Assembly (NCBI GenBank): GCA_963816145.1
Contig: CAWFJP010000005.1
Span: 96,001-160,000 of the forward strand
Length of the DNA: 64,000 nucleotides
Source: an uncultured delta proteobacterium
GTDB taxonomy: Bacteria > Desulfobacterota > Binatia > UBA9968
Direction of reading: 5' to 3'
Part shown: piece after piece, positions 1 to 64,000 of the stretch
Layout: each line of letters starts with the position of its first letter
Numbering within the stretch: position 1 is the stretch's first letter
The notes under the pieces: generated by a model
Databases searched by the model: none
Told to the model about the DNA's origin: nothing
What the model saw: only the letters and a program-made list of their open reading frames with translations
Made by a program: the position numbers and the translations under genes

Positions 1-591
1 GTTGACGGGCAGGTGCTTGCCGACTTTCTGGTCGGCGATCTTGCCGATTTTTTTCAACAGCTCGCAGTTTCGGCCGTAGGTCTTGGTTTCTTGGGCGATC
101 TCGAACAGCCGGTCGGCGCGCGGGTCGCCGCCCGTGTGTATGCCATGGCCGATGCCGGGGATCAGTTGATTGTTCGCCAGGCGGCGCTCGACGGTCTTGA
201 GCGCGACCGCGTCGAGATCGGCATCCTTAGCTTCTTTGGCTAGCGCCTCGCTGAGCATTTTGGCGCAATACTCCGACGAGCCCAGATGCACGCTGCCGGC
301 GCCGAGAATCGCCGCGGCCACCGCACCCTGAATCGCTTCGGGCGCGGAGTGAAAAGTCATGCGCGCGGCGGCGGCGCCGGTGGTCATGCCATGGTCGACC
401 AGCACGATCAACATCGAGTCGATCATCTTGCCTTCATCGACGGTCGGCAGCCGCCCCTGGAGCATCAAACAGACCATCTGCGAGAAGCTGATCTTGCCGA
501 GCAGATCCTTATTCAAATCATAATTGCGCACATAGATCTTATCGAGCTCGGCTCTGCCCATCGCGGAGACTAATTTTGGAACATCGGCCAT
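1..591 (-). CDS. Citryl-CoA lyase / citrate synthase family protein, running off the window edge
   Basis: Manual translation MADVPKLVSAMGRAELDKIYVRNYDL...VLVDHGMTT...IPGIGHGIH..GDPR...HLPVN; DHG, GxGH and DPR motifs; GGAGG RBS at 596-600. Confidence 0.85.
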   Translation of the reverse strand, partial: MADVPKLVSAMGRAELDKIYVRNYDLNKDLLGKISFSQMVCLMLQGRLPTVDEGKMIDSMLIVLVDHGMTTGAAAARMTFHSAPEAIQGAVAAAILGAGSVHLGSSEYCAKMLSEALAKEAKDADLDAVALKTVERRLANNQLIPGIGHGIHTGGDPRADRLFEIAQETKTYGRNCELLKKIGKIADQKVGKHLPVN

Positions 592-612
592 AAAACCTCC
601 TTTAAGGTGTTT

Positions 613-684
613 GTTTCGGGTTACGAGTTTAGAGCTCGAGTTTTTGGGCGACAACTCGTAACCCGAAACCCGCGACTCGTAACC
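613..684. repeat. Intergenic inverted repeat with heptamer-tandem arms
   Basis: GTTTCGGGTTACGAGTT (613-629) is the exact reverse complement of AACTCGTAACCCGAAAC (653-669). Confidence 0.8.
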
Positions 685-691
685 ACTTTGC

Positions 692-1792
692 TTAGTTCAG
701 CTTCAACAACTTCGCGGCATTGCCACCCATTATTTTACGTTGCGTCTCGGCGTCGAGATCGTCGCGGTTCATAATCATGTCGGTGACGCCGGGAAAGGTG
801 GCGTCCCAGTGGGGATAGTCCGAGGCGAACACGACATGATCGGCGCCGATGGACGAGATCACTTCGCCCAGGCGGGTTTCGTCGGCCTCGAAGGACACGA
901 AGCATTGGCGGCGAAAGTAGTCGCTCGGTTTCATTTTCAACCAGGGCACTTGGAACGGCAGCACTTCGTAGTGCTCGTCCATGCGCCAGAGCCAGTAGGG
1001 CAGCCAGCCGGCGCCGGATTCGAGAAACACGCACTGCAACTCGGGATGGCGCTCCAGGGCGCCGCGGCAGATCAAACTCAAGCTCGCGAGCATCTGCTCC
1101 AGCGGGTGGGATATCGTGTGCGTGAAAAACCACTGGCCGACAAAGCGGTCGGCGCCGGCGGTGGGCATGAACGCGCCCGAACCCTCGTGGATCAGCAGCG
1201 GCACGCCGAGATCGACGACGGTCTTGTACAGCGGGTCGTAGCACGGATCGTCGATGTTGCGCCCTTTGACCGGATTGGGCCTAACGAAGATTCCCTTGAA
1301 GCCCAGTTCTTTGACCGCCCGATTGGCTTCGTCGATGGCCAGCTTGACATCCTGCACCGGGACGGCGGCTACACCCATCAAGCGTTTGCGGTCGCCGCCG
1401 CAGTAGTCGTAGAGCCAGTTGTTGTAGGCGCGGCAGAGCGCCGCGGCGTAAGCGTCCTCTTGAACCGATGCCAAGTACAATCCAGCGGAGGGGAACAACA
1501 GGCCGCGATCAATGCGGTCGCGATCCATCGCCTCCAGGCGCTGCTTGGGATTGGTCGCCAAGTGGCGTCCTTCATTCACCGGTGAACCATCGGTCTTGAT
1601 CCGGAATGGCGACTCGTCGGGACGGCGGTGATGGCGATCGCCTTCCAGTCGGAATAAGAGCTGGCCATTGGCGACTTTCTCGATCTTCGGCGCGTGGGCG
1701 CGGAAGGGAGGTTCTAAATATTTCTCAAACAAATCGTCGGCCTCGCGCACATGGCCGTCGATATCGATGATGCGGATTCCGTTATCAGCCAT
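692..1792 (-). CDS. Amidohydrolase family 2 protein
   Basis: IDIDGH N-terminus, RAYNNWL, LLIH, FLESGAGW, FASDYPHWD. Confidence 0.92.
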   Translation of the reverse strand: MADNGIRIIDIDGHVREADDLFEKYLEPPFRAHAPKIEKVANGQLLFRLEGDRHHRRPDESPFRIKTDGSPVNEGRHLATNPKQRLEAMDRDRIDRGLLFPSAGLYLASVQEDAYAAALCRAYNNWLYDYCGGDRKRLMGVAAVPVQDVKLAIDEANRAVKELGFKGIFVRPNPVKGRNIDDPCYDPLYKTVVDLGVPLLIHEGSGAFMPTAGADRFVGQWFFTHTISHPLEQMLASLSLICRGALERHPELQCVFLESGAGWLPYWLWRMDEHYEVLPFQVPWLKMKPSDYFRRQCFVSFEADETRLGEVISSIGADHVVFASDYPHWDATFPGVTDMIMNRDDLDAETQRKIMGGNAAKLLKLN

Positions 1793-1826
1793 TTTTCTGG
1801 TCCTTCGGGTTTATCGTGAAGAGGAA

Positions 1827-1909
1827 TTCACCACGAAGGACACGAAGAGCACGAAGTTCAGAAATAATATTTCCCAAAACCTTCGTGTCCTTCGTGCCTT
1901 CGTAGTGAA
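1827..1909. repeat. CACGAAG-type palindromic intergenic repeat (9-bp tandem arms)
   Basis: TTCACCACGAAGGACACGAAGAGCACGAAG...CTTCGTGTCCTTCGTGCCTTCGTAGTGAA; related copies at 3955, 31679, 53951. Confidence 0.85.
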
Positions 1910-1928
1910 CGAATTAAATTGACATACA

Positions 1929-2873
1929 TTATCGCCGTTCACGCAACACTTCTTCGACCACTGAAGCGTCGACGACGCGGTCGAGAGGCAGATCCGGTTT
2001 GCCTTGCTGGTCGAGCACCGTCCTGATCGCTTCGGCCAGCGGGCGGGCGTCGTCGATGATCAATTTGGCATAGATCGCATGGGATTCCACCGCCATGCCC
2101 TCGTCGAGGCCGTAGAATTTTTGCAGAAACGGCACGACTTCCGCCTTCTGGTTCTTGATCCAACGCAACGTGTCCAGTTGGGCCCGAACCATTCTTTTGA
2201 CCTGCTCGCGTTCCTGCGAGATTTTCTTGATCGATGTGCCGATGCCGACCGTGGCCATTTCCAGCACATCAGATGCGGTTCCGAGGATGTTGTAACCTTG
2301 GCGCTTGGCGACAATGAAGAACGGCAGCGATAGCGGTGACGCGTCGATAGTGCCATTGAACAGAGCCGGAAACCGCGTGTCCGATCCGCCCATGTTGACG
2401 AATTGGACATCACGCGGATCGACGCCGCCGCGGCGCAGGAGAAGGCGCGCGACGAAATCGTCGGCCGCGCCGATGGTCACGGCGATGGTTTTGCCCTTCA
2501 TGTCGGCGATGGTTTTGATGTTCGGCCTGGTGACGAGGGTATGGAACGATGAGCGGAGGGAGAGGCTGACGATGCGCACGGGCGCTCCTGAAATCGCGCC
2601 GCGCGACGTCGTGCTGGCGCCGATGGCATAATCGATCTCGCCGGCTTGCAAGGCGCCGATGGTGAGCGGCGGGCGCATGGCGATGATCTCGGCATCGAGG
2701 CCATGCCGACGAAAAAACCCGCGCTCCTTGGCCGCCCAGGTGTCGAGGAAGCCCAAGGATTTCGACGACACCGCGATGCGCACTTTTTCCGGCGAGCGTT
2801 CGGCGGCGAAGCCGGAATCCAAAGCGGTGGTTAAAAGCACAAGCGCCGCAAGGTTTCCAATGAGAAATTTCAT
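1929..2873 (-). CDS. ABC-type substrate-binding protein, NMT1/THI5/SsuA-like
   Basis: Signal peptide; AKERGFFRRHGLD, ALQAGEID, DMKGKTIAV. Confidence 0.88.
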   Translation of the reverse strand: MKFLIGNLAALVLLTTALDSGFAAERSPEKVRIAVSSKSLGFLDTWAAKERGFFRRHGLDAEIIAMRPPLTIGALQAGEIDYAIGASTTSRGAISGAPVRIVSLSLRSSFHTLVTRPNIKTIADMKGKTIAVTIGAADDFVARLLLRRGGVDPRDVQFVNMGGSDTRFPALFNGTIDASPLSLPFFIVAKRQGYNILGTASDVLEMATVGIGTSIKKISQEREQVKRMVRAQLDTLRWIKNQKAEVVPFLQKFYGLDEGMAVESHAIYAKLIIDDARPLAEAIRTVLDQQGKPDLPLDRVVDASVVEEVLRERR

Positions 2874-2956
2874 TATTTATGTTCTGTAACCAGGCAGCTG
2901 CAAGATAGCAAGCGATCCTTGATACGACAATGACTCCACGTTAGTGTCGAACTCCT

Positions 2957-3940
2957 ATGGCGACTCGAAAAAAGGTAATGACTAAGGTTTCGCTGCTGGC
3001 GCTGGCATTGGTTTGTTGGTTTTTCATGGCGAAGGCGACTGCCGCCGATAAGTTGCGCGTGAGCAACTGCTATATCGGTGGCGCCATTCTGCCCTTGTGG
3101 ATCGCCAAGGACGCAGGCTTTTATCAGCGGGAGGGATTGGACGTCGAGCAGATAACGATTCAAGGTAACCCCGCGGTCGCCTCCCTGGTCGCCGGCGAAA
3201 TCGATTTATTGTATTGCATACCCCATAATGTCATTAGCGCCATGGCCGGCGGCGCCGAATTGCAATTCATCGCCAGCGTCTACAACCGCATGCAGTACCG
3301 CATCGTCGCTGCGCCGGGCATCGATCGAGTCGAACAATTGAAAGGCAAGTTGATCGGCGTGGCGCGGATTCATGACGTGGCGCATTTTTACGTGCGTTTG
3401 GCGCTGAAAAAATTCGCTATGAACGCCGATCAGGACGTGCGTTTCCTCAGTACCGGCGGCCAGGCTGACCGGACGTTGGCGTTGAAAAATGGCCGCGTGC
3501 AAGCTTCGATCCTAAACCCCGCCTACGCCCTGACGTTGGAAAAAGATGGCTTTAAAACCATCCTCGATCTCGAGACCCTCAATTTCCCGGTGCTCGGCAA
3601 CATGACCTCGACGCGGCGCGCTTTCTTGAAGGAAAAGCGCCCACTGGCGGTGCGCTTTGTCCGCGCCCTGGCGGCAAGCATGAAAAGGATTCAAGACGAT
3701 CCGGAGTTGAGCAAGAAGGTTTTGGCGAAAAATCTGCGGCTGCAAGACAAAGCGATCATCGAAGAAAATTATCGCTTCAATTCTGGGAGAAATTTGGAAG
3801 CGTTTCCGACCCTGCCGCTGGACGCCCTGCGCTACGCCATCGATTCGCTGGTGCCGACGGTGCCGGCGGTAAAGAATCTGAAGCCGGAAGCGCTAGTGGA
3901 CCCGAGCATTCTTGCCGAAGTTGCGAAATCCATGCCGTAA
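2957..3940 (+). CDS. ABC-type substrate-binding protein, NMT1/THI5/SsuA-like
   Basis: Signal peptide; WIAKDAGFYQREGLDVE, LVAGEID, LKGKLIGV. Confidence 0.88.
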   Translation: MATRKKVMTKVSLLALALVCWFFMAKATAADKLRVSNCYIGGAILPLWIAKDAGFYQREGLDVEQITIQGNPAVASLVAGEIDLLYCIPHNVISAMAGGAELQFIASVYNRMQYRIVAAPGIDRVEQLKGKLIGVARIHDVAHFYVRLALKKFAMNADQDVRFLSTGGQADRTLALKNGRVQASILNPAYALTLEKDGFKTILDLETLNFPVLGNMTSTRRAFLKEKRPLAVRFVRALAASMKRIQDDPELSKKVLAKNLRLQDKAIIEENYRFNSGRNLEAFPTLPLDALRYAIDSLVPTVPAVKNLKPEALVDPSILAEVAKSMP

Positions 3941-3954
3941 ATGAAGGAGAAATT

Positions 3955-4038
3955 TTCACCACGAAGGCGCGAAGGACACGAAGGTTTCGGAAAATATTTT
4001 TTTCTCCGAACTTCGTGCTCTTCGTGCCTTCGTGGTGA
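3955..4038. repeat. CACGAAG-type palindromic repeat between convergent genes
   Basis: TTCACCACGAAGGCGCGAAGGACACGAAG...CTTCGTGCTCTTCGTGCCTTCGTGGTGA. Confidence 0.85.
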
Positions 4039-4057
4039 GGGTGTTCTCTCTCTTCTT

Positions 4058-5044
4058 CTACTTGCCGAAAAGTTTTTTGGTCCAGCCGGAATCTTCCAAC
4101 TTTTTTATCACGCTGTTGTCGACCATGACCTTGGCGTCGAAGCGGGCCAGATCGGGCTGGTCTTCGGCCATCATGTTGGCTTGGCCTTGCAACTGGCTGA
4201 CCGAGGCGTAGGGCGGGATTTCGGTTTGCGTCGCTAAAGTATTCCAGGCTTCTTCCAGATGGACGTCGTCGGTGTTGCGCGTGTATTTACTGATGACCTG
4301 TTTGCTCTCGCGTTTGTTGGTGAGGATGTAGCGCAGCGATTCGAGCCAGGCCATGACAAAATTATCGACCACGGCCGGTTTGGCTTTCATGATTTTTCGC
4401 GTCGTGATCAGGCAGCGCACGCCGGCCGGCAGCTTGAGATCCTCGATGTCAAGCAGTCTTTTATAGCCCTCTTGCTCCAAGGGCAGGTTGTTGGGTCGGT
4501 TCAGGATGCTCGCCATGGTCAAGCCTTGGCGCAGCGCGGCGACACGTTCCGGCTGTAACCCCGTTTGCACCAAGCGCACCTCTTTGAGAGAGATGCCGTA
4601 GCGTTTGAGGATTTCCCGGACATAATGATGGGTCTGGTCGCCGACGCGGCTGATGCCGATCGGCTTGCCGCGCAGTTGTTCGATTCTAGTGATCGACGGA
4701 TGCGCGACCAACACGTAGTCGATGACTTTATTGGCCAGGCATCCGAGCAGCACGACATCGCCGCCCTTGGCGGCATAGGGGATGAACGGTGACGCCCCCG
4801 ATTGGACGAAGTCGAGCTCGCTGTTGGCGAGCGCCGCGAGGGTCGGCACCGTGCCGCGCATGTAGATCAAGCGCGCATCGAAGTTGTATTTGTCGAAAAT
4901 TCCTTTGTCCTTGGCAACCCAGAAGGGCGCGTAGGCGGCAGCGATACTGGTATAAGCCGCGGTGATACGCTCGGCGGCGAAGGCGGTCAGTGCCCAGACG
5001 CTGAGTAGGCCAAAAAAGGTGATGCCCCGTACTAAGTTTTTCAT
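4058..5044 (-). CDS. ABC-type substrate-binding protein, NMT1/THI5/SsuA-like
   Basis: Start placed at MKNLVRG (signal peptide); WVAKDKGIFDKY, LRGKPIGISR. Confidence 0.85.
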   Translation of the reverse strand: MKNLVRGITFFGLLSVWALTAFAAERITAAYTSIAAAYAPFWVAKDKGIFDKYNFDARLIYMRGTVPTLAALANSELDFVQSGASPFIPYAAKGGDVVLLGCLANKVIDYVLVAHPSITRIEQLRGKPIGISRVGDQTHHYVREILKRYGISLKEVRLVQTGLQPERVAALRQGLTMASILNRPNNLPLEQEGYKRLLDIEDLKLPAGVRCLITTRKIMKAKPAVVDNFVMAWLESLRYILTNKRESKQVISKYTRNTDDVHLEEAWNTLATQTEIPPYASVSQLQGQANMMAEDQPDLARFDAKVMVDNSVIKKLEDSGWTKKLFGK

Positions 5045-5127
5045 TGGCTTGGTGTTCTTTCCGGCTAAACAGTACATTCGTTCGCACCCGGCATTCAAGA
5101 GCGCGCGCCAGAGGCTTCCGCTCCGTT

Positions 5128-5222
5128 CCGTCATTCCGGCGCAGAGCCTGCCCCGGACTCGATCCGGGGCCGGAATCCAGGTTGGGTGCGGGGATGGATG
5201 CCGGTTTTCACCGGCATGACGG
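5128..5222. repeat. GTCATTCCGGC-type REP-like palindrome with a nested hairpin
   Basis: CCGTCATTCCGGCGCAG...GCCGGAATCCA...TGGATGCCGG...CCGGCATGACGG; extra CCCCGGACTCGATCCGGGG in the first loop. Confidence 0.8.
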
Positions 5223-5334
5223 ATATGACTTGAATTGTGGATAAGCGATTGGCGCGACTGAGACTAAGCATTGAGTGTTGAAGGTGCAACTTGTTCCAGA
5301 TAAGTTCGCGCCAATAATCTTGAGGAGTAGGATC

Positions 5335-6582
5335 ATGGTTCAGTATGCGCCCAAACTCACCTTCGGACCGGAAACCGCGGATTGGCAAGAGCGTCTCAAT
5401 ACCGAACGCATGCGCAACCAGCGCGTGGCGCGGGCGCAGGCGATCATGAAGAAGCACGGCGTGGCCGCGCTGCTCGAAGCCAATCATCACAACATTAGAT
5501 ATTTAACGGCACTGCGCGGATTCACTTACCCGATGTGCCGCTACGTGCTGTTCTTCGCCGAGCATGCTCCGGTGATGTACGAGCACGACGGCTATTTTCA
5601 TCAGATGCCGGATCAGTGTCCGTGGATCAAAGAGTGGCGCCCCGCGCATTCCTGGCTGAGCGGAGCACCCGGACCCGGCGCCTGCGCCGCTGAGGCCAAA
5701 GCGTTCGCGGCGGAGATCAAAGCGGAGCTCGAGAAACGCGGTCTGCTCGGCGAGAAGCTCGCGCTCGGCAGTTTCGACGGCAACGCGCGGGAGGCGCTGG
5801 TCAATGCCGGCGTTAAAAATATCGTCGACTCGCGCAATCTCATGCTCGAAGCGCGCATGATCAAAAACCGTGACGAGATCGATTGTCTCAAAACCTGCGC
5901 GTCGATGGTCGACGGCGTCTGGTATCGGGTGTGGGAAAATCTCAAACCCGGCATTCGCGACACCGATCTGATGCGCATCGCGTCTACGGCCGGCTGGGAG
6001 ATGGGGCTCGAAGGCTCCGTGCCCGGCGGCTGGCGCACCGGGCCGACGACCTTCGACCGCGGACCCCACGCCACCAGCCGGGTGATTCAGTTCGGCGATA
6101 TGGTTTACGGCTCCTACTGCGGCGCGACTTATATGGGTTACGGCAGCTGCACCTACCGGACCTTCATCGTCGGCCGCAAGCCGACGGCGCAGGAGCAGGA
6201 CTGGTACAAGCAAGTGCGCGAGCGGCTCGATCTGGTCATCTCGGAAATCAAACCGGGCAAGACCACGGCGGACGCGGCGAAACATTTTCCGCCGGCGACT
6301 AAGTGGGGTTATAGGAGCGAAGTGGAAATCCTCGCCAGCGAAATCGGCCACGGCATCGGTCTCGGCACCAACACCGGCTACGATGTTCCGATCATCAACC
6401 GCCTGTGGTCCTTCGATCATCCGCAGGTATTCGAAGAAGGGATGACGATCGCCGTCGAATCGCGCGAAGGCGCGACCCGCGTCGGCGGCGCGCGCTTGGA
6501 AAACATGCTGGTGGTGACGAAAAACGGCGCCGAGATCATGGACTATTTCCCGCGCGATGAGATCTTGGTGGCGCCGCGCTGA
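5335..6582 (+). CDS. M24 (Xaa-Pro peptidase/creatinase fold) family protein
   Basis: NIRYLT, ARMIK, GHGIG, EEGMTIAVE, RLENMLVVT; start at MVQYAP after GAGGAG. Confidence 0.88.
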   Translation: MVQYAPKLTFGPETADWQERLNTERMRNQRVARAQAIMKKHGVAALLEANHHNIRYLTALRGFTYPMCRYVLFFAEHAPVMYEHDGYFHQMPDQCPWIKEWRPAHSWLSGAPGPGACAAEAKAFAAEIKAELEKRGLLGEKLALGSFDGNAREALVNAGVKNIVDSRNLMLEARMIKNRDEIDCLKTCASMVDGVWYRVWENLKPGIRDTDLMRIASTAGWEMGLEGSVPGGWRTGPTTFDRGPHATSRVIQFGDMVYGSYCGATYMGYGSCTYRTFIVGRKPTAQEQDWYKQVRERLDLVISEIKPGKTTADAAKHFPPATKWGYRSEVEILASEIGHGIGLGTNTGYDVPIINRLWSFDHPQVFEEGMTIAVESREGATRVGGARLENMLVVTKNGAEIMDYFPRDEILVAPR

Positions 6583-6761
6583 CCTAGCGAAGTCGCGGCT
6601 CGATTCCCAGGGATTAGAATTCCGCCGTGGTGCATTCCGAATTTCGATAATTGAATGGGAGGAGCCGGACTCAGTTGCTGGTTGTCTTGTTAGCGAGATC
6701 TCCGAGCTAATCGCAAGTCACAATCCATCGCCGCTGTCTTTTTTAACTAGTTTATTTGTTT

Positions 6762-6900
6762 TCCCTCTTTGAAAAAGAGGGGCCAGGGGAGATTTTTTAT
6801 CCTGCATACAGCTGTATCGTCTCAGAAGATTGGCGAATCCAGCGAAGAACCCTCCCATCCCGCAACCAAATTTCCCTTCGTCCCCCTTTGCCAAAGGGGG
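6762..6900. repeat. CCCTCTTT...AAAGAGGG-type double-hairpin repeat
   Basis: CCCTCTTTGAAAAAGAGGG...GGGGAGATTT...AAATTTCCC...CCCCCTTTGCCAAAGGGGG; related copies at 30254 and 55718. Confidence 0.75.
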
Positions 6901-7061
6901 TTGGGTTTTCGCTCGCGGCGGGTTTCTTCGTCAGCGATGTGTCGAACTGATGAGAGGTGCCGCGCGATCGAGACTGTTTTGTTTTGACCGCCTATTCTCT
7001 GGCACGAATTTAGCTGGAGAATCTCCTCGAGTCTGTTGCGCTCAACTTTCTGGAGGAAACG

Positions 7062-7757
7062 ATGGCCCAGTTGCGCTGTCTGACGATCAAAGCGAGCGAG
7101 CCAACAAGATTGGCGGATTTTTACCGCGCGGTTTTCGAACTCGATACGGTTTCGGAAGATGGCGGTCTGATTCGCCTGTCCGATGGCGTATTTACTTTGG
7201 CGCTGCTCAAAGAAGCGGATGAATCTCGCACCGGACTCCATGCCAGCGGCTTCCAGGTCGACAGCCAGGCGACTGTGAAGCAGGGTGCCGAGAAGGGCGG
7301 AACCCCATCGCCCCATAGTGAGTTTCGAGTCATGGACCCGGATAAAAATTTGATCGACGTCACGACCGGGGTGTTTGGCGTATCGGCGGCCAAGACGCCG
7401 TTTCCGATCAGGCATATGGCGCTATTCACCGCCGATCCAAAACGGCTGGCCGACTTTTACGCTACCGTTTTCGGTTTGAAACCCGTCGGCCACACCGACC
7501 GCGGCTCGATCTTCGTCTCCGACGGCTACTTCAATCAGGCGCTGCTCTATCAACGCGTGCACGAGGAAAAGAACGGCTTCAATCATTTCGGCTTCAAGAT
7601 CCGCGACGTCGAAGAAACCCGAGACCGCGCCGAAAAAGCCGGCGTCCGCCGCGGCGCCGCCAGGCCGCAGCGGATTCCCTTCGCCGAATTCCGCCTGCAC
7701 GATCCCGAAGGCAACGGCATCGATATTTCGGTCAAAGGGTTTATGCCGGGGGAGTAG
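7062..7757 (+). CDS. VOC (glyoxalase/bleomycin resistance) protein with two domains
   Basis: Duplicated LADFY..VF.L, SDG.F, DPD/EGN.IDI units; GGAGG RBS. Confidence 0.88.
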   Translation: MAQLRCLTIKASEPTRLADFYRAVFELDTVSEDGGLIRLSDGVFTLALLKEADESRTGLHASGFQVDSQATVKQGAEKGGTPSPHSEFRVMDPDKNLIDVTTGVFGVSAAKTPFPIRHMALFTADPKRLADFYATVFGLKPVGHTDRGSIFVSDGYFNQALLYQRVHEEKNGFNHFGFKIRDVEETRDRAEKAGVRRGAARPQRIPFAEFRLHDPEGNGIDISVKGFMPGE

Positions 7758-8488
7758 GGTTCTCCGATTCGGAGTATCGATATTGTCGGACGGGATTTGC
7801 CGCCGCTTTTAGCGTCACCGCCCGTCGACACCTTTCCACTCTCGCCATTTCCAACCGTATCCGATTATTCCGTTGATAATCGGTTGTCCGGCAAGGGGAC
7901 TACGATCTTTGACGATCAAGTGATCTAAGTTAGGAATGTAATCGAACTTTCAGTTCAATCCTGCGGCGACAATCTCTCGATTGTCAGAGCTAAGCGAGGA
8001 TGTTTCGCCCATCGTGAAGAGCGAATATTTTAGATCTGCAATTTACGTTCTCTCCGTCAAACAAATTCTCTGGAATCTGTCTGAGGCGTCGAGCAGTTCT
8101 AATCTTGGAAATAATAAAACTGCTTCTGCTAGAATCGTTTCGTTTGTCCGGCTTCTTTTCAAATTGCGACTTAGGGGGTAAACCGGAATTGTCCTACCTT
8201 TTGCTATGCCACTTCGTTCGTAGATCACCTTTAGTCATTGGTGCGAAGCGAAACGAAAACCCTAGATGTTTTCTTCGCTCTTGCGAAAACTTCTGAAAGT
8301 TAACTTTGACAAGGATTATATTTTAGCGACTTAAAGAAGCAGAGCCACGATGGCAACTTATCCCAACCTTTAGCACAAGTTGACTCGCCGGCAGTGGTTG
8401 CGATATGCCTGCGGCCAGTATGGCCCGGTACATATATTAAAGCTACGACGCGCCGCGTTGGAGCGCACCTGTCAAGGACTGAAGGCCA

Positions 8489-8644
8489 ATGGTGTTATGG
8501 ATTGAGTTGCTCGCGTACGCCGCCCTCGCGGCGGGTGTACTTGTTATGATCTGGAGTCTCGTTCGGGGAAGCGTTTCCGTAACCGGGCTGGGGCTCCTGA
8601 TTGTCGGTCTACTGATCGAGCTGCTGATTTGGATCTTCACCTGA
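8489..8644 (+). CDS. Small two-TM membrane protein (51 aa)
   Basis: Manual translation MVLWIELLAYAALAAGVLVMIWSLVRGSVSVTGLGLLIVGLLIELLIWIFT; below the ORF-track cutoff. Confidence 0.55.
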   Translation: MVLWIELLAYAALAAGVLVMIWSLVRGSVSVTGLGLLIVGLLIELLIWIFT

Positions 8645-8659
8645 GATCCATAACTTCAC

Positions 8660-9070
8660 ACACGAACCCGGCCCGGCGCTCTTCGCGGGTCGCAGCTTCG
8701 CCAAACAGTTTTAAACTCCGGCAACGCCGGTGGCGCTCCCGGGTCGATGCGATCTACGCACAGGGAGAACGCATTGGCGATGTAATGCTACACGCTGCGC
8801 CGGTCCCGCCGTTCCTGCTCGTAGCTCCAGCGCCCGCTTAACGCTTCCACAAGGCAACGTGCATCGGCTTTATTGATCTGGAGTGCCGGCACCATGGTGA
8901 AGGGCTGCACCTTGCCGAGCACGTCCAACATAGAATCGCGCCGGCTCGCCCAGGCATGAATCGCCGGATCCCAACTGTCGCCCAAGGTCGTGCTAAGCGT
9001 CTTCACGAAGTCGCATTGTGCATCGGTCTCGATGTCCTCGACGACGCCTAAGAGTAACCGGCGGACTAAA
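8660..9070 (-). pseudogene. Gene remnant with in-frame stop, possibly a phage terminase C-terminal fragment
   Basis: PALQINKADARCLVEALSGRWSY...RSV*HYIANAFSL continues in frame past a TAG. Confidence 0.25.
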
Positions 9071-9434
9071 AACACCCAGGGGCAGAACAATTCCGAAGAT
9101 GATGACCAGAACCATCCGCACAAAAAAATAGTAGCGCGATTACAGACGAAAAATAAGCGACGGTAGACTCGCGTAGGGGTGGGCCGCAGTTAGATCACAT
9201 TCTCAGCCGGTGAAGCGGTGAGTGCCATAACCAGCGGTGCCCAAATGTTACCGCAACTTCCGTCATTTTCCTTGGCAATTCGCTGCGCATCAAATCGCGG
9301 TGAATTTAAACAAAACGTCACTTGAATCTACACGTCTCCGTGATAGATTTTTTGCGCATACATCTCGATTGCTGGCTGCGTTTGACTCCATTTTTCCGGC
9401 TTAGCTGATTAAAGCACTGAGGGGAAAGAACACA

Positions 9435-9725
9435 TTGCTGCTCAAGGAATACAGCCCCAGCTGGCCTCCAAGCATTACAATTAGTGACGCGGAGCTCGCT
9501 CCAAAAGGGGCCATTCCGCCGAAAGCCGATCCGGGGGATGTGGTTTTAAAAGTCCAATATCTATATCCCGGCGAATTGGAAATAAGACTGCGCCGCGCAA
9601 AATACAACGAGTACACAGTCTTGTTGCGTGTTCCGCCCTCTCTGCAACAGAAAATCATCTTTGACATTGTCCGAAAGAAGAACATGACACTACGCGAAGT
9701 TGGAGAGTTGCCGATTCGCGTCTGA
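9435..9725 (+). CDS. Hypothetical protein (96 aa)
   Basis: TTG start after GAGGGG; globular composition. Confidence 0.5.
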   Translation: MLLKEYSPSWPPSITISDAELAPKGAIPPKADPGDVVLKVQYLYPGELEIRLRRAKYNEYTVLLRVPPSLQQKIIFDIVRKKNMTLREVGELPIRV

Positions 9726-10462
9726 ATTATACATTTTCTGTTTATTTTCCGGTGCAGCATGCCGGCCCAGAAACCGTTATCCGAGCATGAGAAGCGTAAC
9801 CTGAGGGCGGTTAAGTTGTTCCTAGACGTTGATCCGAAGCGCTCAGAAGTTGCAAAAGCATTCACTGGACTCGCCTAAGACACTCGACAAACTCTCACCT
9901 CACAAGCAACGCTCTTTCATCAAGCTCTACCACACGGCTTTGGAGGACCCGGAAACATTTCTACTTATTCAAAAGGTCAGGTCAAAAATACTTCGCCCAT
10001 AATCTGGAAATCGCAGTTGATACAGGCTCGCTTATCCGGCGCCTCTCGTAGCTGAGCAAACTGGTCGGCTCGGAAAACCATGATCGGCCGCCCTCCTGCG
10101 ATCTCAGCATCACGGCAGTGCCGGCGATGAAAACGGTTTTGCGTATCCTATCGCCAACTCCGGGCGCGAGGATCAAAGTTTGAGCGCGTTGTCATTGGCT
10201 CCAACCTCGGCCCGCCGGGAAACTCTTCCTCGATCTTAAGGCAGCACAGCGCCACGGCATCGACCCTGCCGGTGAAATCCTTGGCGTTAGGCCCAAGGAT
10301 ATGCCGGTGAAAGGCGTCGATAAAATAGATCTAGTCATCAGAAAAAGCCCGACAGTCAGTCGCTTGCCTTTTGCCAGCTCATTCTTATACATATCTCCCT
10401 CGCAACATAGTCGCACGACCCGCACTGAATCAACTTTCCGCGACTGAGTCCTGGAGAAACGG

Positions 10463-12428
10463 TATGAACTTACCACCGGAACAAGAATCTATTAGGGCAA
10501 AATGTTTTCATCCGTCGGGGCTGTTCGTGGAGTTTTCGAGAGAAGATATCGAGAAATCGATCCCTGAACGATTTGAGAAAATCGTACGGACGCATCCGGA
10601 CCAATTGGCCATCAAGACAGCGTTGGAAGAACTGACCTACGCTGAGTTGAATCGTGCCGCCAATCGTGTCGCTCACACGTTGATGGATCACGCGATCCGT
10701 GAGACCAAGCCGGTTGCCCTGCTCTTTGATAACGGCACACAGCTTATTATTGCGATGCTCGGAGTTTTGAAGGCCGGCCATTTCTTTGTTCTCTTAGACC
10801 CATCGCTTCCATCGGAAAAACTTGCCGCGTTGCTTGCCAAATCACAGGCGAGGTTGGTGCTGAGCGATGTTGGGAAATTGCAGTTGGCGAGGGAGCTGGC
10901 AGGTACCGGGTTGAAGATAGTCGACTACCAATCGCTCAGTGGCTGCGCGAACACGGCCAATTGCGAACTGTCCCTGAGTCCGCAAATGTTTAGCTATCTT
11001 GTCTATACATCCGGTTCCACGGGGGAACCGAAGGGTGTCATCTATACCCACCAAACTCTTTTGCATCACGTAATGGTGATGACCAATAGTTACCATATCT
11101 GCACCAATGACAAGATAGGTCTCATGACATCAACGTCTAGCGCTACTCTCTCGACCATTGCGCATGCTTTATTAAACGGCGCGACGCTTTATCCCTACGA
11201 TGTCCAAAGCTCTGGTGTTAGCGAGCTAGAGGAGTGGTTGACACGCGAGCAAATTTCAATTTGCTACATTCCCTCCCCGTTATTCCGCAACATGGCAGCG
11301 ACTCTCAAGGTGCAGACTCGTTTCAGCGATTTGCGTCTTATCCATTTGAGAAGCGACAAGGTTCATAAAAGCGATATTGAACTTTGCAAAAACGTTCTTC
11401 CACCCAACGGCTTCATTGGAACTGGGCTGGCCACGACGGAAACCGCCCTAATTGCAATTAACCTAATAGATCAGGACACTAAGTTTCCCGGCGAGGAGGT
11501 TCCAATCGGTTTTCCCGTTGAAGACAAAGAGATCTCCCTGATTGATGACGACGGTAACGACGTTGGTTTCGACGAGGTCGGCGAGATTATCGTGCGAAGT
11601 AAGTATTTATCTCCTGGTTACTGGAACAACCCGGAACTAACGAACGCCAAGTTCAAGTTCGATGCCGAAGATCCCAATAGGCGCATTTATTACACCGGTG
11701 ATCTGGGGCTGATGTTGCCAGATGGTTGCTTGATTCATAAAGGGCGGAAAGATTTTCGGGTTAAAATACGAGGATACGGGGTGGATTTGGTGGAAGTCGA
11801 AAAGGCACTGCTATCTCACCCAGGGATTCGAGAAGCTGTGATAGTCAGTCCAAGGACCCGATCAGGCGAGGCTCGGCTGATTGCTTATTTTGTTTCGGCC
11901 CGGGACTACGTCCCCACCGTTAGTGACTTGCGTCTCTCTTTGGGGAAAACGTTGGCAGATTACATGATTCCATCGGCTTTTGTGAAACTTGACAAAATCC
12001 CTCTGACCACCAACGGAAAGGTGGACCGCGCGGCATTACCTGAGCCGGATGATAAGCGACCGGAGCTGAGCACACCCTATGCACGCCCACGGAATGAGAC
12101 CGAAGCTGGCGTACTCCAACTTTGGCAGGAAGTTCTTGAGGTACGCCCAATAGGTATCCACGACAACTTTTTCGACCTAGGTGGCCACTCGCTGTCAGCA
12201 ACCCGTGTGGTGTCCAGAGTGTTCGAGCAATATAAGTTAGAGATACCGCTGCGATCGCTGTTTCAGTCTCCGACCATTGCCGAAATGGCTGCGGTGATCA
12301 GCGAACATCAGGGAAAGATGTTAGACCAAAGGGAGTTGGCCACCATCCTAGATGAATTAGCGTCGCTGTCGGACGCTGAAGTGCGGCGGCTTGTGAGCGA
12401 AAATAATTCGACCATCGCCAAAAAATAG
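10463..12428 (+). CDS. Stand-alone NRPS-like adenylation + PCP didomain protein
   Basis: LTYAEL, YTSGSTGEPKG, YYTGDLG, GRKDFRVKIRG, PLTTNGKVDR, PCP DNFFDLGGHSL; start MNLPPEQ after GGAG. Confidence 0.92.
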
Positions 12429-12720
12429 TTTCGGCTTCCTAAGATACAGCTGGATCGGCATCGGTAATCAGGCGATGTTCTCCATCCGCAGGCTGAGATT
12501 GAACTGATTTCTCCAACAACTCGATCTCATCCGGTCCTTTTGTCCGCTTTCTGTCCAAGAACTATTTCCCAAGAAACCAAAACAAATCCAGCCATGTTAA
12601 AACTTAGCAGCTAAATTTGGCTCATCTTGGTTGCTGTGCTGCCGTCGACTCGCTTCGTATTCGTCTTCACCGCGTTGCAAGCCGCGCTGATCCGTGGAAG
12701 ATTAACGCGGGAAGAAATTC

Positions 12721-13914
12721 ATGCCGGTCAAGATTCTCGACAACATTACGGTTATCGAATGCGCGACTTTCGTCACCGGGCCTTATGCGACGGCGCTCTT
12801 GGCCGATCTCGGCGCGCGGGTGATCAAGATCGAGTCGGCGCCCGACGGCGATCCGTATCGTTATTTCGCGCCGGACCCGGCGTTCAGTTTCAACTTCGCC
12901 CATCTCAATCGCAACAAAGAGAGCTTGGTGCTCGATCTCAAAGCGCCGAAGGGCAAAGAGATTTGTCTCGAGCTGCTCAAGACAGCCGATGTCTTCGTGG
13001 AAAACTTTCGCCCCGGCACGGCAGCTCGGCTGGGGATCGGTTATGAGAGGTTAAAAGTTCTCAATCCAAAACTGGTCTACTGCTCGATCTCTGCGTTCGG
13101 CCAGAGCGGCCCCTACGCGGAGAAGCCCGGCTTCGATACCTTGGGGCAGGCGATGAGTGGTTTGTTGAGTTTGCTCAGCGATACCCACGATCCCAAGGTC
13201 ATGGGCATGGCGGTGTCGGATTACGTCACCGGACTTTCCGCGGGCTACGGCATACTCGCTGCGCTCTTAGCGCGGGCAAATTCCGGTGTCGGTTGCCGTG
13301 TCGAGACGTCGCTGCTGCAAGCGACCTTATCCTTTATCGGCGAGACGGCGGCGGGTTACCTGCGCACTGGCAGCGTGCCCAACCGCATGGCGCGGGTGAA
13401 GAACGCCCACGCCTTCGCGTTGGTTTGCCAGGACGGCAAGCCGCTGGCGATTCATTGTTCGGTGCCGGAGAAGTTTTGGCTGGCGCTGTTGCAGGCCGCC
13501 GAACGCATGGACATCGCCGCGGATGAACGATTCAAGTCGCGCGATTCACGGCGGCAGAACTACGAGGCATTAGAACAAACGCTGGCGTCGACATTCAAGA
13601 CCAAGACGCGCGGCGATTGGTTGAAAATCCTCGAAGCCCACGACGTGCCGGCGGTGCCGCTCTATGACGTCGCCGAAGTGCTCAACGACCCGCAAGTGAA
13701 GCATCTTGGCCTGATCGAAGAGATCGAGCATCCCACCGCCGGCAGATTAAGGTTCGTCGGTGGACCGGTGGGTTTTGACAATCTGGCCAAAGACAAAGCC
13801 GCGCCGCCGCCCCTGGTGGGCGCGCAGAGTGAGAACATTCTCCGCGCATTGGGCCACGACGACGCGGCGATCAAAGAGTTGGTGAGCCAAGGTGTCAGTC
13901 AAATCGCTCGTTAG
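12721..13914 (+). CDS. CaiB/BaiF family III CoA transferase
   Basis: LADLGARVIKIE, NRNKES, DVFVENFRPG, PGFD. Confidence 0.93.
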   Translation: MPVKILDNITVIECATFVTGPYATALLADLGARVIKIESAPDGDPYRYFAPDPAFSFNFAHLNRNKESLVLDLKAPKGKEICLELLKTADVFVENFRPGTAARLGIGYERLKVLNPKLVYCSISAFGQSGPYAEKPGFDTLGQAMSGLLSLLSDTHDPKVMGMAVSDYVTGLSAGYGILAALLARANSGVGCRVETSLLQATLSFIGETAAGYLRTGSVPNRMARVKNAHAFALVCQDGKPLAIHCSVPEKFWLALLQAAERMDIAADERFKSRDSRRQNYEALEQTLASTFKTKTRGDWLKILEAHDVPAVPLYDVAEVLNDPQVKHLGLIEEIEHPTAGRLRFVGGPVGFDNLAKDKAAPPPLVGAQSENILRALGHDDAAIKELVSQGVSQIAR

Positions 13915-13952
13915 CGTCCGCTAACTGCGCATAACTATCCCTTACCCATCCG

Positions 13953-15236
13953 ATGAATCGCTTACTTGCTGCCTGCGCACTCATTCTCTGGTTGTGCGTT
14001 ATACCTATCATTCGAGCGTCCCAGGCTCAGCCGGTGCCTGGAACGACGCCGGAGATCTTCAAGCAGTTTTCCGAGTATGTCGTAAAGATCGAGGTGGTGG
14101 AGACCGGCTCGGCGGCGAAAGCGTCGACGGGCACCGGCTTTGTTGCCGACCCTAGCGGGCGCATCGTTACCAACTACCATGTGATTTCCAAGTTGGTGCA
14201 TTCGCCGGAGCGCTATCGGATCGATGTTATCGATGTCGCCGGCGGCACGACCGTGGCGACGGTGCTGGGCGTCGATGTGGTCTACGACTTGGCGGTGTTG
14301 CGGACCGCTCGCCGGCCCAAGGGCCACCTGGACTTCGAATCGAAGCCGGTGGAGCAGGGCACAAGGCTCTATTCGCTCGGTCATCCGCATGACCTTGGCT
14401 TGAGCATCGTCGAAGGCACGCATAATGGACTGCTCAAACATACGCTCTATCCGAAAGTCCATTTCACCGGTTCGCTCAACCCCGGCATGAGCGGAGGGCC
14501 GACGCTGACACAAGCCGGCAAAGTCGTCGGCGTCAATGTCGCCACCGAGGGCAATCAGATCAGCTTTCTGGTGCCGGCGGAGCGGGCCATAGCTCTGCTG
14601 GAACGGACGGCCAAGGTAGAGACGCCGGCGGCGGCGGGCTTTCTCGCCGATGTCGGCCGGCAGATCTACGACAATCAGTCGCGCTATCTCGCCGGCATGT
14701 TCGATGCGAAGACGCCGCGGGTGGTGCTCTCGCCATACAATCTGCCGACCCGGCCGACCGAGTTTTTTCGCTGCTGGGCGGATGCGGTGCGCCGAAAAGA
14801 ATTGCCCTACGTGTCGGTGACCCACGACTGTTCGACGGACGATTATATATTTGTATCGAGCGAGCAGTCCTCGGGCATCGTGCGTTTTTTTCATCAGCTG
14901 CTATCTACCAGCGAGCTTAACCCAGCGCGCTTTTTCACGCTCTACTCCGGACAGTTTCAAGGCGGCAACGCGGCGATGTTCGGTAACGAAGAAGAAGTCA
15001 CGCCGTTCCGCTGCCAGACGCGCAACGTGGCGACGGCCAATGGCAAGCTCAAAGCGGTGTTATGCGCGCGCCAGTACATCAAGCTGCCGACGCTCTACGA
15101 CGCCGTGTTCCGCGCCGCCACGCTCGGCTCACGCAATGCCGGCTTGGTGTCGACGCTGTCTCTCTCCGGCGTGAGTTTCGACAACGTCCAAGGGCTCAGC
15201 CGCCGCTACATGGAGAACATCAAGTGGCAGCGCTAG
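13953..15236 (+). CDS. Secreted trypsin-like (S1C) serine protease with Cys-containing C-terminal domain
   Basis: Signal peptide; triad motifs TNYHV, DLAVL, NPGMSGGP. Confidence 0.88.
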   Translation: MNRLLAACALILWLCVIPIIRASQAQPVPGTTPEIFKQFSEYVVKIEVVETGSAAKASTGTGFVADPSGRIVTNYHVISKLVHSPERYRIDVIDVAGGTTVATVLGVDVVYDLAVLRTARRPKGHLDFESKPVEQGTRLYSLGHPHDLGLSIVEGTHNGLLKHTLYPKVHFTGSLNPGMSGGPTLTQAGKVVGVNVATEGNQISFLVPAERAIALLERTAKVETPAAAGFLADVGRQIYDNQSRYLAGMFDAKTPRVVLSPYNLPTRPTEFFRCWADAVRRKELPYVSVTHDCSTDDYIFVSSEQSSGIVRFFHQLLSTSELNPARFFTLYSGQFQGGNAAMFGNEEEVTPFRCQTRNVATANGKLKAVLCARQYIKLPTLYDAVFRAATLGSRNAGLVSTLSLSGVSFDNVQGLSRRYMENIKWQR

Positions 15237-16198
15237 GCTATATCGAGATTCTTGACGGCAAGGGCAGTGTCGTCGAGCGCATCGCGGTCGATAGTTTCCC
15301 AGTGACTATCGGCCGCGCTTATAGCAATCAGGTGATTGTCTCGGATCCGTTTGTCTGCCCGCTTCATCTGAAGATTGCGCAACACGAACAAGGCAGATTG
15401 CTTGCCAGCGATTTGGACAGCGTTAACGGTAGCTATCCCGCTGCCGGTAAGGAGTCGGTGACTCAGTGGGAGCTCCAGTCCGGCAGCCAGTTTCGTATCG
15501 GACATACGGTTTTGCGTTACGTCAGCGTCGATCATCCGCCGGCGCCGACGCTGGTCGATCGCGCGGTGAAAATGTCGCTGTTGGCGTCGCCCTACGCCGC
15601 GGTGATTTCGGCGGTCGTCTTGGTGCTGCTGCTCTGTTTGGATGGCTATCTATCCAGCTTCGAGCGCGTAACCGTGGCGCAAATCATTAGCGAGCCTTGG
15701 GTTACGGTGTCGATGCTGGCGACCTGGGCGGGCATGTGGGCGCTGGCCAGCCGGCTGGTCGTCAGCCGTTTCAATTTTGCTCAGCATGTGACGATCGCCT
15801 GTATCGCTCTGTTGACGATCAGCGGTCTCGGTGTCGTCGCCGAGTGGACGGAGTTTTTCCTGCCGCGCATTCCCATGCTCTGGATCGCCGGTGTGTTCGG
15901 GTATGGCTTGGTGTTGGCAGGGCTGGTGTACGGCCATCTCGGTGCCGCCTCGGCGTTGCGGCGCCGTTCCCGCCTCTGGGCCGCCGCCGCGGTTAGTTTG
16001 GTTGTCGTCAGTAGCAGTGCGATCAGCGACTTCGCGGCGCGCAGCAAGTTCTCGACGATCATGGAATACAGCGGCGTAATCAAACCGATCGACGCCGCCT
16101 GGGTGCCGGCAACCTCGGTCGATGAGTTTTTCGGCAGTTCGGAGAAATTAAAAAGTGAGTTGGATAAGCTAACCAAAAAGGCCAAAGCGTCGCACTGA
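15224..16198 (+). CDS. FHA domain-containing membrane protein
   Basis: GTG start overlapping the protease end; TIGRAYSN, H, DLDSVNG FHA motifs, then about 5 TM segments. Confidence 0.82.
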   Translation: MAALGYIEILDGKGSVVERIAVDSFPVTIGRAYSNQVIVSDPFVCPLHLKIAQHEQGRLLASDLDSVNGSYPAAGKESVTQWELQSGSQFRIGHTVLRYVSVDHPPAPTLVDRAVKMSLLASPYAAVISAVVLVLLLCLDGYLSSFERVTVAQIISEPWVTVSMLATWAGMWALASRLVVSRFNFAQHVTIACIALLTISGLGVVAEWTEFFLPRIPMLWIAGVFGYGLVLAGLVYGHLGAASALRRRSRLWAAAAVSLVVVSSSAISDFAARSKFSTIMEYSGVIKPIDAAWVPATSVDEFFGSSEKLKSELDKLTKKAKASH

Positions 16199-16394
16199 GA
16201 TCAAGACCGGGAAAGGGTTCAGTTTGATTTCGGCGGCAATTCGCTGAATGGGGGAGATTTCTCGCTACGCTCGAAATGACAGCGACAGGCTCACCGTCAT
16301 CCGGAACGGACAGAGGATCTTGGCAATCCGAGCCGTCCAGTCCGGGCCGCGCGAAGATTTGACATAAGCGAAACCATCTGGCTAGGTTAATTTC

Positions 16395-16428
16395 GTTCAA
16401 GGTTCAAAGGTTCAAAAGTTCAACGTTC
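16395..16428. repeat. Short tandem GTTCAA(A)G repeats
   Basis: TTCAAGGTTCAAAGGTTCAAAAGTTCAACGTTC. Confidence 0.7.
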
Positions 16429-16451
16429 GGATCCTGAAAAGGAAGCAAGCT

Positions 16452-17459
16452 ATGATTTTTGACGTTGAGATCAATTCCGCGGCGCACTATCCGGCCGCCG
16501 ACGTACCGGGGCTCATCGAGTCGGCCGAGCAAGCGGGCTTTGGCGCTTTTTGGAAAGGCGAATCGAATAGCACGGATCCGTTTGTCATGCTTTCGGCGGT
16601 GGCGAGCCGGACCAAGAAAATCAAATTGGGCACGGCGATCTATCACATTTACGGCCGCAGCCCGGTGACGCTCGGGATCCAATCGGCGACCTTGCAAGAT
16701 TTGTCCGGCGGCCGTTTGCTGCTCGGTCTCGGCGTCGCCAACAAGGCGATCGCCGGCTGGCATGGCGGCGTTTTCGATCGGCCGCTCAAACGGGCGCGTG
16801 AATATATCGAGGTCACGCGCAAAGTCGCTGCCGGCGAGCGCGTCGAATACGAGGGGGAAATCTATAACACCGGCAAGCGCTTTCAACTTTCCTGGAAACC
16901 GAGCTTTCCAAACTTGCCTGTTTATTTAGCCGGCTTGGGGCCGCAGATGACCAAGCTGGTCGGCAAGATCGCCGACGGTGTGGTGATCAATATGGCGACA
17001 CCGGCCAAGGTGCGCGAGATCGCCGCGCGGGTGCGCGAAGGCGCAGTCGAAGCCGGCCGCGACCCAAACAAGATCGAAATCATCGCCAAGTCGCGGGTCT
17101 CGCTCAATCCCGACAAGAATGCCGCGCGCGCCAAGCTGCGCCAGGTGTTGACCTTCTACAATATCGCCGACCACTACAGCGACATGCTGCGCGGCATGGG
17201 CTTCGACAAAGAGGTGAGCGCGATCCACGAGGCGTTTCAAAAGGGCGGTTTCAAAGCCGCCATGGGCGCGCTCACCGACGAGTACATGGACAAGCTGCCG
17301 GTGGTACCTGCGAGCGATGTGCGCGAGATCAAAGAAAAGATGAAAGCCTTTGAAGAAGCCGGCGTCACCCGCATGGTGATTCCCTATGTGCCGGTGACCG
17401 AACCGGTGGTGGAGGATGCGCGGCGCTTTTTCGAGGCGTGGGGGAACGCGAGCGCCTAA
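16452..17459 (+). CDS. LLM-class flavin/F420-dependent oxidoreductase
   Basis: AEQAGF, TKKIKLGTAI, LSGGRLLLGLG, GPQM...ADG. Confidence 0.92.
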   Translation: MIFDVEINSAAHYPAADVPGLIESAEQAGFGAFWKGESNSTDPFVMLSAVASRTKKIKLGTAIYHIYGRSPVTLGIQSATLQDLSGGRLLLGLGVANKAIAGWHGGVFDRPLKRAREYIEVTRKVAAGERVEYEGEIYNTGKRFQLSWKPSFPNLPVYLAGLGPQMTKLVGKIADGVVINMATPAKVREIAARVREGAVEAGRDPNKIEIIAKSRVSLNPDKNAARAKLRQVLTFYNIADHYSDMLRGMGFDKEVSAIHEAFQKGGFKAAMGALTDEYMDKLPVVPASDVREIKEKMKAFEEAGVTRMVIPYVPVTEPVVEDARRFFEAWGNASA

Positions 17460-17471
17460 GCGCTCGCGCGG

Positions 17472-17565
17472 TTCAACGTTCAAGGTTCAAAGGTTCAAGG
17501 TCGGACCGACGAACCGCTGAGCCATCCGATTCCGAACGTTGAACCTTGAACTTGGAACTTTGAAC
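17472..17565. repeat. Inverted repeat with GTTCAAG tandem arms
   Basis: GTTCAACGTTCAAGGTTCAAAGGTTCAAG ... GAACGTTGAACCTTGAACTTGGAACTTTGAAC. Confidence 0.8.
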
Positions 17566-17596
17566 TAATTTTTGTCGACAGAAGGGAGATTTTTAA

Positions 17597-18613
17597 ATGT
17601 GTGATTTTGCTGCGGACGGTAAGGCCGCTGAAGAACTGATGCTGGGACGAACGCTGACAGTATCGCGGGCCCGCGAACTCAACGCCAAGGACTACTTTTA
17701 TCAGATGCTCAAGGATAACCCGGAGATGTTGAAGATCTATCCGGGCATCGAGAACGAGCTGCTCGACGGCGCCATCGACTGCCACATCCATGCGTTTCCC
17801 GATTTTGTCCATCGATCCCAGGACATGATTCAGATCGCCATCGAGGCCTCCAAGTGCGGCATGCGCGCCATCGCCTTCAAAGACCACTGGAACATCAGCG
17901 CCACCTCGGCCTATTTGACCCAGCGCCATATCGACGACATGATCGCCCGCGGCGAGCTCACCCATCGGGTCGAAGTGTACGGCGGCGTCGGCATGTGCTT
18001 CGGCATGCGCCCGGACTATGTCCGCGTCGGTCTGCAGTATCCCAACTTCAAGATGATCTGGTTCCCGTCGTTTACCTCCTATGGTTTCTGGCGCAGCGCC
18101 GGCCACCCGGATCACGAAGGCGTGCGTCTTTGCAGCGAAGACGGCAAGGTGTTGCCGGAAGTAAAGCAGATCATGGAGATGGCCGCCGAGAAACGAGTCG
18201 GCATCGGCTTCGGCCATACCGATTTCGAGGAGCTCCTACCGCTCGCGAAAATGGCCAAGGAGATCGGCGTGCGCGCGACCCTCGACCATCCGCTGCTGGA
18301 ATTGAATAAATTGCTGCTCGACGAGATGAAGCAGCTGCGCGATCTCGGCGTCTACGTCGGCACCTATTGCCAGCCGATGATCCCGAGCTTGTACCAGCCG
18401 GTCGCCGACCCCATGGAAACCATCCGCACCATCAAAGAAATCGGCCCGGACCGCTGCATCATCGGCAGCGACTTTGGCCAGGTGCTGCACATGGACGCCA
18501 TCGACGGCATGCGGGTATTTCTCCGCGCGCTCTTGGGCTTCGGTATCAAACCGGAAGAAGTGAAGCTGATGCTGAAAGACAACCCGGCGAAATTGATGTA
18601 TCTGGATGATTAG
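17597..18613 (+). CDS. Metal-dependent TIM-barrel hydrolase (DUF6282-like)
   Basis: GAIDCHIH, GMRAIAFKDH, GH, DHP, GSDFGQ. Confidence 0.78.
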   Translation: MCDFAADGKAAEELMLGRTLTVSRARELNAKDYFYQMLKDNPEMLKIYPGIENELLDGAIDCHIHAFPDFVHRSQDMIQIAIEASKCGMRAIAFKDHWNISATSAYLTQRHIDDMIARGELTHRVEVYGGVGMCFGMRPDYVRVGLQYPNFKMIWFPSFTSYGFWRSAGHPDHEGVRLCSEDGKVLPEVKQIMEMAAEKRVGIGFGHTDFEELLPLAKMAKEIGVRATLDHPLLELNKLLLDEMKQLRDLGVYVGTYCQPMIPSLYQPVADPMETIRTIKEIGPDRCIIGSDFGQVLHMDAIDGMRVFLRALLGFGIKPEEVKLMLKDNPAKLMYLDD

Positions 18614-18643
18614 CAGGCAATAGGCATCAGGCAACAGGCATTA

Positions 18644-18667
18644 GTAGGAGCGCAGCATGCTGCGCCC
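18644..18667 (+). repeat. GTAG-type REP hairpin
   Basis: GTAGGAGCGCAGCATGCTGCGCCC, preceded by CA(A/T)(T/C)AGG heptamer tandems. Confidence 0.7.
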
Positions 18668-18888
18668 GATTCAATCACAGCTACAACGATCACGTACATA
18701 ATAGGGAACGGGGCGGCATGGGCCGCCCCTTTCCTTTTTGCATTATTTACCCGCACACACCAACCCCACCTGTTTTGATCTCCCACCGTAACGCTTCTCT
18801 AATGAGAGAAGTTGAATGCACTGACAGCGCGGTTAATGTCCCATTCGGGGATGGTTGAAATCCCTCGCCTTCAGGCGAAGAGAAGTTT

Positions 18889-18973
18889 GTCATGCCGGCG
18901 CAGGCCGGCATCTATCTTCGGTTTCGTTGGAAGGCCGAAGAAAACCTGGATTCCGGCCTACGCCGGAATGACG
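18889..18973. repeat. GTCATGCCGGC-type REP-like palindrome
   Basis: GTCATGCCGGCGCAGGCCGGCATC...TGGATTCCGGCCTACGCCGGAATGAC; same family as 5128. Confidence 0.8.
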
Positions 18974-19035
18974 AAAGGAAGAGTCGACTTATAGTCGACG
19001 AATTCAGAACCCCTTGCCTTGGAGCCGAGGGTCAT

Positions 19036-20070
19036 TCAGTTCTTCTTGTAAACGCTTTGGATGTACCCGGAAGTTTCGAGCTTGCTCAGGAAGGAATTAT
19101 CGATGGTATTTTCGACGCGCACATCGCCCATTTTCGGGTTGATTTGCAGCAACAGCTTGTGCAGGCGCCGCATGCCCTCAAGGTTAGTATGCGGCACCCG
19201 CTCGTAGAAATTTATCACCGCCTGATAAGATTCCTCCGCGTCGGCGGCGCTTAAGCGCAGATTCGATGCCAGCAGGCGGGTGACCATCTCCCTGTTGGCC
19301 GGATCGACCGTAACGGCGATCGCTTCGATCATGGTTTTCAAATAGGCGTCGATCACCTGGGGCTTGGCCGCCGCGATGCGCCGCGTTGTGGTCAGCATGC
19401 TTTGGGGCAGGGTGACGCCGGTGGTTTTAAAGTTGTAAAGCACGGTGTAGCCCTTGTTGCCATAGAGGTCGCCGACCGCGCCCCTTAGACCGGTGGCATC
19501 CACCCCGTTGGTTTCCAACGCCAAGCGCCGGTTCATTTCTGTTCCAGGAATTGTTAAATAGGCGATTCTCGCTTGCGTTGCATCGACGCTGAGACCCTGA
19601 AGCGCTAGCATCGTCACCAGATGCGACGTCGAGCCGGGACCGCTGATGGCGATACGCTTGCCGCGCAAGTCTTCCTTGGTTTTAATTTCCGGTCTAGCGA
19701 TCAGCCGATAGTCGAGTTTCTGTGACAGGTTGGCGATGCCGATGGCGTCGGCACCGCCGCTCGCGGCGTTGATCACGTGGCCGGGGCCGACGATGGCGGC
19801 GTCGATTTCGCCCGCTAGCAACGCGGCAATCGCCAACGGGTTGCGCGGCATGAGGATAAACTGCATATCCAAGCCGTGCTTCTTGAACAAACCCCGTTCC
19901 CGCGCCACCCAAAGAGCCGTCATGCTTTCGCTGGTAACGCTGCCCGCTAAGTAGCTCCGCGTCTGCGCCGTCAAGCGGCTCGGCAGCAGCTGGGCGCACG
20001 TGAGAGCGAGAATGATGAAAATTCCGAACCGAATCATCCGGCCGTCGATTCTTGCCGCGCAAGTTTTCAT
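19036..20070 (-). CDS. ABC-type substrate-binding protein, NMT1/THI5/SsuA-like
   Basis: WVARERGLFKKHGLD, LLAGEID, DLRGKRIAIS. Confidence 0.88.
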   Translation of the reverse strand: MKTCAARIDGRMIRFGIFIILALTCAQLLPSRLTAQTRSYLAGSVTSESMTALWVARERGLFKKHGLDMQFILMPRNPLAIAALLAGEIDAAIVGPGHVINAASGGADAIGIANLSQKLDYRLIARPEIKTKEDLRGKRIAISGPGSTSHLVTMLALQGLSVDATQARIAYLTIPGTEMNRRLALETNGVDATGLRGAVGDLYGNKGYTVLYNFKTTGVTLPQSMLTTTRRIAAAKPQVIDAYLKTMIEAIAVTVDPANREMVTRLLASNLRLSAADAEESYQAVINFYERVPHTNLEGMRRLHKLLLQINPKMGDVRVENTIDNSFLSKLETSGYIQSVYKKN

Positions 20071-20079
20071 TGTCGTTGC

Positions 20080-20472
20080 TTAGCTTGGTTTTTTCTCGCC
20101 GACCGGCTGCACATCGAGAAAGCCATGCTCCGAAATGTCAAAATAGTTGCCGTCCGGATCCGAACCGCGGGTCTCCGCATAGGGCCTGCCGTTGGGGCGC
20201 GGCTTGGGCAATTTGTTAGGGTTGATTTTTTTCATCTTCTCGACGATGGCCTCGCCGTTTTCGACTTCGAAGCCGAAATGGTAAAGCCCGTTGGGCGAAT
20301 TTTGATCTTTGTTGGGGATGATGGCCAGATTGAAATAACCATCGGAAAGGAAGATGGTGCCGCCTTCCTCTTTGCTCTTATGAATCACCTTCATATCGAA
20401 GACGTCGACATAAAACGACGCCAACTTGCCGGTGTCTTCCGTGCGAATCCCTAGGTGCCGAAGTTTCGCCAT
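20080..20472 (-). CDS. VOC family protein
   Basis: LRHLGI, LSDGYFNLA, HFGFEV, DPDGNYFD; GGAGG RBS. Confidence 0.9.
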   Translation of the reverse strand: MAKLRHLGIRTEDTGKLASFYVDVFDMKVIHKSKEEGGTIFLSDGYFNLAIIPNKDQNSPNGLYHFGFEVENGEAIVEKMKKINPNKLPKPRPNGRPYAETRGSDPDGNYFDISEHGFLDVQPVGEKKPS

Positions 20473-20615
20473 GATCGCCTCCTTGTGATCTGAGAACGGT
20501 TAATCTCGGTGGCCTGTGCAATTGGCTCGGACGCTACAAGATCGATCGTCGTCTTGTCAAGGCAACATGGCGGGTCGAGAACGCTACGCTCGGCGATCTT
20601 TGATTGCCCCGGGGT

Positions 20616-20819
20616 CTACTTTTTGACTGAATAGCCGCGCTTCTCGGCGTCGGCGATACATTGTTGCTGCTGATGATTAACCGATATCGCGCCGAAGAAG
20701 CCAGAGCCATTGGTTTCGCAGATGGCTTCCTCGCCGCGGCTGTTGATCATCACGGTTCGTTCAGCAGCGCAACCGGCTATCAGGCAGATAGCGCTACAAA
20801 GGATGATTCGAAGCGTCAT
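20616..20819 (-). CDS. Small lipoprotein
   Basis: Lipobox IAGC; two further Cys; C...AEKRGY end. Confidence 0.7.
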   Translation of the reverse strand: MTLRIILCSAICLIAGCAAERTVMINSRGEEAICETNGSGFFGAISVNHQQQQCIADAEKRGYSVKK

Positions 20820-21118
20820 GTTTTTAGTATAGCGCCGAATTGATTATCGGCAATGGCATTTTTTCCGGCAGGGATGTGAAGCGTCAATCCCGCGAGAGAC
20901 CGAGGTAATTCTACGTCTACTGGTTTGACCGGCATTGCAGAGCGACCAGGCGAGCCGACCATCTGGGGCTTAGCTTTATGGTTTTTGCGAAACTGCGGGA
21001 GGCAAACGTCTCCAACGATTAAAGGGACGTGCGTCGAATTATCATTCGGCAAGAATGTCCCTGATAAATTTCCACTCGGCGACTGTCGCGATAGAAAACC
21101 CTGGTATTCTTTCTCCGC

Positions 21119-22282
21119 TTAACGCCACAGTTGCCTGGTCGCGAGGCGCGCGCCTTCCGCCATCGCCTGAAACTTGGCCCAGACAACTTTGGGATCGACT
21201 TCCGGATTGTAGGTCGCCTGGGAGGAAAAACCGCAATCGCCGCCGGCGATGACGTTTTCCCGACCGACGATTTCGCCATAGCGCGCAATGCGCTCGGCGA
21301 TGAGCTCGGGGTGTTCGACAATATTGCTGCAGTGGGTGATCACGCCAGGTATTAAAATTTTGCCTTCGGGCAATTTGACCGTTTCCCAGACATGATATTC
21401 ATGCTCGTGGCGCGGGTTGGCGGCCTCGAAGGCGTAGGCGCCGGCGTTTACTTTCAAGATTAGATCGATAATCTCTTTCAACGGCGCATCGTGAACGCGC
21501 GGCCCTTCGTTAATGCCGTAGCAGGTGTGAAAGCGGATTTTCTCCGCCGGGATGCCGCGGATCGCATGGTTGATCGCTTCGACGGAACGTTCGGCGATCT
21601 TGCGCCGCTCGGCGGCGCTCAACGATGGGTCTTGGCTGTGGACTTCAGTTAACCACGGATCGTCGATCTGTAGGATCAAACCGGCATCGACGATCGCCAG
21701 GTATTCCTCGCGCAAAGCTTCGCCGACGGCGGCGAGATATTCTTCGTCCGAGCGATAATATTCATTGCGCCCCACACCGCTCGGCGCCACGGCAGGCATA
21801 AAAGCTTCGGCAACATCGACACCCGTGATCGCCGACTTGAGATTGTCGATATCCTGCCGAATCGCTTGCTGCCCGCGGTACGCGATCGGCCCGGTACAAA
21901 CTAACGGAGTGCGTGGAGCGATGCTGCCGCCCATCATGCGGCGGCTGAAATACTGATCGTAGTATTCCGGAAATTCGGCGACCTCCTCCGCCCACTGCTG
22001 CCAGCCGCCGACCGGTGCCGGTTTGGCTTCAAAGCCGGTCAGCCGCTCGCGCACGTAAGTGAAGAACCCAGGTTTCCCCTGCTCGCCGTCGGCGACCACG
22101 TCAATACCGCTTTCCGCCTGCTGGCGAACAATTTCATTTACCGCGCTCGAAATCCTCCTCGAGTACGCCGTTTGATCGTAAGCTTCACCGTTCAACTTGG
22201 ACTTCATCAAATCGAGCAAATCCTTCGGCCGCGCCAGGCTGCCGCAGTGGGTGGTGAGGATGCGATCGCTACTATGCTTCAT
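21119..22282 (-). CDS. Cobalamin-independent methionine synthase II family protein
   Basis: TTHCGSLARP, DGE, LQIDDP, HTCYG, GDCGF. Confidence 0.92.
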   Translation of the reverse strand: MKHSSDRILTTHCGSLARPKDLLDLMKSKLNGEAYDQTAYSRRISSAVNEIVRQQAESGIDVVADGEQGKPGFFTYVRERLTGFEAKPAPVGGWQQWAEEVAEFPEYYDQYFSRRMMGGSIAPRTPLVCTGPIAYRGQQAIRQDIDNLKSAITGVDVAEAFMPAVAPSGVGRNEYYRSDEEYLAAVGEALREEYLAIVDAGLILQIDDPWLTEVHSQDPSLSAAERRKIAERSVEAINHAIRGIPAEKIRFHTCYGINEGPRVHDAPLKEIIDLILKVNAGAYAFEAANPRHEHEYHVWETVKLPEGKILIPGVITHCSNIVEHPELIAERIARYGEIVGRENVIAGGDCGFSSQATYNPEVDPKVVWAKFQAMAEGARLATRQLWR

Positions 22283-22357
22283 ATAAAAGTCTCTATCCGG
22301 GTTTTAACTAAGCATGAGTCCGGTAATGGATGCTCGCTTCACATTAGTCTAAGTGAG

Positions 22358-23293
22358 TTAGGGTTCCCTTTCGTAGACTCCGTCTATCTCCATCGCCATC
22401 GCCTTTAACTCTTCAATGTGGCGTTCAATGAAGAACACGAAGATATAGGCGTCCTTCTCGTTGATCGAGCTGTGCATAGTGTTGGTGAAGTAATTTGAGA
22501 GTTTCATGAGCGGGTATTCAATGAGCTTCAGCAAATACAAAATCGAATCATATGCGTCGAGCGTACCACGTTCGCTAAGTCGTGCCTTGAATGCATCAAC
22601 AGTGTTTGCCACAAAACGTAGATCGACCGCTGCAAGCTCAATGGGACCGCTTCCGTGAATCGCCTCGACAATCTTCTGAAAATAGTATCCGAGCGTTGAA
22701 GGAAAAACGTCCTGGAGTCGTTGGTCTCGATACTTAGCTCTATGTTCCGCTTCTTCTTTCTTCAATTTTTCAACAACCTCCGTCAAGACGTTTTGTAGTA
22801 TTGATCTCTGGCTAGCGATGAGAGATGGAATGCTCACTTTACGAAACATGGGTGAACTTGTTTCTGGATAGCTTGTTACGAGGTCGAAACTCACTGTCGT
22901 GAGGCTTGGCCTCGATATAAAATTGTACGCTCTTCCTTTTCCCCTACCTCGTTTTGTCGGATGACCGGCGCTGTCGTTCCGGATCTCGCGAATGTTCTTC
23001 AATAGCGGGTCGGGAGCATGGGCGAGACGAAGAGCCTGACAGAGGTTTTCAACCGCATCTTGCTGGATGAACAAAGCTTGCAACACGCCGTAAACGACAA
23101 GATAGCACTCACCTTCTGACCTCGAAGTGCTCGACATGTTGTATGCGTCAATAGCTAATTCTGTGTCTCCAATGGTGTCCAGACAGCAACACAATAGGTT
23201 CCATGCCGCATGATCTTGCAGGAGAGCATGCTGTACCCTCCGGTCGTTAATAAACCCTCTGATCTGCTGCTCTACTTCAGCTAGACTTGGCAT
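22358..23293 (-). CDS. Hypothetical protein with HEPN-like R-x5-H motif
   Basis: 311-aa helical ORF, AT-richer than its neighbours; IREIRNDSAGHP. Confidence 0.7.
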   Translation of the reverse strand: MPSLAEVEQQIRGFINDRRVQHALLQDHAAWNLLCCCLDTIGDTELAIDAYNMSSTSRSEGECYLVVYGVLQALFIQQDAVENLCQALRLAHAPDPLLKNIREIRNDSAGHPTKRGRGKGRAYNFISRPSLTTVSFDLVTSYPETSSPMFRKVSIPSLIASQRSILQNVLTEVVEKLKKEEAEHRAKYRDQRLQDVFPSTLGYYFQKIVEAIHGSGPIELAAVDLRFVANTVDAFKARLSERGTLDAYDSILYLLKLIEYPLMKLSNYFTNTMHSSINEKDAYIFVFFIERHIEELKAMAMEIDGVYEREP

Positions 23294-23309
23294 AATTCAC
23301 GCTTGGCAG

Positions 23310-24275
23310 TTAATCATTCGATGAGGGGGCGATAAAGAGTTCTTCCAGCGCCATCTTCCGGCCGATCAAACCCTGCTCGTGGGAGTACTGCATCAACGTC
23401 TCTACGTTTTTTCGGTTGGCGGCACCGAGACCGTAGATCCAAGGATCGCTGCCGAAGATTTCTTCCTGTTCTTCGACAAAAGAACGGAACCAGGCGAGAG
23501 GGACGATTCGCGGGTTTTCCATGCGTTTGTACGAGAGCTGTTTCGACTTTTCGAAGGCCGCCATCAGGCTCGCCGGCACCCAGGGATGCTTGTCGACGAT
23601 ATCTTGTTTGATCGCCGTGGTGTGCATGATCGGGAAGATGCCGGTGCGTTTGAAGTAGTCGATTTCCAAATTGCGATAATTGGGAAACAACCGGCGCACG
23701 CGCGGATCTTTGTTGGCCACCGGCGAGATCACTTCGGGGTCGATGACGGCGTCGAGTTCGCCGGCGAGCAGCATATCGACGATATTCTTGCCTGACGGTA
23801 TTTTTTGAATGCTCAGGCCGGGCGGGGCTTGCCAGGGGATTTTTTCCTCGACTTCCTTGAACCAGTGGATCTGTTTATGGGTGAGGTTGAATTCATGCTC
23901 GAGGATGCCGCGCATCCACAGGTTGGCGGTGGCGTGGAAACTCCCGACGCCGACTTTCTTGCCGATGAGATCCGTGGCTTGGCCGATTCCCTTGGTGGTG
24001 TTGACGAAGACAAAGCCGTGGCGGAAGCGGCGATGGAGAAACACCGGGATGGCGATGAACGGCAGGCCGTTGTCTTTGGCGACCATGTAATTCGACATCG
24101 AAAGTTCGGCGACGTCGAAGTGTCGGTCGCGCAGCATGCGCGCGTGACGCACCTCTGCTGTCATATCGGTCAGGATCGTCAGCTCGATGCCGTCAGGTTG
24201 GACGGTTCCTTCTTTCAACGCGCGAATGCTTTCGTAATCGCCGGCGGCGAGGGTCAGTTGCAGTTTGGGGTTCAT
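23310..24275 (-). CDS. 4,5-dihydroxyphthalate decarboxylase-like / periplasmic-binding-fold protein
   Basis: LTLAAGDY, FDVAELSMS, IPVFLHRRFRH, TGIFPIMH, DPWIYG. Confidence 0.85.
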   Translation of the reverse strand: MNPKLQLTLAAGDYESIRALKEGTVQPDGIELTILTDMTAEVRHARMLRDRHFDVAELSMSNYMVAKDNGLPFIAIPVFLHRRFRHGFVFVNTTKGIGQATDLIGKKVGVGSFHATANLWMRGILEHEFNLTHKQIHWFKEVEEKIPWQAPPGLSIQKIPSGKNIVDMLLAGELDAVIDPEVISPVANKDPRVRRLFPNYRNLEIDYFKRTGIFPIMHTTAIKQDIVDKHPWVPASLMAAFEKSKQLSYKRMENPRIVPLAWFRSFVEEQEEIFGSDPWIYGLGAANRKNVETLMQYSHEQGLIGRKMALEELFIAPSSND

Positions 24276-24440
24276 GGGGCTGGGTCTAGCATGCTTTATT
24301 GATCAGGCCAATCGATGAAGCAGCGCGGGCTCAATATAGAGTACCGAAAAATGCAGATATTCGAAGAGTCTTTCGCGATCCGGCATGGCGAATTTCATTC
24401 GAATACGCACCGTTGCCGAGCACGCCAACACCACCGGCCC

Positions 24441-24464
24441 AGGGCGTATGCCATACGCCCCTAC
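24441..24464 (-). repeat. GTAG-type REP hairpin
   Basis: Reverse complement reads GTAGGGGCGTATGGCATACGCCCT. Confidence 0.7.
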
Positions 24465-24572
24465 ATTCGGATTTTATCTTGAGAGCTTCTTTGTGTTCTA
24501 TGATCTCTTTGCGGTGAATACTTTCAATCTGGATCGAGTCGGCTGCAATGACCCTCGCTGCCGAGAAATAAG

Positions 24573-24977
24573 TCACTCCTCCGGGTAAATCATAAACTCC
24601 AAAAGATTGGAGTCGGGGTCGCGAAAGTAAAAGCTCGTGCCGTTGGCGCGACCGTTGTTGCGGCCGCCCTGGCGTTCGACTGGGCCCGCGATGATTTTAG
24701 CGCCGGCCTTGTCGAGGGTTGCCTTCAGCGATTCGATCGAGCCTTCCCAGACAAAGCAGAAGTCGCCGCAGCCGGGAACGGCGGTCGGGCCGCGCAGAGT
24801 AAATTGCGGACTGTGCCATTTGTCGGGGCTGTGAAAATTGATTTTGTTGTCGCCGAAAAAGACCGAGTAAGCTTGTCCTCTGTCCTGAACGCCAAACCCC
24901 AACGCTTGGTAGAAAGACAGCATCGCTTGGGTGTTCTGGATCGGGATCGCAACATGGTCGAAGCTTTTGATGGCCAT
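24573..24977 (-). CDS. VOC family protein
   Basis: MAIKSFDHVAI, PGCGDFCF, GPVERQGG, YFRDPDSNLLE; GGAGGAG RBS. Confidence 0.9.
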   Translation of the reverse strand: MAIKSFDHVAIPIQNTQAMLSFYQALGFGVQDRGQAYSVFFGDNKINFHSPDKWHSPQFTLRGPTAVPGCGDFCFVWEGSIESLKATLDKAGAKIIAGPVERQGGRNNGRANGTSFYFRDPDSNLLEFMIYPEE

Positions 24978-25009
24978 AACTCCTCCCCAAATTTCCGGCA
25001 ATTCTATCT

Positions 25010-26332
25010 TTATTTTTGCAGCTCGCGCGCGATGCGCTCCACTTCCTCGAGCACCCGGAGCAGATTGCCGCCCCAGAGTTTTTCGATCTGTGCTTCGGTG
25101 TAGCCGCGTCGAACGAGTTCCACTGTTACGTTCAACGTCTCGCTGGCGTCGTTCCAGCCGATAACGCCGCCGCCGCCGTCGAAGTCCGACGAGATGCCGA
25201 CATGGTCGATGCCGAGAAGTTTGACGGCGTGGTCGATATGATCGACGAAGTCTTTGAGATTCGCCGGCGCATCGCCAGCGAATTGTTTGTCGATCTCGGC
25301 AAGTTTGTCGTCGTAGTCGCGACGCTTGTCCGGCGGCAGCGCTTTTAAAGCGAACTGGTGTCGCGCACGCTGGCCGGGGCCGGTGGGCTCGGGGAGATTG
25401 AACTCTCTGCGCGCGGCGGCGAGCGCGGCTTTTCGTTCCGGTGAGTCCGGTTTGCCGCACTTGACGAAGCTGTCGTAGGCGACCACTTGGATGACCCCGC
25501 CGGACTTCTTGAGAGCGAGCAATTGCTCGTCGTCCATGTTGCGGCTGATATCGCACAGGGCGCGCATGGCGGAGTGGGAGGCGATGATCGGCGCTTTGGA
25601 CAGCGTGGCGGTCTGCATCATCGTTTGTTTGGACGCGTGCGAGACGTCGACCATGATGCCCCAACGGTTCAACTCGGCGATGACTTGGCTGCCGAGGGGG
25701 GAGACCCCTTGCCACTTCCAACCGTCGCGTTCGCCGGTGTGAGAGTCGGCGAGCTGGTTGTGGCCGTTATGGGTGAGCGAGAGGTAACGCGCGCCGCGGT
25801 CGTAGAATTGCTTGACCCTGGCGATCTCCTCGCCGAGCGGATAGCCGTTCTCGACGCCCATGAGCGCAGCTTTCTTGCCTTGGGCGTTGATCCTGCGGAC
25901 ATCGGCGGCGCTCAACGCCAACTCGATCTTGTCCGTGGCGACCTCTTCGGTGAAACGGTGCACCGCCTCGAACTTCTCGACAACGAGGTTGTAAGCCCGC
26001 TCGTAGCCCGCTTGTTTGAGGGCGTCAGGATTTTGCGCTTCGCGGGTCTGGCCGACGTAGATACTGAAGAATAGCGCGTCGAGACCGCCGTCGATCATGT
26101 TGGGCAGATTGAACTGAGTCTCGAGCCGTTCGGTGTAGTTGCGCGCACTGGTCAAATCCGCCGGCGCGAAGTCGATGTGGGTGTCGAGGGTGATGACTTT
26201 CTCATGGATCGCGCGGGCTTGCTTGAGCAGTTGGTTTTCGGCGGGTGATTTTTGCGTAAAGTACATTGGACTACATCCGATGGCAGAAACGGCGATTAAT
26301 AGCCAGAGAACGAACGACGTCTTATGAAACAT
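25010..26332 (-). CDS. Membrane dipeptidase (M19), probable lipoprotein
   Basis: AIGC lipobox; DTHID, GVENG, LTHN, DVSH, ASHS, GISSDFDGG. Confidence 0.93.
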   Translation of the reverse strand: MFHKTSFVLWLLIAVSAIGCSPMYFTQKSPAENQLLKQARAIHEKVITLDTHIDFAPADLTSARNYTERLETQFNLPNMIDGGLDALFFSIYVGQTREAQNPDALKQAGYERAYNLVVEKFEAVHRFTEEVATDKIELALSAADVRRINAQGKKAALMGVENGYPLGEEIARVKQFYDRGARYLSLTHNGHNQLADSHTGERDGWKWQGVSPLGSQVIAELNRWGIMVDVSHASKQTMMQTATLSKAPIIASHSAMRALCDISRNMDDEQLLALKKSGGVIQVVAYDSFVKCGKPDSPERKAALAAARREFNLPEPTGPGQRARHQFALKALPPDKRRDYDDKLAEIDKQFAGDAPANLKDFVDHIDHAVKLLGIDHVGISSDFDGGGGVIGWNDASETLNVTVELVRRGYTEAQIEKLWGGNLLRVLEEVERIARELQK

Positions 26333-26462
26333 CTTGCGTCTTTCAATGTTGCCACCGTATCACAGTTTGCGATCGCAGTGCGACGAACATTTAGCGCCGG
26401 AAAGTAGGTCGTTTGCTTGCGTATCCCTTGACAGCAAACCAATTATTCGCGCAATTGACCTG

Positions 26463-27686
26463 ATGGAGCGAAAATGGTGGATCGTCATCGCCGGTTGTAT
26501 CACCCACGCGGTGAACACCGGCTTTTGTTATTTCGGCATGAGCGCGTTCTTTCCTTCCTTCGAGCGGGAATTTGGCTGGAGTCGCACGGCGATCTCGGGC
26601 GCGTTTTCTCTGGCCCGTGTCGAGTCGGGAATACTCGGTCCTATCGAAGGCTACATCGTCGATCGCGTCGGCGCCCAGCGCATCATGTACATCGGCATCG
26701 CCGTTTGTGTGTTAGGTTTTTTTTTCCTTAGTTTTGTCAATACATTAACGATGCTCTACTTGGCGATCGTCGTCGGCATCGTCCTCGGTTCCAGTCTTGG
26801 CTATCTCGTGCCGATCAGCGTGTTGATAGCCAAAGCGTTTCGGGAAAAGCGTAGTCTTGCGTTTGGCATCTTTCGCACCGGCCCGGGCATCTCCGGCGCC
26901 CTGGTGCCGTTTGTTGGTTGGATGATCGTCTCTTGGGGTTGGCGCGGCGCGGCAGTGGCGTCCGCGGCGATACTCCTTACAGTCGGATTCCCGCTGGCCT
27001 GGTTTATCAATCGTGTTTACAACCAGTATGAATCTGCCGCGCTTACTGCGACTGCGCCGGAGGGTTCTTTGCAGCGCGCGACGTCATTTGCGGACGACCC
27101 ACAATATACGCTCAAAGAAGCGCTGCACACCAAACTATTCTGGTTGTTTTCTGTCGCTATGGCGTTTCGCCATTTGGTCACCGAAGGGGTGTCGGTGCAT
27201 TTTGTCATCCTGCTCGTCGATCGCGGTTGGAGCACCGCGGCGGCGAGTAGTTTGCTCGGCGTTTCGGCGATGATCGGCGCGCCGGCGCGGCTGCTGATGG
27301 GCTGGCTCGGCGATATTCTCGACAAGCGGCATTTGGCGATGGCGCTGTTGGCGACTTTGAGCGTTTCGGTGTTGCTGATGGGCTGGAGTGCTGAGCCGGC
27401 GCTATTCACAACCTGCATGATCGTCTATTCGTTGGCGTACGGCGGACTCGCGGCGTTGCAAGAGCCGATCCGCGCCGACTATTTTGGCACCCGCGCTTTT
27501 GCGACCATTCAGGGCGTGAGTCGGTCGGTGACGACCGCAGGAACTTTCATGGGTCCGATCCTCGCGGGAGTTTTCTACGACATGACGAAAAGTTATACCG
27601 TCGCCTTTGCGATTTTCGCGGTCATGAGCCTGGTCTCGATGTTTTTCATGTTCCTGGCCAAGCCGCCACGAAGAATTGAGAATTGA
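26463..27686 (+). CDS. MFS transporter
   Basis: About 12 TM segments; EFGWSR, GYIVDRVG, ADYFG. Confidence 0.92.
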   Translation: MERKWWIVIAGCITHAVNTGFCYFGMSAFFPSFEREFGWSRTAISGAFSLARVESGILGPIEGYIVDRVGAQRIMYIGIAVCVLGFFFLSFVNTLTMLYLAIVVGIVLGSSLGYLVPISVLIAKAFREKRSLAFGIFRTGPGISGALVPFVGWMIVSWGWRGAAVASAAILLTVGFPLAWFINRVYNQYESAALTATAPEGSLQRATSFADDPQYTLKEALHTKLFWLFSVAMAFRHLVTEGVSVHFVILLVDRGWSTAAASSLLGVSAMIGAPARLLMGWLGDILDKRHLAMALLATLSVSVLLMGWSAEPALFTTCMIVYSLAYGGLAALQEPIRADYFGTRAFATIQGVSRSVTTAGTFMGPILAGVFYDMTKSYTVAFAIFAVMSLVSMFFMFLAKPPRRIEN

Positions 27687-27760
27687 CAATGGAGAATTGA
27701 TGACCTCGGATTTCTAACCTTGGATTTTCATTCTCCATTTTCCATTTTCAATTCTCCATT
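27673..27760. repeat. Inverted repeat with AATKGAR heptamer arms
   Basis: AATTGAGAATTGACAATGGAGAATTGA ... TTCTCCATTTTCCATTTTCAATTCTCCATT. Confidence 0.8.
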
Positions 27761-27803
27761 TGCTTGTAGTAGGATCGCGCCATCTTGCGCCAGGAGAACT
27801 TCC

Positions 27804-28862
27804 ATGAAAGCTGCGGTTCTGCACGAACTCAATAAACCCATGACCATCGAAGATTTCGAGATTCCCGGGATCGGGCCAGATGAAGTCTTGATCAAGGTCA
27901 AAGCCTGCGGCGTTTGTCATACCGACTTCAAAGTCATCGAAGGACGAATTCCCAGTAAGGTGCCAACCATCATCGGCCACGAAGTCTCCGGCACCATCGC
28001 CGAAGTCGGATTGAGCCAGCGCGGCGCGTTCAAAGCCGGGGACTCGGTCATCGTCGGCACGCGTTACCGCTGCGGCCATTGCCAATATTGCTTGGCGGGA
28101 CGGGAAAACCTGTGCCGGGCGCGGCCGGCGCCAGCGTCGCTGAAGCGCACCGACGGCCGGGAGATCTTTCGCTGGAACGTCGGCGGCTTCTCGCAGTATC
28201 TCGCCTTGCCGGGCTACATGGTTTTCAAATTGCCGGACGGCTTGTCGCTCGATGAAGCGAGCGTCGTCGGATGCCGCATGACCACGGCTTACAACGCGGT
28301 GAAAAACTCAGCCGAGATCAAGCCCGGGGACTCCGCACTGGTTATCGGCTGCGGCGGCGTCGGCTTGAATACGATTCAATTCTTGCGCACCTTTGGCGCC
28401 TATCCGATCATCGCCGTCGATCTTTACGACCATAAGCTCGAAGCGGCGAAGAAGTTCGGCGCGACGCATACGATCAATGGCTCAAAGGAAGATCCGGTCA
28501 AAGCGGTGCGCGACCTGACCGACGGTGGCGTGAATAAATCGTTCGAAGCTTTGGGCAACGTCAAAACTTCGGATCAGATCATCCAAGCGACCCGGCCGGG
28601 CGGCACGGCGACGATCATCGGCGGCCTCGGCAAAGTGCCGTTCACCATCAGCGACGGTAGTTTCACCATGCAGGAGATCAAGATCGCCGGCGTGGCACTG
28701 CGCCGGCCCACCGATGTCGTCGAGGTGCTTAACATGGTGCGCGACAAACGCGTCGAGGTTTCCGGGTTGGTCTCGAAGCGTTACAGCTACGACCAAATCA
28801 ACGATGCGTTTCACGATTTGGAAGCGGGAAAGAATTTGATGGGCATAACCGTCTGGAACTGA
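27804..28862 (+). CDS. Zinc-dependent alcohol dehydrogenase (MDR)
   Basis: CGVCHTD, GHE, CGHCQYC...C, GCGGVG. Confidence 0.93.
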   Translation: MKAAVLHELNKPMTIEDFEIPGIGPDEVLIKVKACGVCHTDFKVIEGRIPSKVPTIIGHEVSGTIAEVGLSQRGAFKAGDSVIVGTRYRCGHCQYCLAGRENLCRARPAPASLKRTDGREIFRWNVGGFSQYLALPGYMVFKLPDGLSLDEASVVGCRMTTAYNAVKNSAEIKPGDSALVIGCGGVGLNTIQFLRTFGAYPIIAVDLYDHKLEAAKKFGATHTINGSKEDPVKAVRDLTDGGVNKSFEALGNVKTSDQIIQATRPGGTATIIGGLGKVPFTISDGSFTMQEIKIAGVALRRPTDVVEVLNMVRDKRVEVSGLVSKRYSYDQINDAFHDLEAGKNLMGITVWN

Positions 28863-28998
28863 GAACCGAGCATGTTCCGCGTTCAGCCGTTCAAAACGTT
28901 GGATGACCCTGGAGCAGTGTACCGGTAGCGTGAGTCCGGGTTGACTTCCCCATCACTCCATCGCTCCAATACTCCAATTTATCTTTTCGGGAGCAATC

Positions 28999-30060
28999 AT
29001 GGACTACAAGATTATCGATGCCGATGGTCACGTGATCGAAGACGATAGCTTGTTCGATTATCTCGACCTTTCATACAGGGCTCAGGATCATCAGTTGAGT
29101 TGGGACCGGTTGTTTCCTTCGCTCGATTTTCATCATATCGGCGGCCATTCGACGCGTAATAAGAAGTCGTTCGGCGGCGGCAAGCGGGTGGGGCCCAAGG
29201 AGTGGCTGGAGTTTGTCGAGATGGCGGATCTCGAATACGCGGTGCTTTATCCGACCAAGGGGCTGCGCATCGGCAACATCAGCCATCCCGATTGGGCCTG
29301 CTTCGTCGCGCGCGCGTACAACGATTGGCTGCATGATCGCTACTTGAAAGCGAGCCCGCGTTTGAAAGGGATGGCGCTTTTGCCACTGCAAGATGTCGAC
29401 GAAGCCGTCGTCGAGCTACGCCGGGCGATCACCAAATTGGGTTTCGTCGGCGCCATGCTGCCGTCGCGCGGTTTGCCCTTCGACCTAGGCCACAAAACGT
29501 ATTGGCCGGTTTACGCCGAAGCGGAGCGTTTGGGCTGCGCGTTGGGCGTGCATGGCGGAGCGCACCACAGCATGGGCCTGGATACATTTGAAACCTTTGT
29601 GCCGATTCACGCGCTCGGCCATCCGTTGTCGTTGATTATCGCCTTTACCGGCATGGTGTACCATGGCGTGTTCAACCAGTTCCCGCGACTGCGCATGGGT
29701 TTTCTTGAAGGCGGCGCGGGCTGGGTGACCTTCTGGATGGATCGGCTCGACCGATCGCATTCTTATCATCTCGAACTCAATTTGCGCGGCAAGTACCAAG
29801 GGCCGTCGACGGACGATGTGCCGAGCGACTATATTAAAAAAGGGCAAGTTTATATCGGCTGCGAAGGCAACGAAGAAGGCTTGCCCTACCAAATCCAGCG
29901 CGCTGGCAATCAACATTTTCTCTTCGCCAGCGACTTTCCGCATGAGATCGGCCCCGACGATATTTTGCACGAGATCGAGGAAGTCGCGGAAGCGCCGCTC
30001 TCGGACGCCGACAAACGCGCGGTGCTTAGAGAGAACGCCAAGCGGTTTTATCAGATTTAG
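28999..30060 (+). CDS. Amidohydrolase family 2 protein
   Basis: IIDADGH, RAYNDWL, FLEGGAGW, FASDFPHE. Confidence 0.92.
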   Translation: MDYKIIDADGHVIEDDSLFDYLDLSYRAQDHQLSWDRLFPSLDFHHIGGHSTRNKKSFGGGKRVGPKEWLEFVEMADLEYAVLYPTKGLRIGNISHPDWACFVARAYNDWLHDRYLKASPRLKGMALLPLQDVDEAVVELRRAITKLGFVGAMLPSRGLPFDLGHKTYWPVYAEAERLGCALGVHGGAHHSMGLDTFETFVPIHALGHPLSLIIAFTGMVYHGVFNQFPRLRMGFLEGGAGWVTFWMDRLDRSHSYHLELNLRGKYQGPSTDDVPSDYIKKGQVYIGCEGNEEGLPYQIQRAGNQHFLFASDFPHEIGPDDILHEIEEVAEAPLSDADKRAVLRENAKRFYQI

Positions 30061-30253
30061 GATTGGGAAATTTAACCGCAAAAAGCGCAAAAAGCACAAA
30101 TTTAATTCGGGATATCTCCCGCAAAGGCGCCAAGGCGCAAAGTTCGGAAGAAAAGTCATCATCCAATCCGGTGATCCGACCTTGAACTTTTGGGTCATCG
30201 CGTAATCGAGTGGGCGCTGACTTAATGGCAAATTACTCTCCCATGGCCGGTTC

Positions 30254-30490
30254 CTCCCTTTCGCAAAGGGAGTTAGGAGGGATTTTTCATGGCTTGAAAG
30301 ATCGTCTTCTGCACAAAATCCCCCCAACCCCCCTTTTCTAAAGGGGGGGAAACCTACAAGAACAGCATTTCTCAACAAATTTCACCCACTCGATTACGCG
30401 AAGAGCCGAACTTTTGAACCCTTGAACATTGAACTCTGCGCCAGCGCCCGCCGACGAATTGAACGGCTTGAACGATTTGAGCGTGTTGAA
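30254..30490. repeat. CCCTTT..AAAGGG double hairpin followed by TTGAAC tandems
   Basis: TCCCTTTCGCAAAGGGA..GGGATTT..AAATCCC..CCCCCTTTTCTAAAGGGGG; repeated TTGAAC units at 30409-30490. Confidence 0.7.
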
Positions 30491-30576
30491 CAAATTCGTC
30501 CGAATAACAGCTTGACAATAAACCCTGAGTCGATAGATAGATAGCCGCGGTAAACCCTGAATCGAGAGGGCGGATC

Positions 30577-31641
30577 ATGCGGCAGAATCGTTTCCCGGTG
30601 ATCGACGGCGACGGCCATATCACCGAGCGCAGTAAAGAGATTCTCGAATTCCTCGGTGGCAACTATCGCGGCACTTCGAAGGACGAAAGTTGGGCCGATA
30701 CATTCTCGCCATTTCCTTCCCTCGACGGTTGGGCACGGCTCTCCGGTATGAGTTCGCCTGGGCTGCGCGATTATCCCGACTGCGATACCTGGATTTCATT
30801 TCTCGATGAGTGCGGCATTCAGACGACTGTGGTTTATCCCACCGCTGCGCTGGCGTTCGGCTTGATCCAAGATCCGGCCTGGGCGGTGGAGATCGCCCGC
30901 GCTTATAATTCCTGGCTGCACGCGACCTACACGAAAAAGACCCCGCGCATCCTCGGCGCGGCGATCATCCCGATCCACGATGTGCCGGCGGCGGTCCAGG
31001 AAATGCGCCGGGTGAAAAACGATCTCGGCATGCCGGGCGTGATGTTTCCCTCGGTGACGCGCCTGCGCAAGGGCTACGGTCATGAGAGCTTTTTCCCGCT
31101 CTACGAAGAAGCCTGCAGGCTCGACCTGCCGATCGCCATTCACGGCGCGCCGAGCCGCGGTTTGGGCTTCGACTTCTTCGATTCGTTCGCTGAAGTTCAC
31201 GCTCTCGAACATCCGCTGCCGCTGATGATTCAGATGACCAACATGATTTTTCAGGGGGTATTCGAGCTGTTCCCGCAGTTGCGCGTCGCCTATCTCGAAG
31301 CCGGCGCGGGCTGGGTGCCGTTCATGATGGATCGGCTCGACGAGGACTTCGAGCGGCGCGGTAAGAAATGGGCGCCGCGTCTGAAGAAGCGACCGAGCGA
31401 TTACATTACTGGCGGGCAGGTTTATGTGTCCTTGGAGTCCGAGGAAAGAACCCTGCCTTACGTTCTCGAACTGTTCGGTGAGGATCATATTTTCTTCGCC
31501 TCGGATTATCCGCACGAGCGCCAGCGGGCGCAGTACCTGCATGACATTCCCGAACTCGAAGCGCGGACCGATATTTCCGATACCGCCAAACGCAAGATTT
31601 TGGCGGACAACGCAAGAACGTTTTATCGATTGGCCGATTGA
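30577..31641 (+). CDS. Amidohydrolase family 2 protein
   Basis: IDGDGH, RAYNSWL, YLEAGAGW, FASDYPHE; paralog of 28999. Confidence 0.92.
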   Translation: MRQNRFPVIDGDGHITERSKEILEFLGGNYRGTSKDESWADTFSPFPSLDGWARLSGMSSPGLRDYPDCDTWISFLDECGIQTTVVYPTAALAFGLIQDPAWAVEIARAYNSWLHATYTKKTPRILGAAIIPIHDVPAAVQEMRRVKNDLGMPGVMFPSVTRLRKGYGHESFFPLYEEACRLDLPIAIHGAPSRGLGFDFFDSFAEVHALEHPLPLMIQMTNMIFQGVFELFPQLRVAYLEAGAGWVPFMMDRLDEDFERRGKKWAPRLKKRPSDYITGGQVYVSLESEERTLPYVLELFGEDHIFFASDYPHERQRAQYLHDIPELEARTDISDTAKRKILADNARTFYRLAD

Positions 31642-31678
31642 AAATCGAGGTTCATCTGGGATTTGTGTGGAAGGAATA

Positions 31679-31762
31679 TTCACCACGAAGGACACGAAGA
31701 GCATGAAGTTCGGAGAATTAATCATCCGGAAACTTCGTATCGTTCGTGATCTTCGTGGCGAA
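31679..31762. repeat. CACGAAG-type palindromic repeat
   Basis: TTCACCACGAAGGACACGAAGAGCATGAAG...CTTCGTATCGTTCGTGATCTTCGTGGCGAA. Confidence 0.8.
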
Positions 31763-31833
31763 AGAATCTAATATGACGATGCTAGATTGCCCGTCGGGAA
31801 ACGTGAAAAGCCAAGATTGATTATGACGGAGGC

Positions 31834-32883
31834 GTGATGATGAAACTTGCCAATATCGGCCTACGAATGTTCTTGGCATCGCAGCTATTGATTCTGCCGC
31901 TATTTTCGTTGCCGGACGCTAAGGCGGCGAAGCTCGATTGCAGCTCCGGTGGTAGCGCGAGTAACGACCTGCCGCGCACCGCCGCGATCGCCACCAACCC
32001 GGCGGGCACGGGCGCACATGCGCTCGGCGCTGGGCTTGCTTCGGTGGCGAGCAAGGTGACGGGTATCGCGCTCAAAGTGCAGCCGTACAACGGTCCCAAT
32101 GCTTGGATGCCGCTGCTTGAAAGCGGGGAGCTGGAGTTGGGCGTGCTCAATATCCTCGATTCGCAAATGGCCGCCACCGGCACCGGCAACTATAAGAAGC
32201 CCTATCCGATGCTTCGGGTGATCGCCGGCGGCGTGTTTCCCTTCACCGCGTCGGCGATGGTGCGCGACAAATCGGACATCAAACAGATCAGCGATTTGAA
32301 AGGCAAGCGCATGGCGTGGGATTACGGCGGCCACATGATCTCACAGACATTCCTCAACGCGGTTTTGGAAACCGGCGGGATAAAGCCAAGCGACGTGCAG
32401 CAGATCAGAGTCTCCAACGTCAACGACGGCATTCGTGCCGTGCCCGAAGGCAAAGTCGACGCGTCCTGGGCCTCTCTGGGTACCGGAACCAATGAAGAAG
32501 CCAATGCGATGGAGCCGGTGCGCATACTCAATATTCCCAACACCGAGGCGTCGAACAAAATTCTCGGCCGCTACGGCGGCTCAGTGGTCAAGGCGACGCC
32601 ATCGGCGGGCGTGCGCGGCGAGACCTTCGTGCTTGGCTATGCGCTGCACATCGTTGGCTCGAGCAAGTTGAGCGACCGCGCGGTTACGGCGCTGGTTAAA
32701 GCGTGGTGGGATAATCTGGCCGAGCTACAAACGATCCATCCGCTGTTCAAACAGTGGACCAAGGAAAACCAGGCGATCAGCAATTTCACGATCCCCTATC
32801 ACCCAGGCGCGGTGAAATTTTACAAAGACGTCGGCGTGTGGACGGCCAAGCAGGAGGCGCGGACCAAAGAAATTTGCAGCTAA
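31834..32883 (+). CDS. TAXI-family TRAP solute-binding protein (copy 1)
   Basis: ATNPAGT, SDLKGKR, IPYHPGAVKFYKD. Confidence 0.9.
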   Translation: MMMKLANIGLRMFLASQLLILPLFSLPDAKAAKLDCSSGGSASNDLPRTAAIATNPAGTGAHALGAGLASVASKVTGIALKVQPYNGPNAWMPLLESGELELGVLNILDSQMAATGTGNYKKPYPMLRVIAGGVFPFTASAMVRDKSDIKQISDLKGKRMAWDYGGHMISQTFLNAVLETGGIKPSDVQQIRVSNVNDGIRAVPEGKVDASWASLGTGTNEEANAMEPVRILNIPNTEASNKILGRYGGSVVKATPSAGVRGETFVLGYALHIVGSSKLSDRAVTALVKAWWDNLAELQTIHPLFKQWTKENQAISNFTIPYHPGAVKFYKDVGVWTAKQEARTKEICS

Positions 32884-32919
32884 CGGACCGGAGCACTGGA
32901 ATAGAGGAGAAATCGAGTC

Positions 32920-33969
32920 ATGGGAAGAAAGAACTTCATTAGAATGATTTCGCGATCGTTGGCGATGGCGATGGTGTTTTGCCCCCTTGGGACTTTTCAC
33001 GGCGTCGCCGTGGCGAAATTAGATTGCAGTCCGACGACCAACGCCAATATGGCATTGCCGCGCACGGTGGCGATCGCTTCCAACTTGCCAGGCACCGGCG
33101 CCCATGCGTTGGCGTCGGGATTGTCGGCGGTCGGGAGCAAGGTGACGACGATGTCAGCCAAGGTACAGCCGTATAACGGCCCCAACGCCTGGATGCCGTT
33201 GTTGGACGACGGCGAGATAGAGTTCGGCATCATCAACATTCTCGACGCCAACATGGCGGCCACCGGGACCGGCAACTACAAGAAGGCTTATCCGACCATT
33301 CGCGTCGTTGCCGGCGGTGTCTTTCCGTTCACCGGAAGTATCATGGTCCGCGATAAGTCAGAAATCCGCACGGCCGCTGACTTGAAGGGCAAGCGCATGG
33401 CCTGGGACTTCGGCGGCCATGCGATCACCCATACTTGGCAGATGGCAGCGCTGGAAGTGTTGGGGCTCAAACCAAGCGATGTGACGCAGGTGAGAGTGTC
33501 GAACTTGAACGACGCTATTCGCGGTGTGCCTGAAGGCAAAGTCGATGCTACCTTCGCCGCCATCGGCATCGGCATCAACGAAGAGGCCAATGCCATGGAG
33601 CCGATCCGGTTTCTCAGCTTGCCTGACAATGCCGCGTCGAACAAAATTCTCGCCAAATATGGCGCATCGATCGTCAAGCAAGAGCCGACCGCGGGCATTC
33701 GCAGCGATACTCGGGTGATCGGCTATCCGCTGCATTTGGCGAGCTCCACCAAGGTCAGCGACAAAACCGTGGCGACCCTGCTCAAAGCATGGTGGGATAA
33801 CATCGGCGAGCTGCAGACGATTCACCCACAGTTCAAAAAATGGACGAAGGATGTTCAGGCGATCACCAACTTCACCGTGCCTTATCATGACGGCGCGGTG
33901 AAGTTTTACAAAGAAGCCGGCGTGTGGGGCGCGAAACATGATGCGCGCACGAAGGAGATCTGCGGATGA
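32920..33969 (+). CDS. TAXI-family TRAP solute-binding protein (copy 2)
   Basis: Close paralog; VPYHDGAVKFYKE. Confidence 0.9.
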   Translation: MGRKNFIRMISRSLAMAMVFCPLGTFHGVAVAKLDCSPTTNANMALPRTVAIASNLPGTGAHALASGLSAVGSKVTTMSAKVQPYNGPNAWMPLLDDGEIEFGIINILDANMAATGTGNYKKAYPTIRVVAGGVFPFTGSIMVRDKSEIRTAADLKGKRMAWDFGGHAITHTWQMAALEVLGLKPSDVTQVRVSNLNDAIRGVPEGKVDATFAAIGIGINEEANAMEPIRFLSLPDNAASNKILAKYGASIVKQEPTAGIRSDTRVIGYPLHLASSTKVSDKTVATLLKAWWDNIGELQTIHPQFKKWTKDVQAITNFTVPYHDGAVKFYKEAGVWGAKHDARTKEICG

Positions 33970-35024
33970 GAAAATTGGCGTTTGAAATGGCTGGAGTAAT
34001 GGTTAAGAAGCGATTCGCGCGAAGTTTGGCGTTTCTACTAGTCGTGGCGCAGGTTCAGATCGTCGACGCGAAGCTCGACTGCGGGCCGACGACGAACCAG
34101 AGCAGCCAGTTGCCACGGACGATCGCCATCGGCACGAACCCGGCCGGCACCGGCGCCCATGCGATCGCGTCGGGGCTGGCGGCGATCGCCAGTCAGAAGA
34201 CGCAGGTGTCGGCGAAAGTGCAGCCCTACAACGGTCCCAACGCCTGGATGCCGCTGCTCGAAAGCGGCGAGATCGAGTTCGGTATCATCAATATTCTCGA
34301 TTCCAACATGGCGGCGACCGGGACCGGCAACTACAAGAAAGCCTATCCGGGCTTGCGCATCGTCGCCGGCGGCGTGTTCCCGTTCACCGCGGGTCTCATC
34401 GTGCGGGATAAATCGGATATCAAGCAGATGTCCGATCTCAAAGGCAAGCGGATCGCCTGGGATTACGGCGGCCATGCGATCAATCAAACCTGGCAGTTGG
34501 CGGTGATGGAAGCGAGCGGTTTGAAACCGGCCGACGTGCAGCAAGTGCGGGTGTCGAACTTGAACGACGGCGTGCGCGCCGTGCCCGAAGGCAAGGTCGA
34601 TGCGGCGTTCACCGCTGTCGGAATCGGCGTCGTCGAAGAAGCCAATGCCATGGAGCCGGTGCGTTTCTTGAGCATGCCGAACACCCCGGCGGCGAACAAG
34701 ATTCTCGGCCGCTACGGCGCGTCGGTGGTCAAGGCGGACGTGGCCGCCGGTGTCAAAGGCGACACCAATGTCATAGGCTATCCGCTCCACTTGGCGAGCA
34801 TGACCAACGTCAGCGACAAGACCGTCTACACAATGGTCAAGGCGTGGTGGGATAATTTGCCGGAGCTGCAGACCATCCATCCGCTCTTCAAGAAATGGCC
34901 CAAGGATATGCAAGCGCTGAGCAACTTCACCGTGCCTTATCATTCCGGTGCGATTCAGTTTTATAAAGAGATGAAAGTCTGGGGTGCCAAGCAGGAAGCG
35001 CGGACCAAAGAGATCTGCGGCTGA
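33966..35024 (+). CDS. TAXI-family TRAP solute-binding protein (copy 3)
   Basis: Close paralog; ATGA overlap with copy 2; VPYHSGAIQFYKE. Confidence 0.9.
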   Translation: MRKLAFEMAGVMVKKRFARSLAFLLVVAQVQIVDAKLDCGPTTNQSSQLPRTIAIGTNPAGTGAHAIASGLAAIASQKTQVSAKVQPYNGPNAWMPLLESGEIEFGIINILDSNMAATGTGNYKKAYPGLRIVAGGVFPFTAGLIVRDKSDIKQMSDLKGKRIAWDYGGHAINQTWQLAVMEASGLKPADVQQVRVSNLNDGVRAVPEGKVDAAFTAVGIGVVEEANAMEPVRFLSMPNTPAANKILGRYGASVVKADVAAGVKGDTNVIGYPLHLASMTNVSDKTVYTMVKAWWDNLPELQTIHPLFKKWPKDMQALSNFTVPYHSGAIQFYKEMKVWGAKQEARTKEICG

Positions 35025-35087
35025 TGCAAGATGATAGAGCGGTGATGCAGTCCGAAACGTTCAGTCAACGCATCGCGGTCGTGCCCG

Positions 35088-37085
35088 TTGCCATATTACG
35101 GTGACAAGGAGATCCTAGTGGAGATCGAAGAAAGCGTACGAGGGCGGGAGCTGAGCGGCTTTGCCGGCGGGCTGGGAAAGCTTTTGCTTATCGCCATTCC
35201 ACTCTCCGGCATGTTTTTTCTGCTTAACGTGCCGCAGCAGATCGGCTGGTTGGTTTTCAATGAGCAGTACATGGGGCTGTTTCTCGGTCTCGGTTTATGT
35301 GCGACCTACATCTTGATTCCCGCTAAACCGACCGTCAGCCGTGATTACGTCCCTTGGTACGACATCCTCGCGGCATTGGCCGGCATGACGGTTGGGCTTT
35401 ACGTTTTCGTTTTTTATCCTTCGATCGTCAATTCTCTCGGCGATATCTCCACGGAGCGGGTCATCCTCGGCTGCATCACGATCCTGCTGCTCGCCGAAGC
35501 TTCGCGCCGGCTGGTGGGATGGCCGCTGGTGATCATCGCCGGCTGTTTTCTGCTCTACGCCTACTTCGCGTATCTGTTCCCCGGCGATTTCTACGGCAAG
35601 GGCTGGTCGATCAATCGACTGGCGACGTATCTCTATCTCGATGCCAACGGAATTTTCGGCCAGGCGCTCCAGGTGGGCGTCAGTATCGTTATCGTCTTTG
35701 TTATTTTCGGCGAAGTGCTCTACGTCGTCGGCGGCGCCGAGTTTCTCAGCGATTTTTCCCTGAGTTTAATGGGACGTTATCGCGGCGGCCAGGCAAAGAT
35801 CGCCATCGTGTCGTCGAGTTTGTTCGGCAACATCAGCGGCAGCGCCGTGGCCAACGTCGTGGTCGACGGCGCGTTTACGATCCCGATGATGAAAAAGGCC
35901 GGGTATCCGGCAGCCCAAGCGGCGGCGATCGAAGCCACCGCTTCCACCGGCGGGCAGATCATGCCGCCGGTGATGGGCGCCGCGGCGTTTTTGATCGCCG
36001 AATATTTGCAAATCCCGTATGCGCAAGTGGCGCTGGCGGCGGCGGTTCCAGCGGTCCTTTACTATGTCGCGTTGTTCATCCAGGTCGATCTTTTGGCGGC
36101 GCGCAACGGTATTCATGGGCTGCCGCGTGAAGAAGTGCCGCATCTATTGCCTGTGCTCAAGCGGTCGGCGAGTTTCGTCGTGCCGCTCGGTGTGCTGATC
36201 CTGTGGATGTTCATTCTCAATCGCCGGCCGGAAGAGGCGGGCTTGCTGGCGGCATTGGCGGCGCTCATCGTCGGCCTGGTCACGCCGGGAGTAAAAATCG
36301 GCTGGAATGGGATTCTCCGCATGCTTACCAACGCCGGTCGCGGCATGTTGGAGATCGTGGCCATTACCGGACTTGCCGGCGTGGTCATCGGCGTGCTGCA
36401 ACTGACTGGGCTCGGTTTCACTCTGACGTTGACCTTACTCAACATCGGCCAGAGCAATGCGTTGTTGCTGCTCGTCTTGACTGCGATTGTCAGCATCATA
36501 CTCGGTATGGGCATGCCGACCACGGCTGTCTACGTGCTGTTGGCCGTCTTGGTGGCGCCGGGTCTGGCTAAGCTCGGTATCGTTCCCATCGCCGCGCATC
36601 TTTTCATTTTTTACTTCGGCATGCTGAGTATGGTGACGCCGCCGGTGTGCATGGCCAGCTACGCGGCTGCATCCATAGGCAAAACCGACCCGGTCCAGAC
36701 CGGCTGGGAGGCGATGAAGCTTTGCAGCATCGCCTATGTCGTGCCGTTCTTGTTCGTATTTTCGCCGTCATTGTTGTTGATCGGCCATTGGTATGAGGTT
36801 GTGCTTTCAGTCATTACCGCTATCCTCGGTTCGATACTCCTGGGGGTCGGCATAGTCGGTTATTTATTTCGGCGGGTGGGCGTGTCGAAGCGGCTCTTAT
36901 TTACGATCGCCGCGGTCGGCTTGCTCATTCCCGTCGTCCACAGCGGCAAATTCGCGATGCTCACCTGGGCGACCAATGGCATTGGCCTGGTGCTGGCCGT
37001 TTTATTGGTGGCGGTGGAGTGGATCGCGCGTGGTCACGGTAAGATGATCGCTGCGCCCAACGGTGTCAAAGCGCCAGCACAGTAG
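35088..37085 (+). CDS. TRAP transporter fused permease (4TM/12TM)
   Basis: ISGSAVANV, ASTGGQIMPPVMGAAAF, GMGMPTT, TPPV; true start may be slightly downstream. Confidence 0.93.
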   Translation: MPYYGDKEILVEIEESVRGRELSGFAGGLGKLLLIAIPLSGMFFLLNVPQQIGWLVFNEQYMGLFLGLGLCATYILIPAKPTVSRDYVPWYDILAALAGMTVGLYVFVFYPSIVNSLGDISTERVILGCITILLLAEASRRLVGWPLVIIAGCFLLYAYFAYLFPGDFYGKGWSINRLATYLYLDANGIFGQALQVGVSIVIVFVIFGEVLYVVGGAEFLSDFSLSLMGRYRGGQAKIAIVSSSLFGNISGSAVANVVVDGAFTIPMMKKAGYPAAQAAAIEATASTGGQIMPPVMGAAAFLIAEYLQIPYAQVALAAAVPAVLYYVALFIQVDLLAARNGIHGLPREEVPHLLPVLKRSASFVVPLGVLILWMFILNRRPEEAGLLAALAALIVGLVTPGVKIGWNGILRMLTNAGRGMLEIVAITGLAGVVIGVLQLTGLGFTLTLTLLNIGQSNALLLLVLTAIVSIILGMGMPTTAVYVLLAVLVAPGLAKLGIVPIAAHLFIFYFGMLSMVTPPVCMASYAAASIGKTDPVQTGWEAMKLCSIAYVVPFLFVFSPSLLLIGHWYEVVLSVITAILGSILLGVGIVGYLFRRVGVSKRLLFTIAAVGLLIPVVHSGKFAMLTWATNGIGLVLAVLLVAVEWIARGHGKMIAAPNGVKAPAQ

Positions 37086-37164
37086 CCGGGTTGCGCACGG
37101 CGCTCATAGCGATTGGCCAACGTGGATACGGAATCCACGCTCACAGTTCTATGGGCCTGGAAGT

Positions 37165-38628
37165 CTACGGAAGAGAGTGGACAGCGGCCAGGTATTCTTT
37201 ACGCAGATAGCCGACGTTGCCCGAAGTGTTTACCTTGACCTTGATCCAATCGCGCTCTTTGCGCAGTACCGTCACGCGCGTCCCCAAACCGACCTTTTCG
37301 ATGGCATCGGCGGCAAAGCGCGGCTCGTGTTTGAGCGCGGCGGTGCGGGCGATCTCGGCTTCAGTCTCCGCAGTGGTTGGTGCGGGAGCGAGTACGCGTT
37401 TGACTGCCGGATGGCCCGGCGAATCGCTGTTCCGCTTAGCCGCTGCGGCGATCTCCGTATCGGCCGCTCGCTCAAGCGGCTCGCGGGTGTGGGGCTTAAG
37501 TGCGGATTCGTTGTTGGCGACCGTTGGCAATTCCGCAGCGGGCGGTTCAGCTTCTTCGAGCGCGAAGCTCGTATGCGTTGCCGCGAGCTCTTCCCCGACC
37601 AGTGCCGGCTCGTGAGCTTGCCCTTCGGCAACCTGCTGTGTCGACGACGTCGCTCGTGGATTGAAAATCAGCGGAACGGAAACCTCGGCAGCCGTTGTGC
37701 CGCCATGCGGCAGCTTCCACAACTTTGCCTCGGCGATGATCACTTCGAGAAATCGATGCTCCGACAATCTCGAGAGCACCTCCTCGACCTTGGCGACTCT
37801 TCCTGACGGTTCGATCTTGAGTTTAAGCGACACGTATCCACTGGTATTCGGATCGGCTTCGATCCAGCGGGCATAGGCTTTGGTCAATTCCCCAAGCTGG
37901 TTGCTGAGCAGCCGTCTCGCCGGCTCCGCAGTGAATGTCGGTGCCAGTAGGACAACCGGTCGAGTGCGATCCGCGATTATTTCCGTCTCACTATCATCGC
38001 CGCTAGCGAGGGATATTAGCTGCACAGGGTTCTGTGCGAGTGGCGCTCGACGTCCGGTCATTACATAGAAGCCCAAAAGCACGATGATGATCATCGCGCC
38101 GGCGCCGATCAAAGCGTACTCGTCCCAGCGATCGAGGCGCCACGGCGCTCGCGGGAACACTTCGAGCCCGGCGTCATCGATGCCCGCCGCGGTCCATGGT
38201 AATGCCGCGGGAACTATGCAGGTGCTCGGAGCCTCTTCGGATTGTTCGATAGAGCGCGCCTCGCTAATCGAGATGTCGAGCGGTTGATTTAACATCAGCC
38301 GCCGAATCAACCGTTGATAAACTATTTTTTGAATCGTTTGGCCGTCTCGTTCGGCATGTTGAAAACAGACTAAAAAAATTTGCCGGACGATATGCCGTTC
38401 ATTGCTCGACAGATCGGTGAAAAGCCTAAGTTCGTCAATCTGGCGATTGAACGGGCCGGTGCCGAATCGCGATACGTTGGCGAGCAACAACAGCAGGCGC
38501 GCCATGCGGTCCTGTGGTTGGGCTTCGATCCGCTGCGAGAGCGCAGCAATCGCTTGATCGTAGCACGCTTCCTGGAGAAGCCGCTGCACCTTACTATAGG
38601 TGAATTCTGTGATTGGCAGTTTAGCCAT
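37165..38628 (-). CDS. Bitopic protein: TPR-like N-terminus, TM, AgmX/PglI (TonB-C-like) domain, C-terminal SH3b
   Basis: TM ALIGAGAMIIIVLLGFYV; GYVSLKLKIEPSGRV...VPLIF; GTRVTVL...WIKV...GYLRKEYL. Confidence 0.72.
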   Translation of the reverse strand: MAKLPITEFTYSKVQRLLQEACYDQAIAALSQRIEAQPQDRMARLLLLLANVSRFGTGPFNRQIDELRLFTDLSSNERHIVRQIFLVCFQHAERDGQTIQKIVYQRLIRRLMLNQPLDISISEARSIEQSEEAPSTCIVPAALPWTAAGIDDAGLEVFPRAPWRLDRWDEYALIGAGAMIIIVLLGFYVMTGRRAPLAQNPVQLISLASGDDSETEIIADRTRPVVLLAPTFTAEPARRLLSNQLGELTKAYARWIEADPNTSGYVSLKLKIEPSGRVAKVEEVLSRLSEHRFLEVIIAEAKLWKLPHGGTTAAEVSVPLIFNPRATSSTQQVAEGQAHEPALVGEELAATHTSFALEEAEPPAAELPTVANNESALKPHTREPLERAADTEIAAAAKRNSDSPGHPAVKRVLAPAPTTAETEAEIARTAALKHEPRFAADAIEKVGLGTRVTVLRKERDWIKVKVNTSGNVGYLRKEYLAAVHSLP

Positions 38629-39007
38629 CTGCCGCTCGTTTCGTCGGATGCAAAAAAGCAGGCAGAACATACCACCAACGACCGTTGTTATGTCAAGTAA
38701 AACGTCCCTATTTTTTGTGAAATCTGAGCGTCCCAGGTTGGGGCTGTATGTAGGTACAATCCCGACTGTTGAGGCCTCCAAATTGTGGTTTCTGGTTGTG
38801 GGGGTAGGATTCCAACTGTTGCGGATCGATGGGTCGCGCTCAACCCGCCCCACATGGAATGGCATTAGCGGGCACTGCGCTACAAGTTGTTCGTATTTGG
38901 ATTGCTGGGAAACAGCCGTTTAGCCGCTATCTTTCAAAGCCGCTCGTCCCACTACTTGATCACAAATGGCCGCTGGAGCTGTCATCGGTCTAGCCGCCAC
39001 TATAACT

Positions 39008-39841
39008 CTAACGCGAGCTATTTTGCTTGACCCAATCGGCAATCGTTTTGTTGGTTTCTGCCGGCGCCTGCCAGAAAAAGCCATGGGACTGGCCCTTGAG
39101 CAACTGGAGTTCGGCGCCGGCGATGCGGTTTCTCAATGACTGCGCTTGGGCCAGGTGATTGCTGCGCGCCGAATCGTTGTCGCCGATCAGAATCAACGTC
39201 GGCACTTTGAGGTCGCCGAGCCGATGCGTCGCTTCCCAGTTGTGGCGCGCGATGATCAGATGAATGTACTCAGAAAGTTTGGCGTGAGTTGGCCAGACTT
39301 GTCGAAAAAAGGCTTCAATCGTGTCGGGATTTTTCTTGCGATAGTCGTCGGTGAAAAACGCGCTGGTGTCGCAGTATTCTTCGCGCAGCGCTTTCTCGAA
39401 ACCCTTTTCGACCAGGCGAATCACCAGCCAGTGCGGCAGTCCCGGCACGCAATCCGGCCCCGGCCGCGGCACCTGTCCGGAGCCGCTGGCGGCCATGATC
39501 AAACTCTTCACCCGTCCGGGAAAATTGAGCGCCATTTCCAGCGCGATGCGCCCGCCCATCGAGTGGCCGCAGAGATGCGCCGAGGGGATTTTCAAATGAT
39601 CGAGCAGGGCGACGATGTCGTTGGCCATCTGATTGATTGTGTAAACTTGCTGCGCTGCCACCGAGCGACCGCAACCGCGCGGATCGTGCAGGATGAGGTT
39701 CGTCGAGTCTGCGAGCGGCAGCTGCGATGGCTTCCAAGCTTCGGCGGAGAATCCGGTCGACGGTATAAGCACCAGCGGCTCGCCTTGGCCGTGGGTTTCA
39801 TAATAAAGATTTGCGCCCGATGGTAAATTTACATTTGGCAT
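39008..39841 (-). CDS. Alpha/beta hydrolase
   Basis: DPRGCGRS, GHSMGG, PTLILIGDND, H. Confidence 0.92.
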   Translation of the reverse strand: MPNVNLPSGANLYYETHGQGEPLVLIPSTGFSAEAWKPSQLPLADSTNLILHDPRGCGRSVAAQQVYTINQMANDIVALLDHLKIPSAHLCGHSMGGRIALEMALNFPGRVKSLIMAASGSGQVPRPGPDCVPGLPHWLVIRLVEKGFEKALREEYCDTSAFFTDDYRKKNPDTIEAFFRQVWPTHAKLSEYIHLIIARHNWEATHRLGDLKVPTLILIGDNDSARSNHLAQAQSLRNRIAGAELQLLKGQSHGFFWQAPAETNKTIADWVKQNSSR

Positions 39842-39870
39842 CGTTCTGTTTCTCCTTGGGTCTTTTAAAT

Positions 39871-40007
39871 CGTTCCAAATGTTCCAATGGTTCCAGACGT
39901 TCCAAAGGTTCGGATGGCAAATGCAGGCGGAGCGGAGACTGCTAACTGGAGCGAATGTGATCCGGCCTTAACGATTGGAACCCCTGGAACATTTGGAACG
40001 ACTGGAA
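39871..40007. repeat. Inverted repeat with 9-bp GTTCCA tandem arms
   Basis: GTTCCAAATGTTCCAATGGTTCCAGACGTTCCAA ... TTGGAACCCCTGGAACATTTGGAACGACTGGAAC. Confidence 0.82.
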
Positions 40008-40012
40008 CTATT

Positions 40013-40873
40013 TTAGATTTTCAATTGTTTGATCATCGCCTGGGTCAGCGGGTTAGCTTCGTCCAATAATTTTTCCGACATGGTGTAGTGATTGGCGCCG
40101 GGGACGACGAGGTAGTCGACCTTCATGCCTTGTTGCTTGCAGTAGTTGAAATAGTCTTCGGACATTTGCTGCCAGCCTTTGGGCTCCGCGCTGCCGACGG
40201 CGACCACCAGCGGGCATTTCACTTTGGGCGGGTTTAAGAACGGGCTGTTGAGTTTCGCGGCATCGGGTGTGAGCTTCACCTGCTCTTGAACGCTGATCTT
40301 CATCACCATATCGAGATCGAAAACGCCGGAAGTAGCGACGGCGCCCTTGATGCAGTCCTGCGGCAGACCTTCTTTCGTCCAATCATGCGCCAACGCCATG
40401 GCGGTCAGATGACCGCCGGCGGAGTGGCCGGAAACGTAAATGCGCGACGGATCGCCGCTGTAGCGCGTGACGTTTTTGCCAACCCAGACGATGCTGGCGC
40501 GAGTCTGCCGGACGATGTCGGTGACGGTGACCTGCGGGCAGAGATCGTATTCGACCAGCACAACAGTCGCACCGCGCTTGGTGAAGGTCGGCACGAAGTT
40601 GCAGTTGTCTTCCTTGCTGCCGCTGCGCCAGTAGCCGCCGTGGATGTAAACCAACACCGGCCCGCCGGGCTTGTCCGCGGCGTATATGTCCAGCAGCTCG
40701 CGCGGCGAACTGCCGTACGGAACGTTGAGCCAGGATTTCGCCGACTCGCGGACTTTTTTGGCCTGCGCTGCGCGGACTTTTGCCAGCTCCGGATACTCCG
40801 GCACCGACTCGCGCGGGTTGTACTGATACTCCATCTCGTCCGGGCGGAAGCCTTTGTAAAGTTCGCTGTTCAT
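40013..40873 (-). CDS. Alpha/beta hydrolase, arylformamidase (kynurenine formamidase)-like
   Basis: QYNPR, HGGYW, YDLCP, GHSAGGH, SGVFDL, NH. Confidence 0.88.
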   Translation of the reverse strand: MNSELYKGFRPDEMEYQYNPRESVPEYPELAKVRAAQAKKVRESAKSWLNVPYGSSPRELLDIYAADKPGGPVLVYIHGGYWRSGSKEDNCNFVPTFTKRGATVVLVEYDLCPQVTVTDIVRQTRASIVWVGKNVTRYSGDPSRIYVSGHSAGGHLTAMALAHDWTKEGLPQDCIKGAVATSGVFDLDMVMKISVQEQVKLTPDAAKLNSPFLNPPKVKCPLVVAVGSAEPKGWQQMSEDYFNYCKQQGMKVDYLVVPGANHYTMSEKLLDEANPLTQAMIKQLKI

Positions 40874-41028
40874 GGGTTGATGTCCTTATTGCATTGGAGT
40901 TCGGGAACGTAGCCTACTTCGCCGACAGTAGTGGAAAGGCGGTTTCGATGTCAACGTTTCTGGAAGTTGGGAACGAACCATGCCTTGTGATAGTTGTCCG
41001 GCGTTAACACATTTGTTATTATCGCCGG

Positions 41029-41359
41029 GTGGACTACGAGATTGTCTACTACAGCGTGGCTGTACAGCAGCGGATTGTCGAGTTGCCTGACACCTTGGCT
41101 GCCCGATACGTTGTCCTCACGCGTCGGATGGTGGCACTCGGGCCTAATCTTGGTGAACCTCACACTAAGGCGTTTGGCAACGGATTATTTGAGCTACGGC
41201 TCAAGGGAGCGGAAGGCATTGCTCGGGTGTTCTTCTGTACTTTGATTGGCAAGCGCATCGTCATGCTTCATAGTTTCGCAAGAAGTTGGAACGAACGCCA
41301 CTGCGCGAACGCCAGATAGCGAGGCGCGAATGAAGGAGATTAAAAATGCGAACTCATGA
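41029..41359 (+). pseudogene. Type II toxin, RelE/ParE (Gp49-like), frameshifted near the C-terminus
   Basis: GPNLGEPHTKAFGNGLFELRLKGAEGIARVFFC..IVMLHSF; tail ARMKEIKNANS lies in another frame. Confidence 0.82.
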
Positions 41360-41630
41360 TCAATTGGTCGAGAAGCTGAGCGCCGAAAGGCGTGCGATCC
41401 GAAGTCGAACGCATTGAGCGCGAAGAAGGAGCGTTGCTAGACGCCTTGCTCAAGGCGCGTCAACAGGCCGGACTCTACGAGGCGCAGCTTGCCAAACGCA
41501 TGCGTACCCAGGCTCCTACCATGCCCACATGGAGCGCGCGATCGCGACGGCCAAACATTCGCCTTCCATCGTACCGTTCGAAGGTATGTGAAAGCGTGTG
41601 GCAAGCGCTTGGTTCTTCGTGTGGCGTGCG
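41346..41630 (+). pseudogene. HTH (Xre/HigA-like) antitoxin, multiply frameshifted
   Basis: MRTHDQLVEKL / VRSEVERIEREEGALLDALLKARQQAGL..QLAKRM.TQ / KHSPS / ACGKRLVLRVA across frames. Confidence 0.78.
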
Positions 41631-41694
41631 GGAAAGTAGATATTTTATCTCGTGCGTAGTTAGAGATAATGATGAGTTAACGATAAGCAAATAA

Positions 41695-41901
41695 ACAAAG
41701 CCTGGTACTCGCACGTGGCTTTCACCACCCGCAATCGGGAAACCCTTGGGCGGCGTCAGCGGCTCACCGCTTTTTGCTGTCGTTGAGAACGGCGTAGTAT
41801 CTTGGCGCCTGGTCGGAGTAGTGACTGAATTCGGATCAACCTTCGAGATCCTTTATGTCTCCTCCTTGTCGAGAGTTCGTCCCGATGGTTCTATCCTTTG
41901 A
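41695..41901 (+). pseudogene. C-terminal fragment of a trypsin-like serine protease
   Basis: Start-less frame: LGGVSGSPLFAVVENGVVSWRLVGVVTE...RPDGSIL*. Confidence 0.55.
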
Positions 41902-42286
41902 ACCTAGATCAGCTGCCGGTCTGACAAGTTGCACAGTCCAAATTTCTTGGAGGACGATTAACGATGAAAGATAAGGCGAGGGTCCTTCCGCTAGTAGCAA
42001 GGCATCTGGACTCACGCGCTTGTTCGCCGCTCGTTACGCGACGAGCGACCTATTTCTGCTGGATCACTGACAGCGCCACTGGCTCGAGTTGGCACTTGTG
42101 GATCGGCGAACCGTTTCGCACTCGATCAGGCAGTGCTTGATCCGCCTGGGATGAATCAAGGCGATCGCTCGTTTCGGGAGGTCAGATGTGTTGGACGGTC
42201 AATCCTGAATCACGAGGGCAATTGTCGGCAGCAGAGTTTGCTGCACGGCTGCGGCTGAATACATGCTTTCGCGTAGAAGCTGCGCC

Positions 42287-42382
42287 GCCTAACCCTCGCT
42301 CAACCGGACGCGCCGGTACGGACCTTCTGGATTTGGCGATCGTCGGTGTCCGCGCGCCCCGGTTAGCTTGATTGCGTCAGGC
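42287..42382 (+). mobile_element. Degenerate integron attC site
   Basis: GCCTAAC (RYYYAAC) ... GCTCAACCGGACGCGC ... GCGCGCCCCGGTTAGC ... GTCAGGC (one change from GTTAGGC), followed by RBS and ATG. Confidence 0.78.
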
Positions 42383-42405
42383 TCTTAGGGAAAGGAGGAC
42401 TGGCG

Positions 42406-42645
42406 ATGTTTGAGAAAGAACGTTTCATTGAAGAATGCCGCGCTGCGCTCAAGGAACGCGACACGCATGCTGCGGTTCGCGAGCTGGTGGCGAGAGCCAT
42501 GAGCGAACCGATGCAGATAGTGCGAGCGCTCGGAGAACCCCGGCGTGCAGGAGTTGAAACGATCTACAAAGCAGACGATCTGACCATCCTCAACCTTTGC
42601 TGGGGACCCCAGATGAAGTTCAAACCGCACGATCACCGTCATGTA
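42406..42645 (+). pseudogene. 5' part of a cysteine-dioxygenase-like cupin gene, truncated
   Basis: GGAGG RBS; DLTILNLCWGPQMKFKPHDHR, after which similarity stops. Confidence 0.7.
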
Positions 42646-42646
42646 G

Positions 42647-43186
42647 CGGGCACAACGTCATCGTCGCACCTCTACGTCGGTTCACGTTTTACACCTTCAT
42701 GGATCCATTTACCTGTACCCGGTCGAATATGGGACGTACACGGAAGGTGGCAACGACCAGCTTCGCCAGAGCGGATCACCTGAGTTTCGTTTCGATCCCG
42801 ATGCTCTCGGCCATCATTTCCTTCCATTTGAAAGAATCCCTCCTGACATCCATTACATGTTGCCGTACGAAAGGCTGATTCTTCCTGTTCCTGACAAGTC
42901 CCAGGACCTTGCTCAGCGTGCGTTACAGCTCGTCTACACTTCGGCGACGAATGCGATTCGGATCGTAGGTGCCGTCATCGCGATTGGATACAGCTTTGCG
43001 CCCTATGACCGCTCGTCCTACAGTCCTCTGTTGCACGCACTCGAACAAACCGATGGACACAGGCTGACAGTCGTTGATCCGAACGCTCACCTGATCGCCA
43101 AGCGACTGCATTCCGAGTTCCCAAGACTCGCCATCGAACCTGTGAGCACCACGTTTTCTCTTTGGATCGATGTGCAAACGCAGTAA
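42647..43186 (+). pseudogene. 3' part of a SIR2-like (SIR2_2) protein gene
   Basis: Frame open from 42647: VLHLHGS ... ILPVPDK ... IAIGYSFAPYD ... VVDP. Confidence 0.7.
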
Positions 43187-43200
43187 GCGGAGCCTGAACC

Positions 43201-43286
43201 GTCTAACGAGGATGGACAACCGACGGTGCGAGTAGCAGTTGCTTCGCAAGGACGCTGGACGCGGGCTGCACTCCGACGCGTTGAGC
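43201..43286 (+). mobile_element. Degenerate integron attC site
   Basis: GTCTAAC 14 bp after the stop codon, ending GTTGAGC (GTTRRRY); imperfect internal dyad. Confidence 0.55.
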
Positions 43287-43333
43287 GTCGAAAGGCAATT
43301 CGACCTGTTTTCCCATCGTCGTACCCGCCTGGA

Positions 43334-44335
43334 TTACTTTACTCTCGCCACCAGCTCATCATAGTTCTTCTGCCCGAACTGTCTCTTGCCGGCTTCCAAC
43401 TCGCGGAAGATTTCTAAAAGTTTACTGCTCAGCGGCATTGGCATGCCGAGTTTCTCACCTTCGTTGACGACATAGGCAAGCGTGAAGTCGACTTCGGTGC
43501 GGATCTTTTTTTGGACGTAGCGAAGCGGGCCTTTGCGGTCTTCGGGCTTCCACGTTTTGGCGAAGTTGTTGACTGCTTCTAGCCGTCTTTCAGCGGAGTT
43601 GCGCGGGTGGAAATCGGCTGGGTAGTATTCCGCCAGTTTGATCCAGCGCACACCGAGCGCTTCACCGACGGCGACGACTTCGGCGAAGAAGTCGGCCATG
43701 GCGCGGCGATCGGCTTCGCTCGTGCAGGTCGTCGCCAGTGAGGCGTCGGCTAAAGAACCGTAGTAGCCGAGGCAGGTGTAGGTGAGCTTGCTCCAGAGGA
43801 CACCCAAGATATTGTCGGAGATTTCTGTTTCCATGACGGCGTCGAGGGTTTTGCGCAGATCCTCCAGGCGCGGCGTGGTTTTGCCGTGCAGGTGGCCGAT
43901 GTAAAGGTGGCCGCGGGTGTCGGTCTGGACATGACCGGGGCCGACCTTGCGGCAGCCCATGCGAATCGCCATGCCGACGGTGCGGTCGGCGCCGACTTTT
44001 TCTTGCAGCAGCGGCGGATTGATGCCGTTTTGCATCGAGACGAGCAGGCCGTCGGTGGCGAGATGGGGCAGGACGGTGTTCAACGCATCCGGCGTGTAGT
44101 TGGAGCGCACGGCGATGCAGCCGGTGTCGAACTTGCCGTCGATCTCGTTGGGATAAACGATTTTGATTCTGACGTTAAACGGGCCGTCGGGAACGTCGAC
44201 TTGCAGGCCTTTATCGCGGATCGCGCTGACATGTTCCTTGTCGATGTCGACGAAGGTGATGTCAGCACCGGCGCGCGCCAGTCTGCCGCCGATGATGCCG
44301 CCGATGGGGCCGGTGCCGATGACGATCATGCGCAT
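43334..44335 (-). CDS. Ketopantoate reductase family protein
   Basis: VIGTGPIGG, SMQNG, WSKL, RTEVD; GGAGG RBS. Confidence 0.88.
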   Translation of the reverse strand: MRMIVIGTGPIGGIIGGRLARAGADITFVDIDKEHVSAIRDKGLQVDVPDGPFNVRIKIVYPNEIDGKFDTGCIAVRSNYTPDALNTVLPHLATDGLLVSMQNGINPPLLQEKVGADRTVGMAIRMGCRKVGPGHVQTDTRGHLYIGHLHGKTTPRLEDLRKTLDAVMETEISDNILGVLWSKLTYTCLGYYGSLADASLATTCTSEADRRAMADFFAEVVAVGEALGVRWIKLAEYYPADFHPRNSAERRLEAVNNFAKTWKPEDRKGPLRYVQKKIRTEVDFTLAYVVNEGEKLGMPMPLSSKLLEIFRELEAGKRQFGQKNYDELVARVK

Positions 44336-44620
44336 ATGCACAATACCTCCGCTGCAGATCTTAACTGTCGTCAAAGTATTCAATGGCCGTCGCTGCGTCA
44401 ATAGAGAGAAGCGATTGAATAAAAATGTTCCAGAGCAAAACGCCCGGGTCATCGATACCCAAACGCTAAGAGTCAAATTTGTTGCAGCCCTAGTAAAGCG
44501 CCTGGGCAAGGCGATCTGGACAGGGGGCTATTGGCTTGATAGCCCCAAGTAAATAAAGGACAATTGGCGCTCTTGAGCAGTAGGTCTCATTCCTTTCGAG
44601 TGAGAAATCGGAGGCACCAA

Positions 44621-46096
44621 TTGCAAGAGCCGCAAGTCACAGTGGTCGTTGTCTTACGAGAGAGGTTCAGTTTAACTGAGCGATCCCTCGCTAGCATTTA
44701 CCAAAATACCCAGTTCCCGTTTCACCTCGTTTACGTTGCCGGTAAAGCCCCCTCCCGCGTCCAACGCTACCTTCAACAGGAATCGAGCGAAAAGGGATTT
44801 CTGCTGATAACTACGGAACATCACATATCCCCCAATCAAGCCCGAAATCTCGGCTTGAATGAGGTTAAGACCAAATATGTGGCGTTCATCGATAACGACG
44901 CGTTGGTTGCTCCGGGATGGCTAGAGGCTCTGGTTGGTTGCGCAGAGGAGACCGGCGCCTGGGTGGTGGGACCGCTCTGCTTCATCGGAGAGTTCGGCGC
45001 CGGAGTTGTCCACGTTGCCGGTGGAATGGTCCATTTCAAAGACGAGTCCGGGAAGAAGGTTTTCTACGATGAGCAATATCTCTTTAATACGCCGATTCGG
45101 GAAATAAATGACCGGCTTGTAAGGGGGCGCTGGGACTACGTTGAGTTTCACTGCATGTTGGTGAGAACTGATGTTTTCCAATCTCTGGGACCTTTGGACG
45201 AGCAACTCTTGAGCGTCCACGAGCATATCGATTTTTGTTTAAGCGTAAATCGCGCGGGCGGATCGGTCTACGTCGAGCCAAAATCTGTCGTCACCTATAT
45301 TCCTTCACCTCCTTACGACTGGACAGACCTGCCTTACTTCATGCTGCGATGGAGCGAGGAGTGGAATGTCGTAACCACGAACCGATTCTGTGAAAAGTGG
45401 GGCGTCACTGCCATGGGCTGGCTTGGCAACCAATCGACTCCGGTATCAGAAGACTTATTGGTTAGGTTCGGTAGAGGGCACCGCCGAATCATGACCGGGG
45501 TCAAGTATGTCGCGAACGAAGAGTATCGCGTCTCGCCTACTGAACAAGCTGAGTTGATGATTGCGCTTTTCCAGTCCATGGACCGCGATCAAGTTGATTT
45601 AAGGATGAGCGCGAAAAATGGAGAAGTAGTGGGGTTGCTACCCTCCTTGGGTCCTGACGCCGTTCATCGGCGATTGCCCGAGCTCTTGAGGGAGGCCGAG
45701 TCTCAAGACCTTGGTGTTGCTATTCGTCCCGTGGATAAAGGCGGACAAGAAGGGCTGACATTGTTGCGCTTGGATGACTTAGATCCGTTAACGCTGGAGC
45801 AGGTACAAGATCGCGCGTTCATGATCTTGGAAACCGATCATCGAATCTACCAATGCTGGTATGCGGTGGATAAGAGGCAGCTGCAAAGACTCCCAAGCCT
45901 CGCGAGCAAAATGGCTTCCGACAAAATTGCTGCGACACAGGACCATTTCGTGCCGTTGGCCGGAAGCAGGCGAACACCAACGGCGGACTCGCCGCGAGTC
46001 CGAATCGCCAATGGCAGCGCGGGTCTTCTGATGGCGGCAAACCAACTATCCGATAGATCGATTCAGCTTCTGATCGAAACCTGCATCATCCAGTAG
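44621..46096 (+). CDS. Glycosyltransferase family 2 with a C-terminal RepB-primase-like domain
   Basis: TTG start after GGAGG; ARNLG, FIDND, EHIDFC; C-terminal RLDDLD..AFMILET...YQCWYAV...LAGS. Confidence 0.8.
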   Translation: MQEPQVTVVVVLRERFSLTERSLASIYQNTQFPFHLVYVAGKAPSRVQRYLQQESSEKGFLLITTEHHISPNQARNLGLNEVKTKYVAFIDNDALVAPGWLEALVGCAEETGAWVVGPLCFIGEFGAGVVHVAGGMVHFKDESGKKVFYDEQYLFNTPIREINDRLVRGRWDYVEFHCMLVRTDVFQSLGPLDEQLLSVHEHIDFCLSVNRAGGSVYVEPKSVVTYIPSPPYDWTDLPYFMLRWSEEWNVVTTNRFCEKWGVTAMGWLGNQSTPVSEDLLVRFGRGHRRIMTGVKYVANEEYRVSPTEQAELMIALFQSMDRDQVDLRMSAKNGEVVGLLPSLGPDAVHRRLPELLREAESQDLGVAIRPVDKGGQEGLTLLRLDDLDPLTLEQVQDRAFMILETDHRIYQCWYAVDKRQLQRLPSLASKMASDKIAATQDHFVPLAGSRRTPTADSPRVRIANGSAGLLMAANQLSDRSIQLLIETCIIQ

Positions 46097-46110
46097 ACGA
46101 GGGGAGACTC

Positions 46111-48351
46111 ATGAACGCTGTGTCCGACAATCCGATCGAGGGCGCGAATCACCCAGGACTGCATGTGGCGATCAGCGCGACGTTTGTGGCCGAGCCAGTG
46201 GAAGAGCCGCTTCAATGCTGGCTGCGGGAGATGGGTGTCACCGCCTCGATTTCATTCGCGCCGTACAATCAGGTGTTTCAACAACTACTCGACCCATCGA
46301 GCTTACAATCAAGAAACCGCAATGGACTGAATGTTGCCTTGGTCCGCCTTGAAGATTGGCACCGAAAGCCTTTCCCCGCTCCCACTGATGAGTTTCTATT
46401 GCTAGACCCAGTTGAAAAATTGCAGCGGAACGTTGTCGATTTCCTCGCCGGGGTTGTCGAGCTCAGGAAGCGGCACGCCGCTCCGTTAATTGTGATCTTA
46501 TGCCCGCCTACCTCCTCGATCTCAGATTCCCCTCGGGAATTCAACACATTGCGTGAAGCGGAAGAGATGCTTGCCTTAGAGCTTTCAAAAATGAACGGCG
46601 TTGAGATTGTGACGAGCGATGCGTTCTTATCTCTCTATCCCATTGCCGACTATCACGACCGTCATGGAAGTCTATTGGCCGACATTCCCTATACACCGCC
46701 TCTATATACGATCTTGTCGATGATGATTGCCCGTAAGGTGCACAAGTTAAAACTTCCGCAGCGCAAGGTAATCGTGCTCGATTGCGATAATACTTTGTGG
46801 AGCGGTGTTGTCGGCGAGGACGGCTGTGAAGGGATAAGTTTCGAACCGTTTCGAAAAACTCTCCAGGAATGCGTACTAGAACAACAGCGCCGAGGCATGC
46901 TGGTTGCTTTATGCAGCAAGAACGATGAAAAGGAAGTGTTGCAGGTCCTCGATACGCGGAGCGAAATGCTGCTAAAAAGAAGCGATCTCGTCGGCTGGCG
47001 AATCAATTGGAAATCGAAGTCGGAGAATCTGACTTCGCTGTCGCAAGAACTTGGTCTTTCCTTGGATAGTTTTATATTCATCGACGACGATCCAATGGTA
47101 TGCGCCGAAATCCGTGCAGGTTTGCCGGAAGTTCTAACTCTATTACTACCGCCCGTGCCAAGCGAAATTCCGGCCTTCCTGCGCCATGTTTGGGTCTTTG
47201 ATCATGACTCGTTTACCGACGAGGACCGGCAACGCACGAAACTCTACCGAGAGCATTTCATGCGTGAACAGGTTCGGCGTGAATCGACATCGCTCAAGGC
47301 CTTTCTCACCGATCTTGATTTGAAAGTGACAATTGCAACATTGGCCGATTCCGAAGTCGACCGGTCGGCCGAACTGACCATGAGAACCAACCAATTCAAT
47401 ACAACAACCCAACGACGAACACCTTTGGAAATGAAGCAGCTCCAGAGTTCCGCATCCAAAGATTGCCTGGTCGTGCATGCGAAGGACCGGTTTGGAGATT
47501 ACGGTCTTGTCGGACTGATTACGTGTCAGATCGAGAATGACAGCCTGCTTATCGATTCTTTCATGCTCAGCTGTCGTGCGTTGGGTCGTGGGGTCGAGCA
47601 CCGAGTGATAGCTCACCTTGGCTTGCTTGCGCAGCAGCGCCAATTGACAACCGTCGATATCATTTGCATCCCCTCGCCCAAAAATTTTCCTGTCTTCGTG
47701 TTTTTGAAAAGCCTGCCGGGCGTCGTTTGTACGTCTTTCCCCGATCGCCAGGTTTTTCACCTCTTCGCGGCGACCGCGGCATCAGTCAGATACTCTCCGA
47801 ATGAGCCTATAGGCCATGACATCGGCCGAGTCGAAGATAGTGACGATACCGGTTCCAGGCCGAATGACCACGTTGAGATGGCAACCCTTAGTACGTTTTT
47901 GGCTACCGTCGCAGAGCGGCTGCGGGATGCTACATCGATTCACGATCGGTTTGCTCATGTCCGTTTGCGTCAATCCGCAGTTCCGAGCGCTATCCCGCCT
48001 CGCACCCCTGTGGAATCCGCGGTCGCTGCGATCTACTGCGACTTGTTGGGCCTCGACGAAATCAGTGTTGACGATAGTTTTTTCAATTTGGGTGGTCACT
48101 CCCTGATCGCAATGCAGGTTCTTTCCCGATTGAACACTGAGTTTGATGTCGAGCTCACCCCTATGTTGCTATTCACCAGCAGGTTCACGGTGGCGGAACT
48201 AGCAGACTCGGTTGTGCAGCAACAACTCAAGAATATGAGCTCAGATGATATAAGCCAGATTTTTCAGAAACTGTCGGAACTTACTGATCAACAAGCCGAC
48301 AGCCTCACTTTCAGCGGCTTATCCGATACTATCTTGCCGGTGCGCAAGTAG
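46111..48351 (+). CDS. FkbH-like HAD-IIIC glyceryl transferase/phosphatase with C-terminal carrier domain
   Basis: LDCDNTLW, CSKN, INWKSK, FIDD, RTNQFN, DRFGDYG, LSCRALGRGVE, ACP FFNLGGHSL. Confidence 0.92.
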   Translation: MNAVSDNPIEGANHPGLHVAISATFVAEPVEEPLQCWLREMGVTASISFAPYNQVFQQLLDPSSLQSRNRNGLNVALVRLEDWHRKPFPAPTDEFLLLDPVEKLQRNVVDFLAGVVELRKRHAAPLIVILCPPTSSISDSPREFNTLREAEEMLALELSKMNGVEIVTSDAFLSLYPIADYHDRHGSLLADIPYTPPLYTILSMMIARKVHKLKLPQRKVIVLDCDNTLWSGVVGEDGCEGISFEPFRKTLQECVLEQQRRGMLVALCSKNDEKEVLQVLDTRSEMLLKRSDLVGWRINWKSKSENLTSLSQELGLSLDSFIFIDDDPMVCAEIRAGLPEVLTLLLPPVPSEIPAFLRHVWVFDHDSFTDEDRQRTKLYREHFMREQVRRESTSLKAFLTDLDLKVTIATLADSEVDRSAELTMRTNQFNTTTQRRTPLEMKQLQSSASKDCLVVHAKDRFGDYGLVGLITCQIENDSLLIDSFMLSCRALGRGVEHRVIAHLGLLAQQRQLTTVDIICIPSPKNFPVFVFLKSLPGVVCTSFPDRQVFHLFAATAASVRYSPNEPIGHDIGRVEDSDDTGSRPNDHVEMATLSTFLATVAERLRDATSIHDRFAHVRLRQSAVPSAIPPRTPVESAVAAIYCDLLGLDEISVDDSFFNLGGHSLIAMQVLSRLNTEFDVELTPMLLFTSRFTVAELADSVVQQQLKNMSSDDISQIFQKLSELTDQQADSLTFSGLSDTILPVRK

Positions 48352-48371
48352 GGCCAAGCGGCAGAAGTTGC

Positions 48372-49559
48372 GTGATGGAACCGTTGAACGTGATTCTATT
48401 TTCTGTCGGATCGCATGGTGATGTGTCACCGTTCCTTGAGATTGGACGCCAGCTCAAAGAGCGAGGCCACGAGGTCAAGCTCTTGAGCCATTGTTGTTAC
48501 GAAGAAAAAGCTAAACGAGCGTCGTTAGGATTCGTCTCCGTCGACAACCCTGATGAATACCGAGAATTCATCGCCGATCAGCATCTCTTGAATGGACCTC
48601 AGGGAATACCAGAATTCATAAGAAGACATTCATTATCTAAGATTGTCAGACATTACGGGCTGATCGCACAAGCGTGCCAATCACAAAATACCGTTCTCGT
48701 AACTCGTGATTTGTTCGACACTACCATGCGCTTGGCTGCTGAAAAGAGCCACTTGCCCCTGCGCTGGATCTTCGGAAATCCTAGTCAAGCGACCACATGG
48801 AAGCTCCGACAGCAATTGTTCACCGATGTGCTACGACCTGACATCAATCGAGCTCGCGCCGCTCTGGGCCTGCAGAGCGGTGTGGAAAGAGGTGCGCGGC
48901 TTGAGTATCCATCGGGCGCAATCGCGTTATGGCCCGAATGGTTTGCCAGGGTTGACTTTGACTTGCCGTTCCATGTGACCCCGGTCGGTTTTTTTCGCGA
49001 CGACGATGGCAATGAGGGCGAGATTCCGGCGGTTATTCAAAACGCCGTGGATATATCTGATACGTCGATTCTGGTCACGGCGGGCACGGGAATGTATTTA
49101 GATGCGGGATTCTATGCCGCGAGCGCTGAAGCCTGTCGAATGTTGAATGTTCTAGGAATTCTGGTGGCACAGCACAAGGAGCAGCTACCGAATGATTATC
49201 CTGGTTGCCTGAGTTGGGTCGGCTATCTTCCTTTCGGCAAGCTGATGCCGCAAGTAAAATTGGTGATTCACCACGGGGGTATGGGGACCCTGGGGTGCGC
49301 GATGGCTGCAGGTGTTCCTCAACTTGTTCTCCCAAAAGGGGCAGATCGTCCGGACAACGCCTTGCACTTGAAGAAGCTGCGGATCGCGGACTCCTTGCCT
49401 CCGCCAAAATGGAAGCCTGCAAGCATAGCGGACGCCATGCTTCGGTTGTTGCGTTCGCCAGAGGTTGCCGAGAACTGCCGGGCACTAGCCGGTCGATTGA
49501 AAAATACTGACGGCGCCGCCGCGGCCTGTGATCTCATCGAGCAACCTGTACACAGTTGA
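48372..49559 (+). CDS. GT-B glycosyltransferase (GT1, RhlB/sterol-GT-like)
   Basis: GSHGDVSP, RGHEV, IHHGGMGT, AGVPQL, DRPDNA. Confidence 0.9.
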   Translation: MMEPLNVILFSVGSHGDVSPFLEIGRQLKERGHEVKLLSHCCYEEKAKRASLGFVSVDNPDEYREFIADQHLLNGPQGIPEFIRRHSLSKIVRHYGLIAQACQSQNTVLVTRDLFDTTMRLAAEKSHLPLRWIFGNPSQATTWKLRQQLFTDVLRPDINRARAALGLQSGVERGARLEYPSGAIALWPEWFARVDFDLPFHVTPVGFFRDDDGNEGEIPAVIQNAVDISDTSILVTAGTGMYLDAGFYAASAEACRMLNVLGILVAQHKEQLPNDYPGCLSWVGYLPFGKLMPQVKLVIHHGGMGTLGCAMAAGVPQLVLPKGADRPDNALHLKKLRIADSLPPPKWKPASIADAMLRLLRSPEVAENCRALAGRLKNTDGAAAACDLIEQPVHS

Positions 49560-49770
49560 TTTATCTACTCTTAACTTTGGCGAATCTCACACGCAATGTT
49601 TAATCGACCTGGACTAGAGAAAACTTTCTGTTTGCGGTGCACGGTTTTGGATTGCGACCCTATCGTGAAAATCTCGGCTGGTAAATTAGCGCCGCGGCCC
49701 TTGAAGAATTGTAGATTAATGAAATATTACCGCCTGAAGTAGAAGCCAGGTCTCGCTGAAAGGATAGCAG

Positions 49771-50748
49771 ATGAAGCGAATTATATTTGCAATTGCCGTC
49801 GCTACGATGAGCCTTAACGGGGTCCATGCGGCTGACCGGATTCGTATTGGCTATAGTTCGATCAGCGGCGCCTATACGCCGATCTGGGTCGCTCATGATG
49901 CCGGCTTCTTTGCCAAGGAAGGATTGCAAGACGACATCATCTTGATTCCCAGCGGCACTCAGCTGGCTCAGGTCACCGTTGCCGGCGAGATCGATATCGG
50001 CTCGCTCAACGGCAGCTCGGCGATTGCGGCGGCGCTGTCGGGCGCCGATCTGAAAATCATCGGCAACTCGGGCAACAAGATGGTCTTTTCGCTCTATGTC
50101 CGACCGGAGATCAAAAACGTCGACGGTATGCGCGGCAAGAAAATAGGCATCACCCGCTTCGGTTCGGCGCCGGATATTTCGGTGCGCTACGCGCTGCGCA
50201 AGTTCAATATCAATCCAGACAAAGACTTGACGTTGATCCAGCTCGGGTTTATGGCGACCGTAGCGGCCGGACTCCAAGGCGGCTCCATCGAGGGCGGCGT
50301 GGTGTCGCCGCCGACGCAGTTCGCCATCGACAAGGCTGGTTTCAAAGAATTGATCAGCATCACCGACATGAATTACGCCTTTCCCAATCCGGCGCTGGTG
50401 GCGGTGGGCTCGATCATCCGCAGCAAGCCCGACGTCATCAACCGCTTCATGCGCGCCTACACGCGCGGCGTGCACAAGGCGCGCACCGACCGCGAGTTCA
50501 CCTATAAATCAATGGCCAAGTACACCAAAATCAACGATCAGGTCGTGCTGCAGAAGGCGTACGATTTCTATATGACCAAAGTTTTGGAGAATACCCCGGC
50601 GGTGAACATGGCCGGGGTGGTCAATGTACTCGAAGATCTGGCCAAGACCGTGCCGGCCGCCAAGACCGCCAAGCCGGAACAGTTCGTCGACATGCGCTTT
50701 CTCGACACCCTGGAGAAAAGCGGTCTGTTGAAAGAGCTGTATCCGTAG
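49771..50748 (+). CDS. ABC-type substrate-binding protein, NMT1/THI5/SsuA-like
   Basis: Signal peptide; WVAHDAGFFAKEGL, RGKKIGITRFGS. Confidence 0.88.
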   Translation: MKRIIFAIAVATMSLNGVHAADRIRIGYSSISGAYTPIWVAHDAGFFAKEGLQDDIILIPSGTQLAQVTVAGEIDIGSLNGSSAIAAALSGADLKIIGNSGNKMVFSLYVRPEIKNVDGMRGKKIGITRFGSAPDISVRYALRKFNINPDKDLTLIQLGFMATVAAGLQGGSIEGGVVSPPTQFAIDKAGFKELISITDMNYAFPNPALVAVGSIIRSKPDVINRFMRAYTRGVHKARTDREFTYKSMAKYTKINDQVVLQKAYDFYMTKVLENTPAVNMAGVVNVLEDLAKTVPAAKTAKPEQFVDMRFLDTLEKSGLLKELYP

Positions 50749-50761
50749 ATCGCACAAAACA

Positions 50762-50840
50762 TGAGGGGTAAAGGGTGAAGGGTTAGGGTAAAACGTTTTC
50801 AAGACCGATTCGCCTCACGCCTCACCCTTTACCCCTTACC
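50762..50840. repeat. Inverted repeat with heptamer tandem arms
   Basis: TGAGGGGTAAAGGGTGAAGGGTTAGGG ... CGCCTCACGCCTCACCCTTTACCCCTTA. Confidence 0.8.
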
Positions 50841-50849
50841 ATCTTCACC

Positions 50850-51896
50850 ATGGCGGACTGCTCACCCATCGCTGTAAGTCCCGCCGCGCAAGCTGAATCG
50901 CCGCCCGCCAGTTGGTTCCAGCGCCACAAGGGCAAACTCTGGTGGCTGCATAGTATTTATGCGCTGCTCTTCGGTGTCGGCATCATGTGGCTTGGGGCGC
51001 GCAACTACAACTTTTTGCGCGTGACGGTTTTTCACGTCGGGTTTATCTGGCTTTCCAGTTTATATCTGCCCAAGCTCTTGAACCATCCGCGTCTGTCGCC
51101 GCGATGGGCCGGGCGATTGCGCTTGGTTGTCAATTATTTCAACAAGAATTTTTATCAGCAGGTGCTGTTTTTCATCCTGCCGATCTACTACGGCAGTGCG
51201 ACTGTTTCGTCCGGCAATGTTATTTTCGTCTTGTTTTTGACGATCTCAGCGGTGCTTTCGACGCTCGATGTCGTCTACGATCGTCATCTGTCGGTTCGGC
51301 GCGGCTTGGCTGCGCTTTTTTTCTCTTTCAATCTATTTGCCTTAATCAATGTCATGCTGCCGGTATTGTGGAGCATCGGTAACAACTGGGCGACCCGTGT
51401 CAGTGCCGTGTTTGCCGCTCTAGGTTTTGTCACGATCTTTCATCCTTTCTCGCAGGTCAGATACCGGCAATATGCCGTCGCGGTCGGCACGGCGCTGTTG
51501 CTTTTGGTTCTAGTCGAGTTCGGGCGGCCGTATATTCCGCCGGCGCCATTGCGAGTTGTGGCCGCGCAGTTTGGCAGCGACTATCAAACAGAAACGAAAT
51601 CGGTCGATCCGGTGTTGACCGAAGTGGAGCCCGGTCGGGGGCGCCGGCTGCATGTTATCACGCCGATCAAGGCACCGCTGGGACTTGAAGAAACTGTGCA
51701 GCACCGTTGGCACAAAAACGGCAAGTTGGCGTGGGCTTCGCCGTTCATCCAAGTGACCGGCGGCCGTGAACAAGGATTTCGGCTGTGGACGAACTATCTC
51801 TTCGATGTCATCGAGCCCGGCGCTATGGTGCGGGTCGACGCCGTAACCCAAGGCGGTCAATTGATCGGCCGCGCCAGGATAAAAGCGGCACGCTAA
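50850..51896 (+). CDS. Membrane protein with DUF5924/DUF2914-like C-terminal domain
   Basis: Multiple TMs; YIPPAPL, APLGL, HRW, GGREQGFRLWT, GQLIGR. Confidence 0.75.
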   Translation: MADCSPIAVSPAAQAESPPASWFQRHKGKLWWLHSIYALLFGVGIMWLGARNYNFLRVTVFHVGFIWLSSLYLPKLLNHPRLSPRWAGRLRLVVNYFNKNFYQQVLFFILPIYYGSATVSSGNVIFVLFLTISAVLSTLDVVYDRHLSVRRGLAALFFSFNLFALINVMLPVLWSIGNNWATRVSAVFAALGFVTIFHPFSQVRYRQYAVAVGTALLLLVLVEFGRPYIPPAPLRVVAAQFGSDYQTETKSVDPVLTEVEPGRGRRLHVITPIKAPLGLEETVQHRWHKNGKLAWASPFIQVTGGREQGFRLWTNYLFDVIEPGAMVRVDAVTQGGQLIGRARIKAAR

Positions 51897-51993
51897 GCAC
51901 CCCCTCGTGCGTCCCCCCGGTTCTTCCAGGTTGGAAAATTTGACTTATATCCGTGCCTATGAATAAGTTGATCGCTCTAGTAGGTTCCAAGTC

Positions 51994-52959
51994 ATGATGC
52001 AAACGCTAATTTCTTTTGTCTTTGTCATTGCGCTAGGTCTGCTAGGCGGTGCCGATCTCCCGGCGCAGCAGCGCATCGCTGTCAGTTATCCCGGCATTGC
52101 CGGTTACAACATTCCTTTTTGGGTGGCGCTCGACGGCGGTCAGTTCAAGAAGGCGGGGCTGGATGTCGATGCGGTTTTGATCTCGGGCGGGTCGAAAAGC
52201 ATGCAGGCGTTGTTATCCGGCGGTCTCGACTTCGCGCATGTCAGCGGCGGCGTGTCGGTGCAGGCTAATCTCAACGGCGCCGACGTGACGATCATCGGCA
52301 CCGGATCGAATTCGATGTCCGCCGGTGTGATCGCCGCCAAGGAGATCAAATCGTATCAAGACTTGAAGGGCAAGAAAGTCGGCATCGCCAGCTTCGGCGG
52401 CAACAACGATATCGGCTTTCGCTTTGCCTTCAAGAAAAATGGCATCAATCCCGACAAGGACGTGACCTTCCTGCAATTGGGCGGCGAGCGCAACCGATTG
52501 ACGGCGTTGGAGCGCGGCGCGATATCGGCGACGATTATGTCGCCGCCGGGGCTGTTTGTCGCTGAGGCCCAGGGTTACACGCGTCTGGGTGATCTGAGCG
52601 CTATGGGGATGCGCTATCCCGAGTTGTCGATTATCACGCGCAAGCGCGACTTGAAGGAACGGCGCGATCTGGTGCGCCGTTATCTGCGCGCCTTCGTCGA
52701 AGCGGTGCGGGTGATGAAGACCGATCGCGAGGCGACGCTGCGGGTGATCGAAAAATACATTCACGTCGGCTCGAAGACGGAGGCAGTGAAGACTTACGAT
52801 TACTTCGTCAAGAGCACCTCGGATACGCTGCGCACCGAACGCGATGGGATTGCCGAGTTTCTCGCGACTCTGGAGGCAACCAAGCCGGGTGTGGCGAAAC
52901 GCAATCCCAACGAGTTTATCGACGAGTCGGTATTGGAAGAGGTGTTGAAGGGGCGGTGA
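51994..52959 (+). CDS. ABC-type substrate-binding protein, NMT1/THI5/SsuA-like
   Basis: Signal peptide; FKKAGLDV, DLKGKKVGIASFG, INPDKDV. Confidence 0.88.
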   Translation: MMQTLISFVFVIALGLLGGADLPAQQRIAVSYPGIAGYNIPFWVALDGGQFKKAGLDVDAVLISGGSKSMQALLSGGLDFAHVSGGVSVQANLNGADVTIIGTGSNSMSAGVIAAKEIKSYQDLKGKKVGIASFGGNNDIGFRFAFKKNGINPDKDVTFLQLGGERNRLTALERGAISATIMSPPGLFVAEAQGYTRLGDLSAMGMRYPELSIITRKRDLKERRDLVRRYLRAFVEAVRVMKTDREATLRVIEKYIHVGSKTEAVKTYDYFVKSTSDTLRTERDGIAEFLATLEATKPGVAKRNPNEFIDESVLEEVLKGR

Positions 52960-52989
52960 AGTTTTCGCTGGTCCCCGACTTAATTGGTT

Positions 52990-53079
52990 CCTTCCCCCGT
53001 TGGACGGGGGAAGGTTAGGATGGGGGACGCTCCCGTATTCAGACCCCCTCTCATGCTCTCCCCCGAAGCGGGGGCGAGA
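52990..53079. repeat. CCTTCCCCC..GGGGGAAGG REP-like double hairpin (uninterrupted form)
   Basis: CCTTCCCCCGTTGGACGGGGGAAGGTTAGGATGGGGG...CCCCCTC...CTCCCCCGAAGCGGGGG. Confidence 0.78.
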
Positions 53080-53135
53080 ATTGGATCAAGAGAGATCACC
53101 GCCACCACTATTTGGTTAGCCAACGGAGAATTGTA

Positions 53136-53921
53136 ATGTCCACCACCAGTGAAACCTATGACATGCTGCTCAGCCTTGTGAAAACTCGCCACAGCGTGCG
53201 TAAGTTCAAGGCCGATCCGATTCCGGACGATACCATCGATAAGATTCTCGAAGTGGCACGCTGGGCGATGTCCGGGGCGAACTCGCAGCCTTGGGAATTT
53301 ATCGTCGTCACCGATCCAAAGACCAAGAAGGAGTTGCGCGATGCCTATTCGGAGTACAACACCGATTTTATCTTCTGGATGGAGCAGCAGCGCGAGTACA
53401 ATCTGCGCCATCCGTCGTATCAAGTGAAAAACGATCCCCACGAGTCGTTGCGCTTCAACAAGGCCAAGGCCAACTGGCATCAAGCGCCGGCGGTGATCGT
53501 GGTGTTGGGCGATGGCCGGCGCCAGTGGGGCACGGTGATGGGGGCGCATACCTTCGGCCGCGATCAATCGCACTTGACCGACGGTCTGGCCAACGCCAGC
53601 TTTCTGCTTCACCTCGCCATTGCCTCGCTCGGACTGACTTCGGAGTGGGTGTCGATCCATATCGAAGAGCCGCATAAACGAATTCTCAATGTGCCGGATC
53701 TGTTGAAACTTTACTTGATCATTCCCATCGGTTACCCCGATGTCTCGAGCCGCGGCGAGGGTGTGCGCCGGCCGCTGCAAGACATGGTGCACCGCGAGCG
53801 CTACGACATGAGCAAGTACATGGCCAATGAAGATGTCATCAAGTATCTCTACTCGCTGCGCGAAGCGACGGTGCCGGTCCATTCGGCATCGCGCGCGGTG
53901 GTGGCGGACGAGAAGAAGTAG
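53136..53921 (+). CDS. Nitroreductase family protein
   Basis: RHSVRKF, ARWAMSGANSQPWEF, SLGLTSEW, PIGYP. Confidence 0.92.
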   Translation: MSTTSETYDMLLSLVKTRHSVRKFKADPIPDDTIDKILEVARWAMSGANSQPWEFIVVTDPKTKKELRDAYSEYNTDFIFWMEQQREYNLRHPSYQVKNDPHESLRFNKAKANWHQAPAVIVVLGDGRRQWGTVMGAHTFGRDQSHLTDGLANASFLLHLAIASLGLTSEWVSIHIEEPHKRILNVPDLLKLYLIIPIGYPDVSSRGEGVRRPLQDMVHRERYDMSKYMANEDVIKYLYSLREATVPVHSASRAVVADEKK

Positions 53922-53950
53922 ACCGATCGCGAATCGCCTTGAAGAGGTAT

Positions 53951-54032
53951 TTACCACGAAGGACACGAAGATCACGAAGCGAGGAATGTCTAATGTCCGA
54001 AAACTTCGTGTCCTTCGTGATCTTCGTAGTGA
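53951..54032. repeat. CACGAAG-type palindromic repeat
   Basis: TTACCACGAAGGACACGAAGATCACGAAG...CTTCGTGTCCTTCGTGATCTTCGTAGTGA. Confidence 0.85.
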
Positions 54033-54071
54033 GAGTGAATTGTCGAAATCAAGCGTAGTTGCGCAATCAAG

Positions 54072-55727
54072 ATGACCCAGCCATCCGTCAATCCCATCAC
54101 CGTCGAGGTCGTGCGCAATGGCCTGGCGCATATCGCCAACGAAATGGCGACGGTGCTGCGCAAGACTTCCTACAACATGATGATCTACGAGGTGCGCGAC
54201 TACTGCGTCGGCATCGTCGATCCGGACGGCAACATATTGTCTCAGAACTTCGGCGCGCTGCCGATCTTTCTCGCCGATCTGGGGCCTGCCATCGTCGACG
54301 GCGTGCGCATGCATGGGCGCAACGGCTTTCTTCCGGGCGACGTGCTGATCATGAATCATCCCTATGTCTGCGGCCAGCATTTGAACAATGTCGTGGTTTA
54401 CACGCCGTTTTTTCATGAAGGTGAGCTGGTGGCGTTTCTCGCCGTGCGCGCGCACTGGATCGATATCGGCGGCCGGCCGATGGGTTTCGGTTTCAGCGGC
54501 ACGCGGGAAGTCTACGAAGAAGGCTTGCAGTTCCGCTCGCTCAAGCTTTACCGCGGCGAACAGCCCAATCAAGAAATATTTCAAATCATTACCGACAATG
54601 TGCGTTTCGCCGAATCTTCCCTCGGTGATTTGCGCGCGCAGATCGCCGCTTGCCGGGTCGGCGACCGCGGTCTCGGTGCGCTGGTGAAGCGGTATGGCTT
54701 GGACGCGTTCTTGACTTGCGTGCGAACCATCTGGCAGCAGTCCGAGGCTTTGGCACGCGAGCAGGTGGCGCGCATCAAGCCGGGTTCGTACGCAGCCGAA
54801 GCGCTATTCGATAGCGACGGCGTCAACCTCGACATACCGGTGCCGCTCAAAGTCAAAGTGGATGTTGCCGGCAGCGACATGACCATCGACTTCTCCGAGA
54901 TCAGCGAACAGGTGGCGGGCTCGATCAACTCCGGCGAGTCGGGTGCGGTAGCGGCGGCGCGGGTGGCATTCAAATCTCTAGTCGCACCCTACTCGCCCAT
55001 CGACGAGGGCTGCTTTCGAGCGCTGAAAGTTGTTATTCCGGAGGGCAAAATCTTGAGCGCCACGCCGCCAGCGCCGGTCGGCAACTGGAGCCGGACCTTG
55101 CCGACCGTGATTGATTTGATTTTTCGCGCACTGGCGCCGGCGATGCCCGAGCGTATTGCAGCGGGGCATAAGGGCGATATGGGCGGTTACGCTTTCTTCG
55201 GCGTCAACCCCAAGACCGGCCGACGTTTTCTCTGCCAGACGATCATGGGCGGTGGCTGGGGCGGACGGCCCCATGAAGACGGCGAAAATGCCACGGTGTC
55301 GATGTGCCAAGGCGACGTGCAAAATGCCCCGGTGGAGTTGCAGGAGATTTATTATCCTGTGCTCATCGAGCGCCAACAACTGCGCGAGGGTAGCGGCGGC
55401 GCCGGCAAATTTCGCGGCGGCCTCGGCCTCGAAGTCACGGTGCGCGTGCTGTGCGATGCTTCCACTAATATTAACGTCGAGCGCCAGCGCACCGCGCCGT
55501 GGGGCTTGTTCGACGGCGAATGCGGCGCGAAGGCTCAGGCGCTGGTCAGACAATCGCCCGACGATCCCGGTGCCTGGCTGACCAAGAAGCCCAACTATCC
55601 GTTGAAGCCGGGAGGCAGCGTAACTTTCTTTACCGCCGGCGGGGGCGGTTATGGTACTGCCAGCGAGCGCGGTGATGAATTGGTTGAGCGGGATCGGCGC
55701 TTGGGTTATGTAATAAATCCCCCTTAA
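54072..55727 (+). CDS. Hydantoinase B / oxoprolinase family protein
   Basis: PGDVLIMNHPY..GQHLN, AHWIDIGG, EEG, GGWGG, GSGGAGKFRGG, GGGGYG. Confidence 0.93.
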   Translation: MTQPSVNPITVEVVRNGLAHIANEMATVLRKTSYNMMIYEVRDYCVGIVDPDGNILSQNFGALPIFLADLGPAIVDGVRMHGRNGFLPGDVLIMNHPYVCGQHLNNVVVYTPFFHEGELVAFLAVRAHWIDIGGRPMGFGFSGTREVYEEGLQFRSLKLYRGEQPNQEIFQIITDNVRFAESSLGDLRAQIAACRVGDRGLGALVKRYGLDAFLTCVRTIWQQSEALAREQVARIKPGSYAAEALFDSDGVNLDIPVPLKVKVDVAGSDMTIDFSEISEQVAGSINSGESGAVAAARVAFKSLVAPYSPIDEGCFRALKVVIPEGKILSATPPAPVGNWSRTLPTVIDLIFRALAPAMPERIAAGHKGDMGGYAFFGVNPKTGRRFLCQTIMGGGWGGRPHEDGENATVSMCQGDVQNAPVELQEIYYPVLIERQQLREGSGGAGKFRGGLGLEVTVRVLCDASTNINVERQRTAPWGLFDGECGAKAQALVRQSPDDPGAWLTKKPNYPLKPGGSVTFFTAGGGGYGTASERGDELVERDRRLGYVINPP

Positions 55728-55806
55728 TCCACCTTTTTCAAAGGGGGAAATTTGTCCTATGGATCTGTGTTCCCCTCTTTGAAAAAGAGCGGCTAGGGGA
55801 GATTTT
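55718..55806. repeat. CCCTCTTT..AAAGAG double-hairpin repeat overlapping a stop codon
   Basis: AATCCCCC..CCTTTTTCAAAGGGG...CCCTCTTTGAAAAAGAG..GGGGAGATTT. Confidence 0.72.
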
Positions 55807-55829
55807 CCGAACAGGTTGCGGAGGGATGT

Positions 55830-56936
55830 ATGGACGAACAGCAAGTATTCCAAAACCGCTTGACACAAGTGCGCCAGGCGATGCGCGAGCAGGGCCTGGA
55901 AACTCTACTCGTGCATGATGGCGGCCGGCATAATTTTTTGCGCATGAACTATGTCGCCTATCTCACCGACTTCATCAGCGTCGGTCCGGACACGATGCTG
56001 GTGATCCCGCTGGACGATGCGCCGATGCTTTATCTCGCGCCGGCTTGGGATATCGCCCGCGCTCAAGAAGAGTCCCAGGTGAAAGACGTGCGGCCATTCC
56101 AAGAGTTCTGGCCATGGCTCAATAATGCCGGCAAGGTTGGGCTCATCGGCCGTGAGGCGATGCATGTCGGACTGTATGACGAAATCGTCAAGACGGTGGG
56201 TCAAACGCCGGTCAACGCCAAGGACATCATCGAGACCATGGCGCGCTGCAAAGGGCCGTTTGAGCTGGAGCGCATGCGGCGTGCCGCGGCGATCGCCGAT
56301 GCCGGTGTTAGCGCATTGCATCAAGATGCCCGGCCCGGCCTGAAAGAATACGAGCTCGCTGCGATCGTCGAATATGAAATGCGATCCCGCGGCGCCGAAG
56401 ATAATTTCGGCATGGTGGTCGCCAACAATCATAATCAAGCGCTGCATCCGCCCACCGATCGTGTGGTCCAGCCGGGGGACATCATCATCGGCGAAATCAC
56501 ACCCTGCATCGGCGGTCTGTTCGTGCAGATCTGCCGCACCGTCGTGTTGGGCGAGCCGGCGCCGGTGGTGCGCGAGAAGTATGCGATCCTGCACAAAGCG
56601 ATGGGCCTTGGCATGGCGGCCGCGCAGACCGGCGCGCCGGCGAGCGCGGTGGCCAAGGCGATCAACGGGACGTTCATTGAATATGGCTACGAGCAGTACT
56701 GCCGGCCGCCGTTCATGCGCGTGCGCGGCCATGGTCTCGGCTGCGGCTCGTCGGCGCCGGGCAGTTTGGAAGACGACAACAAAACTAAATTGGCAGAGGG
56801 GATGACCTTCATCATTCATCCCAATCAATATATACCTGAGACCGGTTACCTGACGCTCGGCGATACCGTGGTGATGGGCAAGACCCGGGCGGAGTCGCTG
56901 ATGAAATCGTCATGGGATCTCTACATTAAAGATTGA
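55830..56936 (+). CDS. M24-fold protein (creatinase/Xaa-Pro peptidase family, non-canonical ligands)
   Basis: VAYLT, PGLKEYE, QICRT, RGHGLG, GMTFIIHPN. Confidence 0.85.
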   Translation: MDEQQVFQNRLTQVRQAMREQGLETLLVHDGGRHNFLRMNYVAYLTDFISVGPDTMLVIPLDDAPMLYLAPAWDIARAQEESQVKDVRPFQEFWPWLNNAGKVGLIGREAMHVGLYDEIVKTVGQTPVNAKDIIETMARCKGPFELERMRRAAAIADAGVSALHQDARPGLKEYELAAIVEYEMRSRGAEDNFGMVVANNHNQALHPPTDRVVQPGDIIIGEITPCIGGLFVQICRTVVLGEPAPVVREKYAILHKAMGLGMAAAQTGAPASAVAKAINGTFIEYGYEQYCRPPFMRVRGHGLGCGSSAPGSLEDDNKTKLAEGMTFIIHPNQYIPETGYLTLGDTVVMGKTRAESLMKSSWDLYIKD

Positions 56937-56955
56937 GGGTTAATGAAATGTAACC

Positions 56956-57037
56956 GCTGGAACGATTGGAACGGCTGGAACCATTGGAACCTTAGGCGCG
57001 ATTGTTCCAACCGTTCCAATCCTTCCAATAGTTCCAG
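56956..57037. repeat. Inverted repeat with 9-bp TGGAAC tandem arms
   Basis: CTGGAACGATTGGAACGGCTGGAACCATTGGAAC ... GTTCCAACCGTTCCAATCCTTCCAATAGTTCCAG. Confidence 0.82.
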
Positions 57038-57064
57038 GTGGTTTAAGATTGTTTAGGTGATCAT

Positions 57065-58225
57065 ATGATTTTCGGAAGACATTCCGTATTAAAAAGGGGT
57101 TGTTCGACTTGGGATCCGGCGCAGGTGCCGCAGGCGGAGTTTCAAGCGCGCCTCGATGCCGTGCGCCGGGAGATGGCGCGGCGCGATCTCGACGCGCTGG
57201 TGATCTACGGCGATAATTATTCCTTCGCCGATATTTGTTATCTGACGAATTACTTTCCCAAAGTGCGCGGCGGCATTACGATTGTGCCGCGCGACGGCGC
57301 GATTTCCATGCTGCTCAATATCGGCAGCCGCGACGTGCCGTTCGCCAAGACGCTCACCTGGGTCGAAGACGTGCGCGCGTCGAACCAGGTAGGCGGCGAC
57401 GGCGCCAAGATGATCCAGGAGAAAGGCTTCGAGAAAGCCAAGATCGGTTTGGCCGACTCCGGCCATGGGTTTCCGCTGCCGCAGCTCGAAGATATGAAAA
57501 ACGCGCTGCCCAGCGCGAGTTGGCAGAATTGCGATGACATCGTCGCGCCGCTGCGTGTGACGAAGACGGCGCGGGAACTCGGCGCCATGAGCGAAGCTGG
57601 GCGGCTGCTAAGCGAAGTTTGCGCCGGTGCGGCGGCTTTCATCAAGCCGGGGCGCAAGGAATATGAAATCGTCGCCGACATCGACCGATTGGCGCGCGAT
57701 AAGGGCGCCGAAGATATTCGCATCCTCGCCGGCGAGCGTCGGTTAAACCCGCCGAGCTTTAAACAAACAGCCAGCATCGGCGCCCATTGGGCGCTTTATC
57801 TCGCCGTGCAGCATGAGCGCTACTGGGCCGAGGCGGGGCGGACATTTATTCTCAACAGCGATGGCAAGATTCAGTCGGCCTATGACCGAGCGCAAGCGAT
57901 CGTTGGCGCGATGGCGAAACAGCTAAGGCCCAATGGAAACGTTGCCGCCATCGATGAAACGGCGCGCAAGGAGCTTGGCGAGTTTTACGCACAGGCTTCG
58001 GTTTATGGCCTCGCCAACGGCATCGGCCTGAATCAATGGGAAGCGCCGTTCTTGAACCAGAGCGACGCACAAGAAGTGGGAGCAGCGACGGTGGGGGCGA
58101 CGACGTTGAATGAAAATATGACGCTGGCGCTGCGCGTGACTATCGAGAGTGAAGGGAAGATCGTGCTGTACGGCGATAGTTTTCAGGTGACGGCGAGCGG
58201 CGCGAAGTCGCTGGTGGGGGATTAA
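57065..58225 (+). CDS. M24-fold protein, degenerate active site
   Basis: LDALVIYG, YLTN, PGRKEYE, YWAEAGRT, ANGIGL. Confidence 0.82.
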   Translation: MIFGRHSVLKRGCSTWDPAQVPQAEFQARLDAVRREMARRDLDALVIYGDNYSFADICYLTNYFPKVRGGITIVPRDGAISMLLNIGSRDVPFAKTLTWVEDVRASNQVGGDGAKMIQEKGFEKAKIGLADSGHGFPLPQLEDMKNALPSASWQNCDDIVAPLRVTKTARELGAMSEAGRLLSEVCAGAAAFIKPGRKEYEIVADIDRLARDKGAEDIRILAGERRLNPPSFKQTASIGAHWALYLAVQHERYWAEAGRTFILNSDGKIQSAYDRAQAIVGAMAKQLRPNGNVAAIDETARKELGEFYAQASVYGLANGIGLNQWEAPFLNQSDAQEVGAATVGATTLNENMTLALRVTIESEGKIVLYGDSFQVTASGAKSLVGD

Positions 58226-58271
58226 AGTTCACCTGATGGCCGAGTCTTCCCTCAGATTCCTTCCCCCTTGA

Positions 58272-58403
58272 GAGGCTGTGTCGTAATGATCAAATGCCCC
58301 ACATCTGTCATCCCGAGCGCAGCGAGGGATCTCGTGTTTTCAGCCACATACGAAGAAGAGATTTCTCGGCTTCACCTCGAAATGACAGTTGCGACACAGT
58401 CTG
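58272..58403. mobile_element. 132-bp MITE, copy 1 (TSD TGA)
   Basis: Ends AGGCTGTGTCGTAA / TTGCGACACAGTCT (12/14 inverted); TGA on both sides; inside a CCTTCCCCC..GGGGGAAGG hairpin. Confidence 0.85.
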
Positions 58404-58578
58404 TGACGGGGGAAGGCTAGGATGGGGGTGCTGCGCACGTTAGTGATATTCTCAAGCACCCCCACCTCTGTCCTCCCCCGTCGAGGGGGAGGATGTAATA
58501 TTTCGGAGGGCCGGTTGAGAAACGGTGTCATTGATAAACTGTTGCAGGTTATTTTTCAAGATTGATTCGAAAGGCTCC

Positions 58579-60615
58579 ATGAGAATTGCAGTTGATATCG
58601 GTGGGACGTTTACGGATTTGGTTGCTGTCGACGACGACGGCCAGGTGTTTCGGAGCAAGGCGCTGACTACACCGGATGATCTGGCGCGCGGCATCGACGA
58701 TTGTTTGAAAGGCGCCAAGGTCGAAGTCGCCGGGGCGAACTTCTTCGTCCACGGGTCGACCGTGACGATCAACGCTGTGCTCGAACACAAAGGCGCGCGC
58801 ACCGGCCTGTTGACGACCAAAGGTTTTCGCGATGTTTACGAGATCGGCAGAGGTAACCGTCCGGAGGGATATAATTTGTTTTTCAAGCGGCCGGTGCCGC
58901 TGGTGCCGCGGGACTTGCGCTTGGAAGTGGACGAGCGGCTCTATGCCACCGGCGAGGTGCTAACGCCGCTCGACGAACAATCAGCGGCGGCAGCGATCGG
59001 CGCGCTTAGCAACGCCGGTGTCGAAAGCGTCGCAGTCTGCTTGCTCCATTCCTACGCCAATGCGGCGCATGAGCAACGGCTTGGCGAGCTGTTGCGTCAA
59101 CAATTTCCCGAAGCTTACGTCTCGCTGTCGCACGAGATTCTGCGCGAGTTCCGCGAGTACGAGCGCACGTCGACGACGGTTTTGAATTCCTACGTCGGCC
59201 CACTGGTCAGCCGCTACTTGGTCTCATTGGAAAACATGCTCGGCGCCGCCGGCTTTCGCGGCATCTTTCGCGTCATGCAGTCCAACGGCGGCGTGATGTC
59301 GGCGGAGACCGCGAAAAAAATCCCGGTGACGATGATGGAGTCAGGGCCCGTGGCCGGCGTTATCGCGGCGGCGCGTCTTGGCGAGGCGCTCGGCTGCCAC
59401 CATATCATTTCCTTCGACATGGGCGGCACGACGGCGAAGTCGAGTTTGATCAAAGATTTTCATCCCGAGGTGACCAGCAGCTACTATGTCGGCGGCTATG
59501 TCACCGGTCATCCGATGATGCTGCCGGTGGTCGACATCGTCGAGGTCGGCAATGGCGGCGGCAGCATCGCTTGGATCGATCCCGCCGGCGGTTTGAAAGT
59601 CGGTCCGCAGAGCGCCGGCGCAGCGCCCGGGCCGGCTTGCTATGGCCAGGGCGGCGCAGAACCGACGGTTACGGATGCGAATTTGATCGCGGGTAGAATC
59701 GACCCGGAATATTTTCTCGGCAGCGGCATTCGCTTGCAGCGCGACCAAGCGGCGGCGACGATCATGGAAAAGGTCGGCAAGCCGTTAGGGTTGTCGTTGG
59801 AAGATGCCGCGCTGGGCATCCTCACCATCGCCAACTTCAACATGTCGCTGTCGGTGCGCGCCGTGTCGGTCGAAAAAGGCTACGACCCGCGCGATTGCGT
59901 CCTGGTGCCGAGCGGCGGCGGCGGTGCGCTCCATGCCATGGCGATCGCCCGGGAACTGTCGGTGCCGCGGGTGATCATCCCGCCGATGCCGGCGCATTTT
60001 TCCGCCCTCGGCATGCTGATGGCGGATCTCAAGCATGACTACGTGCAGACTTTCGTGCGCGAGTTAGCCGACACCAGCGGCGCGCAGATTGCCGATGCGT
60101 TCGCGGTGCTGGAAAAATCCGCCACCTACACGCTACGCGAAGAGGGTTGTAAGCCGGAGCAGATGGTGTTGCGGCGCTTTCTCGACATGCGCTATCGCGG
60201 TCAAGAGTACACTTTGCCGGTGCCGGTGACGGAAGATCTGCGCTCGCTCGCCGACTTCGATGCGATCCGCGCCCGCTTCGACCGAATGCATCAAGATCAT
60301 TATGGCCACTCGGCACCAAAAGAGCCGGTGATGATGGTCAATCTGCGTCTTTCCGCACTGGGCAAATTCGACAACAAGCTGCCCTTGACCACCGCCCCGC
60401 TCGCCGCAGACCGCGGCGAGCGGGGCCGGCGGCCGGTTATCTTCGACACTCGACCGGTGGATTGTCCGATCTATCTGCGCGGCGGATTCAAACCGGGTGA
60501 CCGGTTGAGCGGCCCGGCCGTCATTGAAGAATTGGGCGCGACGATTCTCGTCTATCCCGGCGACACCATGCAGGTGAATGAACTCGGGCAGCTGGTGATC
60601 GAGGTGGGGAGCTGA
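58579..60615 (+). CDS. Hydantoinase A / oxoprolinase family protein
   Basis: DIGGTFTD, HGST, REYER, ESGP, DMGGTT, GPQSAGAAPGPACYG, DMRYRGQ. Confidence 0.94.
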   Translation: MRIAVDIGGTFTDLVAVDDDGQVFRSKALTTPDDLARGIDDCLKGAKVEVAGANFFVHGSTVTINAVLEHKGARTGLLTTKGFRDVYEIGRGNRPEGYNLFFKRPVPLVPRDLRLEVDERLYATGEVLTPLDEQSAAAAIGALSNAGVESVAVCLLHSYANAAHEQRLGELLRQQFPEAYVSLSHEILREFREYERTSTTVLNSYVGPLVSRYLVSLENMLGAAGFRGIFRVMQSNGGVMSAETAKKIPVTMMESGPVAGVIAAARLGEALGCHHIISFDMGGTTAKSSLIKDFHPEVTSSYYVGGYVTGHPMMLPVVDIVEVGNGGGSIAWIDPAGGLKVGPQSAGAAPGPACYGQGGAEPTVTDANLIAGRIDPEYFLGSGIRLQRDQAAATIMEKVGKPLGLSLEDAALGILTIANFNMSLSVRAVSVEKGYDPRDCVLVPSGGGGALHAMAIARELSVPRVIIPPMPAHFSALGMLMADLKHDYVQTFVRELADTSGAQIADAFAVLEKSATYTLREEGCKPEQMVLRRFLDMRYRGQEYTLPVPVTEDLRSLADFDAIRARFDRMHQDHYGHSAPKEPVMMVNLRLSALGKFDNKLPLTTAPLAADRGERGRRPVIFDTRPVDCPIYLRGGFKPGDRLSGPAVIEELGATILVYPGDTMQVNELGQLVIEVGS

Positions 60616-60748
60616 GAGGAAGATTCGGAATCGGAAGAGTTGACCACAAAGAGCACAAAGGGCGCAAAAAGGAATCGGAATTCTAGGGGATGGTGTGAAA
60701 CCCGCTGTCTTGGTTTGCTAGTGGGCAAGCTTTTACCCTCTCCCTCTG

Positions 60749-60880
60749 GAGGCTGTGTCGTAATGCGCAAATGCCCCACATCTGTCATCCCGAGCGCAGC
60801 GAGGGATCTCGTGTTTTCAGCCACATACGAAGAAGAGATTTCTCGGCTTCACCTCGAAATGACAGTTGCGACACAGTCTG
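60749..60880. mobile_element. 132-bp MITE, copy 2 (TSD CTG)
   Basis: Near-identical to copy 1; CTG on both sides; inside a CCCTCTCCC..GGGAGA hairpin. Confidence 0.85.
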
Positions 60881-60937
60881 CTGGGAGACGATATAAGATC
60901 GCTGCTGCGAACGAGTCTTGAAGTGTCGCTGACGACC

Positions 60938-62305
60938 ATGGCCGAAGAAACCCTTAGCGAACAACTGTCGCGCTATATTGCGACGCTCAGCATCGAACGA
61001 ATTCCCACCGAAGTCGTCGACGCGGCGAAACTGCACATTCTTGATTCGCTGGGTTGCGTGATTGCCGGTTCGCGCTTGGAGCCGGGACGGATGGCGTATA
61101 ACCTTGCTGTTGCCCTCAGTCCTGGCAATGCTCCCTCGATGCTGTTCGGCACGAACCTTACGCGCCTCGTATCTCGACGCAGTGCAGGCGATGGCGACGG
61201 CGGCGCATTGCGGCGAACTTGATGACATCCATGGCGGCGCGGCGACTTGCATTGGCGGCATGGTCGTTCCCGCGCTCTTAACTATGGCGGAGAAACATGG
61301 CGGCAGCGGTGGGCAATTTCTTGAAGCGGCGATCGCCGGCTACGAAACCACCGCGCGCGTCGGCTTGAGCATCGATGCGCCGAAACTGTTCGCTCGCGGT
61401 TGGTGGCCGAGCACGGTATGCGGCGCCTTCGGCGTGGCGGCGGCAGGAGCGAAGTTTTTAGGTTGGCCCGTCGAAAAGACTACCAACGCTCTCGGTATCG
61501 CCTCTCTGCATGCCGGCGGCATGCTCACCGGCGGCAACGAGGGCGCGACGGCGCGCCATCTGGCCTTTGGCCGGCAGCGCGGAACGGGATGCTCGCTCTG
61601 CTCGCGACGGAGCAAGGACTGAGCGGGCCGAAGCGCGCGCTGGAAGATCCGCGCGGTTTTTGTCTGACACTTTGCGCTGAGCCTAAATTTAAAATGTTCT
61701 GCAAAATTTTCGCCAAATTTCATCTGCTCGAGGTCGCTTTCAAACCTTATCCCTGCGCCCGTCAGCTGCATGCCGGCGTTGAAGCGTTGCTCCGGTTGAT
61801 TAACCAACATTCGATCAGCGGCTGATGCGATTCGCGCGATCGACCTGGCGGTGCCGACGCAAAACGCCAGCATGGTCGATCGCCCGGCGACGCCAACGCT
61901 GCGAGCAGCGACGTTGGGAAGCGGGCAATATGTGATGGCGGTGACAGCGCTTAGAGGCAGATTGATTTGGCTTCATTCGAAGACGAATACTTGCAGAGCG
62001 AGTCGATACGCCGGTTAATGGAGAAAGTTACGGTTCGTGCGAGCACGGAACTCGATCGGCACTTTCCGAAATTTTGGCCGGGACGCGTGACGGTGACACT
62101 GGCGGACGGTCAGGAGCATAGTGGCGAGATCATCGCGCCGAAGGGTGAAATTGAGAATCCGATGACGCGCCAAGACGTTGAAGAGAAGTTTCTCGGCTTG
62201 GTGGCGCCGGTGTTGGGTGATGAGAAGGCGCAAGCGGTGATCGGTGAAGTGCAGGCGCTGGATGCGCGAGATTCGTTGGCGCCGCTGCTTGGCGCGTTGA
62301 CTTAA
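60938..62305 (+). pseudogene. MmgE/PrpD family protein, multiply frameshifted
   Basis: ILDSLGC / ELDDIH..AGYE..RGW / FKPYPC..LH / PKGEIENPM..KF distributed over several frames. Confidence 0.85.
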
Positions 62306-62326
62306 TTCTTTTTCCTTCCCCCTTCA

Positions 62327-62458
62327 GAGGCTGTGTCGTAATGCGCAAATGCCCCACATCTGTCATCCCGAGCGCAGCGAGGGATCTCGTGTTTTCAGCC
62401 ACATACGAAGAAAAGATTTCTCGGCTTCACCTCGAAATGACAGTTGCGACACAGTCTG
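62327..62458. mobile_element. 132-bp MITE, copy 3 (flanks TCA/TGA)
   Basis: Near-identical to copies 1 and 2; inside a CCTTCCCCC..GGGGGAAGG hairpin. Confidence 0.85.
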
Positions 62459-62642
62459 TGACGGGGGAAGGTTGGGATGGGGGTGCTGCGCACGCTATTG
62501 AAAATGATGGGCACCCCCACTCTAACTCTCCCCCGTCGAGGGGGAGAGAATGGGAAACGCAGCGATTGAAGCGGGTACAGCGATTGTCAGCTATAACAAC
62601 TGAGCTTCAACTTAATTGATTTAAGATTTTGGAGGTTCCAAC

Positions 62643-63422
62643 ATGAGTGCAGATACGACCCCCGGTTACGATCTTCTTTACGACATCATTCGGCGCCGCT
62701 CGAGCGTGCGCAAGTTGAAACCCGATCCAATTCCCGACGAATACATCGGCAAGATTCTCGAAGCCGGGCGCTGGGCGATGTCGGGGGCCAACTCGCAGCC
62801 TTGGGAATACATCGTCGTCAAAGATGCCAAAGTAAAAAAGGATCTGTTTCGCTGCTACTCGGAGGACAACACCGACTTTATCTACTGGATGGAGCAGCAG
62901 CGGGTGTTCGAGTTGCGCCATCCGGCCTATCAGATGACCGCCGACGAGGCGGTGGAGCGCCAGCGGCGCGGCGCCGGTTGGTCCGAGGCGCCGGCGTTGA
63001 TCGTCGTCGTCGGCGACGGACGGCGCCAGTGGGGCACGGTGCAAGGCGCGCATACCTTCGGCCGCGATCAATCGCATCTCACCGATGGACTGGCGAATAC
63101 TTGCACATTTATGCATCTGGCCGCGGTGTCACTGGGACTGGCGACCCAGTGGGTGACGATTCATGTCCAGGAGCCGTTTAAGAAAGTTCTCGGCGTGCCC
63201 GACTTGATGATGCTCTATCTGATCATTCCCATCGGCTACCCGGCGGTGCAGCCCTCCGAAGGCGTGCGCCGGCCGCTCGAAGAAATCGTCCATCACGATC
63301 ACTACGAGCAGGACAAGTTCATGAGCAACGAGCGGGTGATTCAATTCCTCTACGAACTGCGCGGCAAGACGTTGCAGACGTATCGGCAGTCGTATGTGGG
63401 GAAGGAAGCGGAGAAGAAGTAA
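62643..63422 (+). CDS. Nitroreductase family protein, paralog of 53136
   Basis: RRSSVRK, RWAMSGANSQPWE, shared GDGRRQWGTV.GAHTFGRDQSHLTDGLAN. Confidence 0.92.
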   Translation: MSADTTPGYDLLYDIIRRRSSVRKLKPDPIPDEYIGKILEAGRWAMSGANSQPWEYIVVKDAKVKKDLFRCYSEDNTDFIYWMEQQRVFELRHPAYQMTADEAVERQRRGAGWSEAPALIVVVGDGRRQWGTVQGAHTFGRDQSHLTDGLANTCTFMHLAAVSLGLATQWVTIHVQEPFKKVLGVPDLMMLYLIIPIGYPAVQPSEGVRRPLEEIVHHDHYEQDKFMSNERVIQFLYELRGKTLQTYRQSYVGKEAEKK

Positions 63423-63446
63423 GGGGTGACGGGTAAGGGGTTAGGC

Positions 63447-64000
63447 GTGTTCGGGAAATCGATAGTAACATTAATCGGCCTATTGCTCGCTATTGTTCTC
63501 GATAGTAGAGCTTTTGGCGCGCAGGTTAAGATCACCGTGGGGTATGGCGGCGAGTTGGGGTATCAGGCGCCGATTTGGGTGGCGCATGAGCTGAAGTTGT
63601 TCGCCAAATATGGGATGAACTCTGAACTGGTGCGCATCGCCGGCGGGGCGCGCAGTACGGCCGCGCTGTTGGCGAACGCATTGCAACTGTCACAGAGCGC
63701 GGGTGTGGCACCGGTGCAGGCGAACTTGGCCGGCGGCGACCTGGTGATCATCGCGACTTCGACCAATCGGCCGACGGTCAGCATTGTCGGCCAGCCGAAG
63801 ACGGTGAAGAAACCCCAGGACTTGGTCGGCAAGACCGTCGGGCTCGTCGGTCCGGGGGAGATGAACACGTTCTTTTTTCTCAACGCGCTGGAGCGTTGGG
63901 GCATCGATCCGAAGTCGGTCACGGTTCTCGCCATCCCAGGTACGCAGCCGCGGCTTGCCGCGGTGGTCGCCGGCACCATCGATGCAACCGTTTTGGCGCC
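63447..64000 (+). CDS. ABC-type substrate-binding protein, NMT1/SsuA-like, partial
   Basis: Manual translation MFGKSIVTLIGLLLAIVL...PIWVAHELKLFAKYG...DLVGKTVG; runs off the window. Confidence 0.85.
   Translation, partial: MFGKSIVTLIGLLLAIVLDSRAFGAQVKITVGYGGELGYQAPIWVAHELKLFAKYGMNSELVRIAGGARSTAALLANALQLSQSAGVAPVQANLAGGDLVIIATSTNRPTVSIVGQPKTVKKPQDLVGKTVGLVGPGEMNTFFFLNALERWGIDPKSVTVLAIPGTQPRLAAVVAGTIDATVLA

Follow-up and report, generated by a model that had tools for sequence, protein, structure and literature searches.

We found that a family 2 glycosyltransferase (GT2) encoded in the window, i.e. the whole 64,000-nucleotide stretch of a contig from an uncultured delta proteobacterium that was analyzed here, carries a C-terminal tail that is almost certainly homologous, judging from profile and motif comparisons, to the catalytic domain of the RepB' primase (RSF1010; Pfam RepB_primase, AEP superfamily). 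The fusion protein is very probably not a primase, and the tail is probably non-catalytic in the protein of the window. The gene is linked to an FkbH-ACP gene, which is the strongest functional clue and was absent from an earlier sequence-only reading of this DNA. As a whole, the tail is best read as a domesticated, non-catalytic primase module in a carrier-protein cassette, an interpretation to which we give about an even chance. What the evidence shows is homology, loss of the helix bundle, decay of the motifs, one origin of the fusion, its linkage to neighbouring genes and selection acting on the tail.

The mechanical open reading frame of the fusion occupies 44564..46096 on the + strand (510 aa). 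Its true start is probably the TTG at 44621, giving 491 aa, since a GGAGG lies 6 nt ahead of it and homologs begin at the matching residue, with MQEPQ or LQDPQ. Residue numbers of the fusion protein (P0001) follow the 510-aa mechanical frame and not the 491-aa likely form. The gene and its domains are as follows.

44611..44615, + strand: GGAGG ribosome-binding site, 6 nt ahead of the likely TTG start at 44621
44621..46096, + strand: GT2/RepB'-like fusion gene, 491 aa from TTG 44621, supported by homolog starts and independent contigs
44630..45352, + strand: GT2 (GT-A) glycosyltransferase domain, residues 23-263, PF00535 and PF13641 above their cut-offs, DND at 110-112
45353..45532, + strand: conserved extension or linker, residues 264-323, WSEEWN...FGRGHRRxxTG, mostly missing from short GT2-only relatives
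45533..46054, + strand: degenerate homolog of the RepB'-type primase catalytic domain, residues 324-497 by hhalign, followed by 13 residues and the stop

The sequence-only reading had placed a complete GT2 domain ahead of the tail, and the scores of PF00535 (residues 27-144, E 1.9e-11, 44.6 bits, cut-off 23.3) and PF13641 (residues 23-263, E 6.5e-10, 39.8 bits, cut-off 27) bear this out. The D110-N111-D112 triplet (the DxD metal/nucleotide-sugar motif) is invariant across 12 diverse family members, and the domain is active-looking. The GT2 part had no match in the PDB at E <= 1e-3. In the extension or linker, the columns R262-W267, R307 and G312 are invariant among the same 12 members. The short GT2-only relatives are 47-56 % identical to the fusion in the GT2 part and share YxVF[ILV]DND and [YF][FY]xxRWS[ED]xW with it. 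Their ORFs of roughly 300-420 aa stop soon past the GT2 domain, without a primase-like tail, and their match to the GT2 model mostly stops at around position 262-291 of the 301 in the model. They sit next to GT4, ABC-exporter, GT28-like and histidine-phosphatase genes.

The one solved structure matched by the tail is that of RSF1010 RepB' (IncQ; PDB 3H20 for the full-length protein and 3H25 for the catalytic domain together with ssiA DNA). It was the only PDB match at E <= 10 for the single tail sequence (phmmer, E 0.024) and the only significant one for a 12-sequence tail profile (E 5.5e-5; next best 0.3). The tail family aligned with 22 stand-alone RepB-like proteins over 165 columns (hhalign, 99.8 % probability, E 8.4e-30), and this set of 22 in turn matches RepB' at E 2.3e-21 over both RepB' domains. 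Both the RepB_primase/AEP homology proposed in the sequence-only reading and the profile comparison with RepB primases that it suggested as a check were thus answered in the affirmative. Among 1.84 billion representatives, the tail profile found 328 proteins at E <= 1e-3; of the best 150 of these 328, PF16793 is annotated on 86 and PF22448 on 16. The RepB' family (PF16793, RepB_primase) belongs to the PrimPol-PV1 supergroup of AEPs. The PF16793 model itself stayed below threshold on the fusion protein, matched two of 12 homologs (best E 0.0012) and had no match at E <= 10 anywhere in the window's genome. This model is too distant from the fused clade, and the homology was therefore established via profiles. 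Scanned directly with the Pfam and NCBIfam models, the tail returned noise only (E 0.19 for an HbpS-like model, E 0.09 for an addiction-module model), and neither the tail nor P0017 is in the ESM Atlas.

The motif strings on which the sequence-only reading relied all occur in the 510-aa translation: VAIRP at 385-389, LLRLDDLD at 400-407, QVQDRAFMILETDHRIYQCWYAV at 413-435, FVPLAGS at 462-468 and PRVRI at 477-481. Its span for the tail region, 45550-46096, was broadly right; the start was about 17 nt late relative to the hhalign domain start at 45533, and it lies off the codon boundary, in a frame that contains stops. Contigs from other public runs read through the boundary between GT2 and tail with no indel (X4 record 18, 45302-46213; X14 record 5, 45293-45878), and the GT2 plus tail architecture is also seen on many independent contigs. 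The tail, on whose conservation in homologs the sequence-only reading had staked its case, is present in 118 of the 121 closest GT2 relatives. An assembly chimera as the source of the fusion is ruled out by these relatives and by the indel-free bridging contigs. None of the datasets listed for the operon is an RNA run, and words of the operon were next to absent in two metatranscriptome runs of one operon-bearing sample, which is evidence neither way.

The fusion forms one old clade, with over 100 sequence clusters recovered from metagenomes of soil, wetland and sediment. The search for the same fusion in other genomes that the sequence-only reading had called for thus yielded a large family on many independent contigs, and an oddity of the window's genome alone is ruled out by these relatives. 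Stored Pfam annotations place PF16793 beside PF00535 in seven of 120 relatives, among the matches listed. The tree shows a single origin of the fused clade: 31 fused domains lie on one side of a branch and 69 others on the other (SH-aLRT 99). The 168 domain hits of the tree input were reduced to 100 rows by dropping 17 near-duplicates (4-mer filter) and by leaving out 51 non-GT2 proteins shorter than 270 aa, which are possible fragments. A recent duplication was rejected for the three paralogs in the window's genome, as the C14 and C30 copies fall in another sub-clade than the window copy. The C14 and C30 copies each cluster with metagenome sequences in the tree.

Among four ortholog pairs (dS 0.42-0.70), dN/dS was 0.28-0.43 in the tail versus 0.11-0.14 in the GT2 domain. 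The tail is under purifying yet relaxed selection, 2-3.5 times more relaxed than that on GT2. A dN/dS of 0.3-0.4 is compatible with a binding domain and does not in itself identify the partner. It could be argued that the similarity to RepB' is due to chance, or that the fused frame is an assembly chimera or a recent plasmid-fragment insertion, as the PF16793 model is not significant on the fusion protein and finds nothing at E <= 10 in the window's genome. We give this explanation next to no weight and reject it in view of the hhalign probability and the specific PDB match to RepB', the tail in 118 of 121 close GT2 relatives, the contigs from other studies that bridge the junction, the purifying selection on the tail and the deep, monophyletic clade.

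The phmmer alignment to RepB' recovers the motif order described in the sequence-only reading (IRP, hhxLDDL, ETxxxxYQxW, xLAG). I63-R64-P65, D77-D78, ETSPKNYQAW and R145-LAG of RepB' correspond to I387-R388-P389, D404-D405, ETDHRIYQCW and P464-LAG of the fusion protein, and the residue ahead of I387, at the position of RepB' Tyr62, is Ala.

45722..45730, + strand: I387-R388-P389, equivalent to RepB' I63-R64-P65; P389 invariant in 16 homologs
45773..45778, + strand: D404-D405, equivalent to the catalytic D77-D78 of RepB' (AEP motif I); present here, unconserved in the family
45848..45859, + strand: Y429-Q430-C431-W432, equivalent to RepB' YQAW (AEP motif II); Gln in 111/118 and Trp in 112/118 fused relatives
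45920..45922, + strand: D453, possible equivalent of RepB' D134 (motif III) by the phmmer alignment, in a loop uncertain by one column
45953..45964, + strand: P464-L465-A466-G467, equivalent to RepB' R145-LAG (motif IV), with the essential Arg replaced by Pro

The tail is therefore like RepB' in its motif order, in the Gln of motif II, a trait of the RepB' family according to the consulted sections of PMC5862659, and in spanning the catalytic domain from its N-terminus. It is unlike RepB' in that Arg145 is Pro, Tyr62 is Ala, SPKN is DHRI and the Asp pair is unconserved across the fused family. In addition, the fusion lacks the helix-bundle/PriCT-1 domain. PF22448, the model for this domain, had no match on the fusion protein, and the helix-bundle HMM matched none of 122 GT2-family proteins and none of 46 GT2-bearing proteins, versus 67 non-fused proteins. 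Fused proteins stop at a median of two residues past the primase-like domain. Excerpts of PMC8567376 describe Tyr62 of RepB', assign the catalytic transfer to D77, D78 and D134, report strongly reduced activity for R145A, and state that the catalytic domain alone is inactive because the helix bundle is required for dinucleotide formation. The domesticated primase fold suggested by the sequence-only reading is supported by the absence of the bundle together with the poor conservation of catalytic residues in the family.

That reading had also seen that the DD pair is retained in the fusion protein, with SPGN and the Arg diverged, and had offered a repurposed nucleotidyltransferase as one option. 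It is conceivable that the tail has remained a nucleotide module that is catalytic or that binds NTP, NDP-sugar or a phosphorylated substrate by way of its remaining acidic residues, or that it has become a new nucleotidyl or phosphoryl transferase serving GT2. Such a module might, for example, make or hold the sugar donor, or activate glycerate. D404, D405 and possibly D453 are present in the fusion protein, Gln and Trp of motif II are nearly constant in the fused relatives (111 and 112 of 118), 20 of 118 have both DD and a motif IV Arg set in a canonical RLAGSKN, and PF16793 is annotated on seven of 120 relatives, among the matches listed. However, only 49 of 118 fused relatives still have the DD pair and 69 have lost it; the pair occurs in three of 12 diverse members, its second Asp is G or N in five of 16 close homologs, and the two same-genome paralogs, which have the same operon partners, read NR and ET at these positions (LNRLP and VETRE). 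The motif IV Arg, which is Pro here, is found in 32/118 fused relatives versus 80/138 non-fused matches (39 of those 138 are gapped), and the SPGN Ser in 16/118 versus 119/138; among the same 138 non-fused matches, the first and second Asp of motif I are kept in 130 and 123. The motif III column holds D in 21/118 fused relatives and a gap in 32/118, in a loop before xLAG whose alignment is unsure, and hhalign puts the family's motif III Asp opposite K454 instead of D453. In orthologs sharing an operon, an essential active site is normally stable, and the tail evolves under selection that is 2-3.5 times more relaxed than that acting on GT2. We thus consider a nucleotide module unlikely. Since the DD pair is unconserved even in close orthologs, the nucleotidyltransferase option becomes weaker for the fused clade; the residues present here and the 20 members with DD and Arg nevertheless leave room for some members to have a residual activity that depends on a metal or a nucleotide. 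It is rather improbable that the domain is alive in those DD, Arg and RLAGSKN members, possibly including this protein, as a re-tooled AEP-fold enzyme or nucleotide site acting on a small molecule. Examples of this would be nucleotidyl or phosphoryl transfer to a glycerate-derived intermediate, or the making or channelling of an NDP-sugar for GT2. If true, it would be the first AEP-fold domain in natural-product chemistry instead of nucleic acids.

The closest non-fused relatives of the tail are uncharacterised stand-alone RepB_primase proteins of about 300 aa, plus a group of about 600 aa (P0024 and P0036). In the latter, an N-terminal part of 280-330 aa, which is of no recognised kind and is not GT2, is followed by RepB_primase and RepB_primase_C. 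P0024 matches the tail profile at E 8e-30, with 34 % identity over 180 aa, and both P0024 and P0036 branch beside the fused clade in the tree. The non-fused relatives share the EQAxLM...FDL start and YQCW with the fused tail; unlike the fused proteins, they retain the helix bundle as well as DD, SPxN-like residues and RLAGSxNxK.

The operon context of the fusion points away from replication. The neighbouring genes are as follows.

46111..48351, + strand: FkbH-ACP gene (HAD-IIIC/FkbH and phosphopantetheine carrier), 15 nt 3' of the fusion gene
48372..49559, + strand: GT-B glycosyltransferase (EryCIII/MGT-like GT1), operon gene 3, from domain scans
43334..44509, - strand: divergent ketopantoate-reductase-like (ApbA/PanE) gene, which borders the cassette in orthologous loci

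The FkbH-ACP protein scored 281.8 bits with TIGR01686 (cut-off 146.65) and 56 bits with TIGR01681 (cut-off 35.75). Its carrier domain matches PP-binding (E 1.5e-14, 54.4 bits), and the carrier Ser motif G661-G662-H663-S664 is invariant in six homologs. An FkbH-ACP gene follows each of the three paralogs in the window's genome, as well as the fusion orthologs in sister genomes and in a Chloroflexota MAG. The order of the cassette is (NRPS module or A-T) - GT2-RepB-like - (HD/DUF6817) - FkbH-ACP - GT-B transferase, and all 10 metagenome loci that extend past FkbH have a GT1 or GT4 gene after it. NRPS parts flank many of the long forms, with C-A-T-TE in locus L022 and A-T didomain proteins in L015, and in orthologous loci an NRPS module sometimes lies between the ketopantoate-reductase-like gene and the cassette. 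Sister loci have an NRPS module that is missing at the window's own locus, so that the pathway in the window may be trimmed. No replication or mobile-element genes were attached to the cassette in the examined loci. Unlike RepB', which belongs to a plasmid replication and mobilisation module, the tail sits behind GT2 in a biosynthetic operon, and the same biosynthetic cassette, and not a plasmid or mobile-element replication context, was met at all loci examined.

We compared 80 metagenome loci: 18 long forms, 59 short forms and three assigned to neither. FkbH lies downstream of 12/18 long forms versus 0/59 short GT2-only relatives, which is not a count of independent events because the fused clade is monophyletic; where at least 3 kb of downstream sequence was available, the figures were 8/8 and 0/22. 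The linkage of tail and FkbH may be a single historical event. The tail could be a generic structural or oligomerisation domain, serving stability, dimerisation, or membrane or partner-independent positioning, with no specific tie to FkbH-ACP. The gene linkage would then reflect mere common descent of one operon. With a single origin, the FkbH link could indeed have been inherited without being functional; the few invariant tail columns among 12 diverse members (W432 and G467) are scaffold-like, and the tail dN/dS is intermediate. On the other hand, the GT2-tail/FkbH-ACP pair stays adjacent in both delta proteobacterium and Chloroflexota records while the GT1/GT4, DUF6817/HD and NRPS parts vary, and the short GT2 relatives manage without such a domain in other contexts. 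We regard a purely structural role as an unlikely one.

It is also possible in principle that the tail keeps the nucleic-acid-binding side of the primase, an option likewise raised in the sequence-only reading, and acts in regulation or localisation by binding ssDNA or RNA. Excerpts of PMC8567376 state that the ssiA hairpin is bound by the catalytic domain of RepB', and the domain is retained here from its N-terminus (hhalign). However, the equivalent of RepB' Tyr62 is Ala, and the cassette is a biosynthetic operon with no replication or mobile-element genes on it. The fused domains have a median pI of 5.8 with a net charge of -2 (n=31) and are mildly acidic, while a median pI of 8.6 (n=51) marks the stand-alone catalytic domains as basic; this comparison is weak evidence against DNA binding because the 'long' primase-like group is acidic too. 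Binding of nucleic acids is very unlikely on these grounds.

We therefore return to the domesticated module in a carrier-protein cassette. A GT2 enzyme would have captured a RepB'-type catalytic domain once, without the helix-bundle domain needed for primer making. The captured C-terminal 175-190 residues would since have lost selection on most nucleotidyl-transfer residues, so that the domain would no longer prime DNA, and purifying selection would have retained it as a non-catalytic module of a biosynthetic cassette. FkbH-ACP is predicted to load a glycerate unit to give glyceryl-S-ACP, and GT2 and the GT-B transferase would attach sugars; many loci also encode an A-T didomain protein or a C-A-T-TE NRPS module. 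Either by docking on the carrier of FkbH-ACP or of the NRPS or by keeping the tethered acceptor in place, the primase-derived domain might adapt GT2 to this system, which would let GT2 glycosylate the glycerate-derived intermediate. That the tail specifically couples GT2 to FkbH-ACP or a carrier protein is a tentative proposal that falls somewhat short of an even chance, and the product chemistry is likewise a prediction from gene content.

FkbH-type systems supply starter or extender units for polyketide and NRPS pathways. The downstream gene resembles FkbH-type glyceryl-ACP loading systems (TIGR01686) in combining an FkbH/HAD-IIIC core with a GGHS carrier; it differs in its pairing with two glycosyltransferases, one bearing a primase-derived domain. 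In the X-domain of glycopeptide NRPSs, a degenerate condensation domain serves as a recruitment platform. The tail differs from the X-domain in fold and origin, and the analogy is one of principle only: catalysis is lost, and a tailoring enzyme and a carrier-bound substrate are brought together. Docking by the tail is a proposal only. The retrieved records place FkbH in work on bafilomycin, tetronate and aeruginosin-type clusters.

Archaeo-eukaryotic primases are familiar from replication, repair and mobile elements, and we met no report of the reuse of a replication domain among natural-product genes. The literature searched on RepB primase with glycosyltransferase, RepB_primase and PF16793 contained no report of such a fusion, in agreement with the sequence-only reading, which knew of no described GT2-primase fusion. 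Judged by titles and the beginnings of abstracts, none of the retrieved papers deals with a fusion of an archaeo-eukaryotic primase with a glycosyltransferase, and the retrieved records on FkbH and glycosyltransferases describe no pathway or cassette with this pairing. Among three stated patterns, the consulted sections of PMC5862659 give RepB' as a stand-alone primase with PriCT-1 and with a MobA-like relaxase ahead; their text has no glycosyltransferase form ('glycosyl' occurs 0 times), and the supplementary architecture lists might include one.

The family offers a clean natural case in which the fold of a replication enzyme has been exapted, probably as a non-catalytic module, and long maintained in a carrier-protein-based cassette often met in soil and wetland metagenomes. 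It points to uncharacterised small pathways, with FkbH-ACP, two glycosyltransferases and often a one-module NRPS, whose products may be of a glycosylated glycerate type. It also provides a testable case for the matching of an in-trans tailoring enzyme to a carrier protein. For annotation, more than 100 proteins labelled just 'GT2 family glycosyltransferase' have a recognisable second domain.

The fusion gene is the first gene of a tight operon and ends at 46096. Residue numbers follow the 510-aa translation (P0001) throughout.

44564-46096, + strand: open reading frame of the fusion gene, 510 aa (P0001)
Residues 23-263 of P0001, + strand: GT2 glycosyltransferase domain, Pfam scores above the cut-offs
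46111-48351: FkbH-ACP gene, TIGR01686 at 281.8 bits plus a PP-binding domain
48372-49559: GT1 (EryCIII/MGT-like) transferase gene, third in the operon
Upstream of the fusion gene, divergent: ketopantoate-reductase-like gene

The most likely extent of the fusion gene is predicted to be 44621-46096 (491 aa), because a GGAGG read at 44611-44615 lies 6 nt 5' of a TTG at 44621 and homologs start with MQEPQ or LQDPQ at the residue matching this TTG. The nearest NCBIfam likeness of the protein is the mycofactocin glycosyltransferase model, below threshold. D110-N111-D112 of the GT2 domain are invariant in 12 diverse family members, unlike the active-site residues of the tail, and the GT2 domain is conserved and probably active. 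The sequence-only reading had put a primase-like domain at 45550-46096; every string that it quoted was found in the translation and its placement of the domain holds, except that the domain begins about 17 nt earlier and 45550 is off the codon boundary. The homolog of the primase catalytic domain ends 13 residues before the C-terminus.

Pfam and NCBIfam scans of P0001 did not recognise the tail directly. When the tail was searched against the PDB with phmmer, RepB' of RSF1010 was the only match at E <= 10 (3H25, E 0.024; 3H20, E 0.055). Fifteen full-length homologs conserve the tail, and a profile of 12 tails matched RepB' in the PDB at E 5.5e-5, with the runner-up at E 0.3. The Pfam model PF16793 matched two of these 12 tails (best E 0.0012). 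A search of 1.84 billion representative proteins with the tail profile gave 328 matches at E <= 1e-3; among the best 150 of the 328, 86 were PF16793 RepB_primase proteins, 6 carry GT2, and 16 also have PF22448, a C-terminal helical domain. Twenty-two stand-alone members, each of about 300 aa, were aligned (A6), and hhalign matched this alignment to the tail profile with 99.8 % probability (E 8.4e-30, 165 columns), beginning at the extreme N-terminus of the catalytic domain. A6 also matched RepB' at E 2.3e-21 across both RepB' domains. Together, these searches establish, at the level of sequence, the homology of the tail to the RepB' catalytic domain. The earlier proposal of a RepB/AEP primase relative was therefore correct and, judged by these comparisons, the tail is by descent a member of the RepB_primase domain family.

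The sequence-only reading had made its proposal depend on conservation of the tail in homologs, and of the 121 nearest GT2 relatives, 118 have the tail. In comparisons with four orthologs (dS 0.42-0.70), the GT2 domain gave a dN/dS of 0.11-0.14 and the tail one of 0.28-0.43. The tail is under purifying selection that is 2 to 3.5 times more relaxed than that on GT2. Contigs from other public studies span the GT2/tail junction and the whole tail with no frame-breaking differences, and it is extremely improbable that the tail or the fusion is an artefact. The sole indel among those contigs is 1 nt long and falls in the 14-nt spacer ahead of FkbH: the base at 46101, between the stop at 46096 and the FkbH start at 46111, is missing in the contigs of three of the four runs compared, and this loss is non-coding strain variation.

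A tree built from 100 domain sequences (quick search, root arbitrary) separated the 31 fused domains from all other rows, 18 'long' and 51 stand-alone sequences, at a branch with SH-aLRT 99. This arrangement is consistent with a single capture of the primase domain. Within the fused clade, branch lengths were greater and reached 2 changes per column. The rows nearest to this clade from outside, P0024 and P0036, are proteins of about 600 aa in which an uncharacterised N-terminal part of 280-330 aa is followed by RepB_primase and RepB_primase_C; both retain DD and RLAGS.NVK, and the ETSP motif is intact in P0036. Together with P0045, P0049 and others (about 570-640 aa), they form the family closest to the tail among non-fused proteins. 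The N-terminal part of proteins of this type had no Pfam match at E <= 0.01.

In RepB', D77, D78 and D134 catalyse nucleotidyl transfer, R145A strongly reduces activity, and the catalytic domain without the helix-bundle domain is inactive (PMC8567376, in the part used here). RepB'-like AEPs have Gln in motif II and an essential Arg in motif IV (PMC5862659, in the part used here). The equivalent residues, taken from the phmmer alignment to RepB' and from hhalign, are as follows.

RepB' D77, D78: D404, D405 in P0001, Asp pair kept
RepB' Q106: Q430 in P0001, Gln kept
RepB' R145: P464 in P0001, Arg lost
RepB' Y62: A386 in P0001, Tyr lost
RepB' D134: possibly D453 in P0001, loop alignment uncertain by one column

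The DD pair and the diverged motif IV Arg noticed from the sequence alone thus proved to be as described, with D404-D405 present and Pro464 in place of Arg. In the 118 tail-bearing relatives, the first motif I Asp is kept in 94, the second in 52 and both in 49; the motif IV Arg is found in 32, DD and Arg together in 20, and the Ser of SPGN in 16. The second Asp is G or N in 5 of 16 close homologs, and motif I reads LNRLP and VETRE in the two paralogs of the window's genome. Of 138 non-fused matches, 130 have the first Asp, 123 the second and 119 the SPGN Ser. A helix-bundle HMM built from A6 matched 67 non-fused proteins, none of the 122 in the GT2-relative set and none of the 46 GT2-bearing proteins in a wider set; fused proteins stop a median of 2 residues past the primase-like domain. 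A distant member of the fused family, P0095 (749 aa), has an extra GT2 domain N-terminal to the GT2-tail unit, and SG in place of DD in motif I.

Compared with a working RepB'-type primase, the tail lacks the helix bundle, the motif IV Arg, a conserved motif I and the replicon context. The missing bundle, the lost Arg and the decay of motifs across the family leave little doubt that the tail would not prime DNA, and it is probably non-catalytic in the fused clade; for P0001 itself we consider a non-catalytic tail likely. A residual nucleotide-binding or catalytic role is unlikely. The minority of relatives with canonical DD...RLAGSKN may have a residual nucleotide-dependent function elsewhere in the family. 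Binding of nucleic acid by the tail is very unlikely. Of the 118 tail-bearing relatives, 111 retain the structural Q, 112 the W and 116 the G. A generic structural or oligomerisation role for the tail is unlikely. The tail would best be described as a degenerate AEP primase domain exapted by a biosynthetic glycosyltransferase.

A metagenome contig scan with GT2-subfamily patterns yielded 80 loci: 18 long forms with the tail, 59 short GT2-only forms and 3 cut by the contig end. Of the 18 long forms, 12 have a full-length FkbH homolog downstream, among them all 8 whose contigs continue for at least 3 kb beyond the gene. Where FkbH is missing, in six long forms, little sequence follows: three contigs stop no more than 853 nt past the gene, and the other three show only a DUF6817/HD gene in the remaining 906-2,025 nt. 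No FkbH was found near the short forms (0/59; 0/22 with at least 3 kb downstream), whose neighbours are GT4, ABC-exporter, GT28-like and histidine-phosphatase genes. All 10 metagenome loci that continue past FkbH have a GT1 or GT4 gene next. Coupling to FkbH-ACP and a second glycosyltransferase is strict, for the tail-bearing form only. Long forms often have NRPS parts around them (C-A-T-TE in L022, A-T proteins elsewhere), and in three loci the reductase and fusion genes are separated by a module that is 87-89 % identical among these loci.

L012:2691-6896: one-module NRPS (C-A-T-TE, 1405 aa)
L016:3307-7518: one-module NRPS (C-A-T-TE, 1405 aa)
L022:722-4936: one-module NRPS (C-A-T-TE, 1405 aa)

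FkbH-type proteins load glycerate from 1,3-bisphosphoglycerate onto their own carrier as glyceryl-S-ACP. The C-A-T-TE module could join the glycerate unit to an amino acid and then release the product, and the product of the cassette would be a glycosylated glycerate-derived small molecule. The primase-derived domain might fit GT2 to a carrier-bound acceptor: it could dock on FkbH-ACP or a T domain, or grip the tethered substrate. Such an adaptor role, to FkbH-ACP or a carrier-bound acceptor, is put forward tentatively. However, the FkbH association possibly reflects one inherited event.

The window's cassette may be a trimmed version of its sisters, since its locus and genome have no ortholog of this NRPS module (best match 48 %). 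The genome contains two further cassettes.

C14:269228-272937 (locus L017): C14 cassette
C30:160823-165340 (locus L018): C30 cassette

Their fusion proteins are 45-49 % identical to that of the window, and each gene is followed by an FkbH-ACP gene (41-46 % identical), in C30 with a DUF6817/HD gene in between and a GT4 transferase. The C14 cassette has a GT1 remnant, the C-terminal part only, split over two reading frames at C14:273006-273345 (two tblastn pieces, residues 269-322 and 324-382), which looks like a pseudogene. The C14 copy and the C30 copy each cluster in the tree with metagenome sequences and not with the window copy, which suggests separate acquisitions or an old duplication. 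The pair of fusion gene and FkbH-ACP gene also occurs in sister 'uncultured delta proteobacterium' MAGs and in a Chloroflexota MAG, where two A-T didomain genes lie upstream and a DUF6817 gene separates the two members of the pair. Two metagenome loci differ in layout: L025 has two fusion-gene copies (2-988 and 1582-3399, same strand) upstream of FkbH with a DUF6817 gene between them, and in L035 the GT2 part (149-1243) and the primase-like part (1247-1876) are separate adjacent ORFs, through a frameshift or a natural split.

Searches within the window's phylum recovered the tail from the window's genus alone (5 of 31 genomes including the window's own, E <= 1e-3), and none of 400 other genomes had it at E <= 1e-8. 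Further tail-bearing relatives are in Chloroflexota- and Rokubacteria-titled records. The distribution appears patchy, as for a transferable cassette. DNA nearly identical to 44400-49600 is present in 20 public runs from 19 studies of soil, wetland and sediment metagenomes (66-87 % of sampled words found), and the organism and its cassette are widespread in these environments.

The part of PMC5862659 used here states three patterns of RepB' family architecture, including a stand-alone primase plus PriCT-1 and a MobA-like relaxase in front, and describes no glycosyltransferase among them. We found no description of a RepB_primase/AEP-glycosyltransferase fusion in the literature, supplementary files, a possible place for one, lying outside this search. 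Stored Pfam annotations place PF16793 on 7 of the 120 relatives listed, out of roughly 1,600 GT2 relatives; the architecture is therefore already visible in databases and, as far as we have seen, has apparently not been remarked on.

Other parts of the window were also inspected. A Gp49-like toxin-type ORF (41029-41319, + strand; PF05973, E 2.7e-16) and the following 100-aa ORF (41392-41694, + strand; no Pfam match) are probably a toxin-antitoxin pair. The rest of 41-43.3 kb holds short ORFs only (<= 125 aa), and the two scanned, 42406-42783 and 42857-43186, had no family match. NMT1/THI5-like binding proteins (49771-52959) precede a cluster at 54072-60615 of hydantoinase/oxoprolinase B and A genes and two creatinase/prolidase-type M24 peptidase genes, which appears unrelated to the fusion cassette. 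The region 8001-12428 has a lower GC content (0.51 versus about 0.57), and a stand-alone A-T didomain gene (AMP-binding and PP-binding) is located at 10371-12428, 32 kb from the cassette.
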